Below, piece after piece: positions 1 to 64,000 of a stretch of 64,000 nt of DNA. Source of the stretch: Bacteroidales bacterium (lineage in GTDB: Bacteria > Bacteroidota > Bacteroidia > Bacteroidales > UBA4181); contig JAVBNI010000084.1 in NCBI GenBank assembly GCA_031551645.1, positions 917-64,916 of the forward strand, given 5' to 3'. Every line of letters begins with the position of its first letter. Within the stretch, counting starts at the first letter, position 1. The position numbers and the translations under genes were made by a program. The notes below the pieces were generated by a model. That model made no database searches. It worked only from the letters and a program-made list of their open reading frames with translations, and was not told where the DNA came from.

Positions 1-506
1 TTATCGATATTTGTAAAGCAAAAAATCCCTTACATTTTCTTTTGCAAGGACTCTCCATACGCTTTTCTGCCTTATCCCGCAGTCCTGTTTGTTGACATCT
101 TGTGTGTAGACAGGAGCGGTTTCAAAAATGACACTTTTTCGTCAACCTTATTTAAAAATGCAGTAAACAATCACTGTTATTATTCTTTTATATTCAACTA
201 TTTAAGTTTTAACAAAACGGCTCATGACATGCATTTTTTGACGAATATTCAGATTATAAAAATACACTTAGGGCTATATATTTTTTGTAAAAATAGTAGC
301 TATGAACATAAATATTTTATAAAGATAGTATTTATGGCATAGTGCAAATGAAATATAAAAAATTAAAAATAAAGATTATTTCAAAAACAGGAAACAAATC
401 AATTTGTTAATAATGAAAAGATTGCCTGCGTTGAGATTACAAGTTTGGTTCAAGTATCTATAAAGTTGTATCTGAGAAAATCCTATTGGTTGTAATATGA
501 TATGTA

Positions 507-1685
507 TCACGAACGTTTTATGTACTTTTTCAGCCCCGAAGTCGCCAGGACGGTTACCAATCCCGTCAGGGAAACTATTCCCAGTGACCATCTTAGGTTG
601 GATGCCTGTGCGATGTATCCGATGAGCGGAGGGCCAAGCAGGAAACCCAGGAACCCGATAGTCGATACGGTAGCCAAGGCCACGCCTGGAAGCATTGTTT
701 TCGACTTGCCGGCCATGCTGTAACAGAGTGGTACGAGGGATGAGGTGCCGAAACCAACTAATAGAAAGCCAATGGTAGCTGTGACCAGATAAGGAAACAA
801 AACAGCAGTCATCAGTCCTGTGATGATTAAAATACCACTGATGCGGACAATAGGTATTACGCCAAATCGCGTGACCAGCTTGTCTGCAGTAAAACGTCCG
901 CAGGTCATGGTAACCATAAAAGCTATATAACCCATTCGAACCCAATCTTTATCTGGACGTATGATTTTCTCGAAATATATGCCGCTCCAATCGAACATCG
1001 TCCCTTCACAGATCATGCTGCTAAAGGCTATGATACCTAATATCAAAATATATCCATCAGGTTTTGTAAAGATTTTCTTGGGAACATCAGCATTTGTTTT
1101 TTTGTTTGATTGGGTTGAGCTGATGTCGCGTGGTAACATGCCAGTTCGTACCGAAAATAGGACGATCCATACCAATACGGCAATAATGCAAAAGTGATAG
1201 AGCGGTGGAATATTGAACAATACCATCCGAGTGCTGATAAGTCCACCACACACACCAGCCAAGCTCCATAATCCGTGAAACGATGCCATGATACTGTGCC
1301 TGTATAGCCGTTCAACGCCTACACCCTGCGTATTGATGGCAATATTGCACATATTTGCCGTAATGCCGAAAAATATAAGGCTAAATACCAATTGCCATAC
1401 TGTTGTCGACGCTCCCAGACAGATCAATGCCAACGGATAAAGCGTGGCTGCTCCCAATATGGTCTTTTTGCTTCCCAAACGGCTTACCAGATAGCCGGAC
1501 AAAGCCATGGTCATCAGCTGACCGAGCGGAAGGGAAAACAAGATACTGCCCAGTTGAGCCTCGTTAAGTCCCAATGCATCCTTAATGTCAGGAATGCGGC
1601 TGGCCCAGCTCGAAAAAACCAAACCTTGGTTAAAATAAAGTAAGCTGACAGAAAGGCGAAAATATTGAATGGGTGTGAATTTCAT
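507..1685 (-). CDS. MFS-type membrane transporter
   Basis: ORF track 507..1748 (413 aa) is a hydrophobic multi-helix protein with MFS-like short basic loops (e.g. GYLVSRLGSKKT). I prefer the internal Met at 1685 (MKFTPIQYF...) because codons 1686-1748 overlap the hairpin plus T-run that ends the ribosomal operon. Confidence 0.7.
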   Translation of the reverse strand: MKFTPIQYFRLSVSLLYFNQGLVFSSWASRIPDIKDALGLNEAQLGSILFSLPLGQLMTMALSGYLVSRLGSKKTILGAATLYPLALICLGASTTVWQLVFSLIFFGITANMCNIAINTQGVGVERLYRHSIMASFHGLWSLAGVCGGLISTRMVLFNIPPLYHFCIIAVLVWIVLFSVRTGMLPRDISSTQSNKKTNADVPKKIFTKPDGYILILGIIAFSSMICEGTMFDWSGIYFEKIIRPDKDWVRMGYIAFMVTMTCGRFTADKLVTRFGVIPIVRISGILIITGLMTAVLFPYLVTATIGFLLVGFGTSSLVPLCYSMAGKSKTMLPGVALATVSTIGFLGFLLGPPLIGYIAQASNLRWSLGIVSLTGLVTVLATSGLKKYIKRS

Positions 1686-1712
1686 ATAAATTAAGAGGCG
1701 TAGTAATCCAAC

Positions 1713-1738
1713 AAAAAAAGCGGTCTTTAGTGACCGCC
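1713..1738 (-). terminator. Rho-independent terminator downstream of rplQ
   Basis: On the minus strand the stem GCGGTC (1737-1732) / GACCGC (1725-1720) has a 6-nt loop and is followed by T7 (the A-run 1713-1719 on plus). It lies about 30 nt after the rplQ stop. Confidence 0.55.
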
Positions 1739-1768
1739 TTTTCATCAATTCTTACTTTAACCATAAAA

Positions 1769-2347
1769 CTATTCTTCATTCTTTTCTGCTTCTGCCTCTG
1801 CTTCGGGAGCTTTTTTTACTTCCTCAACTTTGGGAGCTTCTTCGGTTTTCACCTTTTCCGTTTTGGTTGCTTCAGGTTTTACAGCTTCAACAGTTGTTGC
1901 TACAACTTCACCAGCCTTCTTACCTCCACTACGACGGCTACGGCGGGTTGCTGGTTTACCTTTTGCTTCTTTAGTGGTCAACATGTTCTGGTTGTAATCC
2001 ACCAGTTCGATGATACACATTTCGGCAGCATCGCCTTTACGGAATCCAGTTTTCAGGATGCGGGTATACCCACCGGGACGATCCATGATTTTCGGTGAAA
2101 CGTCACGGAATAACTCCGATACGGCATTTTTATCCTGCAAATAGTCAAATACTACACGGCGCGAATGAGTGGTGTCCTGTTTCGAACGGGTAATCAGAGG
2201 TTCTACGTAAACCCTGAGTGCCTTGGCTTTCGCGATGGTAGTAGTGATGCGTTTATGCATGATCAGTGATGAAGCCATGTTTGACAACATCGCCTTACGG
2301 TGTGTATTGGTACGACCAAGATGATTGATCTTTTTTGCGTGTCTCAT
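1769..2347 (-). CDS. rplQ: 50S ribosomal protein L17, with a ~70 aa K/E/A-rich C-terminal tail
   Basis: N-terminus [29 protein letters not shown] is the canonical L17 start. It sits directly after rpoA, as in all bacteria. Confidence 0.95.
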
Positions 2348-2355
2348 TTTGCTAA

Positions 2356-3348
2356 TTAATCCTTATCTAATTTATATTTTGATATGTCCATCCCAAAGTT
2401 CAAATTCATGCTTTCCAACAATTCGTCCAGTTCGGTAAGCGATTTCTTCCCGAAATTGCGGAACTTCAACAAATCGTTTTTGCTGTATTTGACCAGATCG
2501 CCCAATGTTTCCACTTCGGCTGCTTTCAAGCAATTCAGAGCACGTACGGAAAGATCCATATCAATCAAGCGCGTTTTAAGCAATTGACGGATGTGGAGTA
2601 TTTCTTCATCAAACTCGTCGGTTACTTGTTTTTCTTCGATTTCAATGGTGATCTTTTCATCGGAAAAGAGCATGAAATGATGGATAAGTATCCGGGCAGC
2701 TTCTTTAAGCGCTTCCTTAGGATGGATGGAACCGTCTGTATCCAATTCAATGATCAGTTTTTCGTAGTCCGTTTTTTGTTCTACACGGAAGTTTTCTATC
2801 GAATACTGAACATTCTTGATGGGTGTATAAATCGAGTCGATAGCGATCAATCCGATTTCGGCATTTTCCGGACGATTTTCTTCAGCCGGAACGTAACCTC
2901 TGCCTTTTTCAATGTCAATTTTTATTTGAAGTTTGACATTGTTTTCCATATTACAAATTATCAAATCGGGATTCAAAACCTTGAATCCGTTAAGAAATTT
3001 GTTCAAATCACCGGCTTTGAATACGTTTTGACCATTGACAACAACATTGATCGTTTCACTGTCTGTACCTTCAACAACTTGTTTCAGACGAATTTGTTTC
3101 AGGTTCAGGACTATTTCGGTCACATCTTCCACTACTCCGGGAATGGCGGAAAATTCATGTTGTACACCGTCTATTTTTATTGCGGTAATAGCATATCCTT
3201 CCAGGGAGGACAATAAAATCCTCCGCAGGGCGTTGCCTACCGTAATACCGTAACCCGGCTCAAGCGGGCGAAACTCGAATTTGCCGTGTTTGTCGTCGGC
3301 CTCGAGCATGACCACCTTATCGGGTCGTTGAAAAGCTAAAATCGCCAT
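2356..3348 (-). CDS. rpoA: DNA-directed RNA polymerase alpha subunit
   Basis: 330 aa. It carries the [11 protein letters not shown] motif and a C-terminal alpha-CTD ([10 protein letters not shown]), and lies in the rpsD-rpoA-rplQ context. Confidence 0.97.
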
Positions 3349-3356
3349 GTTATCTG

Positions 3357-3959
3357 TTATTTTGAATACAATTCTACAATCAGTTGTTCCTTGATGTTCT
3401 CAGGAATATCATTCCTTTCAGGAACATTGAGGAATTTGCCTGTCATGCTGGAAGCATCCCATTCCAACCAAGAATAACGTGATTGGCGTGAAACAGCATT
3501 TGTAATTACTTCCAATGATTTGGAACGTTCACGCACTCCGACTGTTTGTCCGCTTTTTACATGAAATGAAGGAACGTTCACTACTTCGCCGTTAACCACT
3601 ATATGGCAATGGGTAACCAATTGCCGGGCTGCAGCACGCGAAGGTGCAATACCCAAGCGATATACCACGTTGTCAAGACGAGCTTCGAGCAATTGTAATA
3701 ATACTTCGCCCGTTACGCCATGACTGCGGTGTGCTTTTTCGAACAAATTTGAAAATTGACGTTCGAGAACACCATAGGTATATTTTGCTTTTTGTTTTTC
3801 TTTCAACTGTACGCCATATTCCGAAGTTTTTTTACGGCCTTTGGCGCTACCGTGTTGTCCCGGAGGGTAGGGTTTACGTTCATATGATTTATCGGAACCA
3901 AAAATAGGTTCTCCGAATTTTCTTGCAATTTTTGTTTTTGGACCAGTATATCTTGCCAT
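3357..3959 (-). CDS. rpsD: 30S ribosomal protein S4
   Basis: [20 protein letters not shown]... followed by an S4 RNA-binding domain ([10 protein letters not shown]). Confidence 0.97.
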
Positions 3960-4026
3960 TGTTTATTTTATTTGAAACTGATTCTGATTACGTTTTAGAC
4001 TATAACAATCAATCAACGCATACTGT

Positions 4027-4416
4027 TTATACTCTTCTGCGTTTGGCAGGGCGGCAACCATTATGTGGTAACGGTGTTACGTCCATGATTTCGGTTACTT
4101 CAATACCAGCACTATGGATGGTACGGATAGCCGATTCACGTCCTGCTCCCGGGCCTTTAACAAAAACTTTTACTTTGCGTAAACCTAAATCGTAAGCTAC
4201 TTTAGCACAATCAGTGGCAGCGGTTTGAGCTGCATAAGGTGTATTTTTTTTCGAACCTTTAAACCCCATTTTACCTGCTGATGACCACGAAATTACTTGT
4301 CCTGTGTTGTTGGCCAGTGTAACAATGATATTATTGAACGAAGCGTTGATATGTGCTTGTCCTACGGGTTCTACTTTAACAACTTTTTTCTTGGTTGTTC
4401 CTGACTTTTTTGCCAT
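4027..4416 (-). CDS. rpsK: 30S ribosomal protein S11
   Basis: 129 aa with the motifs [13 protein letters not shown]-like and ...[16 protein letters not shown] at the C-terminus. Confidence 0.97.
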
Positions 4417-4439
4417 AATCCTTTTATCTAACTAACTAA

Positions 4440-4817
4440 TTATTTGGTAGCTTTCTTTTTATTTGCAACGGTTTTCTTCTTACCTTTACGGGTACGAGCA
4501 TTGTTCTTGGTACTTTGTCCGCGAACAGGTAATCCGATACGATGACGAACACCACGATAACATCCGATATCCATCAAACGCTTGATATTTAACTGTACCA
4601 TTGAGCGAAGTTCTCCTTCGACCTTGAATTCCTGATTGAGGATCGAACGGATTTTACCTAAATCATCATCATCCCAATCCTGTACTTTCTTATCGAAATC
4701 GATACCAGCAGCACTTAAAATTTTCCGTGCAGAGCTTCGTCCGATACCATAAATATAGGTCAAACCTACTTCTCCGCGTTTATTTTTTGGTAAATCAACA
4801 CCAACAATTCTTGCCAT
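4440..4817 (-). CDS. rpsM: 30S ribosomal protein S13
   Basis: [14 protein letters not shown]..., typical S13 of 125 aa. Confidence 0.97.
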
Positions 4818-4843
4818 ATTACAACAAAATGTTTTTGATTAAA

Positions 4844-4960
4844 TTATCCTTGACGTTGTTTGAACTTCGGATTCTTTTTGTTTATCACATACAGACGACC
4901 TTTGCGTCTTACGATTTTGCAATCTTCGCTTCTCTTTTTTATAGATGCTCTAACCTTCAT
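4844..4960 (-). CDS. rpmJ: 50S ribosomal protein L36
   Basis: Not in the ORF track because it is too short. My manual minus-strand translation gives [38 protein letters not shown] (38 aa), in the expected infA-rpmJ-rpsM position. Confidence 0.9.
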
Positions 4961-4961
4961 G

Positions 4962-5024
4962 TCTATTGTTTATTGTCTATTATTTATCGTTTAATCAATA
5001 ATCGATTATCTCAATTATCAATTA
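4962..5024. repeat. 7-nt periodic AT-rich tandem repeat filling the infA-rpmJ spacer (~9 units)
   Basis: Plus-strand units are tctattg tttattg tctatta tttatcg tttaatc aataatc gattatc tcaatta tcaatta. Read on the minus (sense) strand they run taattga taattga gataatc ... directly after the infA stop. Confidence 0.7.
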
Positions 5025-5243
5025 TTATTTATACCTGAATTTGATCCGACCCTTGGTGAGGTCATAAGGTGACATTTCGAGCTTCACCCTGTCGCCAGGA
5101 AGGATTTTGATGTAATTCATCCTCATCTTTCCCGAGATATGGGCTGTCACGATATGTCCATTTTCCAGTTCAACACGAAACATTGCATTTGACAATGCTT
5201 CAAGTATTGTACCGTCCTGTTCTATGGAAAGTTGTTTGGCCAT
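5025..5243 (-). CDS. infA: Translation initiation factor IF-1
   Basis: 72 aa with an S1-like fold sequence ([39 protein letters not shown]). Confidence 0.97.
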
Positions 5244-5256
5244 ATCGACTTCTTGA

Positions 5257-6027
5257 CTAATTTAAATTTAATTCTTCAATAAATGAAAATGTTGACAACA
5301 CATCAGCTTGATGTTCTCCAACAACCACTGTTAATTCGAAATGTGCCGACGGTTCGTTATCTCTTGTGCGGATAGACCATCCGTCACGTTCTTCGACAAC
5401 TTGCCGGCTACCTTTGTTGATCATCGGCTCGATACACAGAACCATGTTTTCTTTCAGCCGCACACCAACACCCCTGCGTCCGTAATTCGGCACTTCGGGT
5501 CGTTCGTGCATTTTGGTTCCGATACCATGTCCGACTAATTCACGTACCACCGAATATCCATTGCTTTCGGCGTGATTTTGAATCACGTATGCCAAATCGC
5601 CCATCCGGTTTTTTGAGACAGCTGCTTCAATGCCTTTGAATAAACATTCTTTAGTCACTTGAAGCAACTTGCGAGTGGACTCGCTTACTTCGCCTACCTG
5701 GAAGGTATATGCGCTGTCGCCATAGTACCCACCCCACAGGATGCCACAGTCGATAGAAATAATATCACCCTCTTTCAACACTACTGTTTTGGATGGGATA
5801 CCATGAACTACCTGGCTGTTAACAGAAGTACACAAGGTGTTTGGATAACCATTATAACCTTTAAATCCTGGTTTAGCGCCGTGATCAAGAATAAATTCTT
5901 CTGCACGTGCATCCAATTCAAAAGTGGTAATACCCGGACGAACCATGCTTCCTACTTCAGCTAAGGTTTTTGATACCAGGATTGCACTCTTCCTGAGTAA
6001 TTCTATTTCCTGTTTTGTTTTTACCAT
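5257..6027 (-). CDS. map: Methionine aminopeptidase type I
   Basis: Metal-ligand motifs are present ([25 protein letters not shown]). The ORF track starts at 6066, but that start overlaps secY. The Met at 6027 ([14 protein letters not shown]) removes the overlap. Confidence 0.93.
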
Positions 6028-6034
6028 CAAAGAA

Positions 6035-7366
6035 CTAACTTCCTGAACGCCCTTTAATGCGGCCACTCTTCATTAATCCATCATAATGCCGCATCAGCAA
6101 ATGACTTTCAATTTGCTGCAAAGTATCCAGAACAACACCCACCATGATCAACAGGGTAGTGCCTCCAAAGAACTGAGCAAAATGATAGCTGATCCCCAAT
6201 AATTTTGCAAACGCAGGCAATATAGCTACGAAAGCAAGGAAAAGGGAACCTGGCAATGTAATTTTCGACATGATGGAGTCTAAATATTCAACTGTTTTCT
6301 TACCGGGTTTCACACCTGGAATAAATCCCCCGTTACGCTTCATATCTTCAGCCATTTGCGTCGGGTTGACCGTTATTGCGGTATAGAAATAAGTGAATAA
6401 AACAATTAAAAATGCGAATGTAAAATTATACCAGAATCCTGTTACATTGGTGAATGCGGTTAAAAATCCGCTCATTTTATCACCACTTGCGGTGAACCCG
6501 GCAACTGTAACGGGAATAAACATCAATGCCTGTGCAAAGATAATTGGCATTACACCGGCTGCATTGACTTTTAAAGGTATATACTGGCGAACGCCACCGT
6601 ATTGTTTGTTTCCGACGATACGTTTGGCATATTGTACGGGAATTTTCCTCGTACCTTGCACCAAGAGAATAGAGGTAGCAATAACTGCCAACCAGATGAC
6701 AATTTCCACCAGGAAAGCAACCAATCCTCCACCTTGATTTTCAAGACGCATGGCCAGTTCTTCAAACAACGACCGAGGGAGACGAGCAATGATACCAACC
6801 ATGATGATCAGTGAAATACCATTGCCGATACCTTTGTCGGTGATTCTTTCCCCCAGCCACATGATAAACATCGTTCCGCTGATGAGGATGATGGTAGAAA
6901 ATACAGTAAACCATGTACCGCGCAGTAAAAATGCCGTCATGGGTAATTGTGCGTGCAGGTTGGCCAAATAAGTGGGGGCCTGGAAAATCAAAATCACCAC
7001 AGTAAGATAACGTGTGATTTGATTGATTTTACGACGTCCGCTTTCTCCTTCTCTCTGCATCTTCTGGAAAAACGGTATTGCCATACCCAACAACTGCACT
7101 ACGATAGATGCTGAGATGTAGGGCATAATTCCCAAAGCAACAACCGATGCATTCGAAAATGCACCTCCCGAAAACATGTCCAGCAACCCCATTACACCAC
7201 CTGCTGTTTGCGTTTTTAACGCTGTAAGCTGGTGCGGGTCTATCCCCGGAAGGGTCACAAACGAACAAAGCCTGTATATCAATAGTATTCCTAAGGTATA
7301 CAGAATCCTTGAACGTAAGTCTTCAATTTTCCAAATGTTTTTAATAGTTTGAATAAAAGCCTTCAT
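6035..7366 (-). CDS. secY: Preprotein translocase subunit SecY
   Basis: 443 aa, 10-TM profile, in the conserved rplO-secY-map context. Confidence 0.97.
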   Translation of the reverse strand: MKAFIQTIKNIWKIEDLRSRILYTLGILLIYRLCSFVTLPGIDPHQLTALKTQTAGGVMGLLDMFSGGAFSNASVVALGIMPYISASIVVQLLGMAIPFFQKMQREGESGRRKINQITRYLTVVILIFQAPTYLANLHAQLPMTAFLLRGTWFTVFSTIILISGTMFIMWLGERITDKGIGNGISLIIMVGIIARLPRSLFEELAMRLENQGGGLVAFLVEIVIWLAVIATSILLVQGTRKIPVQYAKRIVGNKQYGGVRQYIPLKVNAAGVMPIIFAQALMFIPVTVAGFTASGDKMSGFLTAFTNVTGFWYNFTFAFLIVLFTYFYTAITVNPTQMAEDMKRNGGFIPGVKPGKKTVEYLDSIMSKITLPGSLFLAFVAILPAFAKLLGISYHFAQFFGGTTLLIMVGVVLDTLQQIESHLLMRHYDGLMKSGRIKGRSGS

Positions 7367-7369
7367 TCT

Positions 7370-7822
7370 TTATTGTATTACGGCTGCCGTTCCTTCTACT
7401 GCTTCAATAGCGGCTTTTGCCGAATTAGAAAATGCGTGTGCTTTAACTTCCAGTTTTTTAGTCAATGTACCATTACCCAAGATTTTGACCAAACTGTTTT
7501 TGGGCGCTAACCCTGCGTTGATCAAAGTTGCTACATCAATGGATACAATACCTGTCTTTTCGGCAAAAGCTTCCAACACATCAAGATTGACTGCTTTGTA
7601 TTCTTTGCGGAATTTATTTTTGAAACCGAATTTGGGAACGCGGCGTTGCAGAGGCATTTGACCACCTTCGAACCCGATCTTTTTCGAGTATCCGGAGATT
7701 GCTTTCTGTCCTTTATGCCCTTTTGTGGAAGTACCGCCTTTACCGCTTCCCTGACCACGGCCAAGCCGTTTTCCCTGAGTTTTCACCGACCCGGTGGCCG
7801 GTTTCAGACTACTTAAATTCAT
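7370..7822 (-). CDS. rplO: 50S ribosomal protein L15
   Basis: Gly/Lys-rich N-terminus (GRGQGSGKGGTSTKGHKGQK), 150 aa. Confidence 0.96.
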   Translation of the reverse strand: MNLSSLKPATGSVKTQGKRLGRGQGSGKGGTSTKGHKGQKAISGYSKKIGFEGGQMPLQRRVPKFGFKNKFRKEYKAVNLDVLEAFAEKTGIVSIDVATLINAGLAPKNSLVKILGNGTLTKKLEVKAHAFSNSAKAAIEAVEGTAAVIQ

Positions 7823-7857
7823 TTGATTCTTATCTTATTTAATATAAGTTTACTCTT

Positions 7858-8034
7858 CTATTTCTCAATACTTACCAAATGGTTCACCTTAGCTACCATA
7901 CCCATAATTTGGGGAGTTTCCTCATGTTCTACGGTTGAATTCACTTTACCCAATCCCAGAGCCTTAATAGTGGCTACTTGGCGTTTGTTGGATCCAATGA
8001 TGCTACTCTTCAATGTAATACGAATTTTTGCCAT
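7858..8034 (-). CDS. rpmD: 50S ribosomal protein L30
   Basis: Not in the ORF track. My manual minus-strand translation gives MAKIRITLKSSIIGSNKRQVATIKALGLGKVNSTVEHEETPQIMGMVAKVNHLVSIEK* (58 aa), between rpsE and rplO. Confidence 0.9.
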   Translation of the reverse strand: MAKIRITLKSSIIGSNKRQVATIKALGLGKVNSTVEHEETPQIMGMVAKVNHLVSIEK

Positions 8035-8048
8035 TGTCTTCGAATAAA

Positions 8049-8564
8049 TTAACCGTTAAAAACACTGTCAACACTAATACCACGTTGCTTGGCAATGGTA
8101 CGGGCATCACGGAGTTCCATCAACGCCTCGAAAGTGGCTTTCACCAGATTGTGAGGGTTGGACGAACCTTTCGATTTTGCCAATACGTCGCGTACGCCAA
8201 CGCTTTCGAGTACAGCACGCATAGCGCCCCCTGCCTTAACACCCGTACCGGGCGATGCAGGCTTCATGAACACAGTAGCTCCACCATAGCGGGCTATTTG
8301 TTCGTGAGGTAATGTTCCGTTAAGGATAGGAACTTTAATGAGGTTTTTCTTGGCGTCTTCAATACCTTTGGAAATCGCTGAAGTCACTTCATTGGATTTT
8401 CCCAAGCCGTAACCTACGATACCATTTTCGTCGCCTACGACAACAATGGCTGAGAAACTGAATGTACGACCACCCTTGGTTACCTTGGTTACACGCTGGA
8501 TGCTGACCAACCTGTCCTTCAATTCTAAATCGGCCGTTTTTACTTTACGAATACTTGTTGACAT
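8049..8564 (-). CDS. rpsE: 30S ribosomal protein S5
   Basis: 171 aa with S5 dsRBD motifs ([21 protein letters not shown]). Confidence 0.97.
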
Positions 8565-8567
8565 ATA

Positions 8568-8924
8568 TTAAAATTTAAGTCCGCCTTCCCGTGCTGCGTC
8601 GGCCAACGTTTTAACTCTTCCATGATACAGATAGCCGTTACGATCGAAGACCACGTCGTTGATTCCTTTTGCCAAGGAACGTTCAGCGACTAATTTACCC
8701 ACCTGTTTGGCTTGTTCTGTTTTATTTACTTTCTTTCCGGCAACCTCTTTACAACGTGACGAAGCGCTCAAAAGTGTAACGCCTGTAAGGTCATCGATTA
8801 GTTGCACATATATCTGGTTGTTACTACGAAAGACCGACATACGGGGCTTTTCGGCTGTCCCGGAAATCACTTTGCGGATTCTTTTTTTGATGCGGTCGCG
8901 CCTTTCTATCTTTGTTAATGCCAT
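8568..8924 (-). CDS. rplR: 50S ribosomal protein L18
   Basis: 118 aa with [20 protein letters not shown] and a C-terminal [19 protein letters not shown]-type motif. Confidence 0.97.
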
Positions 8925-8958
8925 TTTATTTTCTGTTTAATATTGGGATTTAACAATA

Positions 8959-9516
8959 TTATTTTGCACTTGCCGATTTACCAGCTTTTCTTCTCAACGT
9001 TTCACCAACGAACTTGATACCTTTACCCTTGTATGGTTCAGGTGCACGCAACGAGCGGATTTTGGCAGCCACCTGTCCCAGCAATTGTTTGTCAATGCTT
9101 TCGAGGGTAATGATCGGGTTGGCGCGTTTTTCAGTTACCGTGGTCACCTTAACTTCGGCAGGCAACGCAAGTACAATATCGTGCGAATAACCAAGGCTCA
9201 TTTCAAGAAGTTGCCCTTTAGCTTCGGCACGGTATCCTACACCTACCAGTTCCTGTTTAATAGTGAAACCGGTCGACACGCCAGTAACCATATTATTGAG
9301 CAAAGAACGGTATAATCCGTGTAACGAACGATGGCGTTTCTGGTCAGTGGGACGTGTAACAACCAAATTATTGTCTTCCACTTTTACGGTAATGTCTACA
9401 TCTACTTTCTGGCTTAATTGGCCGAGCGGACCTTTTACAACCACTGTATTGTCGGGTTGAACCGTAATTGTTACTTTAGCGGGTATTGCGATGGGTAATT
9501 TTCCTATCCTTGACAT
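8959..9516 (-). CDS. rplF: 50S ribosomal protein L6
   Basis: MSRIGKLPIAIPAKV..., 185 aa. Confidence 0.97.
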   Translation of the reverse strand: MSRIGKLPIAIPAKVTITVQPDNTVVVKGPLGQLSQKVDVDITVKVEDNNLVVTRPTDQKRHRSLHGLYRSLLNNMVTGVSTGFTIKQELVGVGYRAEAKGQLLEMSLGYSHDIVLALPAEVKVTTVTEKRANPIITLESIDKQLLGQVAAKIRSLRAPEPYKGKGIKFVGETLRRKAGKSASAK

Positions 9517-9529
9517 ACTATCCTCCTCA

Positions 9530-9934
9530 TTAATAAACGTAACATATTACTTCTCCACCAATACTTTTTGCACGGGCTTCTTTGTCTGTCATCACACCCT
9601 GGGATGTAGAAATAACAGCAATACCCAATCCGTTCAGGACGCGGGGAAGCTTGTCGTGACTCACATACTGGCGCAATCCGGGACGGCTTACGCGCTGAAT
9701 AGACTTGATGGCGGGTTGTTTTGTCTCAGGATTGTATTTCAAGGCAATTTTGATATTTCCTTGTGGTTTGCCTTCTCCTGACTCTTCGAACTTGTAATTG
9801 AGAATGTAACCCTTTTCAAAAAGTATCTTTACAATATTTTTCTTGATATTCGATGCAGGACAGTCGACCACTCTGTGGCGAGCCATGATCCCGTTACGAA
9901 TACGGGTTAACAAATCTGCTATTGGATCAGTCAT
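9530..9934 (-). CDS. rpsH: 30S ribosomal protein S8
   Basis: [15 protein letters not shown]... C-terminal GGEVICYVY. It is the first gene of the cluster in this window. Confidence 0.97.
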
Positions 9935-9997
9935 TTTTACTGGTTTTTGATTTGTTTTAAATTAAAATTTAAAAATCGATATCCGATAGATAATCAT

Positions 9998-10026
9998 GTG
10001 TTTCAAGTACATACTACTTGAAGCAC
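9998..10026 (-). promoter_or_regulatory. Hairpin in the putative rpsH leader
   Basis: A 12-bp stem (9998-10009 / 10015-10026) with a 5-nt loop and one mismatch or wobble. It lies between the candidate -7 box and the rpsH start. Function unknown. Confidence 0.3.
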
Positions 10027-10067
10027 TATTTACCTATTATTTCAAACTACTTTAAAAATTTGGTGTG

Positions 10068-10075
10068 CAAAGTTA
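10068..10075 (-). promoter_or_regulatory. Candidate Bacteroidetes -7 promoter box (TAACTTTG) for the rpsH operon
   Basis: Plus-strand caaagtta equals minus-strand TAacTTTG, which matches the TAnnTTTG consensus ~135 nt upstream of rpsH. No exact -33 TTTG was found at the proper spacing. Confidence 0.3.
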
Positions 10076-10221
10076 CATCTTTTTTTAATAAAAACACGAT
10101 GTTGATAAATATATTCAAAAAAATGTAATGAAGAAGTTATACATGGTGGATAGATTTTCCATAATCCGCATCCGGAGGGTATCGGTATCAAATTTTAATT
10201 GCGTATTTTTGTAAAAATTAT

Positions 10222-10818
10222 TTGTATAATCATTTTATGAAAGTATACTTTTTGATTTCTTTTTCATTATTGTTTTGTTACACAGGGCTATTTGCACAGG
10301 ATTTACAAAAAGCAAAGAAAGCGGATCCTATTGTATGGTGCGGGATTGATTTTACAAGAGCCAAGTTTGTCAGGATAACCGAAACTGCTCAGCAGGTAAA
10401 AGATGTTCTGGAACCCATCAACAACCTGATACCTTCAGAACCGAACAAGTACAATATTTCCAAATATTTTGAAAAGCAAACGGTATTGATCAGTTTGACG
10501 ACGGTACAAAAACGTAATGAGGGGATCAATCCTTCCAAGTTGTTGGCTGCCGATCCGATAACATTGACCCGCGACGATATACAAGAAGTTGTGTCTGCAT
10601 ACGCCGGAGTATCTAACAAAGCGGCTACCGGATTGATATTTGTCGTTGAAAACTGTGACAAATCTGCCCTACAGGCTTCCATATATGTCTGTTTTTTTGA
10701 TATCGGAACAGGAAAAATAATCTATATGGCCAAAGACGAAGGGAAACCACGCGGCTTCGGTTTGAGAAATTATTGGGCAGGCGCTGTCTACCAGGTCATG
10801 AAAAATTGGACATATTAG
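10222..10818 (+). CDS. Secreted hypothetical protein
   Basis: The ORF track starts at TTG 10222. ATG 10237 gives MKVYFLISFSLLFCYTGLFAQ, a typical signal peptide. No family was recognised. Confidence 0.6.
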   Translation: MYNHFMKVYFLISFSLLFCYTGLFAQDLQKAKKADPIVWCGIDFTRAKFVRITETAQQVKDVLEPINNLIPSEPNKYNISKYFEKQTVLISLTTVQKRNEGINPSKLLAADPITLTRDDIQEVVSAYAGVSNKAATGLIFVVENCDKSALQASIYVCFFDIGTGKIIYMAKDEGKPRGFGLRNYWAGAVYQVMKNWTY

Positions 10819-10857
10819 GCCGGTAGTTTTTGATATTACAACCTAAAGTGTAGCGAT

Positions 10858-13800
10858 ATCAGCAACCTTACCATATATAATGCATCAGCGGGTTCAGGGA
10901 AAACTTATACCCTGAGTCGGGAGTATATCAGACTTTTGCTGGAAAATCCGGATTATCACCGCCGTATTCTTGCTGTAACTTTTACCAATAAGGCTACCGA
11001 GGAGATGAAGATACGCATTGTTCGCGAGCTTCATCGCATGAGTCGGCGTGAGGATGACGCTTACATACGTTCGCTGGCTGTTGAAACAGGGTTACACGAG
11101 AATAATATTCCCGGTATTGCCAGGGAAGCGATGGCTCATATTCTGCACGATTATTCTCATTTTTCGGTAGTCACCATCGATAGTTTTTTTCAGAAGGTGA
11201 TCCGTGCATTTGCCCGTGAAATGGGACTTTATGCCGGATATAATGTCGAATTGGACCAATCTACTGTATTGGATGAAGCCATCGACCTGATGCTGGACGG
11301 ATTGGGTGAAAACGATTACCTGAAAGACTGGTTGGTGGATTGGGCCAAGAAAAAGATCGAGGGTGGCAAATCGTGGAACTTCAAGAATGATATCCACAGG
11401 CTTGGTCATGAGATTTTTAGTGAGAACCTGAAAAAGATGGATATGGAATTGTTGGGTGAAATTACCGATAAAAACCGTATCGAATCATTTGGGGCAAAAC
11501 TCGATCAAATGGTGTCTGCCTACATGGAGAAACTTCAAAGTATCGGATTACACGCCATGTCTGTGATTTCCGCTTATGGACTTACGGCTGACGATTTTGT
11601 CCAGAAGGGCAGGGGAGTGGCCGGTTATTTTCGGAAATTGTCCGAGGGACAAAATCCTGTCCCCAACAGTTATGTACAAAAAGCGCTGGACGACATCAGC
11701 GGATGGTGTAGCAAATCTTCATATAGGAAAAACGATGTGGAACAGGCATATTACAATGGGTTGTTCGATATCCTACAGGAAGCATATTTGTTCCAGACAG
11801 ATAATGCTGTGCAGTTTGCTTCGGCCCAGGTCGTGTTGAAACAGCTCAACGTCTTGGGTATATTGTCCGATCTGACGCATCATGTGAAGGAGTACGCCCG
11901 CGGGCAGAATCTGTTTCTGTTGTCTGAAGCGTCGGGGTTTCTCAAAACGATTATTGCTGGTACCGATGCACCTTTCATATACGAACGGGTAGGAAGTTTC
12001 TACAATCATTTCATGATCGATGAATTCCAGGATACATCGGCTATCCAGTGGGATAATTTCCGTCCGTTGGTGGTTAACAGTCTTGGTTCGGGGTATGCCG
12101 ACTGGATTGTAGGCGATGTGAAACAATCTATTTACCGTTGGCGCAACACCGATTGGAAAATACTCTCCGAACAGGTGGAATATGATCTGGGTAAACAAAA
12201 TGTATCCAAGCAATCGTTGGATACCAACTGGCGGAGCGATCCCCGGGTGATACACTTTAACAATGCATTTTTTCGTGCTGCGGTAAGGCACATGTGTCAG
12301 GCTTTCATGCTGGACGAAGAGGATGCTGTTGCCGGTGAGGACTATCTTTCCCAATTGCTGACAGATATGATCCGGGCATATAATGATTCGTACCAGGAAT
12401 TACCGGAGCACAAGATGGGGAATACGGAGGGATATGTCCGTTTGTCAATGATTCCCGAAGAAAAAGACGATGAAGAAAGCTGGCAGGAAAAAGTATTGAA
12501 TGAGTTGCCTGTCCAAATAGAACAATTACAGGACTTGGGCTACTCTTTGTCCGATATTGCCGTTCTGGTGCGTGAGAACAAGGAAGCCCAGATTATTGCC
12601 GACATGCTGCTGGCATACAGGCAAGCACATCCGGATTCGGGTTATCGGTATGATGTCCTTTCCAATGAGTCGTTGCTCATCAAAAATGCTTCGTCAGTAA
12701 AATGGTTGGTTGCAGCCATGCGTTATATTGTTGATCCCGACGACCTTATCAATAAGGCTTTTTTGCAATACGAATACCAACATTATTTAAAGCCTGTCAA
12801 CAGTCAAGTAGTAGATGTGTCCGGGATCTCCCGGGAGGATTTGCAGCAATGGCGTGGTCTGCCCGTATACGAATTGACAGATAAGCTGATACAAATCAGT
12901 GGTTTGTTTTCCAACCCGGAACAGGCGCCCTTTGTTCAGGCGTTCCAGGACATACTCCTTCAATATACGCGTCGTGAAGCGACCGACCTGCGTGCATTCC
13001 TTGAATGGTGGGACGAGAAGAAAGACAAACAATACCTCACCATGCCCGATGGACAGGATGCCATACGATTGATCACCATTCACAAGTCGAAAGGCCTGGA
13101 GTTTGACGCTGTGATTATCCCCTTTTGTGATTGGCCGTTGGCGAAAGAAGGGCGGATATTATGGTGCCAACCCGAAAAAGAACCATTCAACGATATGCAA
13201 TTACTACCGTTGAAATTTGAACAGGCGCTTCGTAATACGATTTTTGTGAAGGATTATCTCAGGGAAAAAATGCTCTCATATATCGACAATCTCAATTTGT
13301 TATATGTGGCTTTTACCCGTGCCCGTAAGTCATTGTTTGTCTACACGCCTTATCAGGAAAAGGAGAGTTTTACCACCGTCAAGGACCTGCTTCGCCGCAT
13401 CTGGCATCAACCGGAAGGTGATGTTGAAGGGGCTTCTGTCGTATCAGACCGTCACTACATCGATTTGGCCGAACACTGGGATACTGAGGCTCATTGTTTC
13501 GAATTAGGAACATTGAGCAGACCCGAAACCAAACGCGAAAGTACCGCAAACGAACAGGCCGCATACTTTGATAGCCTGTCAAGGCGTAGTTGGAATTACG
13601 TGGCGCATGTCACCCGGAACAGTGCATATTTTACGAGTGGTAAGCAACAAAATGTTCAAATGGACAAAGGCCGGTTGCTGCATGACGTTTTTCGCAACAT
13701 TGTCACCACTACCGATTTGGAACGTTGCCTCAATGGGTTGATTGTCGAAGGCAAATTATCAGAATCCGAACGAACGCACCTTGCCGGTACAATCAGATTG

Positions 13801-14088
13801 GCGTTACAGGATCCGGTGGTTAACCGGTGGTTTTCTCCCGATGTCCGGGTGAAAACAGAAACCGATATCCTGCTTCCCGATGGAACCATTGCCCGTCCCG
13901 ACCGGATGGTTTTCGACGAAACAAAATTGCAAGTGATTGATTATAAATTTGGAGAACAGGAGTCACCCGGTTACCAAAGACAGGTTTTGTATTATATGCG
14001 CCATTTGAAAGATATGGGATATACCTTTGTCGAAGGCTTCTTATGGTATGTTACATTAAACAAAGTATTAAAAGTTAACCAAAATTAA
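10858..14088 (+). CDS. UvrD/PcrA-type superfamily-1 helicase fused to a C-terminal PD-(D/E)XK nuclease (AddA-like)
   Basis: The ORF track starts at TTG 10936, but the Walker A motif (NASAGSGKTYTL) is encoded in the same frame at 10879-10914. Other motifs are VTFTNKAT, MIDEFQDTS and VGDVKQSIYRWR. The C-terminal nuclease motif is DRMVFDE...VIDYKFGE. The 5' end is uncertain (see findings). Confidence 0.85.
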   Translation: MSNLTIYNASAGSGKTYTLSREYIRLLLENPDYHRRILAVTFTNKATEEMKIRIVRELHRMSRREDDAYIRSLAVETGLHENNIPGIAREAMAHILHDYSHFSVVTIDSFFQKVIRAFAREMGLYAGYNVELDQSTVLDEAIDLMLDGLGENDYLKDWLVDWAKKKIEGGKSWNFKNDIHRLGHEIFSENLKKMDMELLGEITDKNRIESFGAKLDQMVSAYMEKLQSIGLHAMSVISAYGLTADDFVQKGRGVAGYFRKLSEGQNPVPNSYVQKALDDISGWCSKSSYRKNDVEQAYYNGLFDILQEAYLFQTDNAVQFASAQVVLKQLNVLGILSDLTHHVKEYARGQNLFLLSEASGFLKTIIAGTDAPFIYERVGSFYNHFMIDEFQDTSAIQWDNFRPLVVNSLGSGYADWIVGDVKQSIYRWRNTDWKILSEQVEYDLGKQNVSKQSLDTNWRSDPRVIHFNNAFFRAAVRHMCQAFMLDEEDAVAGEDYLSQLLTDMIRAYNDSYQELPEHKMGNTEGYVRLSMIPEEKDDEESWQEKVLNELPVQIEQLQDLGYSLSDIAVLVRENKEAQIIADMLLAYRQAHPDSGYRYDVLSNESLLIKNASSVKWLVAAMRYIVDPDDLINKAFLQYEYQHYLKPVNSQVVDVSGISREDLQQWRGLPVYELTDKLIQISGLFSNPEQAPFVQAFQDILLQYTRREATDLRAFLEWWDEKKDKQYLTMPDGQDAIRLITIHKSKGLEFDAVIIPFCDWPLAKEGRILWCQPEKEPFNDMQLLPLKFEQALRNTIFVKDYLREKMLSYIDNLNLLYVAFTRARKSLFVYTPYQEKESFTTVKDLLRRIWHQPEGDVEGASVVSDRHYIDLAEHWDTEAHCFELGTLSRPETKRESTANEQAAYFDSLSRRSWNYVAHVTRNSAYFTSGKQQNVQMDKGRLLHDVFRNIVTTTDLERCLNGLIVEGKLSESERTHLAGTIRLALQDPVVNRWFSPDVRVKTETDILLPDGTIARPDRMVFDETKLQVIDYKFGEQESPGYQRQVLYYMRHLKDMGYTFVEGFLWYVTLNKVLKVNQN

Positions 14089-14095
14089 TAGATTC

Positions 14096-16666
14096 ATGAA
14101 AAATGTAAATAAATCAAAATCAGGAAACAATATTTCCCGTAGAGCATTCATCAATCGTACGGCAGCCGGAACTGCTGTTTTTGCACTTGCTCCGGCAACT
14201 GTACTGATGGCCAATGATCTGCAACAAACCACTCCATGGCCGAAAGATGCTACAAAATTCAGGTTTCACATGATTGGTCACGGGCACATCGATCCGGTAT
14301 GGCTTTGGCCTTGGAGAGAGGGTATTTCCATTGTACACAGTACATTTCGTTCGGCGCTCGACCGGATGAATGAAACCCCTGATTTTGTTTTTACCTCCAG
14401 TTCAGCACAGTTTTACCAATGGGTAGAAGAAAATGATCCCAAAATGCTGGCCGAAATCCGTAAGCGGGTGGCCGAAGGTCGTTGGAATATCGTCGGGGGA
14501 TGGTGGGTCGAGCCCGATATGAACATGCCGTCGGGTGAGGCAATGGTACGCCAGGGATTGTATGGACAGTTGACTTTCCAACGCCTTTTGGGACACCGTG
14601 CAAAGGTGGCATTTAATCCCGATTCGTTTGGGCATACGGGTACTTTGCCTCAGATTATCAGATTACAGGGAATGAACGATTATGTTTTCATGCGTCCGCA
14701 ACCCAATGAAAAGACATTGCCTGCCGATCTTTTCTGGTGGGAAAGCGCCGACGGGACACGTGTGTTGACTTATCGCATCCAGCGGAGTTATAACGAAAGC
14801 AGATCGGTAAAAGGACGGGTTGAGCAGATATTGGAACAATGCAAGAATCAACCGATGAAAAGTTTTATGGCCTTTTATGGGGTAGGCGATCATGGAGGAG
14901 GCGCTACGAAGGAAAATATCAAGTCCATCGAAGAACTGAAGACTGAAAAAGGTGCGCCTGTCGTTTTCTACAGTAGTGTCGACCGGTATTTTGACGAAAT
15001 GCGCGCCGACAAGAAATTAAATCTTCCGGTTGTGAAAGACGACCTCCAACATCATGCGGTGGGTTGTTATACGGCTGATTGGGAAATCAAAAAGTACAAT
15101 CGTCAGTCAGAAGCGGCATTGGTGACGGCCGAAAAAATAGCAACCATTGGTGCACAAATTTGGAATGTTAATTATCCAAAAAATAAGTTTACCGATGCAT
15201 GGCACAGGGTGTTGTTCCTTCAGTTCCACGACAGCCTTGCCGGTAGTTCCCTTTACGAACACACTCAAGCGGCCAGGGAAGGATATGGTTATGCAGCCGA
15301 TATTGCACGTAATGCTGCCTATATGGCTGTTCAGAAATTAGAATGGCAGATAGCGGCAGAAGATCCGGATTCCAGTTATATGGTTGTTTTCAATCCCCAT
15401 GCATGGGAAGTCAAGCAGAATATCGAGTATGATTTCAATTGGGGAACCATGCATCCGTCGTCATGTGTGGAAGATGAGCAGGGTAATTCGCTTCCTCACC
15501 AATGGACATCGGGACAGTCGGAAACAGGCAGCCGCAAGACGCTTATATTCAATGCTACCATTCCGCCGATGGGATATCGCCAGATACGCATATGGGATGG
15601 TCCGACCTTCCAGGTGAAAAATCCGGTCACGGCATCAAGCAACAGTCTTGAAAATGAATATCTCCGGGTACGTTTTTCATCAAACGGAGCGATAAGCATA
15701 TTCGACAGGGAAACAGGCAAGGAAGTATTTTCAGGAAATGAAAATGGTTGCAGGGCGGTTGTGATTGATGATCCGAGCGATGCATGGAGCCATAGCGTCA
15801 AAAGTTATTCGAAAGAAATAGGCGCTTTCGGGAATGCAACCACCAAAGTACTCGAAAATGGTCCGTTGCGGGCAATTGTCAGGGTAATATCTACTTACGG
15901 GGCGTCTGTGCTAACCATTGATTGGTGTCTTTATTCAGGATGTAAAAATCTGGAAGCCAAAGTGACGCTTGATTGGCACGAACGTCTTAAAATACTTAAG
16001 TTTTCTTTCCCAGTAGATGTTGAATCGCCGGTAGCAACCTACGAAACGTCCTACGGTTACATTGTACGTCAGACAAATGGCGATGAAGACCCCGGACAAA
16101 GATGGATCGACGTGAGTGGAAAACGTGGTGGAAGCAATTATGGCCTTACAGTATTCAACGATGCAAAATACGGATATAATGTAGCCGGGAATGATATGCG
16201 CATTTCGGTTGCCCGTGGCGCCGTATATGCCCATCATGATCCCAAGGTTTTAGATATGAGTGCAGAACATTACTGGATGGATCAGGGAAGACAAACCTTC
16301 CGCATGTTACTTGTTCCGCATAAGGAAACCTGGAAAGAAAATAATATCATACAAATTGCGGAAGAATTTATTGCTCCATCACTGACTCTTTATCAGGGAA
16401 TTCATGGCGGATCGATGCCAAAATCGGGGTCATTCGTTTCGATTGATACGAAAAACGTAGTTGTATCTTCGATTAAGCAGGCAGAAGAAGGAGAAGATAT
16501 CATTGTTCGTTGTGTGGAAACATTAGGAGCGCCGGCGACTGCAACTGTCGATTTACGTTTTGTCAAACAAAAATGGACAGGTAATTTCAAACCCTGCGAA
16601 ATAAAGACATTACGTGTCAATCCAAAAACAGGAGCTGTCAGGGAAGTAAATCTCCTGGAAGAATAA
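14096..16666 (+). CDS. Glycoside hydrolase family 38 alpha-mannosidase with a Tat-type signal
   Basis: N-terminal ISRRAFINRTAAGTAVFALA is a twin-arginine signal. GH38 core motifs are HGHIDPVWLW, GGWWVEPDMNMPSGE and GVGDHGGG. Confidence 0.88.
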   Translation: MKNVNKSKSGNNISRRAFINRTAAGTAVFALAPATVLMANDLQQTTPWPKDATKFRFHMIGHGHIDPVWLWPWREGISIVHSTFRSALDRMNETPDFVFTSSSAQFYQWVEENDPKMLAEIRKRVAEGRWNIVGGWWVEPDMNMPSGEAMVRQGLYGQLTFQRLLGHRAKVAFNPDSFGHTGTLPQIIRLQGMNDYVFMRPQPNEKTLPADLFWWESADGTRVLTYRIQRSYNESRSVKGRVEQILEQCKNQPMKSFMAFYGVGDHGGGATKENIKSIEELKTEKGAPVVFYSSVDRYFDEMRADKKLNLPVVKDDLQHHAVGCYTADWEIKKYNRQSEAALVTAEKIATIGAQIWNVNYPKNKFTDAWHRVLFLQFHDSLAGSSLYEHTQAAREGYGYAADIARNAAYMAVQKLEWQIAAEDPDSSYMVVFNPHAWEVKQNIEYDFNWGTMHPSSCVEDEQGNSLPHQWTSGQSETGSRKTLIFNATIPPMGYRQIRIWDGPTFQVKNPVTASSNSLENEYLRVRFSSNGAISIFDRETGKEVFSGNENGCRAVVIDDPSDAWSHSVKSYSKEIGAFGNATTKVLENGPLRAIVRVISTYGASVLTIDWCLYSGCKNLEAKVTLDWHERLKILKFSFPVDVESPVATYETSYGYIVRQTNGDEDPGQRWIDVSGKRGGSNYGLTVFNDAKYGYNVAGNDMRISVARGAVYAHHDPKVLDMSAEHYWMDQGRQTFRMLLVPHKETWKENNIIQIAEEFIAPSLTLYQGIHGGSMPKSGSFVSIDTKNVVVSSIKQAEEGEDIIVRCVETLGAPATATVDLRFVKQKWTGNFKPCEIKTLRVNPKTGAVREVNLLEE

Positions 16667-16680
16667 TATCAGAACATGGG

Positions 16681-16724
16681 AACAGGTGGCATGAGGGGCT
16701 ATATGCATCATGCTGCCTGTTTTT
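16681..16724 (+). terminator. Rho-independent terminator after the GH38 gene
   Basis: A 14-bp stem (16681-16694 / 16708-16721, two G-U pairs) with a 13-nt loop, running into TTTTT (16720-16724). Confidence 0.6.
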
Positions 16725-16906
16725 ATGAAAAATTGTATCGTTATAGACTCAATGGGTTTAGCCATTTTATATTTTGGCATTAAAAATATTTTGAACAAAC
16801 AACATGGCATTATTTTCGTATGAAAACATGGCATTGTATCTTTGTGCGTTGCCAAAATGTCAAAAATGATTGTCAGGCAATGCGTTAATGATTATATCGC
16901 CTATTA

Positions 16907-17680
16907 GTGAAAATAATAAACCATATAACACAAGGATTTAATGATCTGCTTTTTTGGTTGGAAGAGCATTATATTGGTATCCTAACTACGATTGCCTTAC
17001 ATTTGTTTATTATTTCAATTATACTTGTTTTGAAAATCCGTACGAATGCAGAGCGCGAATATAACATTGTCATTGACTTGTCGCAGATTCATGTCACAGA
17101 AGAACAACCCGAACAGCCGCCAACACCTCAGGAAGGGGGAGCTCAACAATATGCAGAAAATCAGACTCCAGAATACAGTATACGTAATATTCCGGTCAAC
17201 GTTGCCAATGAACGCGCTGTGGAAAATATCGAAAAAATGGTACGCGATATCAAGACGGAAATGAATATTACCGACCCGCCGCCGCAACAGGAGCAAGCCG
17301 AAATTATAGAGCAGGAAAAAGAATTACTTGAAAACGAAGCCCGGATATATGAGGATAAGTTTCCGGCGAATGCCGCTGGTGAACGTACCGTTTATAAGGG
17401 ACCTACTACTGTTTCGTATGAGTTGAGTGGTCGTCGACATATGTGGATGCCAGCCCCGGTATATAAATGCCAGGGACAAGGCAAGATTGTAGTGGATATA
17501 GTAGTGAATCCCAGGGGATATGTCATATCGGCCGAAATCAACAAAAATAAATCGGAATCCCAGGATCTGTGTCTGATTGAAGCTGCCAAGCGGGATGCCG
17601 AACGTTCGCGTTTTAATGATTCTTCTTCGGCGCCAGCCAAACAACAGGGAAGTATCACTTATATCTTTATAGCACAGTAG
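16907..17680 (+). CDS. Membrane-anchored protein with a P/Q/E-rich linker and a TonB-C-like domain
   Basis: GTG start and one N-terminal TM helix (ILTTIALHLFIISIILVLKI). The acidic/Pro/Gln linker is EEQPEQPPTPQEGG...PPPQQEQAE. The C-terminal ~90 aa resemble a TonB C-terminal domain (GKIVVDIVVNPRGYVISAEI). Confidence 0.45.
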   Translation: MKIINHITQGFNDLLFWLEEHYIGILTTIALHLFIISIILVLKIRTNAEREYNIVIDLSQIHVTEEQPEQPPTPQEGGAQQYAENQTPEYSIRNIPVNVANERAVENIEKMVRDIKTEMNITDPPPQQEQAEIIEQEKELLENEARIYEDKFPANAAGERTVYKGPTTVSYELSGRRHMWMPAPVYKCQGQGKIVVDIVVNPRGYVISAEINKNKSESQDLCLIEAAKRDAERSRFNDSSSAPAKQQGSITYIFIAQ

Positions 17681-17681
17681 T

Positions 17682-17709
17682 GTTTAAGTTAAGAATTAAG
17701 AATTGCAAC
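17682..17709. repeat. Post-stop heptamer repeat (gtttaag ttaagaa ttaagaa ttgcaac)
   Basis: It starts 2 nt after the stop at 17678-17680. The unit ttaagaa is the reverse complement of the ttcttaa units at 59031-59051. Confidence 0.6.
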
Positions 17710-17757
17710 ACACATATTTTTAGTTTGTTATGTGTTTTTACAGCGTCGCTTTGTAAT

Positions 17758-18015
17758 TAGGGTCTGCTGAAAAAGTCAAGACTGTGTAGTTTTGTCAAAT
17801 TTCTCACCGAAAATCATCCAAATCGACACATTTTTTCGTGAAATCAGCATCAAGAGTTCGATTTTTGAATTCAAAATCCGAGAAAATTGAATCGGCCAAT
17901 TTTTCAAGTGCAAGGGTTTTGAGCACTTTTATCATATTTCCTTGCACTTAGGATAGAGAAAATGATATTAAAAGCATTGATTTATAAAATATTATTACTT
18001 TTTCAGCAGACCCTA
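17758..18015. repeat. 258-bp element bounded by a perfect 19-bp inverted repeat
   Basis: tagggtctgctgaaaaagt (17758-17776) is the exact reverse complement of actttttcagcagacccta (17997-18015). The 220-bp interior is non-coding. It contains a 10-bp hairpin (17906-17915 / 17940-17949) and a near-palindrome centred on gaattc (17867-17872). Confidence 0.75.
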
Positions 18016-18108
18016 TTTATCAGTCTCAAAGACACTATATAAAGACAGTATCAAACTATTTATTGATATAACTTAATAAAAAAGGCACAAATATTCCACA
18101 AAACACAC

Positions 18109-18972
18109 CTAATCGTTCCACAAATCGTATGGAAAAACGCTTAACAAATTATCTCTCAAAGAATCAAGTTGAGGTATTCGTTCTGGTGACATAGATAGAG
18201 CATCTTCAACATTCGAAGCAACTTTATATGTATATCGTTCAGTACTATAATAATAGTCATTATATTTAAATTTTGATCGATTAAAATCGCCGGCATCCAA
18301 TAAAATTGCAGGAATACCATAGGCGTCAGCTAAAATAATGCCATGTAATGAGCTAGATATAACAACTTTACATAACAATAATTCATCTACAAATGACTGC
18401 CATTTATTGGTTTCAATATCTAATACATTATCTGGATATTTAGTTTTATAATTTTCAAATCCAGTCAAAAAACGAGGAATTATAGCAAAATCTTTAGTAG
18501 GGGATATATTCGGTTTGTAAAATAAAGGCAGTAAAATTGCCGGATCACCCATTATGTCAGGACATTTTAATCCAAATGATTCCAATTGTTTTTTTGTTTC
18601 AGGACCTCTAACTGCACGGATATCATATTTTGACTTTTTTATCCTGTTTTCATATTCTTTATTTTTAAACATACCACTTCCCCAAACAGTAGCATTTATA
18701 ACATTAAAACCTAAAATAGAACCAATCGCTAAAAGGTGCCTGGTTCTTTTAACTGGCTGATCTAATGAAAGTTTCTGCTCTTTGAGGATGAAATCAACAA
18801 TAACCTTCGATAAATAGTCGCCTAAATTATCTGAAAATAAAGTAGGTCGCCAATAATGCAAATTCACTCTATTACGTCGTACCCGTCTTTTAGAATCTCC
18901 ACAAATAAAATTACCGTCACCACCAGATAAAGAGACATAAATGTTTCTAATCGTTTTTTTTATTTTTACCAT
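18109..18972 (-). CDS. Polysaccharide pyruvyl transferase family protein
   Basis: CsaB/WcaK-like motifs: NLGDYLS, VRGPETKKQL, GDPAILLP, SSSLHGIILADAYGIPAILL. Confidence 0.75.
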   Translation of the reverse strand: MVKIKKTIRNIYVSLSGGDGNFICGDSKRRVRRNRVNLHYWRPTLFSDNLGDYLSKVIVDFILKEQKLSLDQPVKRTRHLLAIGSILGFNVINATVWGSGMFKNKEYENRIKKSKYDIRAVRGPETKKQLESFGLKCPDIMGDPAILLPLFYKPNISPTKDFAIIPRFLTGFENYKTKYPDNVLDIETNKWQSFVDELLLCKVVISSSLHGIILADAYGIPAILLDAGDFNRSKFKYNDYYYSTERYTYKVASNVEDALSMSPERIPQLDSLRDNLLSVFPYDLWND

Positions 18973-19017
18973 AAATTATTTTCTATAATTATGAATTTTT
19001 GTTTTTACTATATTAAT

Positions 19018-19782
19018 CTATGTTCTCATGAACAAATAATCAAAACTAAATTTTACATTTCGATAAATAGTTCGAATAAATACAATTAAAATGTTATTTC
19101 CTCGTTTCCACGCCACTCTTTTCATAGTACTTGGTTCGATAGAATTTGATTGCACCAATAAATTTTTATAATCATTATAGAATAATGCTTTACCTTTTTT
19201 CTGAAGCACAGATATCATCATACGATATTCCGTCTGTTCCGGATTCAACCCTTCGGCATAACGTCCAAATTTATCAAAAAAAGTACTCACGCGTAAATGA
19301 GGATGGTCACTATAAAAATAATATTTTTTATAACCTCGTTTCCAAAAACCAAATTTCATTTTTGAAAAACCATCTTGAAAATCTTTTAGATATGGATACC
19401 TTTGGTATGCATAAAACCGGATGAGATCATACTCATTATTCTGATTTAAAGCTAAAGCTGTTGCCAGTTTATCAGGAAAAAGCTCTGTAGGAATAAAGTC
19501 TTCCTGAACATATAAAGTATATTTGGCCCGAATAGCATCTTGTCCTTTATTGATATTATTACCCAATCCGCCATTTCGAGGTGTTGTCACCAATTGAAAA
19601 CCATACTCCTCTTGAAGTGATTTCACTTTATCCAAGTGTTCCGGCTTACTACAATCATCAGATACCACAATCTCATTAAAGCTACAACCCAAATTTTTAA
19701 AGGCACTTAATAGTCTCTCTAATGACAAACTCCTATTATAATGTGTAACCAAAAGGGCTACATTCGAAAAATGATATTCCAT
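19018..19782 (-). CDS. Glycosyltransferase family 2
   Basis: N-terminal GT-A signature (LLVTHYNRSLSLERLL...IVVSDDCSKPEH...YVQEDF). Confidence 0.7.
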   Translation of the reverse strand: MEYHFSNVALLVTHYNRSLSLERLLSAFKNLGCSFNEIVVSDDCSKPEHLDKVKSLQEEYGFQLVTTPRNGGLGNNINKGQDAIRAKYTLYVQEDFIPTELFPDKLATALALNQNNEYDLIRFYAYQRYPYLKDFQDGFSKMKFGFWKRGYKKYYFYSDHPHLRVSTFFDKFGRYAEGLNPEQTEYRMMISVLQKKGKALFYNDYKNLLVQSNSIEPSTMKRVAWKRGNNILIVFIRTIYRNVKFSFDYLFMRT

Positions 19783-19886
19783 AACTAACTATATTAAAGC
19801 AAACAATTCATACAAACAACTAATCCACAAAATTACACGTAACTTTATACCTTTTCAATTTTTCATTCACACTGAAATTTGTCATT

Positions 19887-20732
19887 TTATCGTAAGTTAG
19901 ATGAACGATCTTTATATCCTTTTGCTCTTGTAAAAAATTCAGAAATACGTCGAATATCTTTTAGAAAACGTTTCCAGATCATAGAAAAAAGTGAACCATC
20001 AGCATCTAATCGTCGAGAACTACTGCGTACTCTTGCTCTTTTCTTTAAAACCAATGTAGGTTTTCCATATTTCTTCAATCGTGCCAACATTACTCCATCT
20101 TCGCCTCTACGTATATCGGTTCTCCATTTCACCTGCCTTGCCTGTTCTGCATAAAACCCCATTGCTGCTCCTCCAACACATAATTCAGGTCGTTTTTTTG
20201 ACCGCAACCGAATGATTATATCCCGCCAGAAACAGTATGCCTCTAAAGATAATTGGCTCTTCTGTCCATTCGAATAGTAATAGTATGTACTAAAAACTAC
20301 CGAAACTCCGGGCCTTGATAAATAGCGTATCATAGTATCAATATAATATGGAGGATACAATGTATCTGCATCTGCAGAAAAATGATACTTTCCCTTAGCT
20401 ACATCCAATCCTGCTTGACGCGCATGTCCATGACCCGGGATTGGCTGCCACACACTTTTTACTCCTGTCTTATCCAATATCTCTTGTGTCCTATCTGTTG
20501 ATGCATTATTTACCACAATAATTTCGACAGATAAATCTGTTTGTATTTCGGATAAAGACCAAATACATGGTAGTATGTTGCTTTCTTCGTTATATGCAAT
20601 CACAACAATGGAAACATCAATCTGTCCATGTGCTAATCTGGATAGGTTATTTTTTATTTCAATAAACAAGTGGTTATTTTGGATGGTAAAATCACCAAAA
20701 GACGACAAATATTTTTGATACCATTTTTTCAT
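19887..20732 (-). CDS. Glycosyltransferase family 2
   Basis: VSIVVIAYNEESNILPCIWSL, IIVVNNASTDRT, and the DxD motif SADADT. Confidence 0.8.
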   Translation of the reverse strand: MKKWYQKYLSSFGDFTIQNNHLFIEIKNNLSRLAHGQIDVSIVVIAYNEESNILPCIWSLSEIQTDLSVEIIVVNNASTDRTQEILDKTGVKSVWQPIPGHGHARQAGLDVAKGKYHFSADADTLYPPYYIDTMIRYLSRPGVSVVFSTYYYYSNGQKSQLSLEAYCFWRDIIIRLRSKKRPELCVGGAAMGFYAEQARQVKWRTDIRRGEDGVMLARLKKYGKPTLVLKKRARVRSSSRRLDADGSLFSMIWKRFLKDIRRISEFFTRAKGYKDRSSNLR

Positions 20733-20903
20733 TTACGTACAATTTTCAACTTGTTAAAAATACAATAGGCTGGTGATAATTCAAGAATGTATAAGCTATA
20801 TTAATTTTTATGATTTTCCCAATGACTTTATTTTAAATACCTTTACATATCCGAATTTCATGTTAAACGATCAATGTTATCAAATTCCATGATTAAACGC
20901 TAT

Positions 20904-22037
20904 TTAAAGGAACATTTTGCGAACACTATTGGCCCACCATTTTTTAGGATCTCCAATATTCATAATATCCCTTATACCACCATAAAAAATCTGTATTCCA
21001 TTAAATGAAAAGTCTTTATTAACTTCTATAATTAAAGGTCCACTTTCAGAAATAGCAATATCCCACCCCAAATATGGAATATCACGAAATTTGATAGCTG
21101 CATCTAAAATAAATGATTTTACCTGTTCCCAAGATGCTATTTTATACCCTTCAAATCGGAATTGAGTATCAGGGTGGCATGTATATTCTTCAAAGTTAGG
21201 CGATATGGCAACTTTGCCCAATTCTCCGGTTTCTGGATCAACTTTTATAACCAGCCCTCCTTCACCAACATTATCAACCATTCTCCCTCCATATCCCATC
21301 CGCATAAATGAAAATAATAATTGAGCCTTTCCACTATTAAAATGAGTAACTATTCTTTGCGTATTAATTGCACGCGGATATATTACGTTAATTTCATTTG
21401 CTTGACGTACTCCTTCCTGTACAAAATAAGGCTCGTTCTTCAATTTTGTTTTGCAATATTCTTCATTAAAAACTTCATGCGATTGATTTACAAACCAAGA
21501 ATCCTTCTTTTCAAAAACATGAATTCCCGCACCACCAATTCCTCCTACGGGTTTGACAAAAATTCTGTTGGCATTTGAATTATTCAATATTTGAAGCATT
21601 TCTTGAACACAGATATTTCCATTGTCATTGCCATAAAAACCGTTCTGATCAAAACTAAAAAGAAACTCAGCTTGTCTCAAACCATAACTTTTCAATAATT
21701 GATAAAACAATAATTTATCGTCACATAAAACCCCATATTCTTGATAAATAGAAGGAAGTAACAAATGATGGGAGAAAAAGATAGGAACATATTTTTTCAT
21801 ATCTTCCAAATCCTGAGTACAATCTTGACGATACATATTATATCTAAAATATTGAAATGGATAACATCCCCAATATTTAGACAATTCTCGCATCTCTTTC
21901 CGTATTTGTCGGGATCCTTTTTTAGATGTACAATTAAAGAAACGCTCTTTATCTTTCCCTATTTTATTATTTTCCCATCCACGCTTAAAGTATGTCGCTT
22001 CTCTCTTAAGAAGCATATAGTTTACAAATTTATTCAT
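20904..22037 (-). CDS. ATP-grasp amidoligase, sugar-transfer-associated type (paralog AG1, subgroup A)
   Basis: 377 aa. Motifs: YWGCYPFQYFRYNMY, FVKPVGGIGGAGIHVF, QEGVRQ, INTQRIVT, MRMGYGGRMVDNVGEGGL, HPDT, LGWDIAISESGPLIIEVN (the terminal E-x-N is the ATP-grasp metal/ATP motif). Confidence 0.8.
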   Translation of the reverse strand: MNKFVNYMLLKREATYFKRGWENNKIGKDKERFFNCTSKKGSRQIRKEMRELSKYWGCYPFQYFRYNMYRQDCTQDLEDMKKYVPIFFSHHLLLPSIYQEYGVLCDDKLLFYQLLKSYGLRQAEFLFSFDQNGFYGNDNGNICVQEMLQILNNSNANRIFVKPVGGIGGAGIHVFEKKDSWFVNQSHEVFNEEYCKTKLKNEPYFVQEGVRQANEINVIYPRAINTQRIVTHFNSGKAQLLFSFMRMGYGGRMVDNVGEGGLVIKVDPETGELGKVAISPNFEEYTCHPDTQFRFEGYKIASWEQVKSFILDAAIKFRDIPYLGWDIAISESGPLIIEVNKDFSFNGIQIFYGGIRDIMNIGDPKKWWANSVRKMFL

Positions 22038-22047
22038 GACGAATGTT

Positions 22048-23172
22048 TTACAATAATCCTTTAGTATACCACCATTTTTTGGGATCCCCTATTCCCAGCA
22101 TATCTCTGGCTCCACCATAAAAGGTCTGTATTCCGTTGAATGAAAAATCCTTATTAACCTCGATAATTAATGGGCCACTTTTGGATAAAGCAATGTCCCA
22201 ACCTAAATATGAAATATTTCTAAATTTAACTGCGGCATTCAGTACCAAATCATTAACTTCTTTCCAAAAAGGAATTTGGTATTTGGAAAACAGAAATTGT
22301 GTATCAGGATGTTGTGTAAATTCGTCAAAATTAGGAGATAGCGCTTTTTCCCCTAACTTACCTGTTTCAAGGTCTATTTTTATAATCAGCCCACCTTCTC
22401 CCACATTATCAACCGCTTTTCCCCCATATCCTATTCGCATGAAAGAAAGTAACAACCTAGCTTTGCCCTGATTGTAATGTGTAACAATTCTCAATGTATT
22501 AATAGAATTGGGGTATATTACATTTATTTCGTTCGCTTGTTCGACTCCCTCTTGAATGATATAAGGCGCTTTACCTAGTTTATTAACCAAAAACTCAGCA
22601 TTCAAAAACTCATCGGATTTATTTATATATTGCCCAGTGGAATTCTTGTCAAAAACAAAAATTCCACTACCTCCCATTCCGCCAGTAGGTTTAATAAATA
22701 TCCTGTTTACCATACAGTCTGCTATAATTGCATCTACTTTTTGACTTGACATGATGCAATTATCCATTCCATAAAAGCGACGATCACTACAGCTAAATAA
22801 AAATGTGGCTTGAGGTAAATTGTAGCCTTTTAGCAAATGGTAGCATAAGAGTTTATTGTCGCAAATAATACTATATTCCTTGTATATACTTGGCAAATAT
22901 AAATTATGGGAAAAAAATACGGGAACATATTTTTTCATCTCATCTATACTCAAGATGCAATCTTTACGATACATGTTAAATCGGAAATATTGAAATGGAT
23001 AACACCCCCAATATTGATATAATATGCTTATTTCTTTTTTTATTTGTCGGGAAGCCTTTCTTGAGTTACAGTTTTGGAATCGGACAAAATCTTGTGAATG
23101 CTTACTTTTCCAATCTTTTGCAAAATATTTAGCTCGTCTTTTCTGGATAAAGTATATCAAGTGCTTGTTCAT
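22048..23172 (-). CDS. ATP-grasp amidoligase (paralog AG2, subgroup A)
   Basis: 374 aa. By eye it is closest to AG1 and collinear over the full length (YWGCYPFQYFRFNMY, FIKPTGGMGGSGIFVF, MRIGYGGKAVDNVGEGGL, GWDIALSKSGPLIIEVN). Confidence 0.8.
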   Translation of the reverse strand: MNKHLIYFIQKRRAKYFAKDWKSKHSQDFVRFQNCNSRKASRQIKKEISILYQYWGCYPFQYFRFNMYRKDCILSIDEMKKYVPVFFSHNLYLPSIYKEYSIICDNKLLCYHLLKGYNLPQATFLFSCSDRRFYGMDNCIMSSQKVDAIIADCMVNRIFIKPTGGMGGSGIFVFDKNSTGQYINKSDEFLNAEFLVNKLGKAPYIIQEGVEQANEINVIYPNSINTLRIVTHYNQGKARLLLSFMRIGYGGKAVDNVGEGGLIIKIDLETGKLGEKALSPNFDEFTQHPDTQFLFSKYQIPFWKEVNDLVLNAAVKFRNISYLGWDIALSKSGPLIIEVNKDFSFNGIQTFYGGARDMLGIGDPKKWWYTKGLL

Positions 23173-23262
23173 TGATTGGCTTTATTAGTTTATTTATCAA
23201 TAAAATATTAGACAATATTATTTATATAATATATACGAATAATTCAATAAATAGTTTCAATC

Positions 23263-24417
23263 TTATAGTATTTCTTTAAACCCAATTTTCCGTCCCGATT
23301 TAAACCATTTCTGAGGATCAATTCCCAACCCTTGACGAAGTCCGCCAAGATCAGCTTCAGCCAGATACATATCCGGACTTGTGTTTAACTCTACAAGCAC
23401 TGGCCCTTCATCTGTCAAAGCGACATCCCAACCAACATAAGCTATTTCCCTCATTTTTAACGCATTTATTAAACAGAATTGTTTCAATTCTTCCCAACCG
23501 TTTATTTTTTTATCTTTAAATATAAAACCAGTATCCGGATGTTGTGTATATGTATTGTTTTTTACGGTATGTTCGTGTGCATATTCGTATAGCCGGCCAG
23601 ATTCAACATCAATGCTGAGAAAAAGCCCGCCCGAACCGGCATTGTCAACTTGAGCACCACCCTGCCCCATACGCAATACCGTATACAAAACCGATGGTTT
23701 CTGATCAACACACTTGGTGATCACACGTACTGTATTTATGGAATTAGGATATATTTCGGACATCTCTTTCGTTTGCACAATGCCTTCCTGCAGTATATAA
23801 TCTTCCTTTTTAAGATTTGTTCTCAAGTAATCAACACTTAATTTTTGACCATCATGAGTATAATAACCGTCTATTCCTTGTTTAAAAACAATAATCCCCA
23901 ATCCCCAAGAACCTTTATTGGGTTTTAAAAACAATTTATTGGATTTAATCTGTAATAATAATTTATCAAATTCATGATTGGAAATAAGGCTTCTTCGATG
24001 ATCATATATGTACCCACCATCATATTGTATGAAAATTTTCGGTTGTGCTTCCTGAAAACTATTAAACAACATGTATGAAAGAAACTTATTTTTGGCAATA
24101 TCAAAATATCCTTTACAACTATGCGGCCAAAAGATATACGCCATAAAATAATATGGGAGATAGTCGAGCATCTCCTGCATGGTCATTTTACAATCTTTAT
24201 GATACATGTCGAATTTAAAGTATTGGTACGGATAACAATTCCAATATTTTTCCAACGCTTTTATCTCTTTTGCGATTTGCCTGGCAGATTTTCTATTGGC
24301 ACACATGTCAAATCGTTCCATATCGACCCGAAACATCGATCTTATTTGCTTGTCTTGACGTCGAGCACTTACTTTACGCCACAGACGATAGACGTAATTA
24401 TTTATTGCTATTCTCAT
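23263..24417 (-). CDS. ATP-grasp amidoligase (paralog AG3, subgroup B)
   Basis: 384 aa. Motifs: YWNCYPYQYFKFDMY, FLKPNKGSWGLGIIVF, LRMGQGGAQVDNAGSGGL, HPDTG, GWDVALTDEGPVLVELN. Confidence 0.8.
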   Translation of the reverse strand: MRIAINNYVYRLWRKVSARRQDKQIRSMFRVDMERFDMCANRKSARQIAKEIKALEKYWNCYPYQYFKFDMYHKDCKMTMQEMLDYLPYYFMAYIFWPHSCKGYFDIAKNKFLSYMLFNSFQEAQPKIFIQYDGGYIYDHRRSLISNHEFDKLLLQIKSNKLFLKPNKGSWGLGIIVFKQGIDGYYTHDGQKLSVDYLRTNLKKEDYILQEGIVQTKEMSEIYPNSINTVRVITKCVDQKPSVLYTVLRMGQGGAQVDNAGSGGLFLSIDVESGRLYEYAHEHTVKNNTYTQHPDTGFIFKDKKINGWEELKQFCLINALKMREIAYVGWDVALTDEGPVLVELNTSPDMYLAEADLGGLRQGLGIDPQKWFKSGRKIGFKEIL

Positions 24418-24423
24418 ACCTTA

Positions 24424-25572
24424 TTAATATTTTCTTTTCCAAACTAAATACCAATCCTTTTTGTTAAACCATTTGTCTGGGTTAATATTAAAATCTTCTC
24501 TTAAGCCTCCCAACGGAGCTTGAACAATATCCATTTCCGGGCTGGCATTTAGCTCAACGATCAATGGACCGGATTCTGTCAATGCAATATCCCATCCGAT
24601 ATATTCAAGTTCTCTCATTTTAAGTATATTCCTTTCCATAAATTCACGGAACTCTTCCCATCCATCTAATGGATAATCATTAAATACTAAGCCAGTATCC
24701 GGGTGAGTCGTATAGTATTTTTGTTTTAACCCATAGTCAAAAGCTTTTTCTCCTAAACGTCCGGTTTTTTTATCGACATTAATAAATAATCCTCCTGCGG
24801 CAGCATTATCTACTTGAGTTCCCCCCCGCCCCATTCGTAAAACAGTATACATAATAATGGGGTTTTGGTTAATGCATTTAGTGATTACCCGTATAGTATT
24901 TACAGCATGCGGATATATATCTGACATACATCTGCGCTGAATTATACCTTCCTGAAGAATAAAATCACCGGGACGTGCAATTTGACGGATATATTCAGCA
25001 CTTAATTTTTGATTATGCTGATCTAAATAATTTTCATTTTCATCGCGATTAAATATGGTAATACCGGCTCCCCATGATCCCTTATTGGGTTTTAGGAATA
25101 GTTTGGCTGAATTAGTTTGTTGTAGCAGGCTCTCCACATCTTCATCTGTTATAATATTATTGTGTGTATCATACAAATTTCCATCATCACAAAGAAGCAA
25201 TATTTTTGCTTGATTTTCATGAAATTCAGAAAATAATGTGTAGCAAAAAAATTTATTTTTTATTAAATCAGAATATTGTTTATAACTATATGGCCAATAA
25301 AGATTCCCCATAAAATAATATGGCAAATAATTTTTCATATCATGCAGGTCTATTGCACAGTTTTTATGATACATGTCAAATCGAAAATACTGAAATGGAT
25401 AACAATTCCAATATTTTTTTAATACCTTTATTTCCTTTTTAATTTGGCCAGATGGTTTCTTCGAAACACATGCATTATACCTGTCAATATCTGTTTGATA
25501 CAAAGCCTGTATGTAACGACTTTGTCGCTGAAACATAATCTTTCGTATATAATTCACGATCTTCTTTCTCAT
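24424..25572 (-). CDS. ATP-grasp amidoligase (paralog AG4, subgroup B)
   Basis: 382 aa. Motifs: YWNCYPFQYFRFDMY, FLKPNKGSWGAGITIF, LRMGRGGTQVDNAAAGGL, GWDIALTESGPLIVELN. By eye it is closest to AG5. Confidence 0.8.
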   Translation of the reverse strand: MRKKIVNYIRKIMFQRQSRYIQALYQTDIDRYNACVSKKPSGQIKKEIKVLKKYWNCYPFQYFRFDMYHKNCAIDLHDMKNYLPYYFMGNLYWPYSYKQYSDLIKNKFFCYTLFSEFHENQAKILLLCDDGNLYDTHNNIITDEDVESLLQQTNSAKLFLKPNKGSWGAGITIFNRDENENYLDQHNQKLSAEYIRQIARPGDFILQEGIIQRRCMSDIYPHAVNTIRVITKCINQNPIIMYTVLRMGRGGTQVDNAAAGGLFINVDKKTGRLGEKAFDYGLKQKYYTTHPDTGLVFNDYPLDGWEEFREFMERNILKMRELEYIGWDIALTESGPLIVELNASPEMDIVQAPLGGLREDFNINPDKWFNKKDWYLVWKRKY

Positions 25573-25620
25573 TTTTGCGTATATTTTATATTATAAAAAC
25601 CTCAACCATAAAATTATTAA

Positions 25621-26769
25621 CTAATAATTTCTCACCCAATTTAAATGCCAATCATTTTTACTAAACCATTCACTTGGCTCAACATTAAAATTTTTGCGAA
25701 CACCACCTTTAGGGGCCTGTAAAAGTTCAGTGTCTGGCCGAGCATTTAATTCTACCAGTAATGGTCCCGAATCGGTTAACGCAATATCCCAACCGACATA
25801 GTTAAGTTCTCTCATTTTCAGAGCATTTCTTAAAACAAATTCTTTCAAGATATTCCAGCCATCAATTTGATAACCTTTAAATAGTATTCCAGTATCTGGA
25901 TGATGAGTATAGATATTTTGTTTCAGACCATGTTCAAAAGCATGTTCACCCAATCGACCAGTTTCTTTGTCCACATCTATAAAAATACCACCAGACGAAG
26001 CATTATCAATTTGTGCTCCACCTTTTCCCATATGTAACATTGTGAACAAAATTTCAGGTTTTTGATTGAAACAACTGGTCATAACACGTATCGTATTTAC
26101 TGCTTCCGGGTAAATGTCTGACATACTCTTACTCTGTATGATACCCTCTTGCAGAAAATAATCATCTTTAATCAGATGCTTGCGAATATATTCAGCATTT
26201 AATTGTTCATTATTATGATCCCTATAATCACCTGCATTATCACGTTTAAATACAATAATACCAATACCCCATGAACCTTTGTTGGGCTTAAAAAATAATT
26301 TTGGAGCAAATGTCTGTTTTAACAAAATTTCTACATTAGTGTCAGAGATAGGGTTATTATATATATCATATATGTAACTATCAACACATAAAAACAAAAT
26401 TTTGGCTTGATTTTCATTAAAGCCCTTAAATAAGGTATAACAAAAAAATTTATTTTGGATTAAATCATGGTATTGTTTATAACTATACACCCAAAAAAGA
26501 TGACCAAAAAAATAATATGATGTATAATCTTTCATTTCTTCTATGGATAAGGTACAATCGTTCCTATACATATCAAATCGGAAATATTGGAATGGATAAC
26601 TATTCCAATACTTTTGCAATATTTTGATTTCCTTTCTTATTTGGCGAGGTGATTTTTTTGAAGTACACATTTTATATCTATCCATGTCAACCTGAAAAAC
26701 AGGTAATACATAGGTGCTTTGTTCTAGAAATCGCTTTTTCCACCAATAATTCATTATTTTTTTCTTCAT
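25621..26769 (-). CDS. ATP-grasp amidoligase (paralog AG5, subgroup B)
   Basis: 382 aa. Motifs: YWNSYPFQYFRFDMY, FFKPNKGSWGIGIIVF, LHMGKGGAQIDNASSGGI, GWDIALTDSGPLLVELN. Confidence 0.8.
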   Translation of the reverse strand: MKKKIMNYWWKKRFLEQSTYVLPVFQVDMDRYKMCTSKKSPRQIRKEIKILQKYWNSYPFQYFRFDMYRNDCTLSIEEMKDYTSYYFFGHLFWVYSYKQYHDLIQNKFFCYTLFKGFNENQAKILFLCVDSYIYDIYNNPISDTNVEILLKQTFAPKLFFKPNKGSWGIGIIVFKRDNAGDYRDHNNEQLNAEYIRKHLIKDDYFLQEGIIQSKSMSDIYPEAVNTIRVMTSCFNQKPEILFTMLHMGKGGAQIDNASSGGIFIDVDKETGRLGEHAFEHGLKQNIYTHHPDTGILFKGYQIDGWNILKEFVLRNALKMRELNYVGWDIALTDSGPLLVELNARPDTELLQAPKGGVRKNFNVEPSEWFSKNDWHLNWVRNY

Positions 26770-26802
26770 GTCAGTTTAAATTTTAGTTTGATTTCTATTA
26801 TG

Positions 26803-27948
26803 TTATTTTTCAGCTAAAACAAATTCATCAGATTTCCAATATAAGGCAGGATTCCCTATAGCTAATACATCCCGTATTCCGCCATAACAATCTTGTATTG
26901 CTTCAACACTTGGACCTTCATTGATTTCTATTACAACCGGACCATTTACCGAATAAGCTATGTCCCAACCAAGAATTCGAATGGCCCGGAATTTTTCAGC
27001 ACATTTTGTTACAAATGTGATTATTTCGGACCAACATTGTAATTGATAACCCTTGAATTTGAATCGGGTATCAGGATGCTCATATACGTGTTCACGTTGC
27101 ACACCATAGGCAAAATCATTCAATATTCCAGTTTTTGCATCCACTTTTATGGTAACACCCCCTGAACTATAATTATCCACGTGTTTCCCTCCTTGTCCTA
27201 TACGCAACATTGACAACAAAATACGAATATTCCCCGGCTCATATTCCGTAAATATCCGGAATGTATTGACACTGCCAGCATATATCTGATTCATTTCTTC
27301 GCCTTGTTCAACGCCAGCTTGTACAACATATTTTTGATCATTGCAGTGTTGATAGAAAAAATCTGGATGAAAATAATTACCGTCATCATCTTTGTAACTT
27401 CCGTCTTGTTGCCGGTTGAATACAATAATTCCTTTACCTCCAACTCCAAAACATGGTTTGACAAATACCTTCACTCCTGCTATAGTGCGAATAACCTCTT
27501 CGAAATATTTTTCATCTGTTTTACCATTGTTCTTGTCAAAAAACATCTTTCGCTCATACATGAAAAGAAAAAGCGGCTGACCTAAACGATAATTATCCAG
27601 CAAAGCTGCCGTCAAAGCCTTATCATTACACAATATCCCATATTTTTTATATATACGAGGATAGAATAAATAAAAAGCAAAATAAAGAGGTATGTATTTT
27701 TTCATTTCTTCCATCGACAGAGGGGAGTCTTTGCGATACATATCATACCGATAGTACTGGTATGGGAAACATCCCCAATATTTTTTCAGATGGCACATTT
27801 CTTTCTTGATTTGTCCGCTTGTTTTCTTATCCGGACATTGCATATATCGTTCTAATGCCTCCTTAAAATAAATAGAATAATGCCCCCTAAGTCTTCTCTC
27901 GGAAGCTTTCTTCCAGAAGAAATAAAATTGTTTTTGAATAAATCCCAT
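26803..27948 (-). CDS. ATP-grasp amidoligase (paralog AG6, divergent subgroup C)
   Basis: 381 aa. Motifs: YWGCFPYQYYRYDMY, FVKPCFGVGGKGIIVF, LRIGQGGKHVDNYSSGGV, HPDT, LGWDIAYSVNGPVVIEIN. Confidence 0.78.
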   Translation of the reverse strand: MGFIQKQFYFFWKKASERRLRGHYSIYFKEALERYMQCPDKKTSGQIKKEMCHLKKYWGCFPYQYYRYDMYRKDSPLSMEEMKKYIPLYFAFYLFYPRIYKKYGILCNDKALTAALLDNYRLGQPLFLFMYERKMFFDKNNGKTDEKYFEEVIRTIAGVKVFVKPCFGVGGKGIIVFNRQQDGSYKDDDGNYFHPDFFYQHCNDQKYVVQAGVEQGEEMNQIYAGSVNTFRIFTEYEPGNIRILLSMLRIGQGGKHVDNYSSGGVTIKVDAKTGILNDFAYGVQREHVYEHPDTRFKFKGYQLQCWSEIITFVTKCAEKFRAIRILGWDIAYSVNGPVVIEINEGPSVEAIQDCYGGIRDVLAIGNPALYWKSDEFVLAEK

Positions 27949-27969
27949 GATATTTTTATAGTTGAGCTT

Positions 27970-29463
27970 TTACCTGATTTTTAATATTTTTTTAATACGT
28001 AAGCCTATTTGGTATTTTTCTATTTCTTCCTGCAAAAAAATCCCTCCCGGAAGGTTCAATAGTTTTACTCCACCCCAATACAATAATGTAAAAATGATTG
28101 AGAATACAAAGAAGTGTGCATAATGATTCATCGTTATGAAATGTTGCAGTATTATTAATACAACCACACACACTATACATATAACCATATATGGAAATAT
28201 CTTTTGCCAAAAAAACCATATACTGACATGAATTTCTTTTGAGGCATAAAATATATTGAAAAACAAAATAAATGCTGAAATAATCGCATAACCATATAAA
28301 TAACCATAAAAACCAAATTGAAATCCTACCAGCAAGTTAGCTACAGAAAATACTTTTTTGATGATTTCCAACCTTAAATAATCTTTGGAGTTCCCTTGCG
28401 AACTTAAAATATTCATTAAAAGACCACTGAGGGGACCTACATAACAACAAAGAATCAATATTTTAAAAATAGGTACAGAGGGTAACCATTTTTCAGTAAA
28501 CAAAGTGATTACAATATCTTCTCCTGTAATATACATTAGGCCTGTGAGAAAGAAGACCACCATACATAGAAAATGGTATGTCTTGAAAACAACACGTTTC
28601 ATTCTTTCCTTATCGTGTTGTATCTGACTAAAAGCAGGAAATAAGACATTAGCCAAACTTCCGGAAGAATATTGTACGACTATATTGGTTAGTGATTTTG
28701 CCCTAAAAAAATATCCTAAAATGGCTGGAGAAAATAATTTACCTATAACTACAGAATCTAAATTAATAAACAAAGAATCAAGAAATTTGGAAATAAACAT
28801 CCGGAATCCGAACGACCATAATTGTTTTAATGATTGCCAATCAAATTGTAATTTAGGACTCCAACGTAACTGTAAGTACAGTAAAATATTAGAAAATAAA
28901 GGTTGTGTCAAACCTTGTATAACTAAGCTCCATACTCCAAATCCACACAATGCCAATGATATTCCAATTGTTCCACTTCCAATAGCCGATAGTAAACTGG
29001 ATTGAGTAATAGCTCTATAATTTAATGTTTTACGCAATTTCACCCGTTGCACATTACCAAAAGAACTGATGATGAATATCAATGACATTGCTTTGGTTAT
29101 ATTAACAAGCATAGGCTGTCTATAGAAATCTGCAATCAACCCAGACACACAAAATAAAATAGTTGCCAAGCATAACCCAATTACAATATTAAAGAAAAAA
29201 ACCGAAGAATAGTGTTTTTCCGTTACATCTTGCCGTTGAATTAATGACAGACCTAATCCGGAGTCAACAAGTGTTCTGGATACAGTAATAATAATGGTTA
29301 TCATTGCCAGTAATCCAAAATCTTCTGGTAATAAGATACGAGCTAAAATGATCGAAGTAACAAAATGAACAAATTGCCCGGCACCCTTGCCAATAAAATC
29401 CCAAATAAAAGCCTTAACAGTCTTCTGTTTCAGACCATCCGATTTTTTTTGTGATTCTGCCAT
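27970..29463 (-). CDS. wzx: Wzx-type polysaccharide flippase (MOP superfamily)
   Basis: 497 aa with ~12-14 hydrophobic helices. The N-terminal region KTVKAFIWDFIGKGAGQFVHFVTSIILARILLPEDFG is typical of polysaccharide biosynthesis/export (Wzx) proteins. Confidence 0.78.
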   Translation of the reverse strand: MAESQKKSDGLKQKTVKAFIWDFIGKGAGQFVHFVTSIILARILLPEDFGLLAMITIIITVSRTLVDSGLGLSLIQRQDVTEKHYSSVFFFNIVIGLCLATILFCVSGLIADFYRQPMLVNITKAMSLIFIISSFGNVQRVKLRKTLNYRAITQSSLLSAIGSGTIGISLALCGFGVWSLVIQGLTQPLFSNILLYLQLRWSPKLQFDWQSLKQLWSFGFRMFISKFLDSLFINLDSVVIGKLFSPAILGYFFRAKSLTNIVVQYSSGSLANVLFPAFSQIQHDKERMKRVVFKTYHFLCMVVFFLTGLMYITGEDIVITLFTEKWLPSVPIFKILILCCYVGPLSGLLMNILSSQGNSKDYLRLEIIKKVFSVANLLVGFQFGFYGYLYGYAIISAFILFFNIFYASKEIHVSIWFFWQKIFPYMVICIVCVVVLIILQHFITMNHYAHFFVFSIIFTLLYWGGVKLLNLPGGIFLQEEIEKYQIGLRIKKILKIR

Positions 29464-29465
29464 TG

Positions 29466-30653
29466 TTAATTACTACGTTTAGCACGTTCCCACTTCACAT
29501 CCTGATTTTTCTGTAAATAGCGAAAAAAACCAAGATAAACCGCCAAGTTCATAATGAAAAAATAGTATGGAACAAATAATACTTTTACCTTTATTTGTCG
29601 ATTTTCCAATAACCATCCAAGCAAAGCCATCGCATAAAAAACAAGTTGTAACCAGAAGATAATGACAAAGAAGCGATTTGAACATATTCCTTGTTGAAGC
29701 GCTAAAACAAAGTTACTAACAAGCAATAGCAACAAACATAAGGGGGCTAGCGTCCAACGTAAAACGCGATGAGAAATATATTGAAAAGACAACACACCAT
29801 ATTTGAAAATATTCAATAATGGCGATAATCGGATAATCGATTGTATACCTCCAGCAGCAATTCTCACTTTCCGTTTTAATTCTTCTTTAACGCTTGCTGA
29901 TGAGGTTTCACAAGCATAAGCTTCAGGGTCATATTGGGTAACATGTCCTTGCATGGCAATACGTAAAGAAATGATAAAATCATCCAACAGCGTGTCCTTT
30001 TCCACATCCGCAAAATATTCTTTACGAATGGCAAATAATTCGCCGGCTGCACCAACTACTGAATATAACTTGGCATCATAACTTTTCAAGAAGGACTCAT
30101 ATTTCCAATATAACCCTTCGCCAGCCCCAGCTGCCATATCTTTATCTTTTTGTAATATTCGCTTTTCACCCGATACACAACCTACTTTTGGATTGGCAAA
30201 AAGGCGAACAATACGTTGTATAGATTCTTCACCCAACATTGTATTGGCATCAGAAAATACCACAATAGGCGAGGTAACCATTTTCATTCCCCTGTTCATG
30301 GCTGCTATTTTTCCTGCACGTTCGGATTGATGATATACTGTTATTTCAGGATATTGACCCAACAAATCGGGTGTACCATCATCGGAACCATCTGTAACCC
30401 AAACTTGTTTAAGTCTTTCTTTAGGATAATTCAATTGGCTGGAATTTTTTACTTTTTCTGCGATATAATCCTTTTCATTGTATGCTGTAATAAAAAGTGT
30501 AACTTCTGGAATAACATTAACCTGATAAACCGGAGCTTCTCCCTTAACTCTTTGCTTGATCTTTACCAACAACCATAACAAAATACCATATCCAACATAT
30601 GTATAGCCAATGATAAAAACCGATACCCAAAATAAAATTTGAAAAGCAATCAT
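29466..30653 (-). CDS. Membrane-integrated GT2 glycosyltransferase (synthase-like)
   Basis: An N-terminal TM helix is followed by a GT-A domain (LFITAYNEKDYI, TDGSDDGT, FSDANT, GELFAIRK), a variant R-V-L-R-W motif and C-terminal TM helices. Confidence 0.75.
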   Translation of the reverse strand: MIAFQILFWVSVFIIGYTYVGYGILLWLLVKIKQRVKGEAPVYQVNVIPEVTLFITAYNEKDYIAEKVKNSSQLNYPKERLKQVWVTDGSDDGTPDLLGQYPEITVYHQSERAGKIAAMNRGMKMVTSPIVVFSDANTMLGEESIQRIVRLFANPKVGCVSGEKRILQKDKDMAAGAGEGLYWKYESFLKSYDAKLYSVVGAAGELFAIRKEYFADVEKDTLLDDFIISLRIAMQGHVTQYDPEAYACETSSASVKEELKRKVRIAAGGIQSIIRLSPLLNIFKYGVLSFQYISHRVLRWTLAPLCLLLLLVSNFVLALQQGICSNRFFVIIFWLQLVFYAMALLGWLLENRQIKVKVLFVPYYFFIMNLAVYLGFFRYLQKNQDVKWERAKRSN

Positions 30654-30666
30654 TATGTAAGTAGAT

Positions 30667-31284
30667 TTAAATTTTCTCCCACTGATTTGTTTTCGGATTA
30701 TACCTTTTGACTACTTTGGCTGGATTTCCAACGGCCACGGAAAAAGGAGGAATGTCTTTCGTTACCACACTACCGGCACCAATTTGACAACGTCGTCCAA
30801 TTGTAACTCCCGCAACCACAACAGAATTAGCTCCTATATGGGTCTCATCTTCAATAACAATTCCCTTTATATCAAGAGGTTGTACGCTTGAGTTTTTCGA
30901 ACCATCGGAATATCCATGATTAAAACCGCTGATAAACACATGTTGGCCAGTTCCTGCCCCATTTCCGATAGTTACCGGTCCAATAATCACCGTCCCTATT
31001 CCGATCCGAACCCGTTCGCCAATAACAACATCACCTGCGCCATTGTTGATTACCGTATAATCTTCAATAGTTGTATGGCTTCCTACATCGAATTTATTCC
31101 ATGGAAATACATCTATCCGGGAACGTCTTCGACGGATGACTACATCTTTCCCCTTTTTGTGAATAAATGGATTGAGGAACCAACGTACCCAAAAACGTGG
31201 CTTGGGGCGTCGCGTTGGAGTCATCAGCCATAAAATCTTTTTCTTTAATAACGGGTTGGCTTTTATTTTCTGGAGAATGGACAT
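30667..31284 (-). CDS. Left-handed beta-helix (hexapeptide repeat) acyl/acetyltransferase
   Basis: Hexapeptide repeats ([26 protein letters not shown] ... [25 protein letters not shown]) and a C-terminal [11 protein letters not shown]. Confidence 0.85.
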
Positions 31285-31285
31285 T

Positions 31286-32476
31286 TTATTCTTTTTCTAT
31301 TTGTTCTATATATTTATATATTTCAGCTACATTATGCTCCCAAGTGTGTTGTGCTGCTAATTGTTTTCTTTGTTCCTGCTGCTGGAAATTATTTTCAAGT
31401 AATGCTTTTCCTATTTGCTCGATATAATCTTCTTTTGTTTTACATGCGTAAACTTGATCTCCAAAATATTCCATTGCTTTTGTCTTTGTGACTACCGTAG
31501 GTTTTCCCATTGCCAAGTATTCGTCAACCTTACGAGGATAATTTCCTACTGTAAAAGCATTTATTTGTTGGGGATTGATAGCAATATCAAAAGCATTAAT
31601 ATATTTAGGTAAATCTTTTTCAGGTTTTGCTCCCAAAAAATGGACATTTGGCATGTTATGCAAAGGTGATTCTTTAAATCTGACATCTTCCGGTCCGACC
31701 AAAATAATATTCCATTCCGGTTTGGTTTCAGCAATATATACTAACAGGGGTATATCCAATCTTCCACCGGTAAGGTACCCCACATAACCAATTACTGGCT
31801 TATGAAACAACATATCTTCGGGAACAGGCATATTATTATCCGGATGAAACAGGCTTAAATCACAGCCCTGTCCTACCATATATGAATGGAGATTATATGC
31901 TTTGGCATACTCTTCATAATACAAAGAATTAGTAAGTACAAGATCCGATTTTTTGATTAATCTCGGTTCCAACCTGCTTCCATGATACTTCCAATATTTA
32001 TTGAGGCTTAAAAAATCTCTCATATAGTATATGGATAGTCGTGGATGAAGAAATTGAGACATATAATATCCCAAAAAGATGTGATTATCATTAAATAAAT
32101 AAAAATCGTCAAAACCAATTTGCTTTATTGCTCGCGCAATACAACCGGCGAATATTTTATTATTCCGATAATTAAGTAAATTATATAAAACATTGAATTT
32201 TATTTTATTAATAGACTCAACCATTCTATTAGGTGTCAATACCCAAAAACGTTCATTATGCCTTACTAAATCAGGGACTTCTCCTTCGATCACTTTTTTA
32301 CGGTATTCAATAGCGTCTGAATCTTTATTCAACCGAGTGTTACGATCTAATGGCATATTGACATACAGCACTTTATTGTTTTTTGCTATCTCTATGGCAA
32401 TATTTTTGCAATTACTCCCAATAGGAATATCCCACGGTTGTATACCCATAATGACAAAGTTCCGGTCGCGTATCAT
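31286..32476 (-). CDS. GT-B fold glycosyltransferase (GT4/TuaH-like)
   Basis: 396 aa. The C-terminal half has a GT-B signature ([16 protein letters not shown]..., NPQQ..., [14 protein letters not shown]). Confidence 0.7.
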
Positions 32477-32482
32477 AGTAAG

Positions 32483-34327
32483 TTATATAAAGTCATTTAA
32501 TGTTTTTCCATTTTTTCCCATTACCAACGTTTCCCACCAAAGTGCTATGGTTAATAAATTGAAATATTTGAATGCTTCAACATGTCTTTGCCAAAACCAT
32601 TTTCCAGAGTCTTTACAAAAAGAATCGTAATAAGTCAAAAACTTAGATACTTCATTTTTATCCAAAACTTCCGAACTAATATTCGAATTCAATATAACTT
32701 GTTTACATTTTTGGCGATATTCTTCTTTGGAAAAGAACAAAGGCAAAGGAGCAAAACCTCCTTGTTTTTTCTTAGCGGTCACTTCTTCAGGCAACTTTGT
32801 TTTGGTAGCCAATTTGTGTACATATTTGGCTACCCCTTTTCCGTCACATATTTCTTTAAAAGATCCCTTATGCTTATACTCACGAGGTAAAGTTTTTAAA
32901 AAACGAGTTACATCCAAACCCATGTAAGGGAAAGTGAGATGTTGTCCAAAATAATTTGCCAACATAGACGCTTTAAATAGGATAACTTGTTTCATTGTTT
33001 GTTGCATATCAATCAGAAAATTGCGATTCAGGAACAAATCATCAAATGATTCAAACGTTGAAGGGTAACTATCACTATAGCTAAACCCGGAAAACTGTAA
33101 AGGGGTTTCAACCATTTTTTTCAATTGCCGTCTTTCAAATCCAAAATCTTTACATTTTAGTGGATAGGCTATTGCATTGGTGTGAAATTTAATGCGGTAT
33201 AATGACGATGACTTATCTAATATGCCGGTATTTCCTATTTTATTGAATAGGTTTAACATCCAACTGACATGATTGTTTTTCAATTTATACCCTAATGCCA
33301 ATTCTCTGATCCCTGTTCCGTATAACTGATCATTCCCATCGCCGCCTAAAATCACGTCAATTCCATGTTGGGCAACCATGCGCATTACCATGAAATTGAC
33401 CATCAATCCGCTTTCCTGGAACGGATCACCTAAATGGCTAATTATTTCAGGAAAAAGGTCTATTTCGGAGCCATCAATTTCATATTCGAAATGTTCCGTA
33501 TCGAATTGCTCTGACATTAATTTAGCCAAAGGTAATTCACTCCATGGATTATCCTTAAATCCAATAGAAAAAGACTTTGCTTTACCAGTATATACTTCAC
33601 GTAAATTTACGATATTACCTCCCGAATCGTAACCTCCACTCAACAAAAGTGCTATATTTTTATGACCATTAATTCTCCGGTTTATCGCTTGCTGATGTAA
33701 CCGATTATATTCCAAGATTGTTTCATCCAAACTTAATGTTGATGTTCCGTGAGAGTGAATAAAATCGCTACACGTTAAAGTTTCTGTAATGGTTATTTTA
33801 TTGTCGTGATATACCAATAATTCACCACCAGCCAATTTTTTTACTCCTTTTAATGCAGTTTCCGGCGCTGGTATATAACCGAGATTCAAAAAGCATGCAA
33901 GAGCTTCAACATTCGGATCCAATCGAAAGTCTTTTATCTTCTTTACATCTTGTAACGAAGAACAAAAAAAACGGTCAGTATAATAAACAGGCGCTCCGGA
34001 TGAAGATATATCACGATATATGACCATTTTTCCCGGAGTTTGTACAATAATCGTGTATTGTCCGTCATATTCGGAAAAAGAAACATTCCCTAATTTTGCA
34101 TAAAGTTGACCAACAAGTTGAATACAGCTCTCAAAATTCAACTTGTTAACTTCAGCAACCTCTTTTCCATTATATATTTGTCCACACAGATAAAGAGTAA
34201 ACTTATCGTCAACATATGATAAAACTTTATCGCCCGTTATTATCGAAGCATTCTTATTATTAATAATCGCATCGATCGTTAATAACGCTTGAACTGGCTG
34301 TTGGTCAAAATTTCCTATAAATTCCAT
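32483..34327 (-). CDS. Asparagine synthase (AsnB) family adenylating enzyme lacking the N-terminal catalytic Cys
   Basis: 614 aa. The PP-loop IALLLSGGYDSG (SGGxDS) is in the synthetase domain. The N-terminus reads MEFIGNF instead of the MCG of class-II glutamine amidotransferases. Confidence 0.8.
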   Translation of the reverse strand: MEFIGNFDQQPVQALLTIDAIINNKNASIITGDKVLSYVDDKFTLYLCGQIYNGKEVAEVNKLNFESCIQLVGQLYAKLGNVSFSEYDGQYTIIVQTPGKMVIYRDISSSGAPVYYTDRFFCSSLQDVKKIKDFRLDPNVEALACFLNLGYIPAPETALKGVKKLAGGELLVYHDNKITITETLTCSDFIHSHGTSTLSLDETILEYNRLHQQAINRRINGHKNIALLLSGGYDSGGNIVNLREVYTGKAKSFSIGFKDNPWSELPLAKLMSEQFDTEHFEYEIDGSEIDLFPEIISHLGDPFQESGLMVNFMVMRMVAQHGIDVILGGDGNDQLYGTGIRELALGYKLKNNHVSWMLNLFNKIGNTGILDKSSSLYRIKFHTNAIAYPLKCKDFGFERRQLKKMVETPLQFSGFSYSDSYPSTFESFDDLFLNRNFLIDMQQTMKQVILFKASMLANYFGQHLTFPYMGLDVTRFLKTLPREYKHKGSFKEICDGKGVAKYVHKLATKTKLPEEVTAKKKQGGFAPLPLFFSKEEYRQKCKQVILNSNISSEVLDKNEVSKFLTYYDSFCKDSGKWFWQRHVEAFKYFNLLTIALWWETLVMGKNGKTLNDFI

Positions 34328-34338
34328 TCGTTTAAATT

Positions 34339-35550
34339 TTATTGAACATTTGAAGAATCCGGGATACCATGTTCCGTATGGATAAATGTTTTGTTAGCTC
34401 CTTTCAATGTGAAAAAGTTTTTAAACATCAAAAATGCCCCCTGTGGAATCCATCGAATAGCCTTTAATGTTTGTATGTTATAAAATCTCTTAGGCACCAA
34501 CATCATAAAAGATAAAATGCACGTAATAAACAAAATGACCCATCCCACAGTCAGATATGGGCGAAACACAAATTGCTCAAACACAATAAATATTGGTATC
34601 AAAACAAATACAAGACTTAAAATAATAACCCTTGGCAAAAGCGTCCATTGAAATGCTTTATTAAAGTAATCCAGATTCCCTGTTTTAAATAATTGTTTTA
34701 CCGCATCTCCAAATGCTATGCGTACGTAATGAAATTGTGATGACAACCATCGACGACGTTGATTGGAAAATGCAGATGCAGTCTGAACCTTTTCATCATA
34801 CACATATGCATTAGGTAAATAATAAATGGTGTGTTTGTCTCTAAGCATTCTCATCTCAAGTTCTTTATCATAACCACCTATGGCATCAATTCCTAACATA
34901 ATTTCTTTAAAAAAATGATAATCGAAAGCTACACCTGAGCCAATAATACTTGAAGAAAAACCCAACACACGCTGTCCTTTACGGAATAGCTGATTCGTTA
35001 TTTCTTCACTGATGGCATCAAGAACAGCAAACGGAGTATTCATATTTTTGGCAACCCGGTGCCCTTGTGCGGCCACAACGGGTTTCGATGCAAAAAAATC
35101 ATTGACTTGAGAAAGGAAATCGACAGCCATTAAATTATCTGCATCCAAAACAACTGCTATTTCATAACTATCAGACAATATTGACATCGCTTTATTCAAT
35201 GCTCTTGCTTTGGTGCTATTTTCAAATACAACTTCAATGACTGTAACCGGCATCTTTTTCAACGACTCAATAGTCTCATTTGCAAATGAATCTGCAATCA
35301 CGATTACCTCATATTTATCTTGCGGATAATTCTGCCGTAACGCATCAGCAGCAACACTGACAATAACGTTATCTTCTTTATACCCTGGAATAAAAACAGC
35401 TATTTTCTTATATGTTTCATTTTTGTAAGGAAGTATACGAATCCGGAATAAGGATGCTACCGCAAAAATAAAAAGATATAAAATATTGATAAGTAATAAA
35501 ATAAAAAACAATATTTGTACTACATTAAATATGTAAACCATCCACTCCAT
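34339..35550 (-). CDS. Membrane-integrated GT2 glycosyltransferase with a QxxRW motif (processive synthase-like)
   Basis: An N-terminal TM helix is followed by IAVFIPGYKEDNVI, VIVIADS, VLDADN and NQRRRWLSSQ (QRRRW), then C-terminal TM helices. Confidence 0.78.
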   Translation of the reverse strand: MEWMVYIFNVVQILFFILLLINILYLFIFAVASLFRIRILPYKNETYKKIAVFIPGYKEDNVIVSVAADALRQNYPQDKYEVIVIADSFANETIESLKKMPVTVIEVVFENSTKARALNKAMSILSDSYEIAVVLDADNLMAVDFLSQVNDFFASKPVVAAQGHRVAKNMNTPFAVLDAISEEITNQLFRKGQRVLGFSSSIIGSGVAFDYHFFKEIMLGIDAIGGYDKELEMRMLRDKHTIYYLPNAYVYDEKVQTASAFSNQRRRWLSSQFHYVRIAFGDAVKQLFKTGNLDYFNKAFQWTLLPRVIILSLVFVLIPIFIVFEQFVFRPYLTVGWVILFITCILSFMMLVPKRFYNIQTLKAIRWIPQGAFLMFKNFFTLKGANKTFIHTEHGIPDSSNVQ

Positions 35551-35738
35551 TACTACTGTTTTTCAAATTTAAATTAATTTACTTTACAAACATTCACATA
35601 TTTATTTCCCAGAACTTTTTGCTATGATTCCTATATATGATTGATCCCGTTAATTTTTTGGTTTGTGAATTTCTCTTGATTTCGGAATATTCATTCAGCA
35701 CAATAATGTATTTGTGAATCAATCTTATTTGCATTTCA

Positions 35739-36395
35739 CTATTCATCTGGATGAAAGAACAAAATGGCATAAACATATGCCAGACATTCATATACAACAG
35801 CCCGCATTCCATAACTGGATTTCCACCATTTCCGAGGATTATAAGAAAGATCAGAATATGATATGCATCCAACCTTCCATTCTTCACCTAAAGCTTTTTT
35901 GAAAAGAACATATGAGCGACGGGCATGTGTTCCTTGGCTTACAATATTTATTCTTCCCGGCATGTAATCCAATTCCCGTAATTTTGCTTTTAGCGCCAAG
36001 GCCGAAGCATAACTCCTGTCCTTTTGAATAGGATCACATGGGGCACTATGCACATGAGCTGAATCAACACCTTTAGCAATTAAAGTCGCAACATTTAAAT
36101 CGGCATAATTAGAAAATTGATCACACAAAAACTCTTTTCCAATAGGTATTCCTGTAGCGAATATAACAGAACATTTGCCTTTCCTATAATTATTGACAAC
36201 ACTATCAATAACAACATCACCAACATGACCTTCAACCACCCATATCTCAGCTTCAACAGGCGTATTCATTGCTAAATAAGTGTGGATGTTTCGAGCAAAC
36301 AATGTACAAATCACAATACATACAATACAAATGCTTAACCATCCCCAAATAGTGAGCTTACGGCTTTCACTTTTTTTTGTTAATTTAAACCTCAT
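35739..36395 (-). CDS. DUF218 (YdcF/ElyC-like) family protein
   Basis: An N-terminal TM anchor is followed by a DUF218-like core (IWVVEGHVGD..., IFATGIPIG, INIVSQGTHARRSYVLFKKALG). Confidence 0.6.
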   Translation of the reverse strand: MRFKLTKKSESRKLTIWGWLSICIVCIVICTLFARNIHTYLAMNTPVEAEIWVVEGHVGDVVIDSVVNNYRKGKCSVIFATGIPIGKEFLCDQFSNYADLNVATLIAKGVDSAHVHSAPCDPIQKDRSYASALALKAKLRELDYMPGRINIVSQGTHARRSYVLFKKALGEEWKVGCISYSDLSYNPRKWWKSSYGMRAVVYECLAYVYAILFFHPDE

Positions 36396-36399
36396 ATTT

Positions 36400-37329
36400 T
36401 TAACAACGATTTAATCTAGGAGTAACATGAATACTTTGATCAAAAGCATGCCTAAGACTCCACCACCATGCATTTAATACGCTTTGGGCATTTTGATAAT
36501 TTCTCTTAAATAAGAAAATAATTACATTTTTGGGATAAGCAATCAATAATAAATAAATTACATTGATCCATAACAATATTCCAGACATATTACGACGCGC
36601 ATATAAAAACCGATTCCTGTTCATGTAATATGTCTTTAATGGACTCCCATGTCCTGTGGCCAGCGATTCCTTGTGCATAATGACAACATCATGTACATAC
36701 AAAATCCTATAACCAGCCTTTTTGATCCGTTCACACCAATCTAACTCTTCATAATACAAAAAGTAAATATCCGGCATCAATCCTACTTTTTCGATTATTT
36801 CCCGTTTTAACATCATGGCTGCGCCATGTGCATAATTAGTAAAAACAGTATGATCATACTGACCATTATCTTTTTCACCATAACCTGTAACCTTACAATG
36901 AACTCCTATAGTGGACATCTTTTCGTATCCGGCATATTGTATGGTATCGGGTCTATCGAAAAATTTAATTTTAGGGCAAACAATACCAATGTCTCGGTGA
37001 CTTTCCAATTTTTCAACCAACAGGGTAATACATTCCGCAGGCACAATCGTATCATTATTCAATAAGAATAAATATTTACCGGACGACTGACAAATGCCAA
37101 TATTATTTCCACCTGCAAAACCTGTATTTAATGAATTTTTTATCAACTTAACCTGAGGATACATTTCCGTGATTAAATCCGGATGATCCTTTGGCGAAGC
37201 ATTATCTACAACAATTACCTCTAAATTATCATAACCACATGCATAGAGTGATTTAAGCATATCACATGTGGCTATGGATTGATTATAATTTACAGTAATA
37301 ACAGAAACTAAAGGAGAACTATGCGGCAT
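36400..37329 (-). CDS. Glycosyltransferase family 2
   Basis: VSVITVNYNQSIATCDMLKSL, VIVVDNASPKD, LLNNDTIV, and the ELDWC motif (YYEELDWCERIKKAGY). Confidence 0.85.
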   Translation of the reverse strand: MPHSSPLVSVITVNYNQSIATCDMLKSLYACGYDNLEVIVVDNASPKDHPDLITEMYPQVKLIKNSLNTGFAGGNNIGICQSSGKYLFLLNNDTIVPAECITLLVEKLESHRDIGIVCPKIKFFDRPDTIQYAGYEKMSTIGVHCKVTGYGEKDNGQYDHTVFTNYAHGAAMMLKREIIEKVGLMPDIYFLYYEELDWCERIKKAGYRILYVHDVVIMHKESLATGHGSPLKTYYMNRNRFLYARRNMSGILLWINVIYLLLIAYPKNVIIFLFKRNYQNAQSVLNAWWWSLRHAFDQSIHVTPRLNRC

Positions 37330-38749
37330 CTTTTATCTTCTCTAATGTGGGAGAAACAAAAATAAAAACAACAATAAAACACAAGATTACAGATGTAGGC
37401 ACCTGAGTAACAACGGCATTCCCATAATTAGCCACTAATACCCCAGCAATACCGGACACAAAAGCAATGATTACATTCTTTATCCATGGATCCTTTAATC
37501 TATACCAAATGATTGTTATTCCTTTCAAAACAACGTATCCCCACATGGCCAGATACAACAATAATCCAACAATTCCTGTTTCTGCCCATATTACAACAAA
37601 TCCGCTATCTGTAGCAATATTGGCAAGAAAACCATTCGGGGAAAATCGATCACCAAATACTCCAGTAGTCCCAATACCCCCTCCAAATGGACGGCTTTTT
37701 AAATATTCACGAAATGTTCTTTGATTTTGAAGACGAAGCTGAAAAGAAGCATCTTCCGGGTCAAATGCCGACCTCATACGTCGTACTGCATATACATCAT
37801 GGGCAACATATGTATATTTAAGGAAATAGAATGCAATACCTACTAAAATAAGCCCTGCCACCAATATACGAATATTCCGTTTAACAAAAAGATAAAGAAA
37901 TATCCCTCCAAAGGGGACAAACATAGCACCTCGGGTACCACTAATAAACATACCATAAAAACCTGCAAATGCCACCAAAAGAAAAAATAATTTGGAAATT
38001 ATCTTTTTCTCATGTATTGCTATTATAAGTGCCGTAATTCCTGCATGGGCTTGGGCAGCACCAAATTGCCCTGCATCTGTATAAAAAGAAAAAACCCTAA
38101 GTCGACCAAACAACATATGTGTTTTGGCCTTTCCGGCAGCCATTGCTGCTCTTTCAACAGAATTTAAGCCAACGTATAACTGTATACAACCATAAAGCGT
38201 TGCCAAAATAACAAAACTACCCCATATGTATAAAAACCATTTTAAATATTTCGGTTTATCTATTAACACTAATCCTAACGGAACGAACATCCACAAATAA
38301 AGAGCCATAGAACGCATCCCATAAAACCAAGCGACACGGCTTTCTGCTTCTGGATTAAATAGCTCTAAAAAAACATACAACATCCATAAAGAAGTGATAC
38401 CCCAAAATGGTGTTTTAGCTCTATTCCAAGGAATATCAGTGCTAAATCCTTTAAAAAAAAGTAATAAATACGAAAACACTAATAAAAAATCTGTACCCAA
38501 TCCAGGTGTTCCGACTTTCAGATAAGCGCTTAAAATATTCAATATAAAACCATAAATAAGTATCGTAAATAAAATAATAACTGGATTTTCATATGCCTTT
38601 ATCAAACAAAAAAGCACTATCGGTAATGCTAAGCAACCTAGCCCAACAGTCCAATTCTCACGAGATAAGACATATGCAATACCAACCAAGCATGCTCCCA
38701 CTCCGACAAACAAAACAATCTTTAATAATGATCTGTTTGTTTTTTCCAT
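37319..38749 (-). CDS. wzy: O-antigen polymerase/ligase-like (Wzy family) membrane protein
   Basis: 476 aa and polytopic (>10 helices), with a central loop region GTRGAMFVPFGG typical of Wzy_C/O-antigen ligase-like proteins. It overlaps the next gene by 11 nt. Confidence 0.7.
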   Translation of the reverse strand: MEKTNRSLLKIVLFVGVGACLVGIAYVLSRENWTVGLGCLALPIVLFCLIKAYENPVIILFTILIYGFILNILSAYLKVGTPGLGTDFLLVFSYLLLFFKGFSTDIPWNRAKTPFWGITSLWMLYVFLELFNPEAESRVAWFYGMRSMALYLWMFVPLGLVLIDKPKYLKWFLYIWGSFVILATLYGCIQLYVGLNSVERAAMAAGKAKTHMLFGRLRVFSFYTDAGQFGAAQAHAGITALIIAIHEKKIISKLFFLLVAFAGFYGMFISGTRGAMFVPFGGIFLYLFVKRNIRILVAGLILVGIAFYFLKYTYVAHDVYAVRRMRSAFDPEDASFQLRLQNQRTFREYLKSRPFGGGIGTTGVFGDRFSPNGFLANIATDSGFVVIWAETGIVGLLLYLAMWGYVVLKGITIIWYRLKDPWIKNVIIAFVSGIAGVLVANYGNAVVTQVPTSVILCFIVVFIFVSPTLEKIKDAA

Positions 38750-38761
38750 GTTACAATAAGG

Positions 38762-40834
38762 TTACTTATTTTTAGAAAAGCGACCAAGAATTTCTTCAAC
38801 AATATCTTTTTCCACATCATTTAAGATTAATTGAGGAACAATCCCGGAAACCTTCATAAAACTATCTAAAGCTGTTTGGTCCGCTTTGGTCCATTCCCTA
38901 TTTGCATCGCAAATCAAAAATGCAATATTGAATTGTTTGATTAAAGCGACAGGATAATCATTCAAAATCAATGAAGGTAATTCTAAAATGAGAATATCCG
39001 TATTGTTAAGTCGCTCAACAGGGACTAGATCCTCTGTGCGTGACTGGTAGAAAGCATTGTCTACTTTGTAACTTACGACAGACCAACTGCCTGAATCAAG
39101 GTAAGGAACAACAATCAAACACTTTTTCCCTTTCTGGATCAAACGCTCACAAAGCAAGTTGCTAATAGTTGTTTTACCTTCTGATGGGCGAGTACTAATA
39201 ATCAAAACACGTTGTTGGTGATGTTGATTATCCGTCAAATACAAATTTTTTAAAATAGTGTCGCAGAGGCCATTATTCACTTGTTCAGCATTATTATACG
39301 ATTGTAGGCGTTTAACATTAGGATATATTCCACCTATTCTCAACCCTGTTGCCTGCTCTGCCCGTTGTGGTGTTTTTATATTTTTATCAAAATATACCAT
39401 TAGAAAAATAACGGTAATAGGTACCATACCACCAATGACGCCACCTAACATTACCATAAATTTTCTTTTACTAGGAGTTGCAACCAATGGATAATTGGGT
39501 TTATCAATTATTTGTATCGCTGAAAGAGATTGTTGATCTTGTTGACGCATTTTACTTTGACTCAAATTCTGATATGTTGTTAAATATGCTTTTTCATTTA
39601 AATCTATTTCACGTTGAATCCGCTTCAAGGTATCTCCCAATGGAACGTATGCAGTATATTGACCGAGCGTTTCTGTTCTACGATTCTCTAGTGCTTTCAA
39701 ACGAGCTTTACTTTCTTCATAAATTACTATTCTATTAAAATATTCAGATGTGATTATATTGTTCGAGACCCCTGCAGACGGACTAACAGAATTCGCCTCT
39801 AAATCTTTTTTTAACTCTTCGCTTACCTGATTGATTTGTAACTGTAGATTGGCAATCTGTTCCGATGAAACATTATTCATTTCGGCTATGGTTAATTGGC
39901 TGGTTAATTGCCCTATTCGTTGCCTCTTTTCCATAATATCCTTATTTTTAAAACTTTGCGCCTGCGATCCACCAAGTTGACTTTCAATATTTTGTATACC
40001 GGCCTCCGTAGCCAGAATGGTTTCCCGCTCCCTATTAATCTGATTTAGAATAGCCTCTCGTTGTGCAATAATATTACCTGTTTGTATATCATAATTTACC
40101 AAATTATTTGCCTTTTTAAATTGTAAATATTTTTCTTCTGATAATTTTAACTGCTCTTTAGTTATCTTTAATTGTTCCTCAAAATATTCCACTAACTTAT
40201 CTGTTTGGCTTTCATTTAGCTTTCTGAAATTTTTTATACAAACATCAACAATTATTTCCAATGTTTTCTGACAAACACCTTGATCGTCACATGTATAAGA
40301 TAATGCAACTATATCGCTATTCATTACACGTTTTACCGTTATCCTTGATAAAGCTGAAATACTGTAATAACGTGCCGTGTAATTAACTTGGGAAACAAGA
40401 AATGGGTTAGTGTCTGATGCTGCTACAAGATTCTGATAGGTTTCTTCCTCAGTTGACCCAATAAGATTTTGGACACTATTTGGAACTTGCGAACGGACAA
40501 TTTCTAAATGTTCCGCAGAAATAATTTTAGGATCAGCGTTTTTAAGTACCATGTGCGATGCCATCAATCGTAACCCCACTTCCTTTAATGTCTCCCTACT
40601 TTTTACAATATTTAATAAATTGTCAAACGCATATCGGGCTGTCTTATCCGGGCCATATTGTGTTGCTGTTTCTGAAGAATATATTCCGGTATAGATAGAA
40701 GAAGTTGATTGGTATTCCTTAGGCATATTTTTTGTAAAAAGAACCACCATTAACGCTGTAAATATGACACATGCAATAATGATCCAACAACGCTTCAATA
40801 ATAATCTAATTAATTTTAAAAAATCGATATTCAT
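38762..40834 (-). CDS. Polysaccharide co-polymerase (Wzz/GumC-like) with a degenerate C-terminal P-loop (BY-kinase-like) domain
   Basis: It has an N-terminal TM, a long coiled-coil periplasmic region, a second TM (FMVMLGGVIGGMVPITVIFLMVYF) and a C-terminal Walker A (ISTRPSEGKTT). The Walker A' and B motifs are degenerate and there is no Tyr-rich tail. Confidence 0.75.
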   Translation of the reverse strand: MNIDFLKLIRLLLKRCWIIIACVIFTALMVVLFTKNMPKEYQSTSSIYTGIYSSETATQYGPDKTARYAFDNLLNIVKSRETLKEVGLRLMASHMVLKNADPKIISAEHLEIVRSQVPNSVQNLIGSTEEETYQNLVAASDTNPFLVSQVNYTARYYSISALSRITVKRVMNSDIVALSYTCDDQGVCQKTLEIIVDVCIKNFRKLNESQTDKLVEYFEEQLKITKEQLKLSEEKYLQFKKANNLVNYDIQTGNIIAQREAILNQINRERETILATEAGIQNIESQLGGSQAQSFKNKDIMEKRQRIGQLTSQLTIAEMNNVSSEQIANLQLQINQVSEELKKDLEANSVSPSAGVSNNIITSEYFNRIVIYEESKARLKALENRRTETLGQYTAYVPLGDTLKRIQREIDLNEKAYLTTYQNLSQSKMRQQDQQSLSAIQIIDKPNYPLVATPSKRKFMVMLGGVIGGMVPITVIFLMVYFDKNIKTPQRAEQATGLRIGGIYPNVKRLQSYNNAEQVNNGLCDTILKNLYLTDNQHHQQRVLIISTRPSEGKTTISNLLCERLIQKGKKCLIVVPYLDSGSWSVVSYKVDNAFYQSRTEDLVPVERLNNTDILILELPSLILNDYPVALIKQFNIAFLICDANREWTKADQTALDSFMKVSGIVPQLILNDVEKDIVEEILGRFSKNK

Positions 40835-40837
40835 ATC

Positions 40838-41551
40838 TTATTTTATAAGCTTAAAACCAATAATTTCTTCAAACAAAAGAATAGTCTTATTGAATTCATT
40901 TTTTTGTACTTCATAAGCATTTTTTGCCGATAAATATCTTTCATTGGCTTGTGTGAATGCATCTAAAGATGTCCGGTTATCAGCATAATCCTGTTTTGCC
41001 TGTTCGTATGACATGTTAGCTGATACAAACAATTCTAATCTCAAATCCAATGCATTGCGTTTGGATAGTAAATCATAGTACCCTGCAATAACAACCTCTC
41101 TAACTCCTTTTTCAACAGCATCCTTCCTTATTTTAGACTGTTCAATTTCAATTTTTGCTCCTTTCTGATTCAGACCATAATTGAATATACTGGAGATAGG
41201 TAATCTCATAGAAACACCTCCGGTAAACCTAATAGGGTCACTCGTAGTGGGTCCTTCGATCAATACTTCTTCACTAGTAAAATAATAATCTGATCCATAT
41301 CTTGCATTTGCTTGTAAATAAATCCAATGCATCCAATCACGATTAGTTGACTTCAAACTATATTCGCTTAATAATATCGAATTGTCCGCCATCCTCATTG
41401 CTGGCGAATAAATCAAAGCCGAATCGATCAGAGCCTGTAATGGCGGCAACGTCTTAGCAAAATCTTGTGTGTCATTATTAGCTGTTGTTTGGGCATACAA
41501 ATTATTCGAAAACAACAATTGAACAATGAATATGAAGAATATTATTCTCAT
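40838..41551 (-). CDS. Half-size TolC/OEP-like outer-membrane protein
   Basis: It has a signal peptide (MRIIFFIFIVQLLFSNNLYAQ). At 237 aa it has roughly the length and heptad character of a single outer-membrane-efflux-protein repeat, whereas TolC has two. Confidence 0.5.
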   Translation of the reverse strand: MRIIFFIFIVQLLFSNNLYAQTTANNDTQDFAKTLPPLQALIDSALIYSPAMRMADNSILLSEYSLKSTNRDWMHWIYLQANARYGSDYYFTSEEVLIEGPTTSDPIRFTGGVSMRLPISSIFNYGLNQKGAKIEIEQSKIRKDAVEKGVREVVIAGYYDLLSKRNALDLRLELFVSANMSYEQAKQDYADNRTSLDAFTQANERYLSAKNAYEVQKNEFNKTILLFEEIIGFKLIK

Positions 41552-41584
41552 GGTATGGTTAACTCTATATAGGGTTTTTATCTA

Positions 41585-42796
41585 TTATACATCTGATTTC
41601 TGAAACATAGCGGGAACAGTCCGTAGGAGCAACAACATATCTCCCCAGAATGAATTTTTATGCGCATACATGTTATCCAGAATGAATCTTTCTTCTTCCG
41701 ACATGAACCCGCCACGTCCGCGAAGCTCGACCTGCCAGAGGCCGGTGAGACCGGCTGCTGCACGGAACCGTCGCGACCATCGCGATTTGGTGATGGCATG
41801 CGCTTCATATACAGGTAACGGACGATTACCTACAATAGACATATCGCCTTTCAAAACATTGAATAACTGGGGTAATTCGTCGATACTGGTATTACGGATG
41901 AATCTTCCAACTTTGGTGATACGCGGATCATTCTGTATTTTTAGGAATGCCTTTTGAGCATTTTGTCGTTTAATCGCTAAACGTTCACAAATACGTTCGC
42001 CATCGTAATAATATGCCGGTGAACAAAGCTCTCCTTCAAGAAGCTTAGCACATACGGAACAAACTAACTCTACCTCATCATCCTGTGCTGCGTACTGGTT
42101 AAGATGAGCCACTTCCTTCAAACGCCTGTCAGCGTCGGAGTACATCGACCGGAATTTATAAAAATCAAAAGTATTGTAATTGGCACCTACACGCTTTGAT
42201 TTGTATATGGCATTACCTTTGGATTCCAATCGTATGGCTAATGCTGTTAAAAATAAAACCGGCGATAAAAGGATCAAAGCAAATGAAGCAACCGCAATAT
42301 CAAACGCACGTTTAATAAATGGCGTTTTGTATGGCCGCATAAACTCATCATCATGTTCTTTTTCTACATGTTGATGACCAGGACGTTTGTTCTTTAAATA
42401 AGATATTCGATCGTATATACGCTTATCATCTATCGGTTTCTGCAAACAACCATTGATACCTACATTCAACGCTTTTTGTTTTAACCGGTTTGTCGGCTGA
42501 GCAGCAACCAATACAAAAACATGTCCGTTATTTAGCCCTGTTTTTTGCATTTCCTGATACAAGGCAAGGCCATTTAAACCGGGTAAATTTGTTTCACAAA
42601 CAATGGCCTCAATGTCATGCCGACATTCCAAACCTTCAGGTGGACCAAAAGCTTTAAAAACACCATTAGTCATCCATTTGAAAGCCATCAACCCGTTGGG
42701 CTCATGGTGTACTTCAAACAGACTACTATTTCCAAGATTGTCAATGACCATCCGGTCACTGCCTATGTATAATATTTTTACTGGTGTTCGTTCCAT
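41585..42796 (-). CDS. Pseudo-receiver domain fused to a bacterial sugar transferase (initiating phosphoglycosyl transferase, WbaP/PglC type)
   Basis: Residues ~5-135 align to CheY-like receivers, but the phospho-acceptor is Glu (IVCETNLPGLNG) and the T87 equivalent is Ala. The C-terminal half has KRAFDIAVASFALILLSPV, YKFRSM, DPRITKVGRFIR and DELPQLFNVLKGDMSIVGNRPL. Confidence 0.85.
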   Translation of the reverse strand: MERTPVKILYIGSDRMVIDNLGNSSLFEVHHEPNGLMAFKWMTNGVFKAFGPPEGLECRHDIEAIVCETNLPGLNGLALYQEMQKTGLNNGHVFVLVAAQPTNRLKQKALNVGINGCLQKPIDDKRIYDRISYLKNKRPGHQHVEKEHDDEFMRPYKTPFIKRAFDIAVASFALILLSPVLFLTALAIRLESKGNAIYKSKRVGANYNTFDFYKFRSMYSDADRRLKEVAHLNQYAAQDDEVELVCSVCAKLLEGELCSPAYYYDGERICERLAIKRQNAQKAFLKIQNDPRITKVGRFIRNTSIDELPQLFNVLKGDMSIVGNRPLPVYEAHAITKSRWSRRFRAAAGLTGLWQVELRGRGGFMSEEERFILDNMYAHKNSFWGDMLLLLRTVPAMFQKSDV

Positions 42797-42804
42797 TTAT
42801 AAGA

Positions 42805-43212
42805 TCAAATACCTATCCGGCTTAAGAACCGTTCCCTGACTTCAAGACGACGTTTAATACGGGCGATCACTTCACTCGGATTAAACGGCTTGACAACATA
42901 ATCTTCGGCTCCCAACTCGAAACATCTGATTTTGTCTTTACTCCACTCTCTTCCCGAAAGAATCATAATCGGGATATCATCAAAAAAACCGCTACTCTTA
43001 ATCCTTTCCAAAAATTCAAAGCCGTTTAACTCAGGCATTACCAAATCGCAAATGATTAAATCCGGGAAATTACCTGCTTCCAGATAATCAAGCCCCTCCT
43101 GACCATTAGACAAAGAGATAACGTCAAACTCCTGTTTGAGTGTATTTTCAATAATGAATCGTATACTTTTCTCGTCGTCTATTACTAAGATTCTCTTTTT
43201 GGCCATAACCAA
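42805..43212 (-). CDS. Single-domain response regulator (CheY-like receiver)
   Basis: 135 aa with all canonical receiver residues: ILVIDDE, IICDLVMPELNG, IMILSG, VVKPF. Confidence 0.9.
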   Translation of the reverse strand: MVMAKKRILVIDDEKSIRFIIENTLKQEFDVISLSNGQEGLDYLEAGNFPDLIICDLVMPELNGFEFLERIKSSGFFDDIPIMILSGREWSKDKIRCFELGAEDYVVKPFNPSEVIARIKRRLEVRERFLSRIGI

Positions 43213-43242
43213 ATCATTCTTTAAAATGAAGTCTATCCATTA

Positions 43243-43250
43243 CAAATTTA
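43243..43250 (-). promoter_or_regulatory. Candidate -7 box (TAAATTTG) for the polysaccharide locus
   Basis: Plus-strand caaattta equals minus-strand TAaaTTTG, 31 nt upstream of the receiver-gene ATG. A second match lies at 43408-43415. No good -33 TTTG was found. Confidence 0.3.
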
Positions 43251-43583
43251 ATGCCTCAATCTTTTATACGAAGAAGGCTCTAAAAGGTTCTATATTTAGA
43301 TTGATTTTTTCCAACTTTGACCAACATTGCTTTTTCTTTGACGTACGTACTCAGATCGTACTTAAAACAACGATATTCTAAATTTTGTGCAATTAAAAAA
43401 TAATTGTCAAAATTATATATTTCCTTGATATTAATTTTATAATTTGCTATGATGAGACGATTTTATCGATCTTTTTCCTAAATTTGTTCCATCTGTTTCA
43501 AATATAATAGATAGAAGTTATTGTCTGGCGGATTTGCCCAGATGGTATTTTAATTTATTGAAAATTAGCTTAATATATTAAAT

Positions 43584-44570
43584 ATGAAAATTCTTGTGAC
43601 GGGAGCCAACGGATTTATCGGTAGTTTCATTATATCCGAAGGTCTCAAACGTGGTTATGATGTATATGCAGGTATCCGTAGTACCAGTAGCAGGAAATAC
43701 CTGCCGGAAGGGATTCGGACAGTTGAACTGAGTCTTGATAATAAAGAACAACTAAAATATGAATTAGCCACGCTCGGTCGATTCGATTACGTAATCCACA
43801 ATGCAGGAGTCACCAAATGCAACAATAAAACGGACTTTGAGAGGGTAAATTATGGTTATACCCGCAACTTTGTGGAAGCATTGACAGAAAGCAACACGGT
43901 TCCGTCAAAGTTTCTGTTTGTAAGCAGTATGGCAGCTTACGGACCGGGCGATCCCAAAACTCTGAAACCAGTCCGATTGAGCGACATTCCTAAACCTGAT
44001 ACTCTTTATGGGATCAGTAAGCTCAATGCTGAGAAATTTATCGAATCGCAGGTGGGGTTTCCATATCTGTTCTTAAGGCCAACGGGCGTCTATGGTCCCC
44101 GCGAAAAGGATTACTTTGTATTCCTGAAAACCGTTAATAATCATTTGGAACCGGCCATGGGAACAAAAAAACAACATCTTACGTTTATATATGTGACTGA
44201 TTTGGTCAATGCTATGTTCCTTGCACTCGAGTCGGAATATGTCCGGAAAGCGTGGTTTGTCTCTGACGGGAAGGAGTATGATAATCGCGAGTATGCGGCA
44301 ATCGTAAAAAAACACTTGAACCGTAAAGCATTGTATCTACCGGTTCCTTTGTTCTTAGTAAAAGGTATTTCATATACTTTGGACACAGTCGGCGGATGGT
44401 TTGGCATGTCACCAACACTCAACAAGGACAAATATAAAATCATGCGGGCGACTAATTGGAAATGCGAAGTAGAACCATTACAAAGGGAACTCGGCTTTGA
44501 GGCCGAATATGATCTTGACAAGGGTATCGAAGCCTGCGTAGAATGGTATAAAAAGGAAAAATGGTTATAA
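43584..44570 (+). CDS. NAD-dependent epimerase/dehydratase (extended SDR)
   Basis: MKILVTGANGFIGSF (Rossmann GxxGxxG) and the catalytic YGISK (YxxxK). Confidence 0.88.
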   Translation: MKILVTGANGFIGSFIISEGLKRGYDVYAGIRSTSSRKYLPEGIRTVELSLDNKEQLKYELATLGRFDYVIHNAGVTKCNNKTDFERVNYGYTRNFVEALTESNTVPSKFLFVSSMAAYGPGDPKTLKPVRLSDIPKPDTLYGISKLNAEKFIESQVGFPYLFLRPTGVYGPREKDYFVFLKTVNNHLEPAMGTKKQHLTFIYVTDLVNAMFLALESEYVRKAWFVSDGKEYDNREYAAIVKKHLNRKALYLPVPLFLVKGISYTLDTVGGWFGMSPTLNKDKYKIMRATNWKCEVEPLQRELGFEAEYDLDKGIEACVEWYKKEKWL

Positions 44571-44574
44571 AAAA

Positions 44575-44624
44575 CCCCATCAGCGGCCAAACTAATGGGG
44601 TCTTAGGGAACATGGGTCTTCCCT
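44575..44624 (+). terminator. Tandem hairpins after the epimerase gene
   Basis: Stem ccccat/atgggg (44575-80 / 44595-600) is followed by tctt. A second stem is agggaa/ttccct (44605-10 / 44619-24). Confidence 0.35.
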
Positions 44625-44806
44625 TGAAAAAAGTAAAGTATGAAAGTGTAAAAAAAATTTGCATTGTTCTTACAAGACAAATGTAAATCAATAAAGTGTA
44701 TAAAAAGTTAATTTTTGACGAATGCATATCCTTTGTTGACCAACGTAAAAAAACAGGTGATTTCTCTCTATAAAAGCATGTAAAGAATAACAATTATTCT
44801 GGGAGC

Positions 44807-45697
44807 ATGGCTGAAAATAAATATATCACAGACGCAATTATTCGCAATAAAATAATTGAATATCAGAAAGATGAGATGATGGGTTATCTCGTCTACAGTA
44901 AACTCTCAGGTTATGAAAAAAATCCGGTCAACAAAAAAACATTGGAAAATATTGCAAATGAAGAATATGATCATTTCAGAATATTGTCCTCGTATACCGG
45001 AACCGTACCTAATGCTCCACGAGCTAAAGTATGGTTTTACATTTTAGTTGCCCGAATATTTGGATTAACTTTTGGTATCAAGCTTTTAGAACTCAAGGAA
45101 GAAGAGTCAATTACAATATATAAGAGCTACGATGCTGCAATATATCCTGAAATGGCAGATATTGCCGTTCAAGAAGAAGAACACGAAAACAAACTGATCG
45201 CCATGGTCGAGACAAAAAGCCTCGACTTCATAAGTGCTATCGTACTGGGAATGAATGATGCTTTGGTTGAATTAACAGGCTCATTAGCCGGTTTTACACT
45301 GGCGCTTCAAAATTCGGCAATCATCGCTCTGATGGGCAGTATTACCGGAATTGCGGCTGCCATGTCGATGGCTGCATCAGAATATCTTTCGGTAAAGGCC
45401 GAAAAAGGAACCAAAAAGGCTTTAGAGGCTGCTACATACACCGGAATTTCCTACATAATAACAGTTGTCATTTTAATCATTCCATTTCTTTTTATCCGTC
45501 ATTCATTAGTGGCTATGATGATTACGCTGGTAATTGCGGTTCTGATAATTGCCACTTTTAATTTTTATTATTCGGTTGTAAAAGGTGAAAGTTTCAGAAA
45601 ACGATTCGCCGAAATGCTTGTTATCAGTTTTACGGTTGTTATCATTAGCTTTGGCATTGGTTATCTGTTGAAAAAATTTACTGCAATTGATGGATAA
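44807..45697 (+). CDS. Ferritin-like domain fused to a VIT1/CCC1-family iron/manganese transporter
   Basis: The N-terminal di-iron-like motifs are EEYDHFRIL and QEEEHENKL. The C-terminal part is a 5-TM VIT1 domain (GMNDALVELTGSLAGF). Confidence 0.75.
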   Translation: MAENKYITDAIIRNKIIEYQKDEMMGYLVYSKLSGYEKNPVNKKTLENIANEEYDHFRILSSYTGTVPNAPRAKVWFYILVARIFGLTFGIKLLELKEEESITIYKSYDAAIYPEMADIAVQEEEHENKLIAMVETKSLDFISAIVLGMNDALVELTGSLAGFTLALQNSAIIALMGSITGIAAAMSMAASEYLSVKAEKGTKKALEAATYTGISYIITVVILIIPFLFIRHSLVAMMITLVIAVLIIATFNFYYSVVKGESFRKRFAEMLVISFTVVIISFGIGYLLKKFTAIDG

Positions 45698-45747
45698 TAG
45701 GACAAGGTCAACAGTTTACCTCAAATTATAAACTATACTTCAACCCT

Positions 45748-45777
45748 TTTGCAAATTCCTAAGGTTGTTTACCTTTG
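45748..45777 (+). promoter_or_regulatory. Candidate Bacteroidetes promoter (TTTG-18 nt-TACCTTTG) for the hyf-like operon
   Basis: TTTG at 45748-51 and TAccTTTG at 45770-77, ~75 nt upstream of the ATG at 45852. The published consensus spacing is 19-21 nt; here it is 18. Confidence 0.45.
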
Positions 45778-45851
45778 CAGTTTCAGGATTTTAGTCATCG
45801 GATTATGAATTTTAAATATCTAACCATTGATATTCAATCATCAACAGTAAA

Positions 45852-47834
45852 ATGAATTTTCTGGTAATATTTATTATCACCGCTTTTCTGGTTTTGTTGA
45901 CAGTACCGTTTATTCCAAACCGGTATAAAGGTTACGCAGCTTTGGTCGCATCGTTGTGGATTGCTGTCATTTCGACGGTTATGTCAATAGCAGCCTTGTT
46001 GGGACAGGAAATCAGTTTTACACTGGTGACCAGCTTTATCTGGGGAAATATTCCTTTTGCCATTGACTCATTATCGGCATGGTTTATACTAATTATAAAT
46101 TTAATCGTTGTCCCGGGTGTGTGGTATGCCCCGGGGTATTTAAAGGACTATGAACAGTCGGCAAACCTCAGTCTCCATTATGTAATGCTGGTTTGGGTAC
46201 ATCTTTCGATGGTCCTGGTATGCATGGTACAAAGCGGACTGGCATTTCTATTTGTGTGGGAAATCATGTCCTTGTCATCATTCCTGTTGGTCATATTCGA
46301 CAACCAGCAACATAGCGTCCTGAAAGCAGGTTTAAATTATCTGGTACAAATGCATATTTCTGTTATTTGCCTGATGATTGCTTTCCTGGTGGTTTATCAA
46401 AACGAAGGTGGGTTTGAATTTTCCCGGATCGGCGAATACTTTACCCAACATAACAATATTCCCTTGTTTTTGCTGTTTTTTGTGGGTTTTGGTTTCAAGG
46501 CCGGTATTATCCCGCTTCATACATGGTTACCTCATGCGCATCCGGCAGCGCCGTCGCATGTATCGGGCATCATGTCGGGCGTGATTGTCAAAATGGGAAT
46601 TTACGGAATTTTCCGCATGGTTACCTTCCTGCAAACCGACCTATTACTCATTGGCAATATCGTGATGATAACCGGAATAATCACCGGTGTATATGGTATC
46701 CTGCATGCTTCTGTCCAGAAAGACATCAAACGGCTATTGGCATATTGTACGATTGAGAATGTGGGATTGATTGTAATGGGTATTGGCCTGGGGCTGATCG
46801 GACAACATACGGATAATGCTTTCCTGGTGATGGCCGGATATGGCAGCGCCTTATTCCATGTATTGAATCATGCGCTGTCCAAGGCATTGCTATTTTTCGG
46901 CGCCGGCGCAGTCTATCAGTCCACACATACGCGGAACATGGACAGAATGGGCGGTTTGGCGAAAATAATGCCCAAATCAGCCGGACTTTTCCTGATTGGT
47001 TCATTGGCAATAGCGGGTTTGCCGCCACTTAACGGCTTTTTATCCGAGTTCATTCTTTTTTTCGGATTTATCAAAGGAGTAATGCTTCCTGACACCACTG
47101 AAAGTATCATTATTATATTGGGAGTCACAGCCATTGCACTTATCGGCGGTTTATCCGTGCTTACTTTCACCAAAATATACGGTTCGATGTTTCTCGGGAC
47201 ACCGCGGACTCCTCTCCCACCCGACATACATGAACCTTCAGTGAAAATGCGCCGACCGCAATATGTATTGATAGCCGTCATGTTGCTGGTAGTTCTGTTA
47301 CCGTTCGCAGTATTTGGCATCGTATTCGGAGTTATTTCTTCTACGTTCGGCTTATGGGAATTTCATCCTGATATTGCCGGATTTACCGGACTTTTACAAA
47401 AGGTAAGTCTTGTATTGGTGATGTTCCTTGCACTGGTGATTGCGGTAATGTCCCTTCGAAACATGGCAACACGCCGTCTTCCCGAACGACAGGGCGATAC
47501 CTGGGGTTGCGGAAGCCAGCAACCAAGTACACGGATGCAATACACTGCCAGCTCGTTTACCAAACCTATGGGTAAATTATTTGGTTCGCTATTACCTGTC
47601 CGCAAAAACTATAAACGTGTTCCCCGTGAAGAGATATTTCCCAAACAAGCGCGTTATGCCTATACATACGATGATTGGGTGGAAGCAAGACTCATCCGTC
47701 CCATTGCCCGGCTGGTGAATCGTTTTTCATCCATCACCCTGCGCATACAGGATGGACGTCTGCAATGGTATATCCTATACGGATTATTGTTTATTCTTAT
47801 CATTATCCTGTTGACATGGTTGAAACTGATGTAA
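45852..47834 (+). CDS. HyfB/NuoL-like proton-conducting antiporter-type membrane subunit
   Basis: 660 aa and polytopic. The Mrp/complex-I antiporter core motifs are present (GFKAGIIPLHTWLPHAHPAAPSHVSG, LLAYCTIENVG). Confidence 0.8.
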   Translation: MNFLVIFIITAFLVLLTVPFIPNRYKGYAALVASLWIAVISTVMSIAALLGQEISFTLVTSFIWGNIPFAIDSLSAWFILIINLIVVPGVWYAPGYLKDYEQSANLSLHYVMLVWVHLSMVLVCMVQSGLAFLFVWEIMSLSSFLLVIFDNQQHSVLKAGLNYLVQMHISVICLMIAFLVVYQNEGGFEFSRIGEYFTQHNNIPLFLLFFVGFGFKAGIIPLHTWLPHAHPAAPSHVSGIMSGVIVKMGIYGIFRMVTFLQTDLLLIGNIVMITGIITGVYGILHASVQKDIKRLLAYCTIENVGLIVMGIGLGLIGQHTDNAFLVMAGYGSALFHVLNHALSKALLFFGAGAVYQSTHTRNMDRMGGLAKIMPKSAGLFLIGSLAIAGLPPLNGFLSEFILFFGFIKGVMLPDTTESIIIILGVTAIALIGGLSVLTFTKIYGSMFLGTPRTPLPPDIHEPSVKMRRPQYVLIAVMLLVVLLPFAVFGIVFGVISSTFGLWEFHPDIAGFTGLLQKVSLVLVMFLALVIAVMSLRNMATRRLPERQGDTWGCGSQQPSTRMQYTASSFTKPMGKLFGSLLPVRKNYKRVPREEIFPKQARYAYTYDDWVEARLIRPIARLVNRFSSITLRIQDGRLQWYILYGLLFILIIILLTWLKLM

Positions 47835-47886
47835 TGGTTAACCACAAATATTTGAAGGAATCTATGTTTTACGGTTTTCCTTCTTT

Positions 47887-48813
47887 ATGGTTCAAAAAAG
47901 AAGCTGCATGTTAAGTTTTATTCTCATCCTTATTGCCAGTCTGTATTTTTCAGGAGTCATCATCCGCACCAAGAGTATTCTTGCAGGACGTAAGGGCCCG
48001 GGTATCATGCAACCGATATACGATTACGCTCGATTGTTTCGTAAAGGAGCGGTGTACAGCCATACGACCAGCCCGATATTCCGCCTGGCGCCTGTAATTT
48101 ATTTTTCCGCAGTGCTATTTTCAGCCTTATTGGTACCGTTTGGTAGCAGCAAAGGGATGCTTTCGTTTGAAGGCGACTTTGTTGTTTTCGCTTATTTATT
48201 GGCTGTTGGTAAATTTTTCATGGTACTGATGGCTTTGGATACAGGTAGCAGTTTCGAAGGAATGGGCGCCAGCCGCGAAGCTTTGTTTTCGTTATTGGTC
48301 GAACCGGCATTTTTCATTCTGATCGGTTCATTTGCCTTACTCACCGGACACACATCATTCTATGACATCTATGCAGCGTTCCACTTTTCAGGCCCTGTGT
48401 CTTATGCCATGGCTGTGCTGGCCGGGTTTGTGTTATTGCTGATTGTTGCCATCGAGAATAGCCGTATGCCGGTCGATGATCCCAAAACACACCTCGAACT
48501 GACCATGATACATGAAGTGATAATTTTGGATAACAGCGGATTCGACCTCGGCCTCATCATGTATGCCGGAACGCTGAAATTTGCCATATACGGTTCGCTT
48601 ATTGCCAATTTTTTCATGGACCATTCATGGCCGTATTATGTTTTCATACCGGTATTTTTTGCGATCCAAATGTTGTTTGCCATCATCATCGGATGCATCG
48701 AATCGTTCGGTATCCGTTTCCGCATGAGCCACAATTCCCAGTTTATTTTCACATTAACATCGGTCAGCCTGTTGATATTCTTCGGAGTATTGTTAATGCT
48801 GGGAAAATTATAA
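47887..48813 (+). CDS. HyfC/HycD/NuoH-like membrane subunit
   Basis: GRKGPGIMQPIYDYARLFRKG matches the NuoH/HycD N-terminal loop. An alternative start lies at 47908 (MLSFILILIAS). Confidence 0.8.
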   Translation: MVQKRSCMLSFILILIASLYFSGVIIRTKSILAGRKGPGIMQPIYDYARLFRKGAVYSHTTSPIFRLAPVIYFSAVLFSALLVPFGSSKGMLSFEGDFVVFAYLLAVGKFFMVLMALDTGSSFEGMGASREALFSLLVEPAFFILIGSFALLTGHTSFYDIYAAFHFSGPVSYAMAVLAGFVLLLIVAIENSRMPVDDPKTHLELTMIHEVIILDNSGFDLGLIMYAGTLKFAIYGSLIANFFMDHSWPYYVFIPVFFAIQMLFAIIIGCIESFGIRFRMSHNSQFIFTLTSVSLLIFFGVLLMLGKL

Positions 48814-48814
48814 A

Positions 48815-48854
48815 ATTCCATGATTCAATGATTCAACAATTCAACAATTCAACA
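48815..48854. repeat. 8-nt tandem repeat (attccatg attcaatg attcaaca x3) filling the hyfC-hyfE spacer
   Basis: Five units lie directly between the stop at 48811-13 and the ATG at 48860. Confidence 0.7.
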
Positions 48855-48859
48855 ATAAT

Positions 48860-49489
48860 ATGACTCACGTTTTACTGGTTGTTTTTTCGATAACGCTTCT
48901 CTACATAGGGATAGCCAACCGCCTGTTTACTTACATCAATATCCTGATGTTGCAGGGAGTGATATTGTTTGGGGTTGCATACATCCAACTTCACGACATG
49001 AGTTGGGGTAACCTGGCATTCGTCCTGTTGGAAACGATCATCTTTAAAGCTCTGGTTATTCCGTTGTTTTTAAAAAATATCATCCGTAAAAACGGTATTA
49101 CGCGCGAAGCCGAACCTTTTGTTTCCAACTTCGTATCCCTGATCATCATCACCTTATTGATTGTCGGATCTTTCCTCGGAGCCAGCATGATCAACATGGG
49201 CGACCTGGATATCGTATTTTTTGTGGTGGCTATCTCTACCGTATTCGTGGGATTGTTCATTATCATATCCCGTAAAAAGCTGATCACCCATGTGATGGCA
49301 TATTTAATACTTGAAAATGGTATTTTTATTCTCTCGCTGGCTGTAGGAAACGAAATGCCGGTCCTAGTCAATAGCGGTATCCTGCTGGACATTTTCGTCA
49401 GCATCCTGGTTCTGGGTATTTTCGTAAATAAGGTAGGTGACGTGTTCAAGGAAACAGATGTCGAACAACTGAATCAACTAAGGGACTAA
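48860..49489 (+). CDS. HyfE/NuoK-like membrane subunit
   Basis: 209 aa. AYLILENGIFILSLA corresponds to the conserved GYCLMENG region of HyfE. The C-terminal DVEQLNQLRD resembles the HyfE tail. Confidence 0.75.
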   Translation: MTHVLLVVFSITLLYIGIANRLFTYINILMLQGVILFGVAYIQLHDMSWGNLAFVLLETIIFKALVIPLFLKNIIRKNGITREAEPFVSNFVSLIIITLLIVGSFLGASMINMGDLDIVFFVVAISTVFVGLFIIISRKKLITHVMAYLILENGIFILSLAVGNEMPVLVNSGILLDIFVSILVLGIFVNKVGDVFKETDVEQLNQLRD

Positions 49490-49499
49490 TCGGAAAATC

Positions 49500-50921
49500 A
49501 TGATCATTGCATATTTTATTGGCGTTGTTTTGCTTGGAGGAATGTTTCTCTTCCTGAGAAGCGAGCGTACGCAACATATTTTGGCAGGTATTTTCATTTT
49601 GTTGCAATGGGGTTTTACCGGTCTCGAAATACACAGGTTGAATCATATCGGTTTCGACTTTTTCACGCCCGACGCTTTGGGGGTACTTTTTCTGACAATA
49701 CTCAGCTTTTTGACGCTTCCGGCATATTACCACAGCTTCGTGTATCTGGAGAAAAACAATGAACAGGTGCGCATCCGGAATTTCTACCTGTCGGCATTGA
49801 CGTTCTTTTGCGGAGCCATGAGCGGGGTATATTTATCCAATCATGTCGGAATGACTTGGATTTTCATAGAGTTAACCACCATTGCTTCCTGCATACTGAT
49901 ATACCACCACCGTACACCAGAAGCATTGGAAGCAACCTGGAAATATATTTTTGTTTGTTCGGTAAGTATTGCCTTGTCATTTATCGGGGTTTTGCTTCTG
50001 AGTATTGCGGTAACCAAAGCCGGACTGGAAGATTTTACTTACCATGAACTGGTGGAACATGCGCCGGAACTTGATCCGTTCTGGCTGAAAATCGGATTTC
50101 TGTTCCTTTTCTCCGGTTATACGGTCAAAGCTGGTTTGTTTCCTATGTTCACGGCCGGCGTAGATGCCAAGGATCAGGCGCCAACTCCTGCCGCCGCCTT
50201 ATTGGCAACCTGTCTCTGCAATGGTGGTTTTGTAGCTATTTTCCGTATTTTTCAAATAATCAATCACAACGAAAGCGGCATATGGGCACAGAAGGTGATT
50301 CTGATCAGTGCGATACTGTCTGTGTCCATTGCAGCATATTACATGGTACGTACTAAAGGCTACAAGAGGTTGCTGGCATATTCGGGTGTCGAACATATCG
50401 GACTGGCAGCCATCGGCTTGGCCATGGGCGGGCAAGGTTATTTTGCCGCCTTACTGCACATTGTTTTGCATTCGTTTGTGAAATCAGCCCTGTTTTTCCA
50501 GTTCGGACAGGTGTCATATATCTACAAGTCTGTTAATAAACACGATGTGGGCAACTATTTCCGGATAAATGTCTGGGGAGGGTTGGTATTGCTTATCGGA
50601 TTTTTTTGTATCACTGCTATGCCGCCATCCGGATTGTTTGTCAGCGAATCTATTATTTTCCTGTCGATGCTCGATCATCAACACATGATATTGATGGTTG
50701 TTGTTATGCTGCTACTCACCATTATCATCTGGTCGCTCGGACGTAGCATATTCAGTTTGCTGTTCACGCCCAAGAAATTTGTTCCTTTGGATATTGTTCG
50801 TCCCCCGTTTTTTGAATCTATTTCACAATATGTCTTGTTGGGCTTGGTAATTTGGTTTGGGATCTATCCTCCCGACTTTTTTATCCGTATCCTGACTGAA
50901 ATCATCATACATCTGGCATAA
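49500..50921 (+). CDS. HyfF/NuoN-like antiporter-type membrane subunit
   Basis: 473 aa and polytopic. It has GYTVKAGLFPMFTAGVDAKDQAPTPAAALL and LLAYSGVEHIG (complex-I M/N-type motifs). Confidence 0.8.
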   Translation: MIIAYFIGVVLLGGMFLFLRSERTQHILAGIFILLQWGFTGLEIHRLNHIGFDFFTPDALGVLFLTILSFLTLPAYYHSFVYLEKNNEQVRIRNFYLSALTFFCGAMSGVYLSNHVGMTWIFIELTTIASCILIYHHRTPEALEATWKYIFVCSVSIALSFIGVLLLSIAVTKAGLEDFTYHELVEHAPELDPFWLKIGFLFLFSGYTVKAGLFPMFTAGVDAKDQAPTPAAALLATCLCNGGFVAIFRIFQIINHNESGIWAQKVILISAILSVSIAAYYMVRTKGYKRLLAYSGVEHIGLAAIGLAMGGQGYFAALLHIVLHSFVKSALFFQFGQVSYIYKSVNKHDVGNYFRINVWGGLVLLIGFFCITAMPPSGLFVSESIIFLSMLDHQHMILMVVVMLLLTIIIWSLGRSIFSLLFTPKKFVPLDIVRPPFFESISQYVLLGLVIWFGIYPPDFFIRILTEIIIHLA

Positions 50922-50945
50922 CAAGAATTCCAAGAAAATCAGCCT

Positions 50946-52181
50946 ATGGCGCTTAATTATATCTGGATCGGTTTTTTCATAATAGCTTTTGTAGTAGCGA
51001 TTGTTCGTTTTGCTGTCACAGGCGATACGGAAATTTTCAAAACAATTATCGACAGCACATTCAGTTCATCCAAAACTGCTGTAATGGATATTGCCTTGCC
51101 GCTTACCGGTGTCATGGTGCTATGGCTAGGATTGATGAATATTGGCGAAAAAGCCGGAGCGGTAAATTTCCTGGCGCGTATCGTCGGACCATTTTTCAAC
51201 CGCCTATTTCCCGAATTACCCAAGAAAAGTCCTGTCTTCGGACAAATGTTGATGAATTTTTCGGCCAATATGCTTGGATTGGATAATGCCGCCACACCGC
51301 TTGGATTAAAAGCCATGCAAGGACTTCAAGACCTGAATCCTAAAAAAGATACAGCCTCCAATGCCCAAATCATGTTCCTGGTAATCAACACATCGGGCTT
51401 AACTATCATTCCTGTGAGTATCCTTGCCCAACGGGCAATACTTGGAGCCACAAATCCTACGGATATCTTCATACCTGTCCTGATAGCTACGGCTGTCTCT
51501 ACGTTGGTGGGCATGATCATAGTAGCCTTACGGCAACGGATTAACCTGCTCGACCCTGTTATGATAGGTTGGCTGGGCGGAATTATTATGGCCATTGGCG
51601 GACTTACCTGGTGGATTGGCAGTTTGGAAAAAGACCAGATTGAAATAGTATCGAAAGTGGGAAGCAACTTATTGCTTATCTTGATTATCGGTATATTCAT
51701 TGTTGGCGCTGTCTTCAAAAGAGTAAACGTATACGATGCATTCATAGAAGGCGCAAAAAACGGCTTTGATGTCACGATCAAAATTATTCCCTATTTAGTT
51801 GGCATGTTGGTAGGGATTGCTATATTCCGCGCTTCGGGCACTATGGATTATATTATTGACGGGCTGGGCTGGGGTTTCGGCAAAATGGGCTTGAATACCG
51901 ATTTTGTTGCGGCGTTACCCACTGCTTTTATGAAGCCATTGAGTGGTAGTGGAGCTAAGGCCATGATGGTCGAGTCAATGATTCATTATGGCCCGGATTC
52001 TTTTGTGGGGCGACTTTCATGTCTTTTCCAGGGAGCAGCAGATACTACTTTCTACATCGTTGCGTTGTATTTTGGGTCGGTGGGCATCCGCAAGACCCGT
52101 TACGCTGTTACTGCCGGTCTGATGGCCGATTTGGCCGGAGTAATCGCAGCCATCGTGCTGGCTTACTTGTTTTTTGCATAG
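50946..52181 (+). CDS. Nucleoside-recognition (Gate) domain membrane protein, SpmA/SpmB-like fusion
   Basis: 411 aa. Motifs GLMNIGEKAGAVNFLARIV and NMLGLDNAATPLGLKAM are typical of SpmA/nucleoside-recognition domains. It starts only 24 nt after the hyfF-like gene. Confidence 0.7.
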   Translation: MALNYIWIGFFIIAFVVAIVRFAVTGDTEIFKTIIDSTFSSSKTAVMDIALPLTGVMVLWLGLMNIGEKAGAVNFLARIVGPFFNRLFPELPKKSPVFGQMLMNFSANMLGLDNAATPLGLKAMQGLQDLNPKKDTASNAQIMFLVINTSGLTIIPVSILAQRAILGATNPTDIFIPVLIATAVSTLVGMIIVALRQRINLLDPVMIGWLGGIIMAIGGLTWWIGSLEKDQIEIVSKVGSNLLLILIIGIFIVGAVFKRVNVYDAFIEGAKNGFDVTIKIIPYLVGMLVGIAIFRASGTMDYIIDGLGWGFGKMGLNTDFVAALPTAFMKPLSGSGAKAMMVESMIHYGPDSFVGRLSCLFQGAADTTFYIVALYFGSVGIRKTRYAVTAGLMADLAGVIAAIVLAYLFFA

Positions 52182-52264
52182 AAAAACAGGCAATGGTTAA
52201 TGATAAAGGGCTAATGATAAATGATGTAAAATACAGAAAATAAGACTTAAACAAATTAAAAAAA

Positions 52265-52330
52265 TGTCGAACATTTCTTGTAAAGTACTTATTAGGTACG
52301 CTGCAACACATGTTCGACACTTTTATTTAT
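52265..52330 (+). terminator. Long hairpin plus T-rich tract after the spmAB-like gene
   Basis: Stem tgtcgaacat (52265-74) / atgttcgaca (52310-19) with a 35-nt loop, followed by cttttatttattt. Confidence 0.35.
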
Positions 52331-52364
52331 TTATACAACACTGATTTTATGCGCATTGTGCGCT

Positions 52365-52399
52365 AATTCTCAATTCTCAATTCTCAATTCTCAATTACT
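52365..52399. repeat. Heptamer tandem repeat aattctc x4 plus aattact
   Basis: Four perfect units lie at 52365-52392. The unit is the reverse complement of the gagaatt units at 55209-55243. Confidence 0.85.
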
Positions 52400-52424
52400 T
52401 ACATGAAATAGATTAATTTTGTGA

Positions 52425-52450
52425 ACCGGGTTTAATACCCGGTAATTTTT
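52425..52450 (+). terminator. GC-stem hairpin plus T-run upstream of dnaG
   Basis: Stem accggg (52425-30) / cccggt (52438-43) with a 7-nt loop, followed by aattttt. Confidence 0.45.
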
Positions 52451-52489
52451 CTAATCCCGTTAAATACAATATAATCGGACAATCGAAGA

Positions 52490-54478
52490 ATGATAGACAG
52501 AGCTACCATAGATCGGATATTTGACACGGCACGTATTGTCGACGTGGTGGAAGAATTCGTAGCACTCAAACGGAGAGGCATCAACTATATGGGGTGCTGC
52601 CCTTTCCACAATGAGCGTACGCCTTCGTTCGTGGTATCGCCTGCAAAAAATATCTACAAATGTTTCGGATGTGGTAAGGCCGGCAATGCGGTCAATTTCA
52701 TCATGGAACACGAACATCTCAGCTATCCCGATGCATTACGCTATCTGGCAAAAAAATACAATATCGAGATTGTTGAAAAGGAACAGACTCCTGAAGAACA
52801 ACAATTGAGCGATCGCCGTGAAAGTCTGATGGTGGTTACATCGTATGCAGCACGTACCTTTCAGGACAACCTGCTCAACAGCCGTGAAGGTATGGCTATC
52901 GGGTTGAGCTATTTCAAGGAACGCGGGTTCCGCGAAGATACGATCAAAAAATTTGAACTCGGTTACTGTTTCGAAGCGCGCGATGCGTTTACCCGCAAAG
53001 CGTTGAAAGATGGCTATAAAGAAGAGTTCCTGGCGGAAACAGGGTTGAGTATCCAGGGTGAACATGGCGTTTTTGATCGTTTTGCCGGACGCGTAATGTT
53101 CCCCATCCACAGCTTTGCCGGTAAAATCATCGCCTTTGGCGGACGCGTACTCAAAACGGACAAGAAAACGGCCAAGTATCTTAATTCACCCGAATCGGAA
53201 ATTTACTACAAGAGCCGGGTGCTCTACGGGATTTTCCAGGCAAGGAATAGCATTGCCAAAAACGGGAAATGTTTTCTGGTGGAAGGATACACCGACGTCA
53301 TTTCGATGCATCAGGCAGGAATTGAGAATGTAGTAGCATCGTCGGGGACTTCGCTGACCGTCGAACAGATACAATTGATCAAGCGTTTCACGCCCAACAT
53401 CACGGTTTTGTATGATGGGGATCCGGCAGGTATTAAAGCTTCGTTACGCGGAATAGACCTCATTCTCCAAGAGGATATGAACGTGAAAGTACTACTTCTG
53501 CCCAATGGCGAAGATCCCGACTCGTTTTCCCGAACACACAGTGTTACCGAACTGGAAGAATATATCAGGAATAACGAAACGGATTTCATTACTTTCAAGG
53601 CCCGACTGTTATTGGACGATGCTAAAGATGATCCGATTAAACGGGCAGAACTGATCACTGATGTGGTACAGTCCATCGCGCTTATTCCTAAGGCTATTAC
53701 ACGATCAGTCTATCTGAAGGAATGTGCCCGTATGTTCGAAATGGACGAACAAATGCTCTCCGAAACGGTAGAACTGATGCGGCATAAAAAGGCTGCAGAA
53801 CAACACAAAAGGGACATCAGGCAGGCCAAAACCGGAACCGAAAACACAGCTGCCCAGGTTGAATCTCCGACTGAAACAACCGGCCCCGCTATAGAAATAA
53901 AACCGGAACAAACACAAGCCAACAGGGAGGTCGAACTGGCCGAACGGGAAATTATACGCCTGATGCTCAGTTACGGCGACAGAATATTGTACGAGATAGA
54001 TGAGGAAACCGGAGAAATAAATATTACCGTGGCCGATTACCTGATCCATGAATTACGTTTCGACGAACTGGATTTGCAACATCCCACATTACGAAACATA
54101 TTCGAAGAATATGAACAACTAATATCAAACGGAGCAGTAGCCAGCGAAAAGCATTTTGTTCAACATCCCGATCCGGAAATAAGCAGCTTGGTTGCAGGTC
54201 TTATCGAAACAAAATATGTATTGAGTAATATCCATAGTAAAACCGGGATAACCGTCAAAACCGAAGAAAATAATCTCAGCTATGTAGTCCCGATGAGTGT
54301 ACTGGCATATAAAAACAAACGGGTAATGATGCGATTGAAAGAAATATCTGTTGCCATTCAGCAAGCCGAAGCCGACCAGTCAACAGAACGCCTGACTGAA
54401 CTTTGCACCCAGTATATGAATTTATCGGAAGTAAAAAAACAATTAGGAAAAACTCTGGGAAAAAGAATTCTTAATTAA
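52490..54478 (+). CDS. dnaG: DNA primase
   Basis: Zinc-ribbon CPFHNERTPSFVVSPAKNIYKCFGCGKAG, TOPRIM EGYTDVIS and YDGDPAG. 662 aa. Confidence 0.95.
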   Translation: MIDRATIDRIFDTARIVDVVEEFVALKRRGINYMGCCPFHNERTPSFVVSPAKNIYKCFGCGKAGNAVNFIMEHEHLSYPDALRYLAKKYNIEIVEKEQTPEEQQLSDRRESLMVVTSYAARTFQDNLLNSREGMAIGLSYFKERGFREDTIKKFELGYCFEARDAFTRKALKDGYKEEFLAETGLSIQGEHGVFDRFAGRVMFPIHSFAGKIIAFGGRVLKTDKKTAKYLNSPESEIYYKSRVLYGIFQARNSIAKNGKCFLVEGYTDVISMHQAGIENVVASSGTSLTVEQIQLIKRFTPNITVLYDGDPAGIKASLRGIDLILQEDMNVKVLLLPNGEDPDSFSRTHSVTELEEYIRNNETDFITFKARLLLDDAKDDPIKRAELITDVVQSIALIPKAITRSVYLKECARMFEMDEQMLSETVELMRHKKAAEQHKRDIRQAKTGTENTAAQVESPTETTGPAIEIKPEQTQANREVELAEREIIRLMLSYGDRILYEIDEETGEINITVADYLIHELRFDELDLQHPTLRNIFEEYEQLISNGAVASEKHFVQHPDPEISSLVAGLIETKYVLSNIHSKTGITVKTEENNLSYVVPMSVLAYKNKRVMMRLKEISVAIQQAEADQSTERLTELCTQYMNLSEVKKQLGKTLGKRILN

Positions 54479-54508
54479 AGATCAATCATCGAAAATACCA
54501 TTCACTTC

Positions 54509-55210
54509 ATGAGGGGATTTATATTTGATTATGGTGGAACCATAGATACAAACGGCATTCATTGGGCGGAAGTGCTTCGTCATGCCTATGAAGTCAGCGG
54601 CTTTCAGGTCGACAATGATTTGTTTCGTCATGCCTATGTACACGGTGAGCGGACACTTGCCCTGAATCCCATCATCCAAAACACATTCACTTTCAAGCAA
54701 ACATTGGAAGCCAAAGTAGCGATCCAGCTCCAATACATCGCAGAACAACAGCAACGTACTATAGATGAATTGAATCGTCTTTATTCCGCAAATATCGTAT
54801 CCTGGTGTGATGATTTTGTCAAAAAAACCATCGGAGATACCGGAAAGGTACTGGAACAACTCAGCAGGAAGTTCCCGTTGGTTCTGGTTTCCAACTTTTA
54901 CGGAAATATTCATTCCGTATTAGAGGATTACGGGATTGATCATTACTTTTGCGGCATAGTTGAATCGGCTGTTGTTGGTGTGCGTAAACCTGATCCTGCC
55001 ATATTCCGCCTGGGTGTAGAGAAGTTGGGATTCTCCCCCGGAGAAATTGTCGTTGTGGGCGATTCGTTGTCCAAAGACATTGTTCCGGCCAAACAAACCG
55101 GATGCCACACCGTATGGTTGAAAGGTCCGGGATGGGATCATTCCGGCGATATCCAATGTGCAGACGAAACCATTACGGATCTTTCCGAACTTGTATCATT
55201 ATGTAATTGA
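54509..55210 (+). CDS. HAD-superfamily hydrolase
   Basis: Motif I is FIFDYGGTID (DxG variant of DxD). Motif II is LVSNF. Motif III/IV is K...VVVGDSLSKD. Confidence 0.8.
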   Translation: MRGFIFDYGGTIDTNGIHWAEVLRHAYEVSGFQVDNDLFRHAYVHGERTLALNPIIQNTFTFKQTLEAKVAIQLQYIAEQQQRTIDELNRLYSANIVSWCDDFVKKTIGDTGKVLEQLSRKFPLVLVSNFYGNIHSVLEDYGIDHYFCGIVESAVVGVRKPDPAIFRLGVEKLGFSPGEIVVVGDSLSKDIVPAKQTGCHTVWLKGPGWDHSGDIQCADETITDLSELVSLCN

Positions 55211-55243
55211 GAATGGAGAATGGAGAATTGAAAATGGAGAATG
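55202..55243. repeat. Heptamer tandem repeat (gagaatg gagaatg gagaatt gaaaatg gagaatg)
   Basis: Five clear units lie at 55209-55243. The array begins inside the TGA stop of the HAD gene (55208-10). Confidence 0.85.
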
Positions 55244-55345
55244 GGGACGTATTAAGTCAATATGATACATAAAAGTGAAAACATCGATTATTTACCGGCA
55301 AGTACTTAATTGAATATGTACCTTAATATCAAATAAAAACACCGA

Positions 55346-56326
55346 ATGTATAAAAATATTTTTGCAATCGTATTCATGGTGGTCGTCCTTTCGGGATGCC
55401 GGATGTCATCTGAAAAAGTACAGATAAAGATCGAACGTATGGAACAAAGCCTGTTTTCCATTCCGATCGACTCGATAGCCGCATCCATTCCCCGGATAAA
55501 ACAGCAATACGGGGAATTATTCGACTTGTATAACCATAAAGTGATACGCATTGGTTCATCGGACGATCCACAGTATGCGGAAAGACTAACCGGTTTTTTA
55601 ACCGATTCGTACATGAATATGGCCTACCGGAAAGCCCGGGAAATATATCCTGATATCAAGGATATTGAAACAGGTTTGAGCAAAGCGTTTTCCATCTATC
55701 ACGAGATATTTCCCGAACGTGATATCCCTTCGGTGTATACTTTGATCTCGGGCTTCAACTACCATATGGTTACCGCCGATACCATTCTTGCCATTGCGCT
55801 TGACGAGTATCTCGGCGCAAAAGAGGAAATGTACCTGCGCCTGAATTTAGCCAATTACCAGCGTCAACTGATGGACAAAAAATATATCGTCCCGGATTGC
55901 ATGAAAGCATGGGGGTATACCGAATTTCCTTACAACGATTCGATCGACAATGTTTTGACCAATATCCTGTACGAAGGAAAAATAGCCTATTACGCACGCC
56001 AAATGCTTCCCCATACACCCGACAGCCTGATATTTGGTTATACCCCGGACCAGCTTCATTGGTGCGAGAACAACACCAAACAGATGTGGACATTTCTCGT
56101 TGAAAAGAAAATGTTGTATGCAACCGATTATCTGACCATCAACAAATTGACAGGCGCGGCTCCATTTTGTTCATTATTTACACCCGAATCGCCCGGCCGT
56201 GCGGCAGTTTGGCTGGGTTATCAGATTATCCGGTCATACATGAAACACAATACAGTATCGCTCGAAGAATTGCTGTTGGATAACGATTACCAGGACATTC
56301 TGGCAAAAGCCAGATTCAAGCCGTAA
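55346..56326 (+). CDS. gldB: GldB-like gliding-motility lipoprotein
   Basis: It has a lipoprotein signal (FAIVFMVVVLSGC). Size (326 aa) and overall sequence character recall the GldB family. This is recognition from memory and is not verified. Confidence 0.5.
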   Translation: MYKNIFAIVFMVVVLSGCRMSSEKVQIKIERMEQSLFSIPIDSIAASIPRIKQQYGELFDLYNHKVIRIGSSDDPQYAERLTGFLTDSYMNMAYRKAREIYPDIKDIETGLSKAFSIYHEIFPERDIPSVYTLISGFNYHMVTADTILAIALDEYLGAKEEMYLRLNLANYQRQLMDKKYIVPDCMKAWGYTEFPYNDSIDNVLTNILYEGKIAYYARQMLPHTPDSLIFGYTPDQLHWCENNTKQMWTFLVEKKMLYATDYLTINKLTGAAPFCSLFTPESPGRAAVWLGYQIIRSYMKHNTVSLEELLLDNDYQDILAKARFKP

Positions 56327-56347
56327 GGAATTGAATATTCAATATTT
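56327..56347. repeat. Post-stop heptamer repeat (ggaattg aatattc aatattt)
   Basis: It lies immediately after the TAA at 56324-26. Confidence 0.5.
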
Positions 56348-56371
56348 AAACCGGAAATCAACAATCACCCA

Positions 56372-56872
56372 TTGATTAGAATAGGCATTCTTTCCGATAC
56401 ACATGGTTTCATTGAACCGAAACTATTTGATTTTTTCGCTTCCTGCGATATGCTCTTTCATGCAGGAGATATCGGCAATATGGAAACAGCCGATGCTTTG
56501 GCTGCATTTAAACCATTGGTAGCCGTGTATGGTAATATTGACGGGTCGGATGTACGTGCAACATATCCCGAAATACAACGTATCCAATGCGAAGATGTCG
56601 ATATCCTGATGACGCACATCGGCGGTTATCCGGGCCGTTACGACCGCAAAATATACCCTGTGTTGAAATCCTATCCGCCTCAATTGTTTATCGCAGGGCA
56701 TTCACATATACTTAAAGTAATGTACGATAAATCGATTCATTTTCTACATATCAATCCCGGCGCCATCGGCAACAGCGGGATTCACCATGTAAAAACAGCT
56801 GTACGCCTTGTCATAGACGGCAGTAATATGAAAGATCTGGAAATACTCGAATTGGCACGAAAAAAACAATGA
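56372..56872 (+). CDS. YfcE/MJ0936-family metallophosphoesterase
   Basis: TTG start. Motifs: GILSDTHG, HAGDIG, GNID, GHSH. Confidence 0.85.
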   Translation: MIRIGILSDTHGFIEPKLFDFFASCDMLFHAGDIGNMETADALAAFKPLVAVYGNIDGSDVRATYPEIQRIQCEDVDILMTHIGGYPGRYDRKIYPVLKSYPPQLFIAGHSHILKVMYDKSIHFLHINPGAIGNSGIHHVKTAVRLVIDGSNMKDLEILELARKKQ

Positions 56873-56873
56873 T

Positions 56874-57941
56874 ATGATCTTGGTAATTAATCCCGGCTCT
56901 ACGTCCACCAAAATAGCGTTGTACGATCGATCGGATGTCGTATTTCAAAAAACCATCCGCCACTCGGCCGATGAATTGGCACAGTATGCAAGTATTCCTG
57001 AACAATTGCCTTTCCGTAAACAACTAATATTGGAGCAACTGCAGGAAGCTGATATTGATCTGAACCGGCTACAGGCGATTATCGGACGCGGTGGCCTTAT
57101 AAAACCTGTTAAATCAGGCATCTACCAGGTAAACGAACTGATGAAGGAACATCTGCGTGCAGGATACCAGGGACAACACGCCAGTAACCTGGGCGGGCTC
57201 ATTGCCGCTGAAATCGCCGCCGAATGTCCGCAAGATGTTACGACCTACATTGCCGATCCTGTAGTGGTGGACGAGTTGCAACCCTGTGCACGCATCGCTG
57301 GCCATCCCTTGTTCGAACGTAAATCGGTCTTCCATGCTCTCAATCAAAAAGCCGTAGCCCGCATGTACGCACAATCCATCGGGAAACCATACGAAAAACT
57401 GAATCTGATTATCGCACATTTAGGCGGAGGCGTATCTGTAGGAGCACATCATCAGGGCAATGTCATCGACGTGAATCAAGCCCTTGATGGCGACGGCCCG
57501 TTCTCGCCCGAACGTAGCGGTACATTGCCTGTCGGACAATTGGCTGATCTTTGTTTCAGCGGCCGGTACAATCACGATGAGGTTCAGCAAATACTGTGTG
57601 GTAAAGGTGGATTGGTCGCATATTGCAACAGCAACGACGTGCAGCAATTAATCAAACAAGCAGAAAATGATTCGTATACCGAACTTATCCTGAACGCATT
57701 CTGTTATCAGGTAGCTAAAGAAATAGGTGCAATGGGCGCTGTACTAAAAGGCGAAACAGGTCAAATAATCCTTACCGGAGGAATCGCCTACAACACATGG
57801 ATTACCGAACGCATCGCCGCATATGTTTCTTTTGTTGCACCTGTCACTGTATATCCGGGAGAGGACGAAATGGCCGCCTTAGCCATGAATATGGAAATGG
57901 TATTGAATGGCCAACTGGTGGCAGAAACATATTGTAATTGA
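56874..57941 (+). CDS. buk: Butyrate kinase
   Basis: MILVINPGSTSTKIALYD and IAHLGGGVSVGAH, 355 aa. It starts 1 nt after the previous stop. Confidence 0.9.
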   Translation: MILVINPGSTSTKIALYDRSDVVFQKTIRHSADELAQYASIPEQLPFRKQLILEQLQEADIDLNRLQAIIGRGGLIKPVKSGIYQVNELMKEHLRAGYQGQHASNLGGLIAAEIAAECPQDVTTYIADPVVVDELQPCARIAGHPLFERKSVFHALNQKAVARMYAQSIGKPYEKLNLIIAHLGGGVSVGAHHQGNVIDVNQALDGDGPFSPERSGTLPVGQLADLCFSGRYNHDEVQQILCGKGGLVAYCNSNDVQQLIKQAENDSYTELILNAFCYQVAKEIGAMGAVLKGETGQIILTGGIAYNTWITERIAAYVSFVAPVTVYPGEDEMAALAMNMEMVLNGQLVAETYCN

Positions 57942-57954
57942 AAATTGAGAATGT
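57934..57954. repeat. Short heptamer repeat across the buk stop (gtaattg aaaattg agaatgt)
   Basis: Three units. It contains gaaaatt/gagaatg in the buk sense orientation. Confidence 0.45.
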
Positions 57955-58019
57955 ATAGTAGACCATTCAGGCGAGTTTATGTTCAAAGGAAATAACTCAA
58001 CGAAGTTGTGTTATTTGTT

Positions 58020-58061
58020 AACTTTCAACTTTCCATTGTCAATTGTCCATTGTCAATTCAT
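58020..58061. repeat. Heptamer tandem repeat (aactttc x2, cattgtc aattgtc cattgtc aattcat)
   Basis: Six units abut the rluA-family stop (58062-64). Read in that gene's sense strand they are gacaatg/gacaatt/gaaagtt. Confidence 0.8.
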
Positions 58062-58736
58062 TCATAATCCGTCACTCATCACTTCCCATAGCTTATCTTC
58101 CGGAAGAGGAGCAATCAGATTAATTTCCTGGTTTTTAACCGGATGCTTAAAACATATCTGCCGTGCATGCAGACTGATACCGCCATCGGGATTCGAACGC
58201 GGATAACCATACTTTAGATCTCCACGAATAGGACAGCCTATTGATGCTAACTGGCAACGGATCTGATGGTGACGTCCGGTTTCCAATTCAATTTCCAATA
58301 AATGATATCGATCGGACGAAGAAAGATGCTTATAATGCAAAATAGCCTTCTTCGCACCAGGTTTTTCCTTTGAATAACAGAATGAGCGGTTTTTCTGTGA
58401 ATTACGTTCAATATAATGTATCAGAGTGTCACTTTCCTTGGGAGGATAATTTTTAACAATGGCCCAATAAGTTTTCTTAATAGCTTTATCCTGAAACATC
58501 TGGTTCAATCGTATCAGTGCTTTCGAAGTCCGAGCAAACAAAACGATACCGCTCACCGGCCTGTCAACACGATGCACAACACCTAAAAAAACGTCGCCGG
58601 GCTTATCGTATTTTTTCTTCAGATAGTCTTTTATGATTTGCTCTAATGGCACATCACCCGTTTTATCGGTTTGTACGATTTCGCCGCAACGTTTGTTGAC
58701 AACAATCAAATGGTTATCTTCGTAGAGAATATCCAA
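58062..58736 (-). CDS. RluA-family pseudouridine synthase
   Basis: HRVDRPVSGIVLFART is a variant of the catalytic HRLD motif. Also LYEDNHLIVVNK and GRHHQIRCQL. Confidence 0.88.
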   Translation of the reverse strand: MDILYEDNHLIVVNKRCGEIVQTDKTGDVPLEQIIKDYLKKKYDKPGDVFLGVVHRVDRPVSGIVLFARTSKALIRLNQMFQDKAIKKTYWAIVKNYPPKESDTLIHYIERNSQKNRSFCYSKEKPGAKKAILHYKHLSSSDRYHLLEIELETGRHHQIRCQLASIGCPIRGDLKYGYPRSNPDGGISLHARQICFKHPVKNQEINLIAPLPEDKLWEVMSDGL

Positions 58737-58891
58737 AATCGGAAGATTAAGAGATTATTTCTTAAAATGACTTTAATATTGTTTACCATATCTATCGACC
58801 ATGTTAGCAGCTTCGTAGCCTGACAGGTCTTTGACGTGTCGACCTGATAGGGTCGGAATAGAACGACACTGAAATGACTTTCCTAATAAAC

Positions 58892-58933
58892 AATATTCAA
58901 TTATCGATTATCAATTATCAATATTCAATTACC
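58892..58933. repeat. Heptamer tandem repeat (aatattc aattatc gattatc aattatc aatattc aattacc)
   Basis: Six units in the panB-rluA spacer. On the minus (sense) strand they read ggtaatt gaatatt gataatt gataatc gataatt gaatatt. Confidence 0.85.
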
Positions 58934-59030
58934 TAATGTTAAATTAATTATAAAGTAGCACTATAAAAATTTATAATTAATTAAAAATATGCGTGTTGCA
59001 ATTACCTCCAGTGAGACCGTTTACGCTAAG

Positions 59031-59051
59031 TTCTTAATTCTTAACTCTTAA
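59031..59051. repeat. Heptamer tandem repeat (ttcttaa ttcttaa ctcttaa)
   Basis: Three units lie ~36 nt downstream of the panB stop. One further ttcttaa lies at 59073-79. Confidence 0.7.
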
Positions 59052-59086
59052 TTGGCTCCGCCGAGCTAAAGGTTCTTAATTTAACA

Positions 59087-59902
59087 CTAATATTGTTCCT
59101 TTTCGTTGGGAAAATCACCCGTACGTACATCATGGATATATTGTTGTACGGCACCTGTTATTTCATCAAACAGGTTGAGATAACGACGAAGAAAACGTGG
59201 AGAGAACTCATTGTTCAATCCCAGCATGTCGTGCAGTACCAATACCTGTCCGTCCACCTGAGGCCCAGCGCCAATCCCGATAATGGGTATTTTCACTTCC
59301 TGCGCCACTTTCCCGGCAAGAACGGCCGGAATTTTCTCCACTACGATACCGAAACATCCAAGTTCTTCAAGCAAATGGGCATCCTCGAGTAATTTTTGCG
59401 CTTCGGCTTCTTCACGGGCACGTACCGCATATGTACCGAATTTATTAATAGACTGCGGAGTAAGTCCCAGATGCCCCATCACGGGAATACCTGCACTGAG
59501 AATACGCGTGATCGATTCGGCAACTTCGCTTCCGCCTTCGAGCTTGATAGCCGATGCGCCCGTCTCTTTCATGATACGTACGGCCGATGCAAGCGCCTGT
59601 TTGGAATTACCCTGATAGGAACCGAATGGCAAGTCGACAACGACTAATGCCCGATTTACTCCACGCACGACCGACGAAGCATAGTTGATCATTTCATCCA
59701 GCGTGATCGGAAGAGTGGTTTCATATCCGGCCATCACATTGGACGCCGAGTCACCAACCAATACCACTTCAATGCCCGCATTGTCAAGAATACGCGCCAT
59801 TGAGTAATCATACCCGGTAAGCATAGTGATTTTTTCACCTTTCAATTTCATCTCACTCAATACATGAGTGGTAATTCTTTTTACATTTTGGTGTACTGAC
59901 AT
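59087..59902 (-). CDS. panB: 3-methyl-2-oxobutanoate hydroxymethyltransferase
   Basis: [40 protein letters not shown]. Confidence 0.95.
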
Positions 59903-59940
59903 GACACAGTTATTATAATTCTGAAAATAATTTACATAAT

Positions 59941-59973
59941 AAAGAAACGGATTTAACAGACAGAAGTTAATCC
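59941..59973 (-). terminator. Hairpin plus T-rich tail after the coiled-coil protein gene
   Basis: Minus strand: GGATTAAC-8 nt-GTTAAATCC (one bulge) followed by gtttcttt. Confidence 0.35.
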
Positions 59974-60018
59974 TTTATCTGTAAAACCCGTTTATTGTAT
60001 GATTGTTTGTCTATTGAC

Positions 60019-60939
60019 TTATTTCAATGAAAACGTGGATGAACCTACCATATATCCGTCACAATAGATGTTTACTTCGTAGTTTCCTGCAGTCAACTGG
60101 TTATTGTTGTCTGCAAAAATACACACTTCGATATCTTTGTTTTCATATTCGATTTTACGGAATGCCGTGTAAACGATATCCCCGCCACTTTGTACCGGAA
60201 ATGTAGCATTAGATTTATTGGCAAGTACTTTTTTGTCGGGTTTGGTTATTACTAAGTAGAAAACCTTTTCTTCGGCAGAGGCCACCTGGTTTTCGCGAAC
60301 AGTAAAACAGGTTGATAATTTTTCAATGTTTCTCACCCGTTGGGTGTCCTTGCTCCGACTGTTAAGCCCCTGCACTGTAATATCAGATACGGTTAATACC
60401 TGCGCCTTTTGTACGGTAGAGGTCAGTTTATCTTTGTCTTCAGACAACCGCGTGCGTTGCGCCCGTTCCTGGGCCAATGATTTGGTTAATTCCGTTTTTT
60501 CGGCAGACAATGCCAGATTACGTTGGTTCAATGAGTCAACCTGGATGATATAACTTTTTAGCACCTCGCGTAATGTCGACAATTCTTTTTGATACATTTT
60601 TATTTTATAGGCATTGTCAGCCTGAACTGCCAGCATCTTGGTGATTTTTTCCTGCTGGGCTACGGCCAATGTCTGTAAGCTGTCGTTATTGGTTTGCAAT
60701 GAACCAAACTGGTCTTGCAGGTCGGTCAGGTCGCTTTCCAATGTTTGTTTTTGCGTTTCAAGTATTTCCTGTACTTCAGCCGCCTGTTTCTTTTGATCAC
60801 TTAACTTCGAGAGCATAATCCCTATGCCCGAACCAAGTACCAAAATGATAATAACCAATAAAATAAGAATTCCTTTAGATGGGCCTTTATTTTCGTTTTC
60901 TGTGGATACCGGTGGTATCACTTTATTATTACTTTCCAT
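60019..60939 (-). CDS. Membrane-anchored coiled-coil protein, function unknown
   Basis: It has an N-terminal TM (ILILLVIIILVLGSGIGIML), ~150 aa of Q/L/E-rich heptad sequence and a C-terminal beta-rich domain. Confidence 0.55.
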   Translation of the reverse strand: MESNNKVIPPVSTENENKGPSKGILILLVIIILVLGSGIGIMLSKLSDQKKQAAEVQEILETQKQTLESDLTDLQDQFGSLQTNNDSLQTLAVAQQEKITKMLAVQADNAYKIKMYQKELSTLREVLKSYIIQVDSLNQRNLALSAEKTELTKSLAQERAQRTRLSEDKDKLTSTVQKAQVLTVSDITVQGLNSRSKDTQRVRNIEKLSTCFTVRENQVASAEEKVFYLVITKPDKKVLANKSNATFPVQSGGDIVYTAFRKIEYENKDIEVCIFADNNNQLTAGNYEVNIYCDGYMVGSSTFSLK

Positions 60940-61342
60940 GATTACAATGTTTGATTATTAATTAAAAAACCGCCCAAAGTTACATAATCATTTGAATTTT
61001 TCAATATATGCATTACTTTTCGTGGCGTTTTCTTTTAGCCAAACTTCTTCAATAGCAACTCATTTGACAAAAAATATATTGTAATCTTCTTCCTATGAAA
61101 TTTTTCCAACAATTGAATTCTCCGGATGTACGCAAAAACATTTACTAAAAAGCAAACAAAATACACTGGAAATCGTATAACAGGATATTTACGGCCATGA
61201 ATATTTTATAGTTTTATTTCTTTACCTGCAGGGTTGGGAAGAGTATTTTTTGTTGTTTATTTGCTGAAAATATGAAAACATATTTTTATTTTATAAATAG
61301 ATAATAACACAACCGTATTAATATTGACGCACATCTGAATAC

Positions 61343-64000
61343 ATGAGAGTTTTATATTATAAACATATATTGTTTTTTTTACTTGCTGTTTCATTCAACT
61401 GCTCTGCACAAGTTGAAACAAAACGCTGGTGGAATCTTGAAGCGACACTTGCTACGGATAGGGCGGTTTTTTGTACCGACGATGAAATCAAACCTATGGA
61501 TAACCTTCTTGTAAATGCGCGAGAAGCGCGGGATAATGCAGCTAAGCTGCATATATTCCTTGACATCATCCGCACTTGTCAGGAAGAAGGCACGATATAC
61601 CGGGCTATACAATATGCCGACAGTGCAATGGCTAATGCCCTCAGGTTAAATGATTCACTTTCCATTTGCCGTATTTATGTCGCTTCGGTCTATCATATGG
61701 ATTTGTGTGGCAATCCCGGTGCAATGCTAACAGAAGCCAGGTTATCCCAAAGATGGATGCCACATTCGGCAACAGGAACAATAGATGAATTCAAAGTATG
61801 GGCGTCGATGGGCGATGCCTTTCTAAAACTCTTACGTTATGACGAAGCCGAGAAAGCATATCGTAAAGCGTGGGACGTTTCGGATCATCTTGACAACCGA
61901 AAAGCCCCGGGATATGCGTATTTGAATATTGGCAAAGCCTTATATGGTGCCGGGAAAATAGATAAAGCGATAAATGCATACCGTCAAGGTGTTAGTGTAT
62001 TCAAAGCTCTGGGTGATACGTTAAATTGTTGCGTACTCTATAGCCAGATAGCCTTATCGTATTCCGACCTGGGAATGCGCAACAAACAATTAGAATATCT
62101 GCGTTTAACGTTAAACACAAGCGAACACCTGCACAATTACCTGCAGCGGGCAGCAGTTTATCGTATCCTTGGTGCTTTCTACAGGGAACAGAATGACAGT
62201 ACACTTGCTACCGAATTTTACCGGAAAGCCATCGAAGCCTTCCAAAAAATTCCAAACAAACACATCCCGACATTGGGTGACAGTCATAGTGATATGGCCG
62301 ATTTTTACAATTACCTGGGAGACAAAGAAAAAGCATTGTATTACCAAAGGCTTTCCATCAAAAGTTACCAGGATTTACCAAGAACCGTTACACTGATGAG
62401 CTATAGATTGGGGTACCTACACTTCCAGTATGGACAACCTGACTCGGCCTTATATTATTTCAACGATGCACACAACAGAGCGCTCATCTTGAATGATCCT
62501 CGTTTGCTGGCCACCAGTTGTAAAGGATTAGCCGATTACTATCGCTCTACAGGCAATATTTCACAAGCAATTGGTTTTGCTGAAAAATCATATGAAAACG
62601 CAAAAAAGATACAGTTACTCGAATTGGTTCGCGAACTGTCGGGAATGCTGGGCGACATGTATGCCGAAACCGGCAGATATCAACAAGCATATGCATTACA
62701 GGCACGGCACAGATCGCTGACAGACTCCCTTACCCTGGCCGAGAGTAACAGGGATGCGTCACGCCTGCAAGCACAAATTGAACTTGCCAATGAGGAAAAC
62801 AAAATGAGCATGCAGATTACGGAACAACAACGACGCATCCAAACACAATGGATTTTTTCAATACTGTTAGTCTGTATATTGATCCTTTTGCTCGTATTGG
62901 TTGTTACAGCACTGAAAAATTATAAACAGCGGCAAAAGGTCAACATGCAATTGAGCAAGCAGAAGGAAGAGCTGGCCATTGCCAATGAAGAATATGCCGC
63001 CATCAATGAAGAACTGAATCAGAAAAACGAGCAATTAATGGACGAATTCGCCCGTCGTATGGAAGTATTACAACAGTTGGCCGACAGCGAAAGTAAAATT
63101 CTCAGCTTCATCCAACAATCCTCCGAGGGTATTATGATGTTTGACGAAACAGGCCGTGTAATGGAATGGAACCACACATTGGAACTGATGACGGGACTTT
63201 CGCATGATGAAGTTATGGGCAAATACGAATGGGATATCATATGGAATCATTTTCCTGAAAAGGAACGTACCCCACAACTTCTGGACGCACTGAAACAATC
63301 GCGGCAGGACTATATCAAGGGCGGTAATAAACAAGACCCGTTGATCGAAGAAATGGAGTTATTCATACATGGGCAAATCCGCTATATGCAGGCATCCATA
63401 TTTCCTATAGAAGCTGCTGGTACTTGCTTCTTTGGACGCATCCTGCGCGATATCACCGAGCAAAAATTAACCGATATGGAGTTGGAAAAGTATCAGACCC
63501 AATTGGAACAAATGGTCGAAATAAAAACCCATGAACTGACCGTAGCCAAGGAAAAAGCGGAAGAGTCGGATAAACTCAAATCGGCCTTTCTGGCCAATAT
63601 GTCGCACGAGATACGTACTCCGCTCAATGGAATTGTCGGTTTTCTTAATTTTCTCGGTTCGGACAACCTGCCGGCCGGCCGCCGCAAGGAATATGCCAGT
63701 ATCGTCAATAACAGCAGCGAACAGTTAGTCAAACTGATAGACGACATCATAGACGTAGCCAAAATAGAAGCCGGACAAATGGACATACATCCCATACCGT
63801 TCCGTCTTAACCACCTGATGTACGAACTACAGATATTTTTCGAAACATACCTGAAAAGCAGCCAAAAGGGGCATGTTGAAATGATACTTGACGATAGCGG
63901 GTTTATCGACTCATGTATTGCTTTGGTCGACCCGGTACGTTTACGGCAGGTGCTGAACAACCTGATAGGAAATGCTATCAAATTCACCGACAAAGGCTTC
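61343..64000 (+). CDS. Sensor histidine kinase with an extracytoplasmic TPR-like domain, TM, coiled coil, PAS and HisKA/HATPase (3' partial)
   Basis: Not in the ORF track because it runs off the window. My manual translation from ATG 61343 stays open to 64000 (886 codons). It has a signal peptide (LFFLLAVSFNCSAQ), TPR-like repeats (AEKAYRKA, AINAYRQG, ATEFYRKAIEAF), a TM (WIFSILLVCILILLLVLVV), a PAS region, the H-box FLANMSHEIRTPLNG and the N-box LNNLIGNAIKFT. Confidence 0.85.
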   Translation, partial: MRVLYYKHILFFLLAVSFNCSAQVETKRWWNLEATLATDRAVFCTDDEIKPMDNLLVNAREARDNAAKLHIFLDIIRTCQEEGTIYRAIQYADSAMANALRLNDSLSICRIYVASVYHMDLCGNPGAMLTEARLSQRWMPHSATGTIDEFKVWASMGDAFLKLLRYDEAEKAYRKAWDVSDHLDNRKAPGYAYLNIGKALYGAGKIDKAINAYRQGVSVFKALGDTLNCCVLYSQIALSYSDLGMRNKQLEYLRLTLNTSEHLHNYLQRAAVYRILGAFYREQNDSTLATEFYRKAIEAFQKIPNKHIPTLGDSHSDMADFYNYLGDKEKALYYQRLSIKSYQDLPRTVTLMSYRLGYLHFQYGQPDSALYYFNDAHNRALILNDPRLLATSCKGLADYYRSTGNISQAIGFAEKSYENAKKIQLLELVRELSGMLGDMYAETGRYQQAYALQARHRSLTDSLTLAESNRDASRLQAQIELANEENKMSMQITEQQRRIQTQWIFSILLVCILILLLVLVVTALKNYKQRQKVNMQLSKQKEELAIANEEYAAINEELNQKNEQLMDEFARRMEVLQQLADSESKILSFIQQSSEGIMMFDETGRVMEWNHTLELMTGLSHDEVMGKYEWDIIWNHFPEKERTPQLLDALKQSRQDYIKGGNKQDPLIEEMELFIHGQIRYMQASIFPIEAAGTCFFGRILRDITEQKLTDMELEKYQTQLEQMVEIKTHELTVAKEKAEESDKLKSAFLANMSHEIRTPLNGIVGFLNFLGSDNLPAGRRKEYASIVNNSSEQLVKLIDDIIDVAKIEAGQMDIHPIPFRLNHLMYELQIFFETYLKSSQKGHVEMILDDSGFIDSCIALVDPVRLRQVLNNLIGNAIKFTDKGF

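What the first reader, a model, noticed from the sequence alone, without database searches (positions are those of the whole stretch)
41585..43212. Polysaccharide initiation gated by a receiver pair: a canonical CheY-like protein next to a pseudo-receiver::phosphoglycosyltransferase fusion with a Cys-rich insert
Seen: the first gene of the locus (42805-43212) is a stand-alone receiver with every canonical residue (DD, D in ICDLVMPELNG, S, K). The second gene fuses a receiver-like domain to a WbaP/PglC-type sugar transferase. In that domain the phospho-acceptor Asp is replaced by Glu (IVCETNLPGLNG vs DxxMPxxDG). The conserved Thr/Ser is Ala (VLVAAQ), only one Asp of the N-terminal acidic pair remains (IGSD), and the Lys is kept (LQKPID). 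The catalytic half also has an extra ~40 residues between YKFRSM and DPRIT, and these contain CSVC...C...C. Established: a Glu at the acceptor position is a classic phosphomimetic or pseudo-receiver feature, and PglC/WbaP-type enzymes commit Und-P to polymer synthesis. Inference: initiation of this polymer may be controlled post-translationally. One route is heterodimerisation of the phosphorylatable single-domain receiver with the locked pseudo-receiver on the transferase. The four-Cys insert could be a metal or redox module. No kinase is encoded in the locus.
Basis: partly seen in the sequence, partly recalled or inferred. Interest (0 to 1): 0.62.

Follow-up and report, generated by a model that had tools for sequence, protein, structure and literature searches.

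The report
Split receiver switch on a sugar-priming enzyme
Two adjacent genes encode a normal phosphorylatable signalling protein and a polysaccharide-initiating enzyme that carries a dead copy of the same signalling domain. The pair is conserved across Bacteroidota, and some relatives have it collapsed into a single protein, so polymer synthesis is probably switched on or off directly at its first enzymatic step.

Summary
Gene 1 (42805-43212, minus strand) is a canonical single-domain receiver of the OmpR/PhoB type. Gene 2 (41585-42796, minus strand) is a receiver-fold domain with Glu at the acceptor site, fused to a PglC-like small monotopic phosphoglycosyl transferase (PGT). That enzyme carries a 71-residue loop holding C-x2-C-x8-C-x11-C.

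- The free receiver sits directly upstream of the fusion in 78 of 78 evaluable Bacteroidota loci. One of those copies is broken by an IS66 element.
- The fused domain is a true pseudo-receiver. The catalytic residues are not conserved across the family. The only strongly conserved polar residues lie on strand beta5 and helix alpha5, on the usual receiver dimer face.
- Relatives exist in which an intact receiver is fused straight to the PGT. One has a receiver 82% identical to gene 1 and a catalytic half 71% identical to gene 2. All 6 such loci that could be evaluated lack a free receiver.

This supports direct receiver control of the PGT, as shown in 2025 for Myxococcus EpsW/EpsZ. Docking on the pseudo-receiver, the sign of regulation and metal binding by the four cysteines remain untested. 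I rate it a new variant of a known kind.

The parts
42805..43212 (-). Stand-alone canonical receiver (single-domain response regulator of OmpR/PhoB type). It is the first gene of the cluster. The probable start is the ATG at 43206. Key codons: D12/D13 at 43174-43179, D56 at 43045-43047, S86 at 42955-42957, K108 at 42889-42891.
   Evidence: Pfam Response_reg 94.9 bits, full length. The best PDB relatives are OmpR/PhoB-family receiver domains. In 76 orthologs the quintet is kept in 75-76, except the first acidic position, which is D in 55 and E in 20. Coordinates checked.
42386..42781 (-). Pseudo-receiver domain of the fusion protein (residues 6-137). Key codons: E68 at 42593-42595 (acceptor position), A98 at 42503-42505, K120 at 42437-42439. 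Positions 12 and 13 are Gly and Ser.
   Evidence: Pfam Response_reg 39 bits. Alignments. AlphaFold2 (beta-alpha)5 fold with pLDDT 80-93. Foldseek matches to CheY-like structures. The family shows no conservation of catalytic residues.
42620..42661 (-). A 14-residue insertion (VFKAFGPPEGLECR, residues 46-59) in the alpha2-beta3 loop of the pseudo-receiver. It is specific to the close clade.
   Evidence: These columns are gaps in 96% of the 75 genome-locus homologs. They are conserved (F47, F50) in the 53-row alignment A1 of close homologs and lie in a lower-confidence loop of the model.
42320..42385 (-). Low-complexity linker (residues 138-159) between the pseudo-receiver and the membrane helix.
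   Evidence: pLDDT below 50 for residues 139-152. The linker ends in the conserved motif Y156-K157-x-P159.
42221..42319 (-). Re-entrant membrane helix of the monotopic PGT (residues 160-192), with the KRxFD and Ser-Pro motifs.
   Evidence: Single long helix H160-192. K162, R163, F165 and P179 are invariant and D166 is at least 90% conserved. The region superposes on PglC.
41603..42313 (-). PglC-type (small monotopic) phosphoglycosyl transferase catalytic domain (residues 162-398). The Asp-Glu dyad D306-E307 lies at 41876-41881.
   Evidence: Pfam Bac_transf 195 bits. Foldseek match to C. concisus PglC 8g1n/8e37 with TM 0.80-0.81 on the target. The DE dyad is kept in 149 of 150 representatives.
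41930..42142 (-). A 71-residue insert between YKFRSM and DPRIT (residues 219-289). Its C-x2-C-x8-C-x11-C core (C246, C249, C258, C270) lies at 41987-42061.
   Evidence: Each Cys is kept in 116 of 117 close homologs. In 60 loci the spacing is C-x2-C-x5-8-C-x11-C with an invariant 11-residue last spacer. The model shows a beta-hairpin at 261-270 followed by a helix, pLDDT 65-81. The insert has no PDB sequence match.
43213..43583 (.). A 371-bp AT-rich intergenic region between the receiver gene and the divergent epimerase gene. It is the presumed promoter region of the cluster.
   Evidence: ORF map. Three TAnnTTTG motifs on the minus strand at 43506, 43415 and 43250. This is a consensus match only and was not tested.
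38762..41551 (-). Conserved downstream partners of the module: a 237-aa single-repeat OEP/TolC-like protein (40838-41551) and a 690-aa Wzz/GNVR chain-length/co-polymerase protein (38762-40834).
   Evidence: Pfam OEP 72.5 bits, Wzz 32.5 bits and GNVR 24.6 bits. They occupy the same positions (+1, +2) in 55 and 51 of 80 genome loci.

Best explanation
The two genes form a split receiver switch that controls the first committed step of a Wzx/Wzy-type polysaccharide pathway.

Gene 1 is a phosphorylatable single-domain response regulator of the OmpR/PhoB type. In this genome its kinase is encoded elsewhere. In other lineages a hybrid histidine kinase with an Hpt domain lies next door.

Gene 2 is a PglC-like small monotopic PGT. 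Its N-terminal domain is a paralogous receiver that has lost its phosphorylation chemistry.

Shown here:
- the domain identities
- the loss of catalytic residues in the fused domain
- the strict co-occurrence of the two genes
- the existence of one-protein versions in which an intact receiver replaces the pseudo-receiver and the free receiver is absent

Inferred:
- The phosphorylated free receiver binds the enzyme directly, most likely by pairing its alpha4-beta5-alpha5 face with the same face of the pseudo-receiver. This would be a heterodimer descended from a receiver homodimer.
- The binding changes PGT activity. By analogy with EpsW/EpsZ it is probably an activation.
- The pseudo-receiver is therefore a built-in docking adaptor.
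- The four-Cys loop is most likely a structural zinc site that stiffens a lineage-specific loop of the catalytic domain. It is not the switch.
For: Identities.

Co-occurrence:
- A 119-165 aa receiver lies directly upstream on the same strand in 77 of 78 evaluable loci (80 genome loci plus the window, spanning Bacteroidales, Flavobacteriales, Sphingobacteriales, Chitinophagales and Cytophagales). Most gaps run from -52 to +66 nt, and the largest is 143 nt.
- The 78th locus carries the same gene split by an IS66 element.

The free receiver keeps D13, D56, S86 and K108 in 75-76 of 76 orthologs; position 12 is D in 55 and E in 20.

The fused domain is degenerate:
- The acceptor position is E41/Q13/D10/N4 of 75 in genome loci, and E51/D46/N12 of 150 in cluster representatives.
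- Only 3 of 150 representatives keep a complete quintet.
- Its only strongly conserved polar residues are D/E116 (130 of 150) and R/K130 (114 of 150), on beta5 and alpha5. They align to REC D104/R118 and PhoB D101/R115.
- The alpha4-beta5-alpha5 face with conserved charged pairs is the dimer interface of OmpR/PhoB receivers (PMC2586830).

Rosetta-stone fusions:
- P0384 is 82% identical to gene 1 over residues 1-132 and 71% identical to the catalytic half of gene 2. P0363 is 76% and 71%. Both give full-length Response_reg plus Bac_transf.
- 57 of 115 further relatives scored at least 100 bits against the receiver profile, and 52 of those align to a complete quintet.
- Their receiver domains hit the free partner receivers best: 91-242 bits, against 45-76 for PhoB.

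Context test:
- 6 of 6 evaluable intact-receiver fusions have no free receiver nearby.
- 4 of 4 near-intact fusions with Glu at the acceptor have a 125-127 aa receiver immediately upstream.

Kinases: a histidine kinase lies within 10 kb in 30 of the 80 related loci, and about 13 are directly adjacent. The adjacent ones tested by Pfam are hybrid kinases, several with an Hpt domain.

Precedent: EpsW~P binds and stimulates the PGT EpsZ (PMC12802240).
Against: - No physical interaction or structural model of the pair was obtained.
- Small monotopic PGTs are reported to work as monomers (PMC12802240, discussion), so the dimer-promoting mechanism of EpsW/EpsZ cannot simply be transferred.
- In this window's own clade the beta5 acidic residue is often Gly (G116 here; G59/D48 of 117). 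At most one of the two symmetric salt bridges could therefore form.
- The identification of the beta5 Asp and alpha5 Arg as the central salt-bridge pair rests on my reading of PMC2586830 plus memory.
- The co-occurrence counts are not phylogenetically independent.
- No kinase is linked to the pair in this genome.
- The inter-domain geometry of the model is uncertain (pTM 0.48).
Confidence: 0.6

Rival explanations
1. The free receiver does control the PGT directly, but it contacts the catalytic domain or linker rather than the pseudo-receiver. The pseudo-receiver then has another job, such as auto-inhibition, self-association, or binding of a different ligand or partner.
For: In the EpsW/EpsZ models the receiver touches the catalytic domain as well as the accessory domain (PMC12802240). 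In P0384 and P0363 the receiver works without any pseudo-receiver. The window clade has lost the beta5 acidic residue.
Against: The pseudo-receiver is retained with a conserved core, plus D/E116 and R/K130 on the dimer face, across a whole phylum. It is lost exactly where the intact receiver takes its place in the polypeptide. That pattern fits a tethering or docking role.
Confidence: 0.2
2. The free receiver acts elsewhere and is merely co-transcribed. Possible targets are the co-polymerase/export proteins or transcription, or it may serve as a phosphate sink. The pseudo-receiver would work independently of it.
For: Single-domain receivers often have several targets or act as sinks (general knowledge). 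NtrC-like activators and hybrid kinases lie near some loci. No interaction data exist.
Against: Orthologs of this very receiver are covalently fused to the PGT catalytic half in relatives. The free receiver is absent in 6 of 6 loci where the fused receiver is intact, and present in all 82 evaluable loci where it is not, counting the one copy split by IS66.
Confidence: 0.1
3. The Cys-rich insert is a redox or metal sensor that gates catalysis, so the enzyme would integrate two signals. On this view it is not a passive structural zinc site.
For: The four cysteines have fixed spacing. They sit in a loop of the catalytic domain between two conserved catalytic-core motifs.
Against: In genome-locus homologs, 18 of 75 lack the cysteines, and most of these keep an insert of similar length. 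Among 150 representatives, 56 have a long insert without the motif and 36 have a short WbaP-like loop. The enzyme family therefore works without them, which is typical of structural zinc sites. The insert has no similarity to any solved sensor module.
Confidence: 0.15

Closest known systems
EpsW / EpsZ of Myxococcus xanthus (PMC12802240, mBio 2025)
   Same: A phosphorylatable single-domain response regulator controls a polysaccharide pathway post-translationally by acting directly on the initiating monotopic PGT. It is encoded with the polysaccharide genes.
   Different: [quoted passage not shown] EpsW is fed by a CheA-type kinase, and the proposed mechanism is promotion of an EpsZ dimer. Here the enzyme is a small PglC-like PGT carrying a pseudo-receiver. 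The receiver is of the OmpR/PhoB type and scores far below the EpsW model cut-off (73.6 against 200 bits).
Receiver-domain fusions of small monotopic PGTs (O'Toole, Imperiali and Allen 2021, as cited in PMC12802240; the paper itself was not available)
   Same: The domain architecture is the same: Response_reg followed by Bac_transf.
   Different: As far as I could see, that work records the architecture only. It does not report the degenerate nature of the fused domain in most members, its obligatory pairing with a free canonical receiver, the intact one-protein variants, or the four-Cys insert. Four literature searches aimed at these features found nothing on them.
PglC (Campylobacter concisus, PDB 8g1n/8e37) and WbaP (8t53)
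   Same: The re-entrant helix, the Asp-Glu dyad and the catalytic fold match (Foldseek TM 0.80-0.81 on PglC).
   Different: PglC has no N-terminal domain, and from memory only about 13 residues where this protein has 71. WbaP has a membrane bundle and an accessory domain, and in relatives with a WbaP-like short loop this span is about 30 residues. The protein scores below every NCBIfam equivalog cut-off.
OmpR/PhoB-family receiver domains and their alpha4-beta5-alpha5 dimers (PMC2586830)
   Same: Gene 1 is most similar to these receivers: RR02, CovR/VicR, PhoP, AdeR and PhoB at E 1e-24 to 1e-20. It keeps the GAxDY...KPFNPxEL...R pattern.
   Different: It has no DNA-binding domain. The proposed partner is a degenerate paralog fused to an enzyme rather than a second identical receiver. 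Heterodimers are reported as rare in that family.
Pseudo-receivers with Glu at the acceptor site (plant pseudo-response regulators such as TOC1/PRRs) and the orthodox/atypical regulator heterodimer BldM-WhiI (both from memory, not checked here)
   Same: A receiver fold that cannot be phosphorylated serves as a protein-interaction module. In BldM-WhiI an atypical receiver pairs with a related regulator.
   Different: Those are transcription or clock proteins. Here the pseudo-receiver is attached to a membrane enzyme.
CapM / CapB of Staphylococcus aureus (as summarised in PMC12802240)
   Same: Post-translational control of a small monotopic PGT.
   Different: That control works by tyrosine phosphorylation from a BY-kinase. 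The co-polymerase in this locus has only a degenerate P-loop region and no tyrosine-rich tail (and direct reading of the sequence).

Membership tests
Response regulator receiver (Pfam PF00072): gene 1 | Profile match above the curated cut-off over the whole domain | tested here: met
   94.9 bits against a 30.2-bit cut-off, profile 1-111/111.
Response regulator receiver (Pfam PF00072): gene 1 | Catalytic quintet: acidic pair, acceptor Asp, Thr/Ser and Lys | tested here: met
   D12, D13, D56, S86 and K108 align to CheY D12/D13/D57/T87/K109. D13, D56, S86 and K108 are kept in 75-76 of 76 orthologs, and position 12 is D in 55 and E in 20.
Response regulator receiver (Pfam PF00072): gene 1 | Actual phosphorylation by a kinase or a small-molecule donor | not testable with these tools
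   No kinase lies in the locus. Adjacent hybrid kinases occur in other lineages.
Receiver: N-terminal domain of gene 2 | (beta-alpha)5 receiver fold | tested here: met
   Pfam 39 bits against a 30.2-bit cut-off. The AlphaFold2 secondary-structure order is b1-a1...b5-a5 with pLDDT 80-93. Foldseek TM is about 0.8 and rmsd 2.4-2.9 A to CheY, PmrA and DesR.
Receiver: N-terminal domain of gene 2 | Phospho-acceptor Asp | tested here: not met
   Glu68 occupies the position. It is E in 111 of 117 close homologs.
Receiver: N-terminal domain of gene 2 | Metal-binding acidic pair and conserved Thr/Ser | tested here: not met
   Gly12 and Ser13 by strand register, and Ala98. Lys120 is kept. The domain is therefore a pseudo-receiver and not a functional receiver.
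Monotopic phosphoglycosyl transferase (Pfam PF02397 Bac_transf; small, PglC-like) | Profile match and fold | tested here: met
   195 bits against a 27-bit cut-off. Foldseek match to PglC at E 1.7e-11 with TM 0.80 on the target.
Monotopic phosphoglycosyl transferase (Pfam PF02397 Bac_transf; small, PglC-like) | Asp-Glu catalytic dyad and re-entrant helix with a Ser-Pro break, and no membrane helix bundle | tested here: met
   D306-E307 are invariant. There is a single hydrophobic helix at 160-192 containing LLSP.
Monotopic phosphoglycosyl transferase (Pfam PF02397 Bac_transf; small, PglC-like) | Sugar-1-phosphate transfer to undecaprenyl phosphate, and donor specificity | not testable with these tools
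   All NCBIfam equivalog models score below their cut-offs: WbaP 204.8/403, WcaJ 190.8/410.75 and EpsZ 158.1/800.
EpsW (NCBIfam NF041866, exopolysaccharide response regulator) | Score at or above the equivalog cut-off | tested here: not met
   73.6 bits against a 200-bit cut-off. It ranks below PhoB, VanR, AdeR and other models. The protein works like EpsW at best and is not an ortholog.
Zinc-ribbon or treble-clef type Cys4 site (the insert) | Four Cys with conserved spacing on a knuckle plus hairpin | tested here: met
   C-x2-C-x5-8-C-x11-C in 60 loci. The model shows a hairpin at 261-270 followed by a helix.
Zinc-ribbon or treble-clef type Cys4 site (the insert) | Sequence relationship to a known metal-binding module | tested here: not met
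   A profile of 30 inserts searched against the PDB matched only the flanking WbaP helix, at E of about 2. No separate Pfam family was reported for the insert.
Zinc-ribbon or treble-clef type Cys4 site (the insert) | Bound metal | not testable with these tools

The most novel reading that the evidence does not exclude
Bacteroidota, and at least one metagenome-assembled genome labelled Chlorobiales, use a previously undescribed 'split response regulator'. On this reading an ancestral receiver::PGT enzyme duplicated its receiver. The fused copy decayed into a docking pseudo-receiver, with Asp-to-Glu as the first step. A free phosphorylatable copy now switches the enzyme in trans through a receiver/pseudo-receiver heterodimer. 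This would be a general, genetically tractable, post-translational gate on undecaprenyl-phosphate commitment, with natural one-protein and two-protein versions available for comparison.
Probability: 0.4. Interest if true: 0.72.

Novelty: new variant of a known kind. Interest (0 to 1): 0.6.

Why it matters
How cells decide when to spend scarce undecaprenyl phosphate on a capsule or exopolysaccharide is largely unknown outside transcriptional control. Only one case of direct response-regulator control of an initiating PGT has been shown (Myxococcus, 2025), and that paper asked whether the receiver domains seen on small PGTs do something similar.

This locus belongs to a large family spread across the phylum. 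At least 150 clusters at 50% identity have the roughly 400-aa architecture, and the family includes cultured Flavobacterium, Pedobacter, Mucilaginibacter, Cyclobacterium, Marinifilum and Bacteroides species. Evolution has already done the informative experiments in this family:
- a free receiver plus a dead receiver on the enzyme
- an intact receiver on the enzyme with no free receiver
- near-intact Glu intermediates
- an IS66 knock-out of the free receiver

The mechanism is therefore directly testable in tractable organisms. It would extend pseudo-receiver biology to a membrane enzyme.

Tried and rejected
- AlphaFold on the receiver joined to the fusion protein by a Gly-Ser linker, with 19 paired orthologs (alignment A2). 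No complex model was obtained.
- Foldseek against the afdb50 library was not available.
- The O'Toole 2021 paper could not be read by DOI or by PMC id. I rely on how PMC12802240 summarises it.
- Four literature searches for the module found nothing: Bac_transf with Response_reg; pseudo-receiver with undecaprenyl; Flavobacterium, sugar transferase and response regulator; receiver domain, sugar transferase and Bacteroidetes.
- P0001, the 100%-identical database protein, could not be traced to a contig. The source organism is known only as a Bacteroidales or Bacteroidia relative, from the names of homologs.
- A profile search of the Cys4 insert against the PDB gave no meaningful hit.
- Rfam found nothing in the window.
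- I considered and dropped direct-coupling or mirror-tree analysis of receiver/pseudo-receiver pairs. About 71 pairs are too few, and shared phylogeny would dominate.
- I first took high scores against my receiver-family HMM as proof of a specific relationship. I then noticed that CheY (included in the seed) and PhoB also score 110-121 bits. I replaced that argument with ranked phmmer hits, in which the partner receivers outrank PhoB, CheY and all other regulators in the loci.
- 'A kinase in the locus' was rejected after Pfam scans of all large ORFs.
Full report
**1. What is in the sequence**

The interval holds two minus-strand ORFs separated by 8 nt: 42805-43212 (135 aa) and 41585-42796 (403 aa). 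They open a same-strand run of about 24 genes that extends down to 18109. The run has low GC content, 0.31-0.38 against 0.40-0.46 in the flanks.

The rest of the cluster is a Wzx/Wzy-type polysaccharide locus:
- a 237-aa OEP/TolC-like protein
- a 690-aa Wzz/GNVR co-polymerase
- a Wzy_C polymerase
- GT2 and GT4 glycosyltransferases
- an AsnB-like amidotransferase
- a hexapeptide acyltransferase
- a Wzx flippase
- six tandem ATP-grasp paralogs
- a pyruvyl transferase

**2. Gene 1 is a canonical receiver**

- It matches Pfam Response_reg over the full length at 94.9 bits.
- Its nearest solved relatives are receiver domains of OmpR/PhoB-family regulators, at E 1e-24 to 1e-20.
- D12, D13, D56, S86 and K108 align with CheY D12/D13/D57/T87/K109.
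- It is not an EpsW ortholog: 73.6 bits against a 200-bit cut-off.
- Orthologs start at MAK/MKK, so the real start is probably the ATG at 43206.

**3. Gene 2 is a pseudo-receiver fused to a small monotopic PGT**

- Pfam gives Response_reg at 39 bits (residues 59-131) and Bac_transf at 195 bits (residues 162-398).
- An AlphaFold2 model built on 53 homologs has mean pLDDT 74.8. It shows a (beta-alpha)5 domain at residues 6-137 with pLDDT 80-93, a disordered linker, one long hydrophobic helix at 160-192 and the catalytic domain.
- Foldseek matches the C-terminal half to C. concisus PglC (TM 0.80 on the target). It matches the N-terminal domain to CheY, PmrA, DesR and PorX receivers (TM about 0.8, rmsd 2.4-2.9 A).
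- Residue equivalences from the PleD alignment and an HMM alignment: E68 = acceptor Asp, A98 = Thr/Ser, C117 = the aromatic switch residue, K120 = Lys.
- Strand beta1 is too divergent for the HMM. By register, positions 12 and 13 are Gly and Ser, with Asp14 one residue later. The acidic pair is therefore lost rather than half kept.
- The catalytic Asp-Glu dyad (D306-E307) and the KRxFD and Ser-Pro helix motifs are conserved.
- The NCBI-derived protein P0001 (388 aa) starts at Met16 and so truncates beta1.

**4. The insert**

- YKFRSM and DPRIT are 71 residues apart.
- In 150 cluster representatives this span falls into three classes: a short WbaP-like loop of mostly about 30 residues (36 members), a long loop without the Cys motif (56) and a long loop with four Cys (58).
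- Where present, the spacing is C-x2-C-x5-8-C-x11-C, and the last spacer is invariant.
- The model places a hairpin at 261-270 and then a helix, at moderate confidence.
- A profile of 30 inserts finds nothing in the PDB except the flanking WbaP helix.
- This fits a structural Cys4 zinc site grafted onto a variable loop. Lineages without the cysteines show that it is not required for the enzyme family.

**5. The pair is a conserved module**

I analysed the best 80.
- Of the 81 loci (the 80 plus the window), 78 could be evaluated. In 77, a 119-165 aa receiver lies immediately upstream on the same strand.
- In the 78th (L017) the same gene is split by an IS66 element.
- The downstream order OEP-like, co-polymerase, flippase/polymerase is also conserved.
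- The carriers span Bacteroidales, Flavobacteriales, Sphingobacteriales, Chitinophagales and Cytophagales.
- In 76 partner receivers, D13, D56, S86, K108 and the KPFNPxEL segment are essentially invariant; position 12 is D in 55 and E in 20.

**6. The fused domain really is a pseudo-receiver**

- Across the 75 genome homologs the acceptor position is E41, Q13, D10, N4, Y3. Lys120 is kept in 17.
- Among 150 representatives the acceptor is E51, D46, N12. Only 3 keep all five catalytic residues.
- The hydrophobic core is conserved, plus two polar residues: an acidic residue on beta5 (position 116; D/E in 130 of 150) and an Arg/Lys on alpha5 (position 130; 114 of 150).
- These two align with D104 and R118 of the free receiver and with PhoB D101 and R115.
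- The alpha4-beta5-alpha5 face, with its network of conserved charged pairs, is the dimer interface of OmpR/PhoB receivers (PMC2586830). My assignment of these two residues to the central pair rests on that text plus memory.
- In the window's own clade, position 116 is often Gly.
- Lys120 is retained mainly when residue 68 is acidic: 41 of 147 against 4 of 77. This is not corrected for phylogeny. It gives weak support to a Glu-Lys mimic of the phospho-Asp-Lys contact.
- A 14-residue loop insertion (residues 46-59) is specific to the close clade.

**7. One-protein versions exist**

- Scoring N-terminal domains against a profile of the partner receivers separates degenerate domains (0-55 bits) from a minority of intact ones.
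- A search seeded with one intact member (P0200, Tellurirhabdus rosea) returned 115 further relatives. Of these, 57 scored at least 100 bits against the receiver profile, and 52 of those align to a complete D/E-D-D-S-K quintet. They include Emticicia oligotrophica, Leadbetterella, Sediminitomix and Spirosomataceae.
- Their receiver domains hit the free partner receivers best (91-242 bits), ahead of PhoB (45-76), CheY and every other regulator in the loci.
- P0384 and P0363 are the most telling. Residues 1-132 are 82% and 76% identical to the window's gene 1, and the rest is 71% identical to the catalytic half of gene 2. No pseudo-receiver lies between the two parts. In close relatives, then, the free receiver has been joined directly to the enzyme and the pseudo-receiver discarded.

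**8. Context test**

- All 6 evaluable intact-receiver fusions (P0217, P0267, P0249, P0200, P0282, P0363) lack a free receiver in their flanks.
- Several of them sit beside a divergent NtrC-like activator, FIST, H-NOX or hybrid HK-Hpt genes.
- All 4 near-intact fusions with Glu at the acceptor (quintets DDESK, DDETK, DHETK and ENESK) have a 125-127 aa receiver immediately upstream.
- Together with the 78 loci above, this is 0 of 6 against 82 of 82. The nominal Fisher p is about 2e-9, but the cases are not phylogenetically independent.
- The Glu intermediates suggest that Asp-to-Glu was the first step in the decay of the fused copy.

**9. Kinases**

- The locus has none. The window's only histidine kinase is a TPR-PAS-HisKA ORF cut by the window end, 18 kb away.
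- A kinase lies within 10 kb in 30 of the 80 related loci, and about 13 are directly adjacent. The adjacent ones scanned by Pfam are PAS hybrid kinases, several with an Hpt domain. This is consistent with a phosphorelay onto the free receiver.

**10. Mechanism**

Shown: a phosphorylatable receiver and a PGT with a dead receiver are an obligate gene pair. The receiver can substitute in cis for the dead domain.

Inferred:
- The phosphorylated receiver acts directly on the enzyme, as EpsW~P does on EpsZ (PMC12802240).
- It most likely docks on the pseudo-receiver through the alpha4-beta5-alpha5 faces. The pseudo-receiver would be a docking adaptor that becomes dispensable once the receiver is tethered.
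- The sign of regulation is unknown. Activation is a guess by analogy.
- Small PGTs are reported to be monomers, so the dimer-promotion mechanism may not apply.

**11. Novelty**

The fusion architecture (O'Toole et al. 2021, via PMC12802240) and receiver control of a PGT (PMC12802240) are both known. My searches turned up no description of the following:
- the pseudo-receiver character of the fused domain
- its obligate free partner
- the one-protein and two-protein alternation
- the Cys4 loop

I rate the finding a new variant of a known kind, with interest about 0.6.

Noticed in passing
window 20904-27948 (-): Six tandem paralogous genes of 374-384 aa each, all 'sugar-transfer associated ATP-grasp' (PF14397). 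They lie inside the polysaccharide locus next to an AsnB-like amidotransferase (32483-34327). This suggests several amino-acid or amide decorations of the repeat unit.
   Followed up: partly
window 38762-41551 (-): A half-size (237 aa, single repeat) OEP/TolC-like protein and a 690-aa Wzz/GNVR co-polymerase directly follow the PGT. The same order is kept in 55 and 51 of 80 related loci. The co-polymerase C-terminus has a P-loop (STRPSEGKTT), degenerate Walker A'/B motifs and no tyrosine tail. No Wza/Poly_export gene was seen, so export through the outer membrane may use this small OEP protein.
   Followed up: partly
window 42752-42796 (-): The database protein P0001, identical to this gene, is 388 aa and starts at Met16. 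This cuts off strand beta1 (KILYIG), which all homologs conserve. The 403-aa start is the better call.
   Followed up: yes
L017 7256-9924: In one Bacteroidales metagenome-assembled genome the partner receiver gene is split by an IS66 element (TnpB at 7852-8196, transposase at 8265-9737). This is a natural knock-out of the free receiver, while the pseudo-receiver::PGT gene stays intact.
   Followed up: yes
L082, L084, L086, L091 (flanks of intact receiver::PGT genes): One-protein versions in Cytophagales often sit next to a divergent NtrC-like sigma-54 activator, a FIST protein, an H-NOX (HNOB) haem-NO sensor or a PAS hybrid kinase, in one case with an Hpt domain. A Pedobacter hybrid kinase beside the two-gene module (L058) also carries an HNOBA domain. 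This hints that NO or redox sensing feeds the switch in some lineages.
   Followed up: partly
window 61343-64000 (+): A TPR-PAS-HisKA histidine kinase ORF runs off the window end. It is the only kinase in the window, lies 18 kb from the locus, and nothing links it to the locus.
   Followed up: partly
window 42620-42661 (-): A 14-residue insertion (VFKAFGPPEGLECR) lies in the alpha2-beta3 loop of the pseudo-receiver. It is found only in the closest clade, where F47 and F50 are nearly invariant. Its function is unknown.
   Followed up: partly
L089/L090 (P0325): The two-gene module with a DDETK near-intact Glu form also occurs in a metagenome-assembled genome labelled Chlorobiales. The module may therefore extend beyond Bacteroidota within the FCB group.
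   Followed up: no
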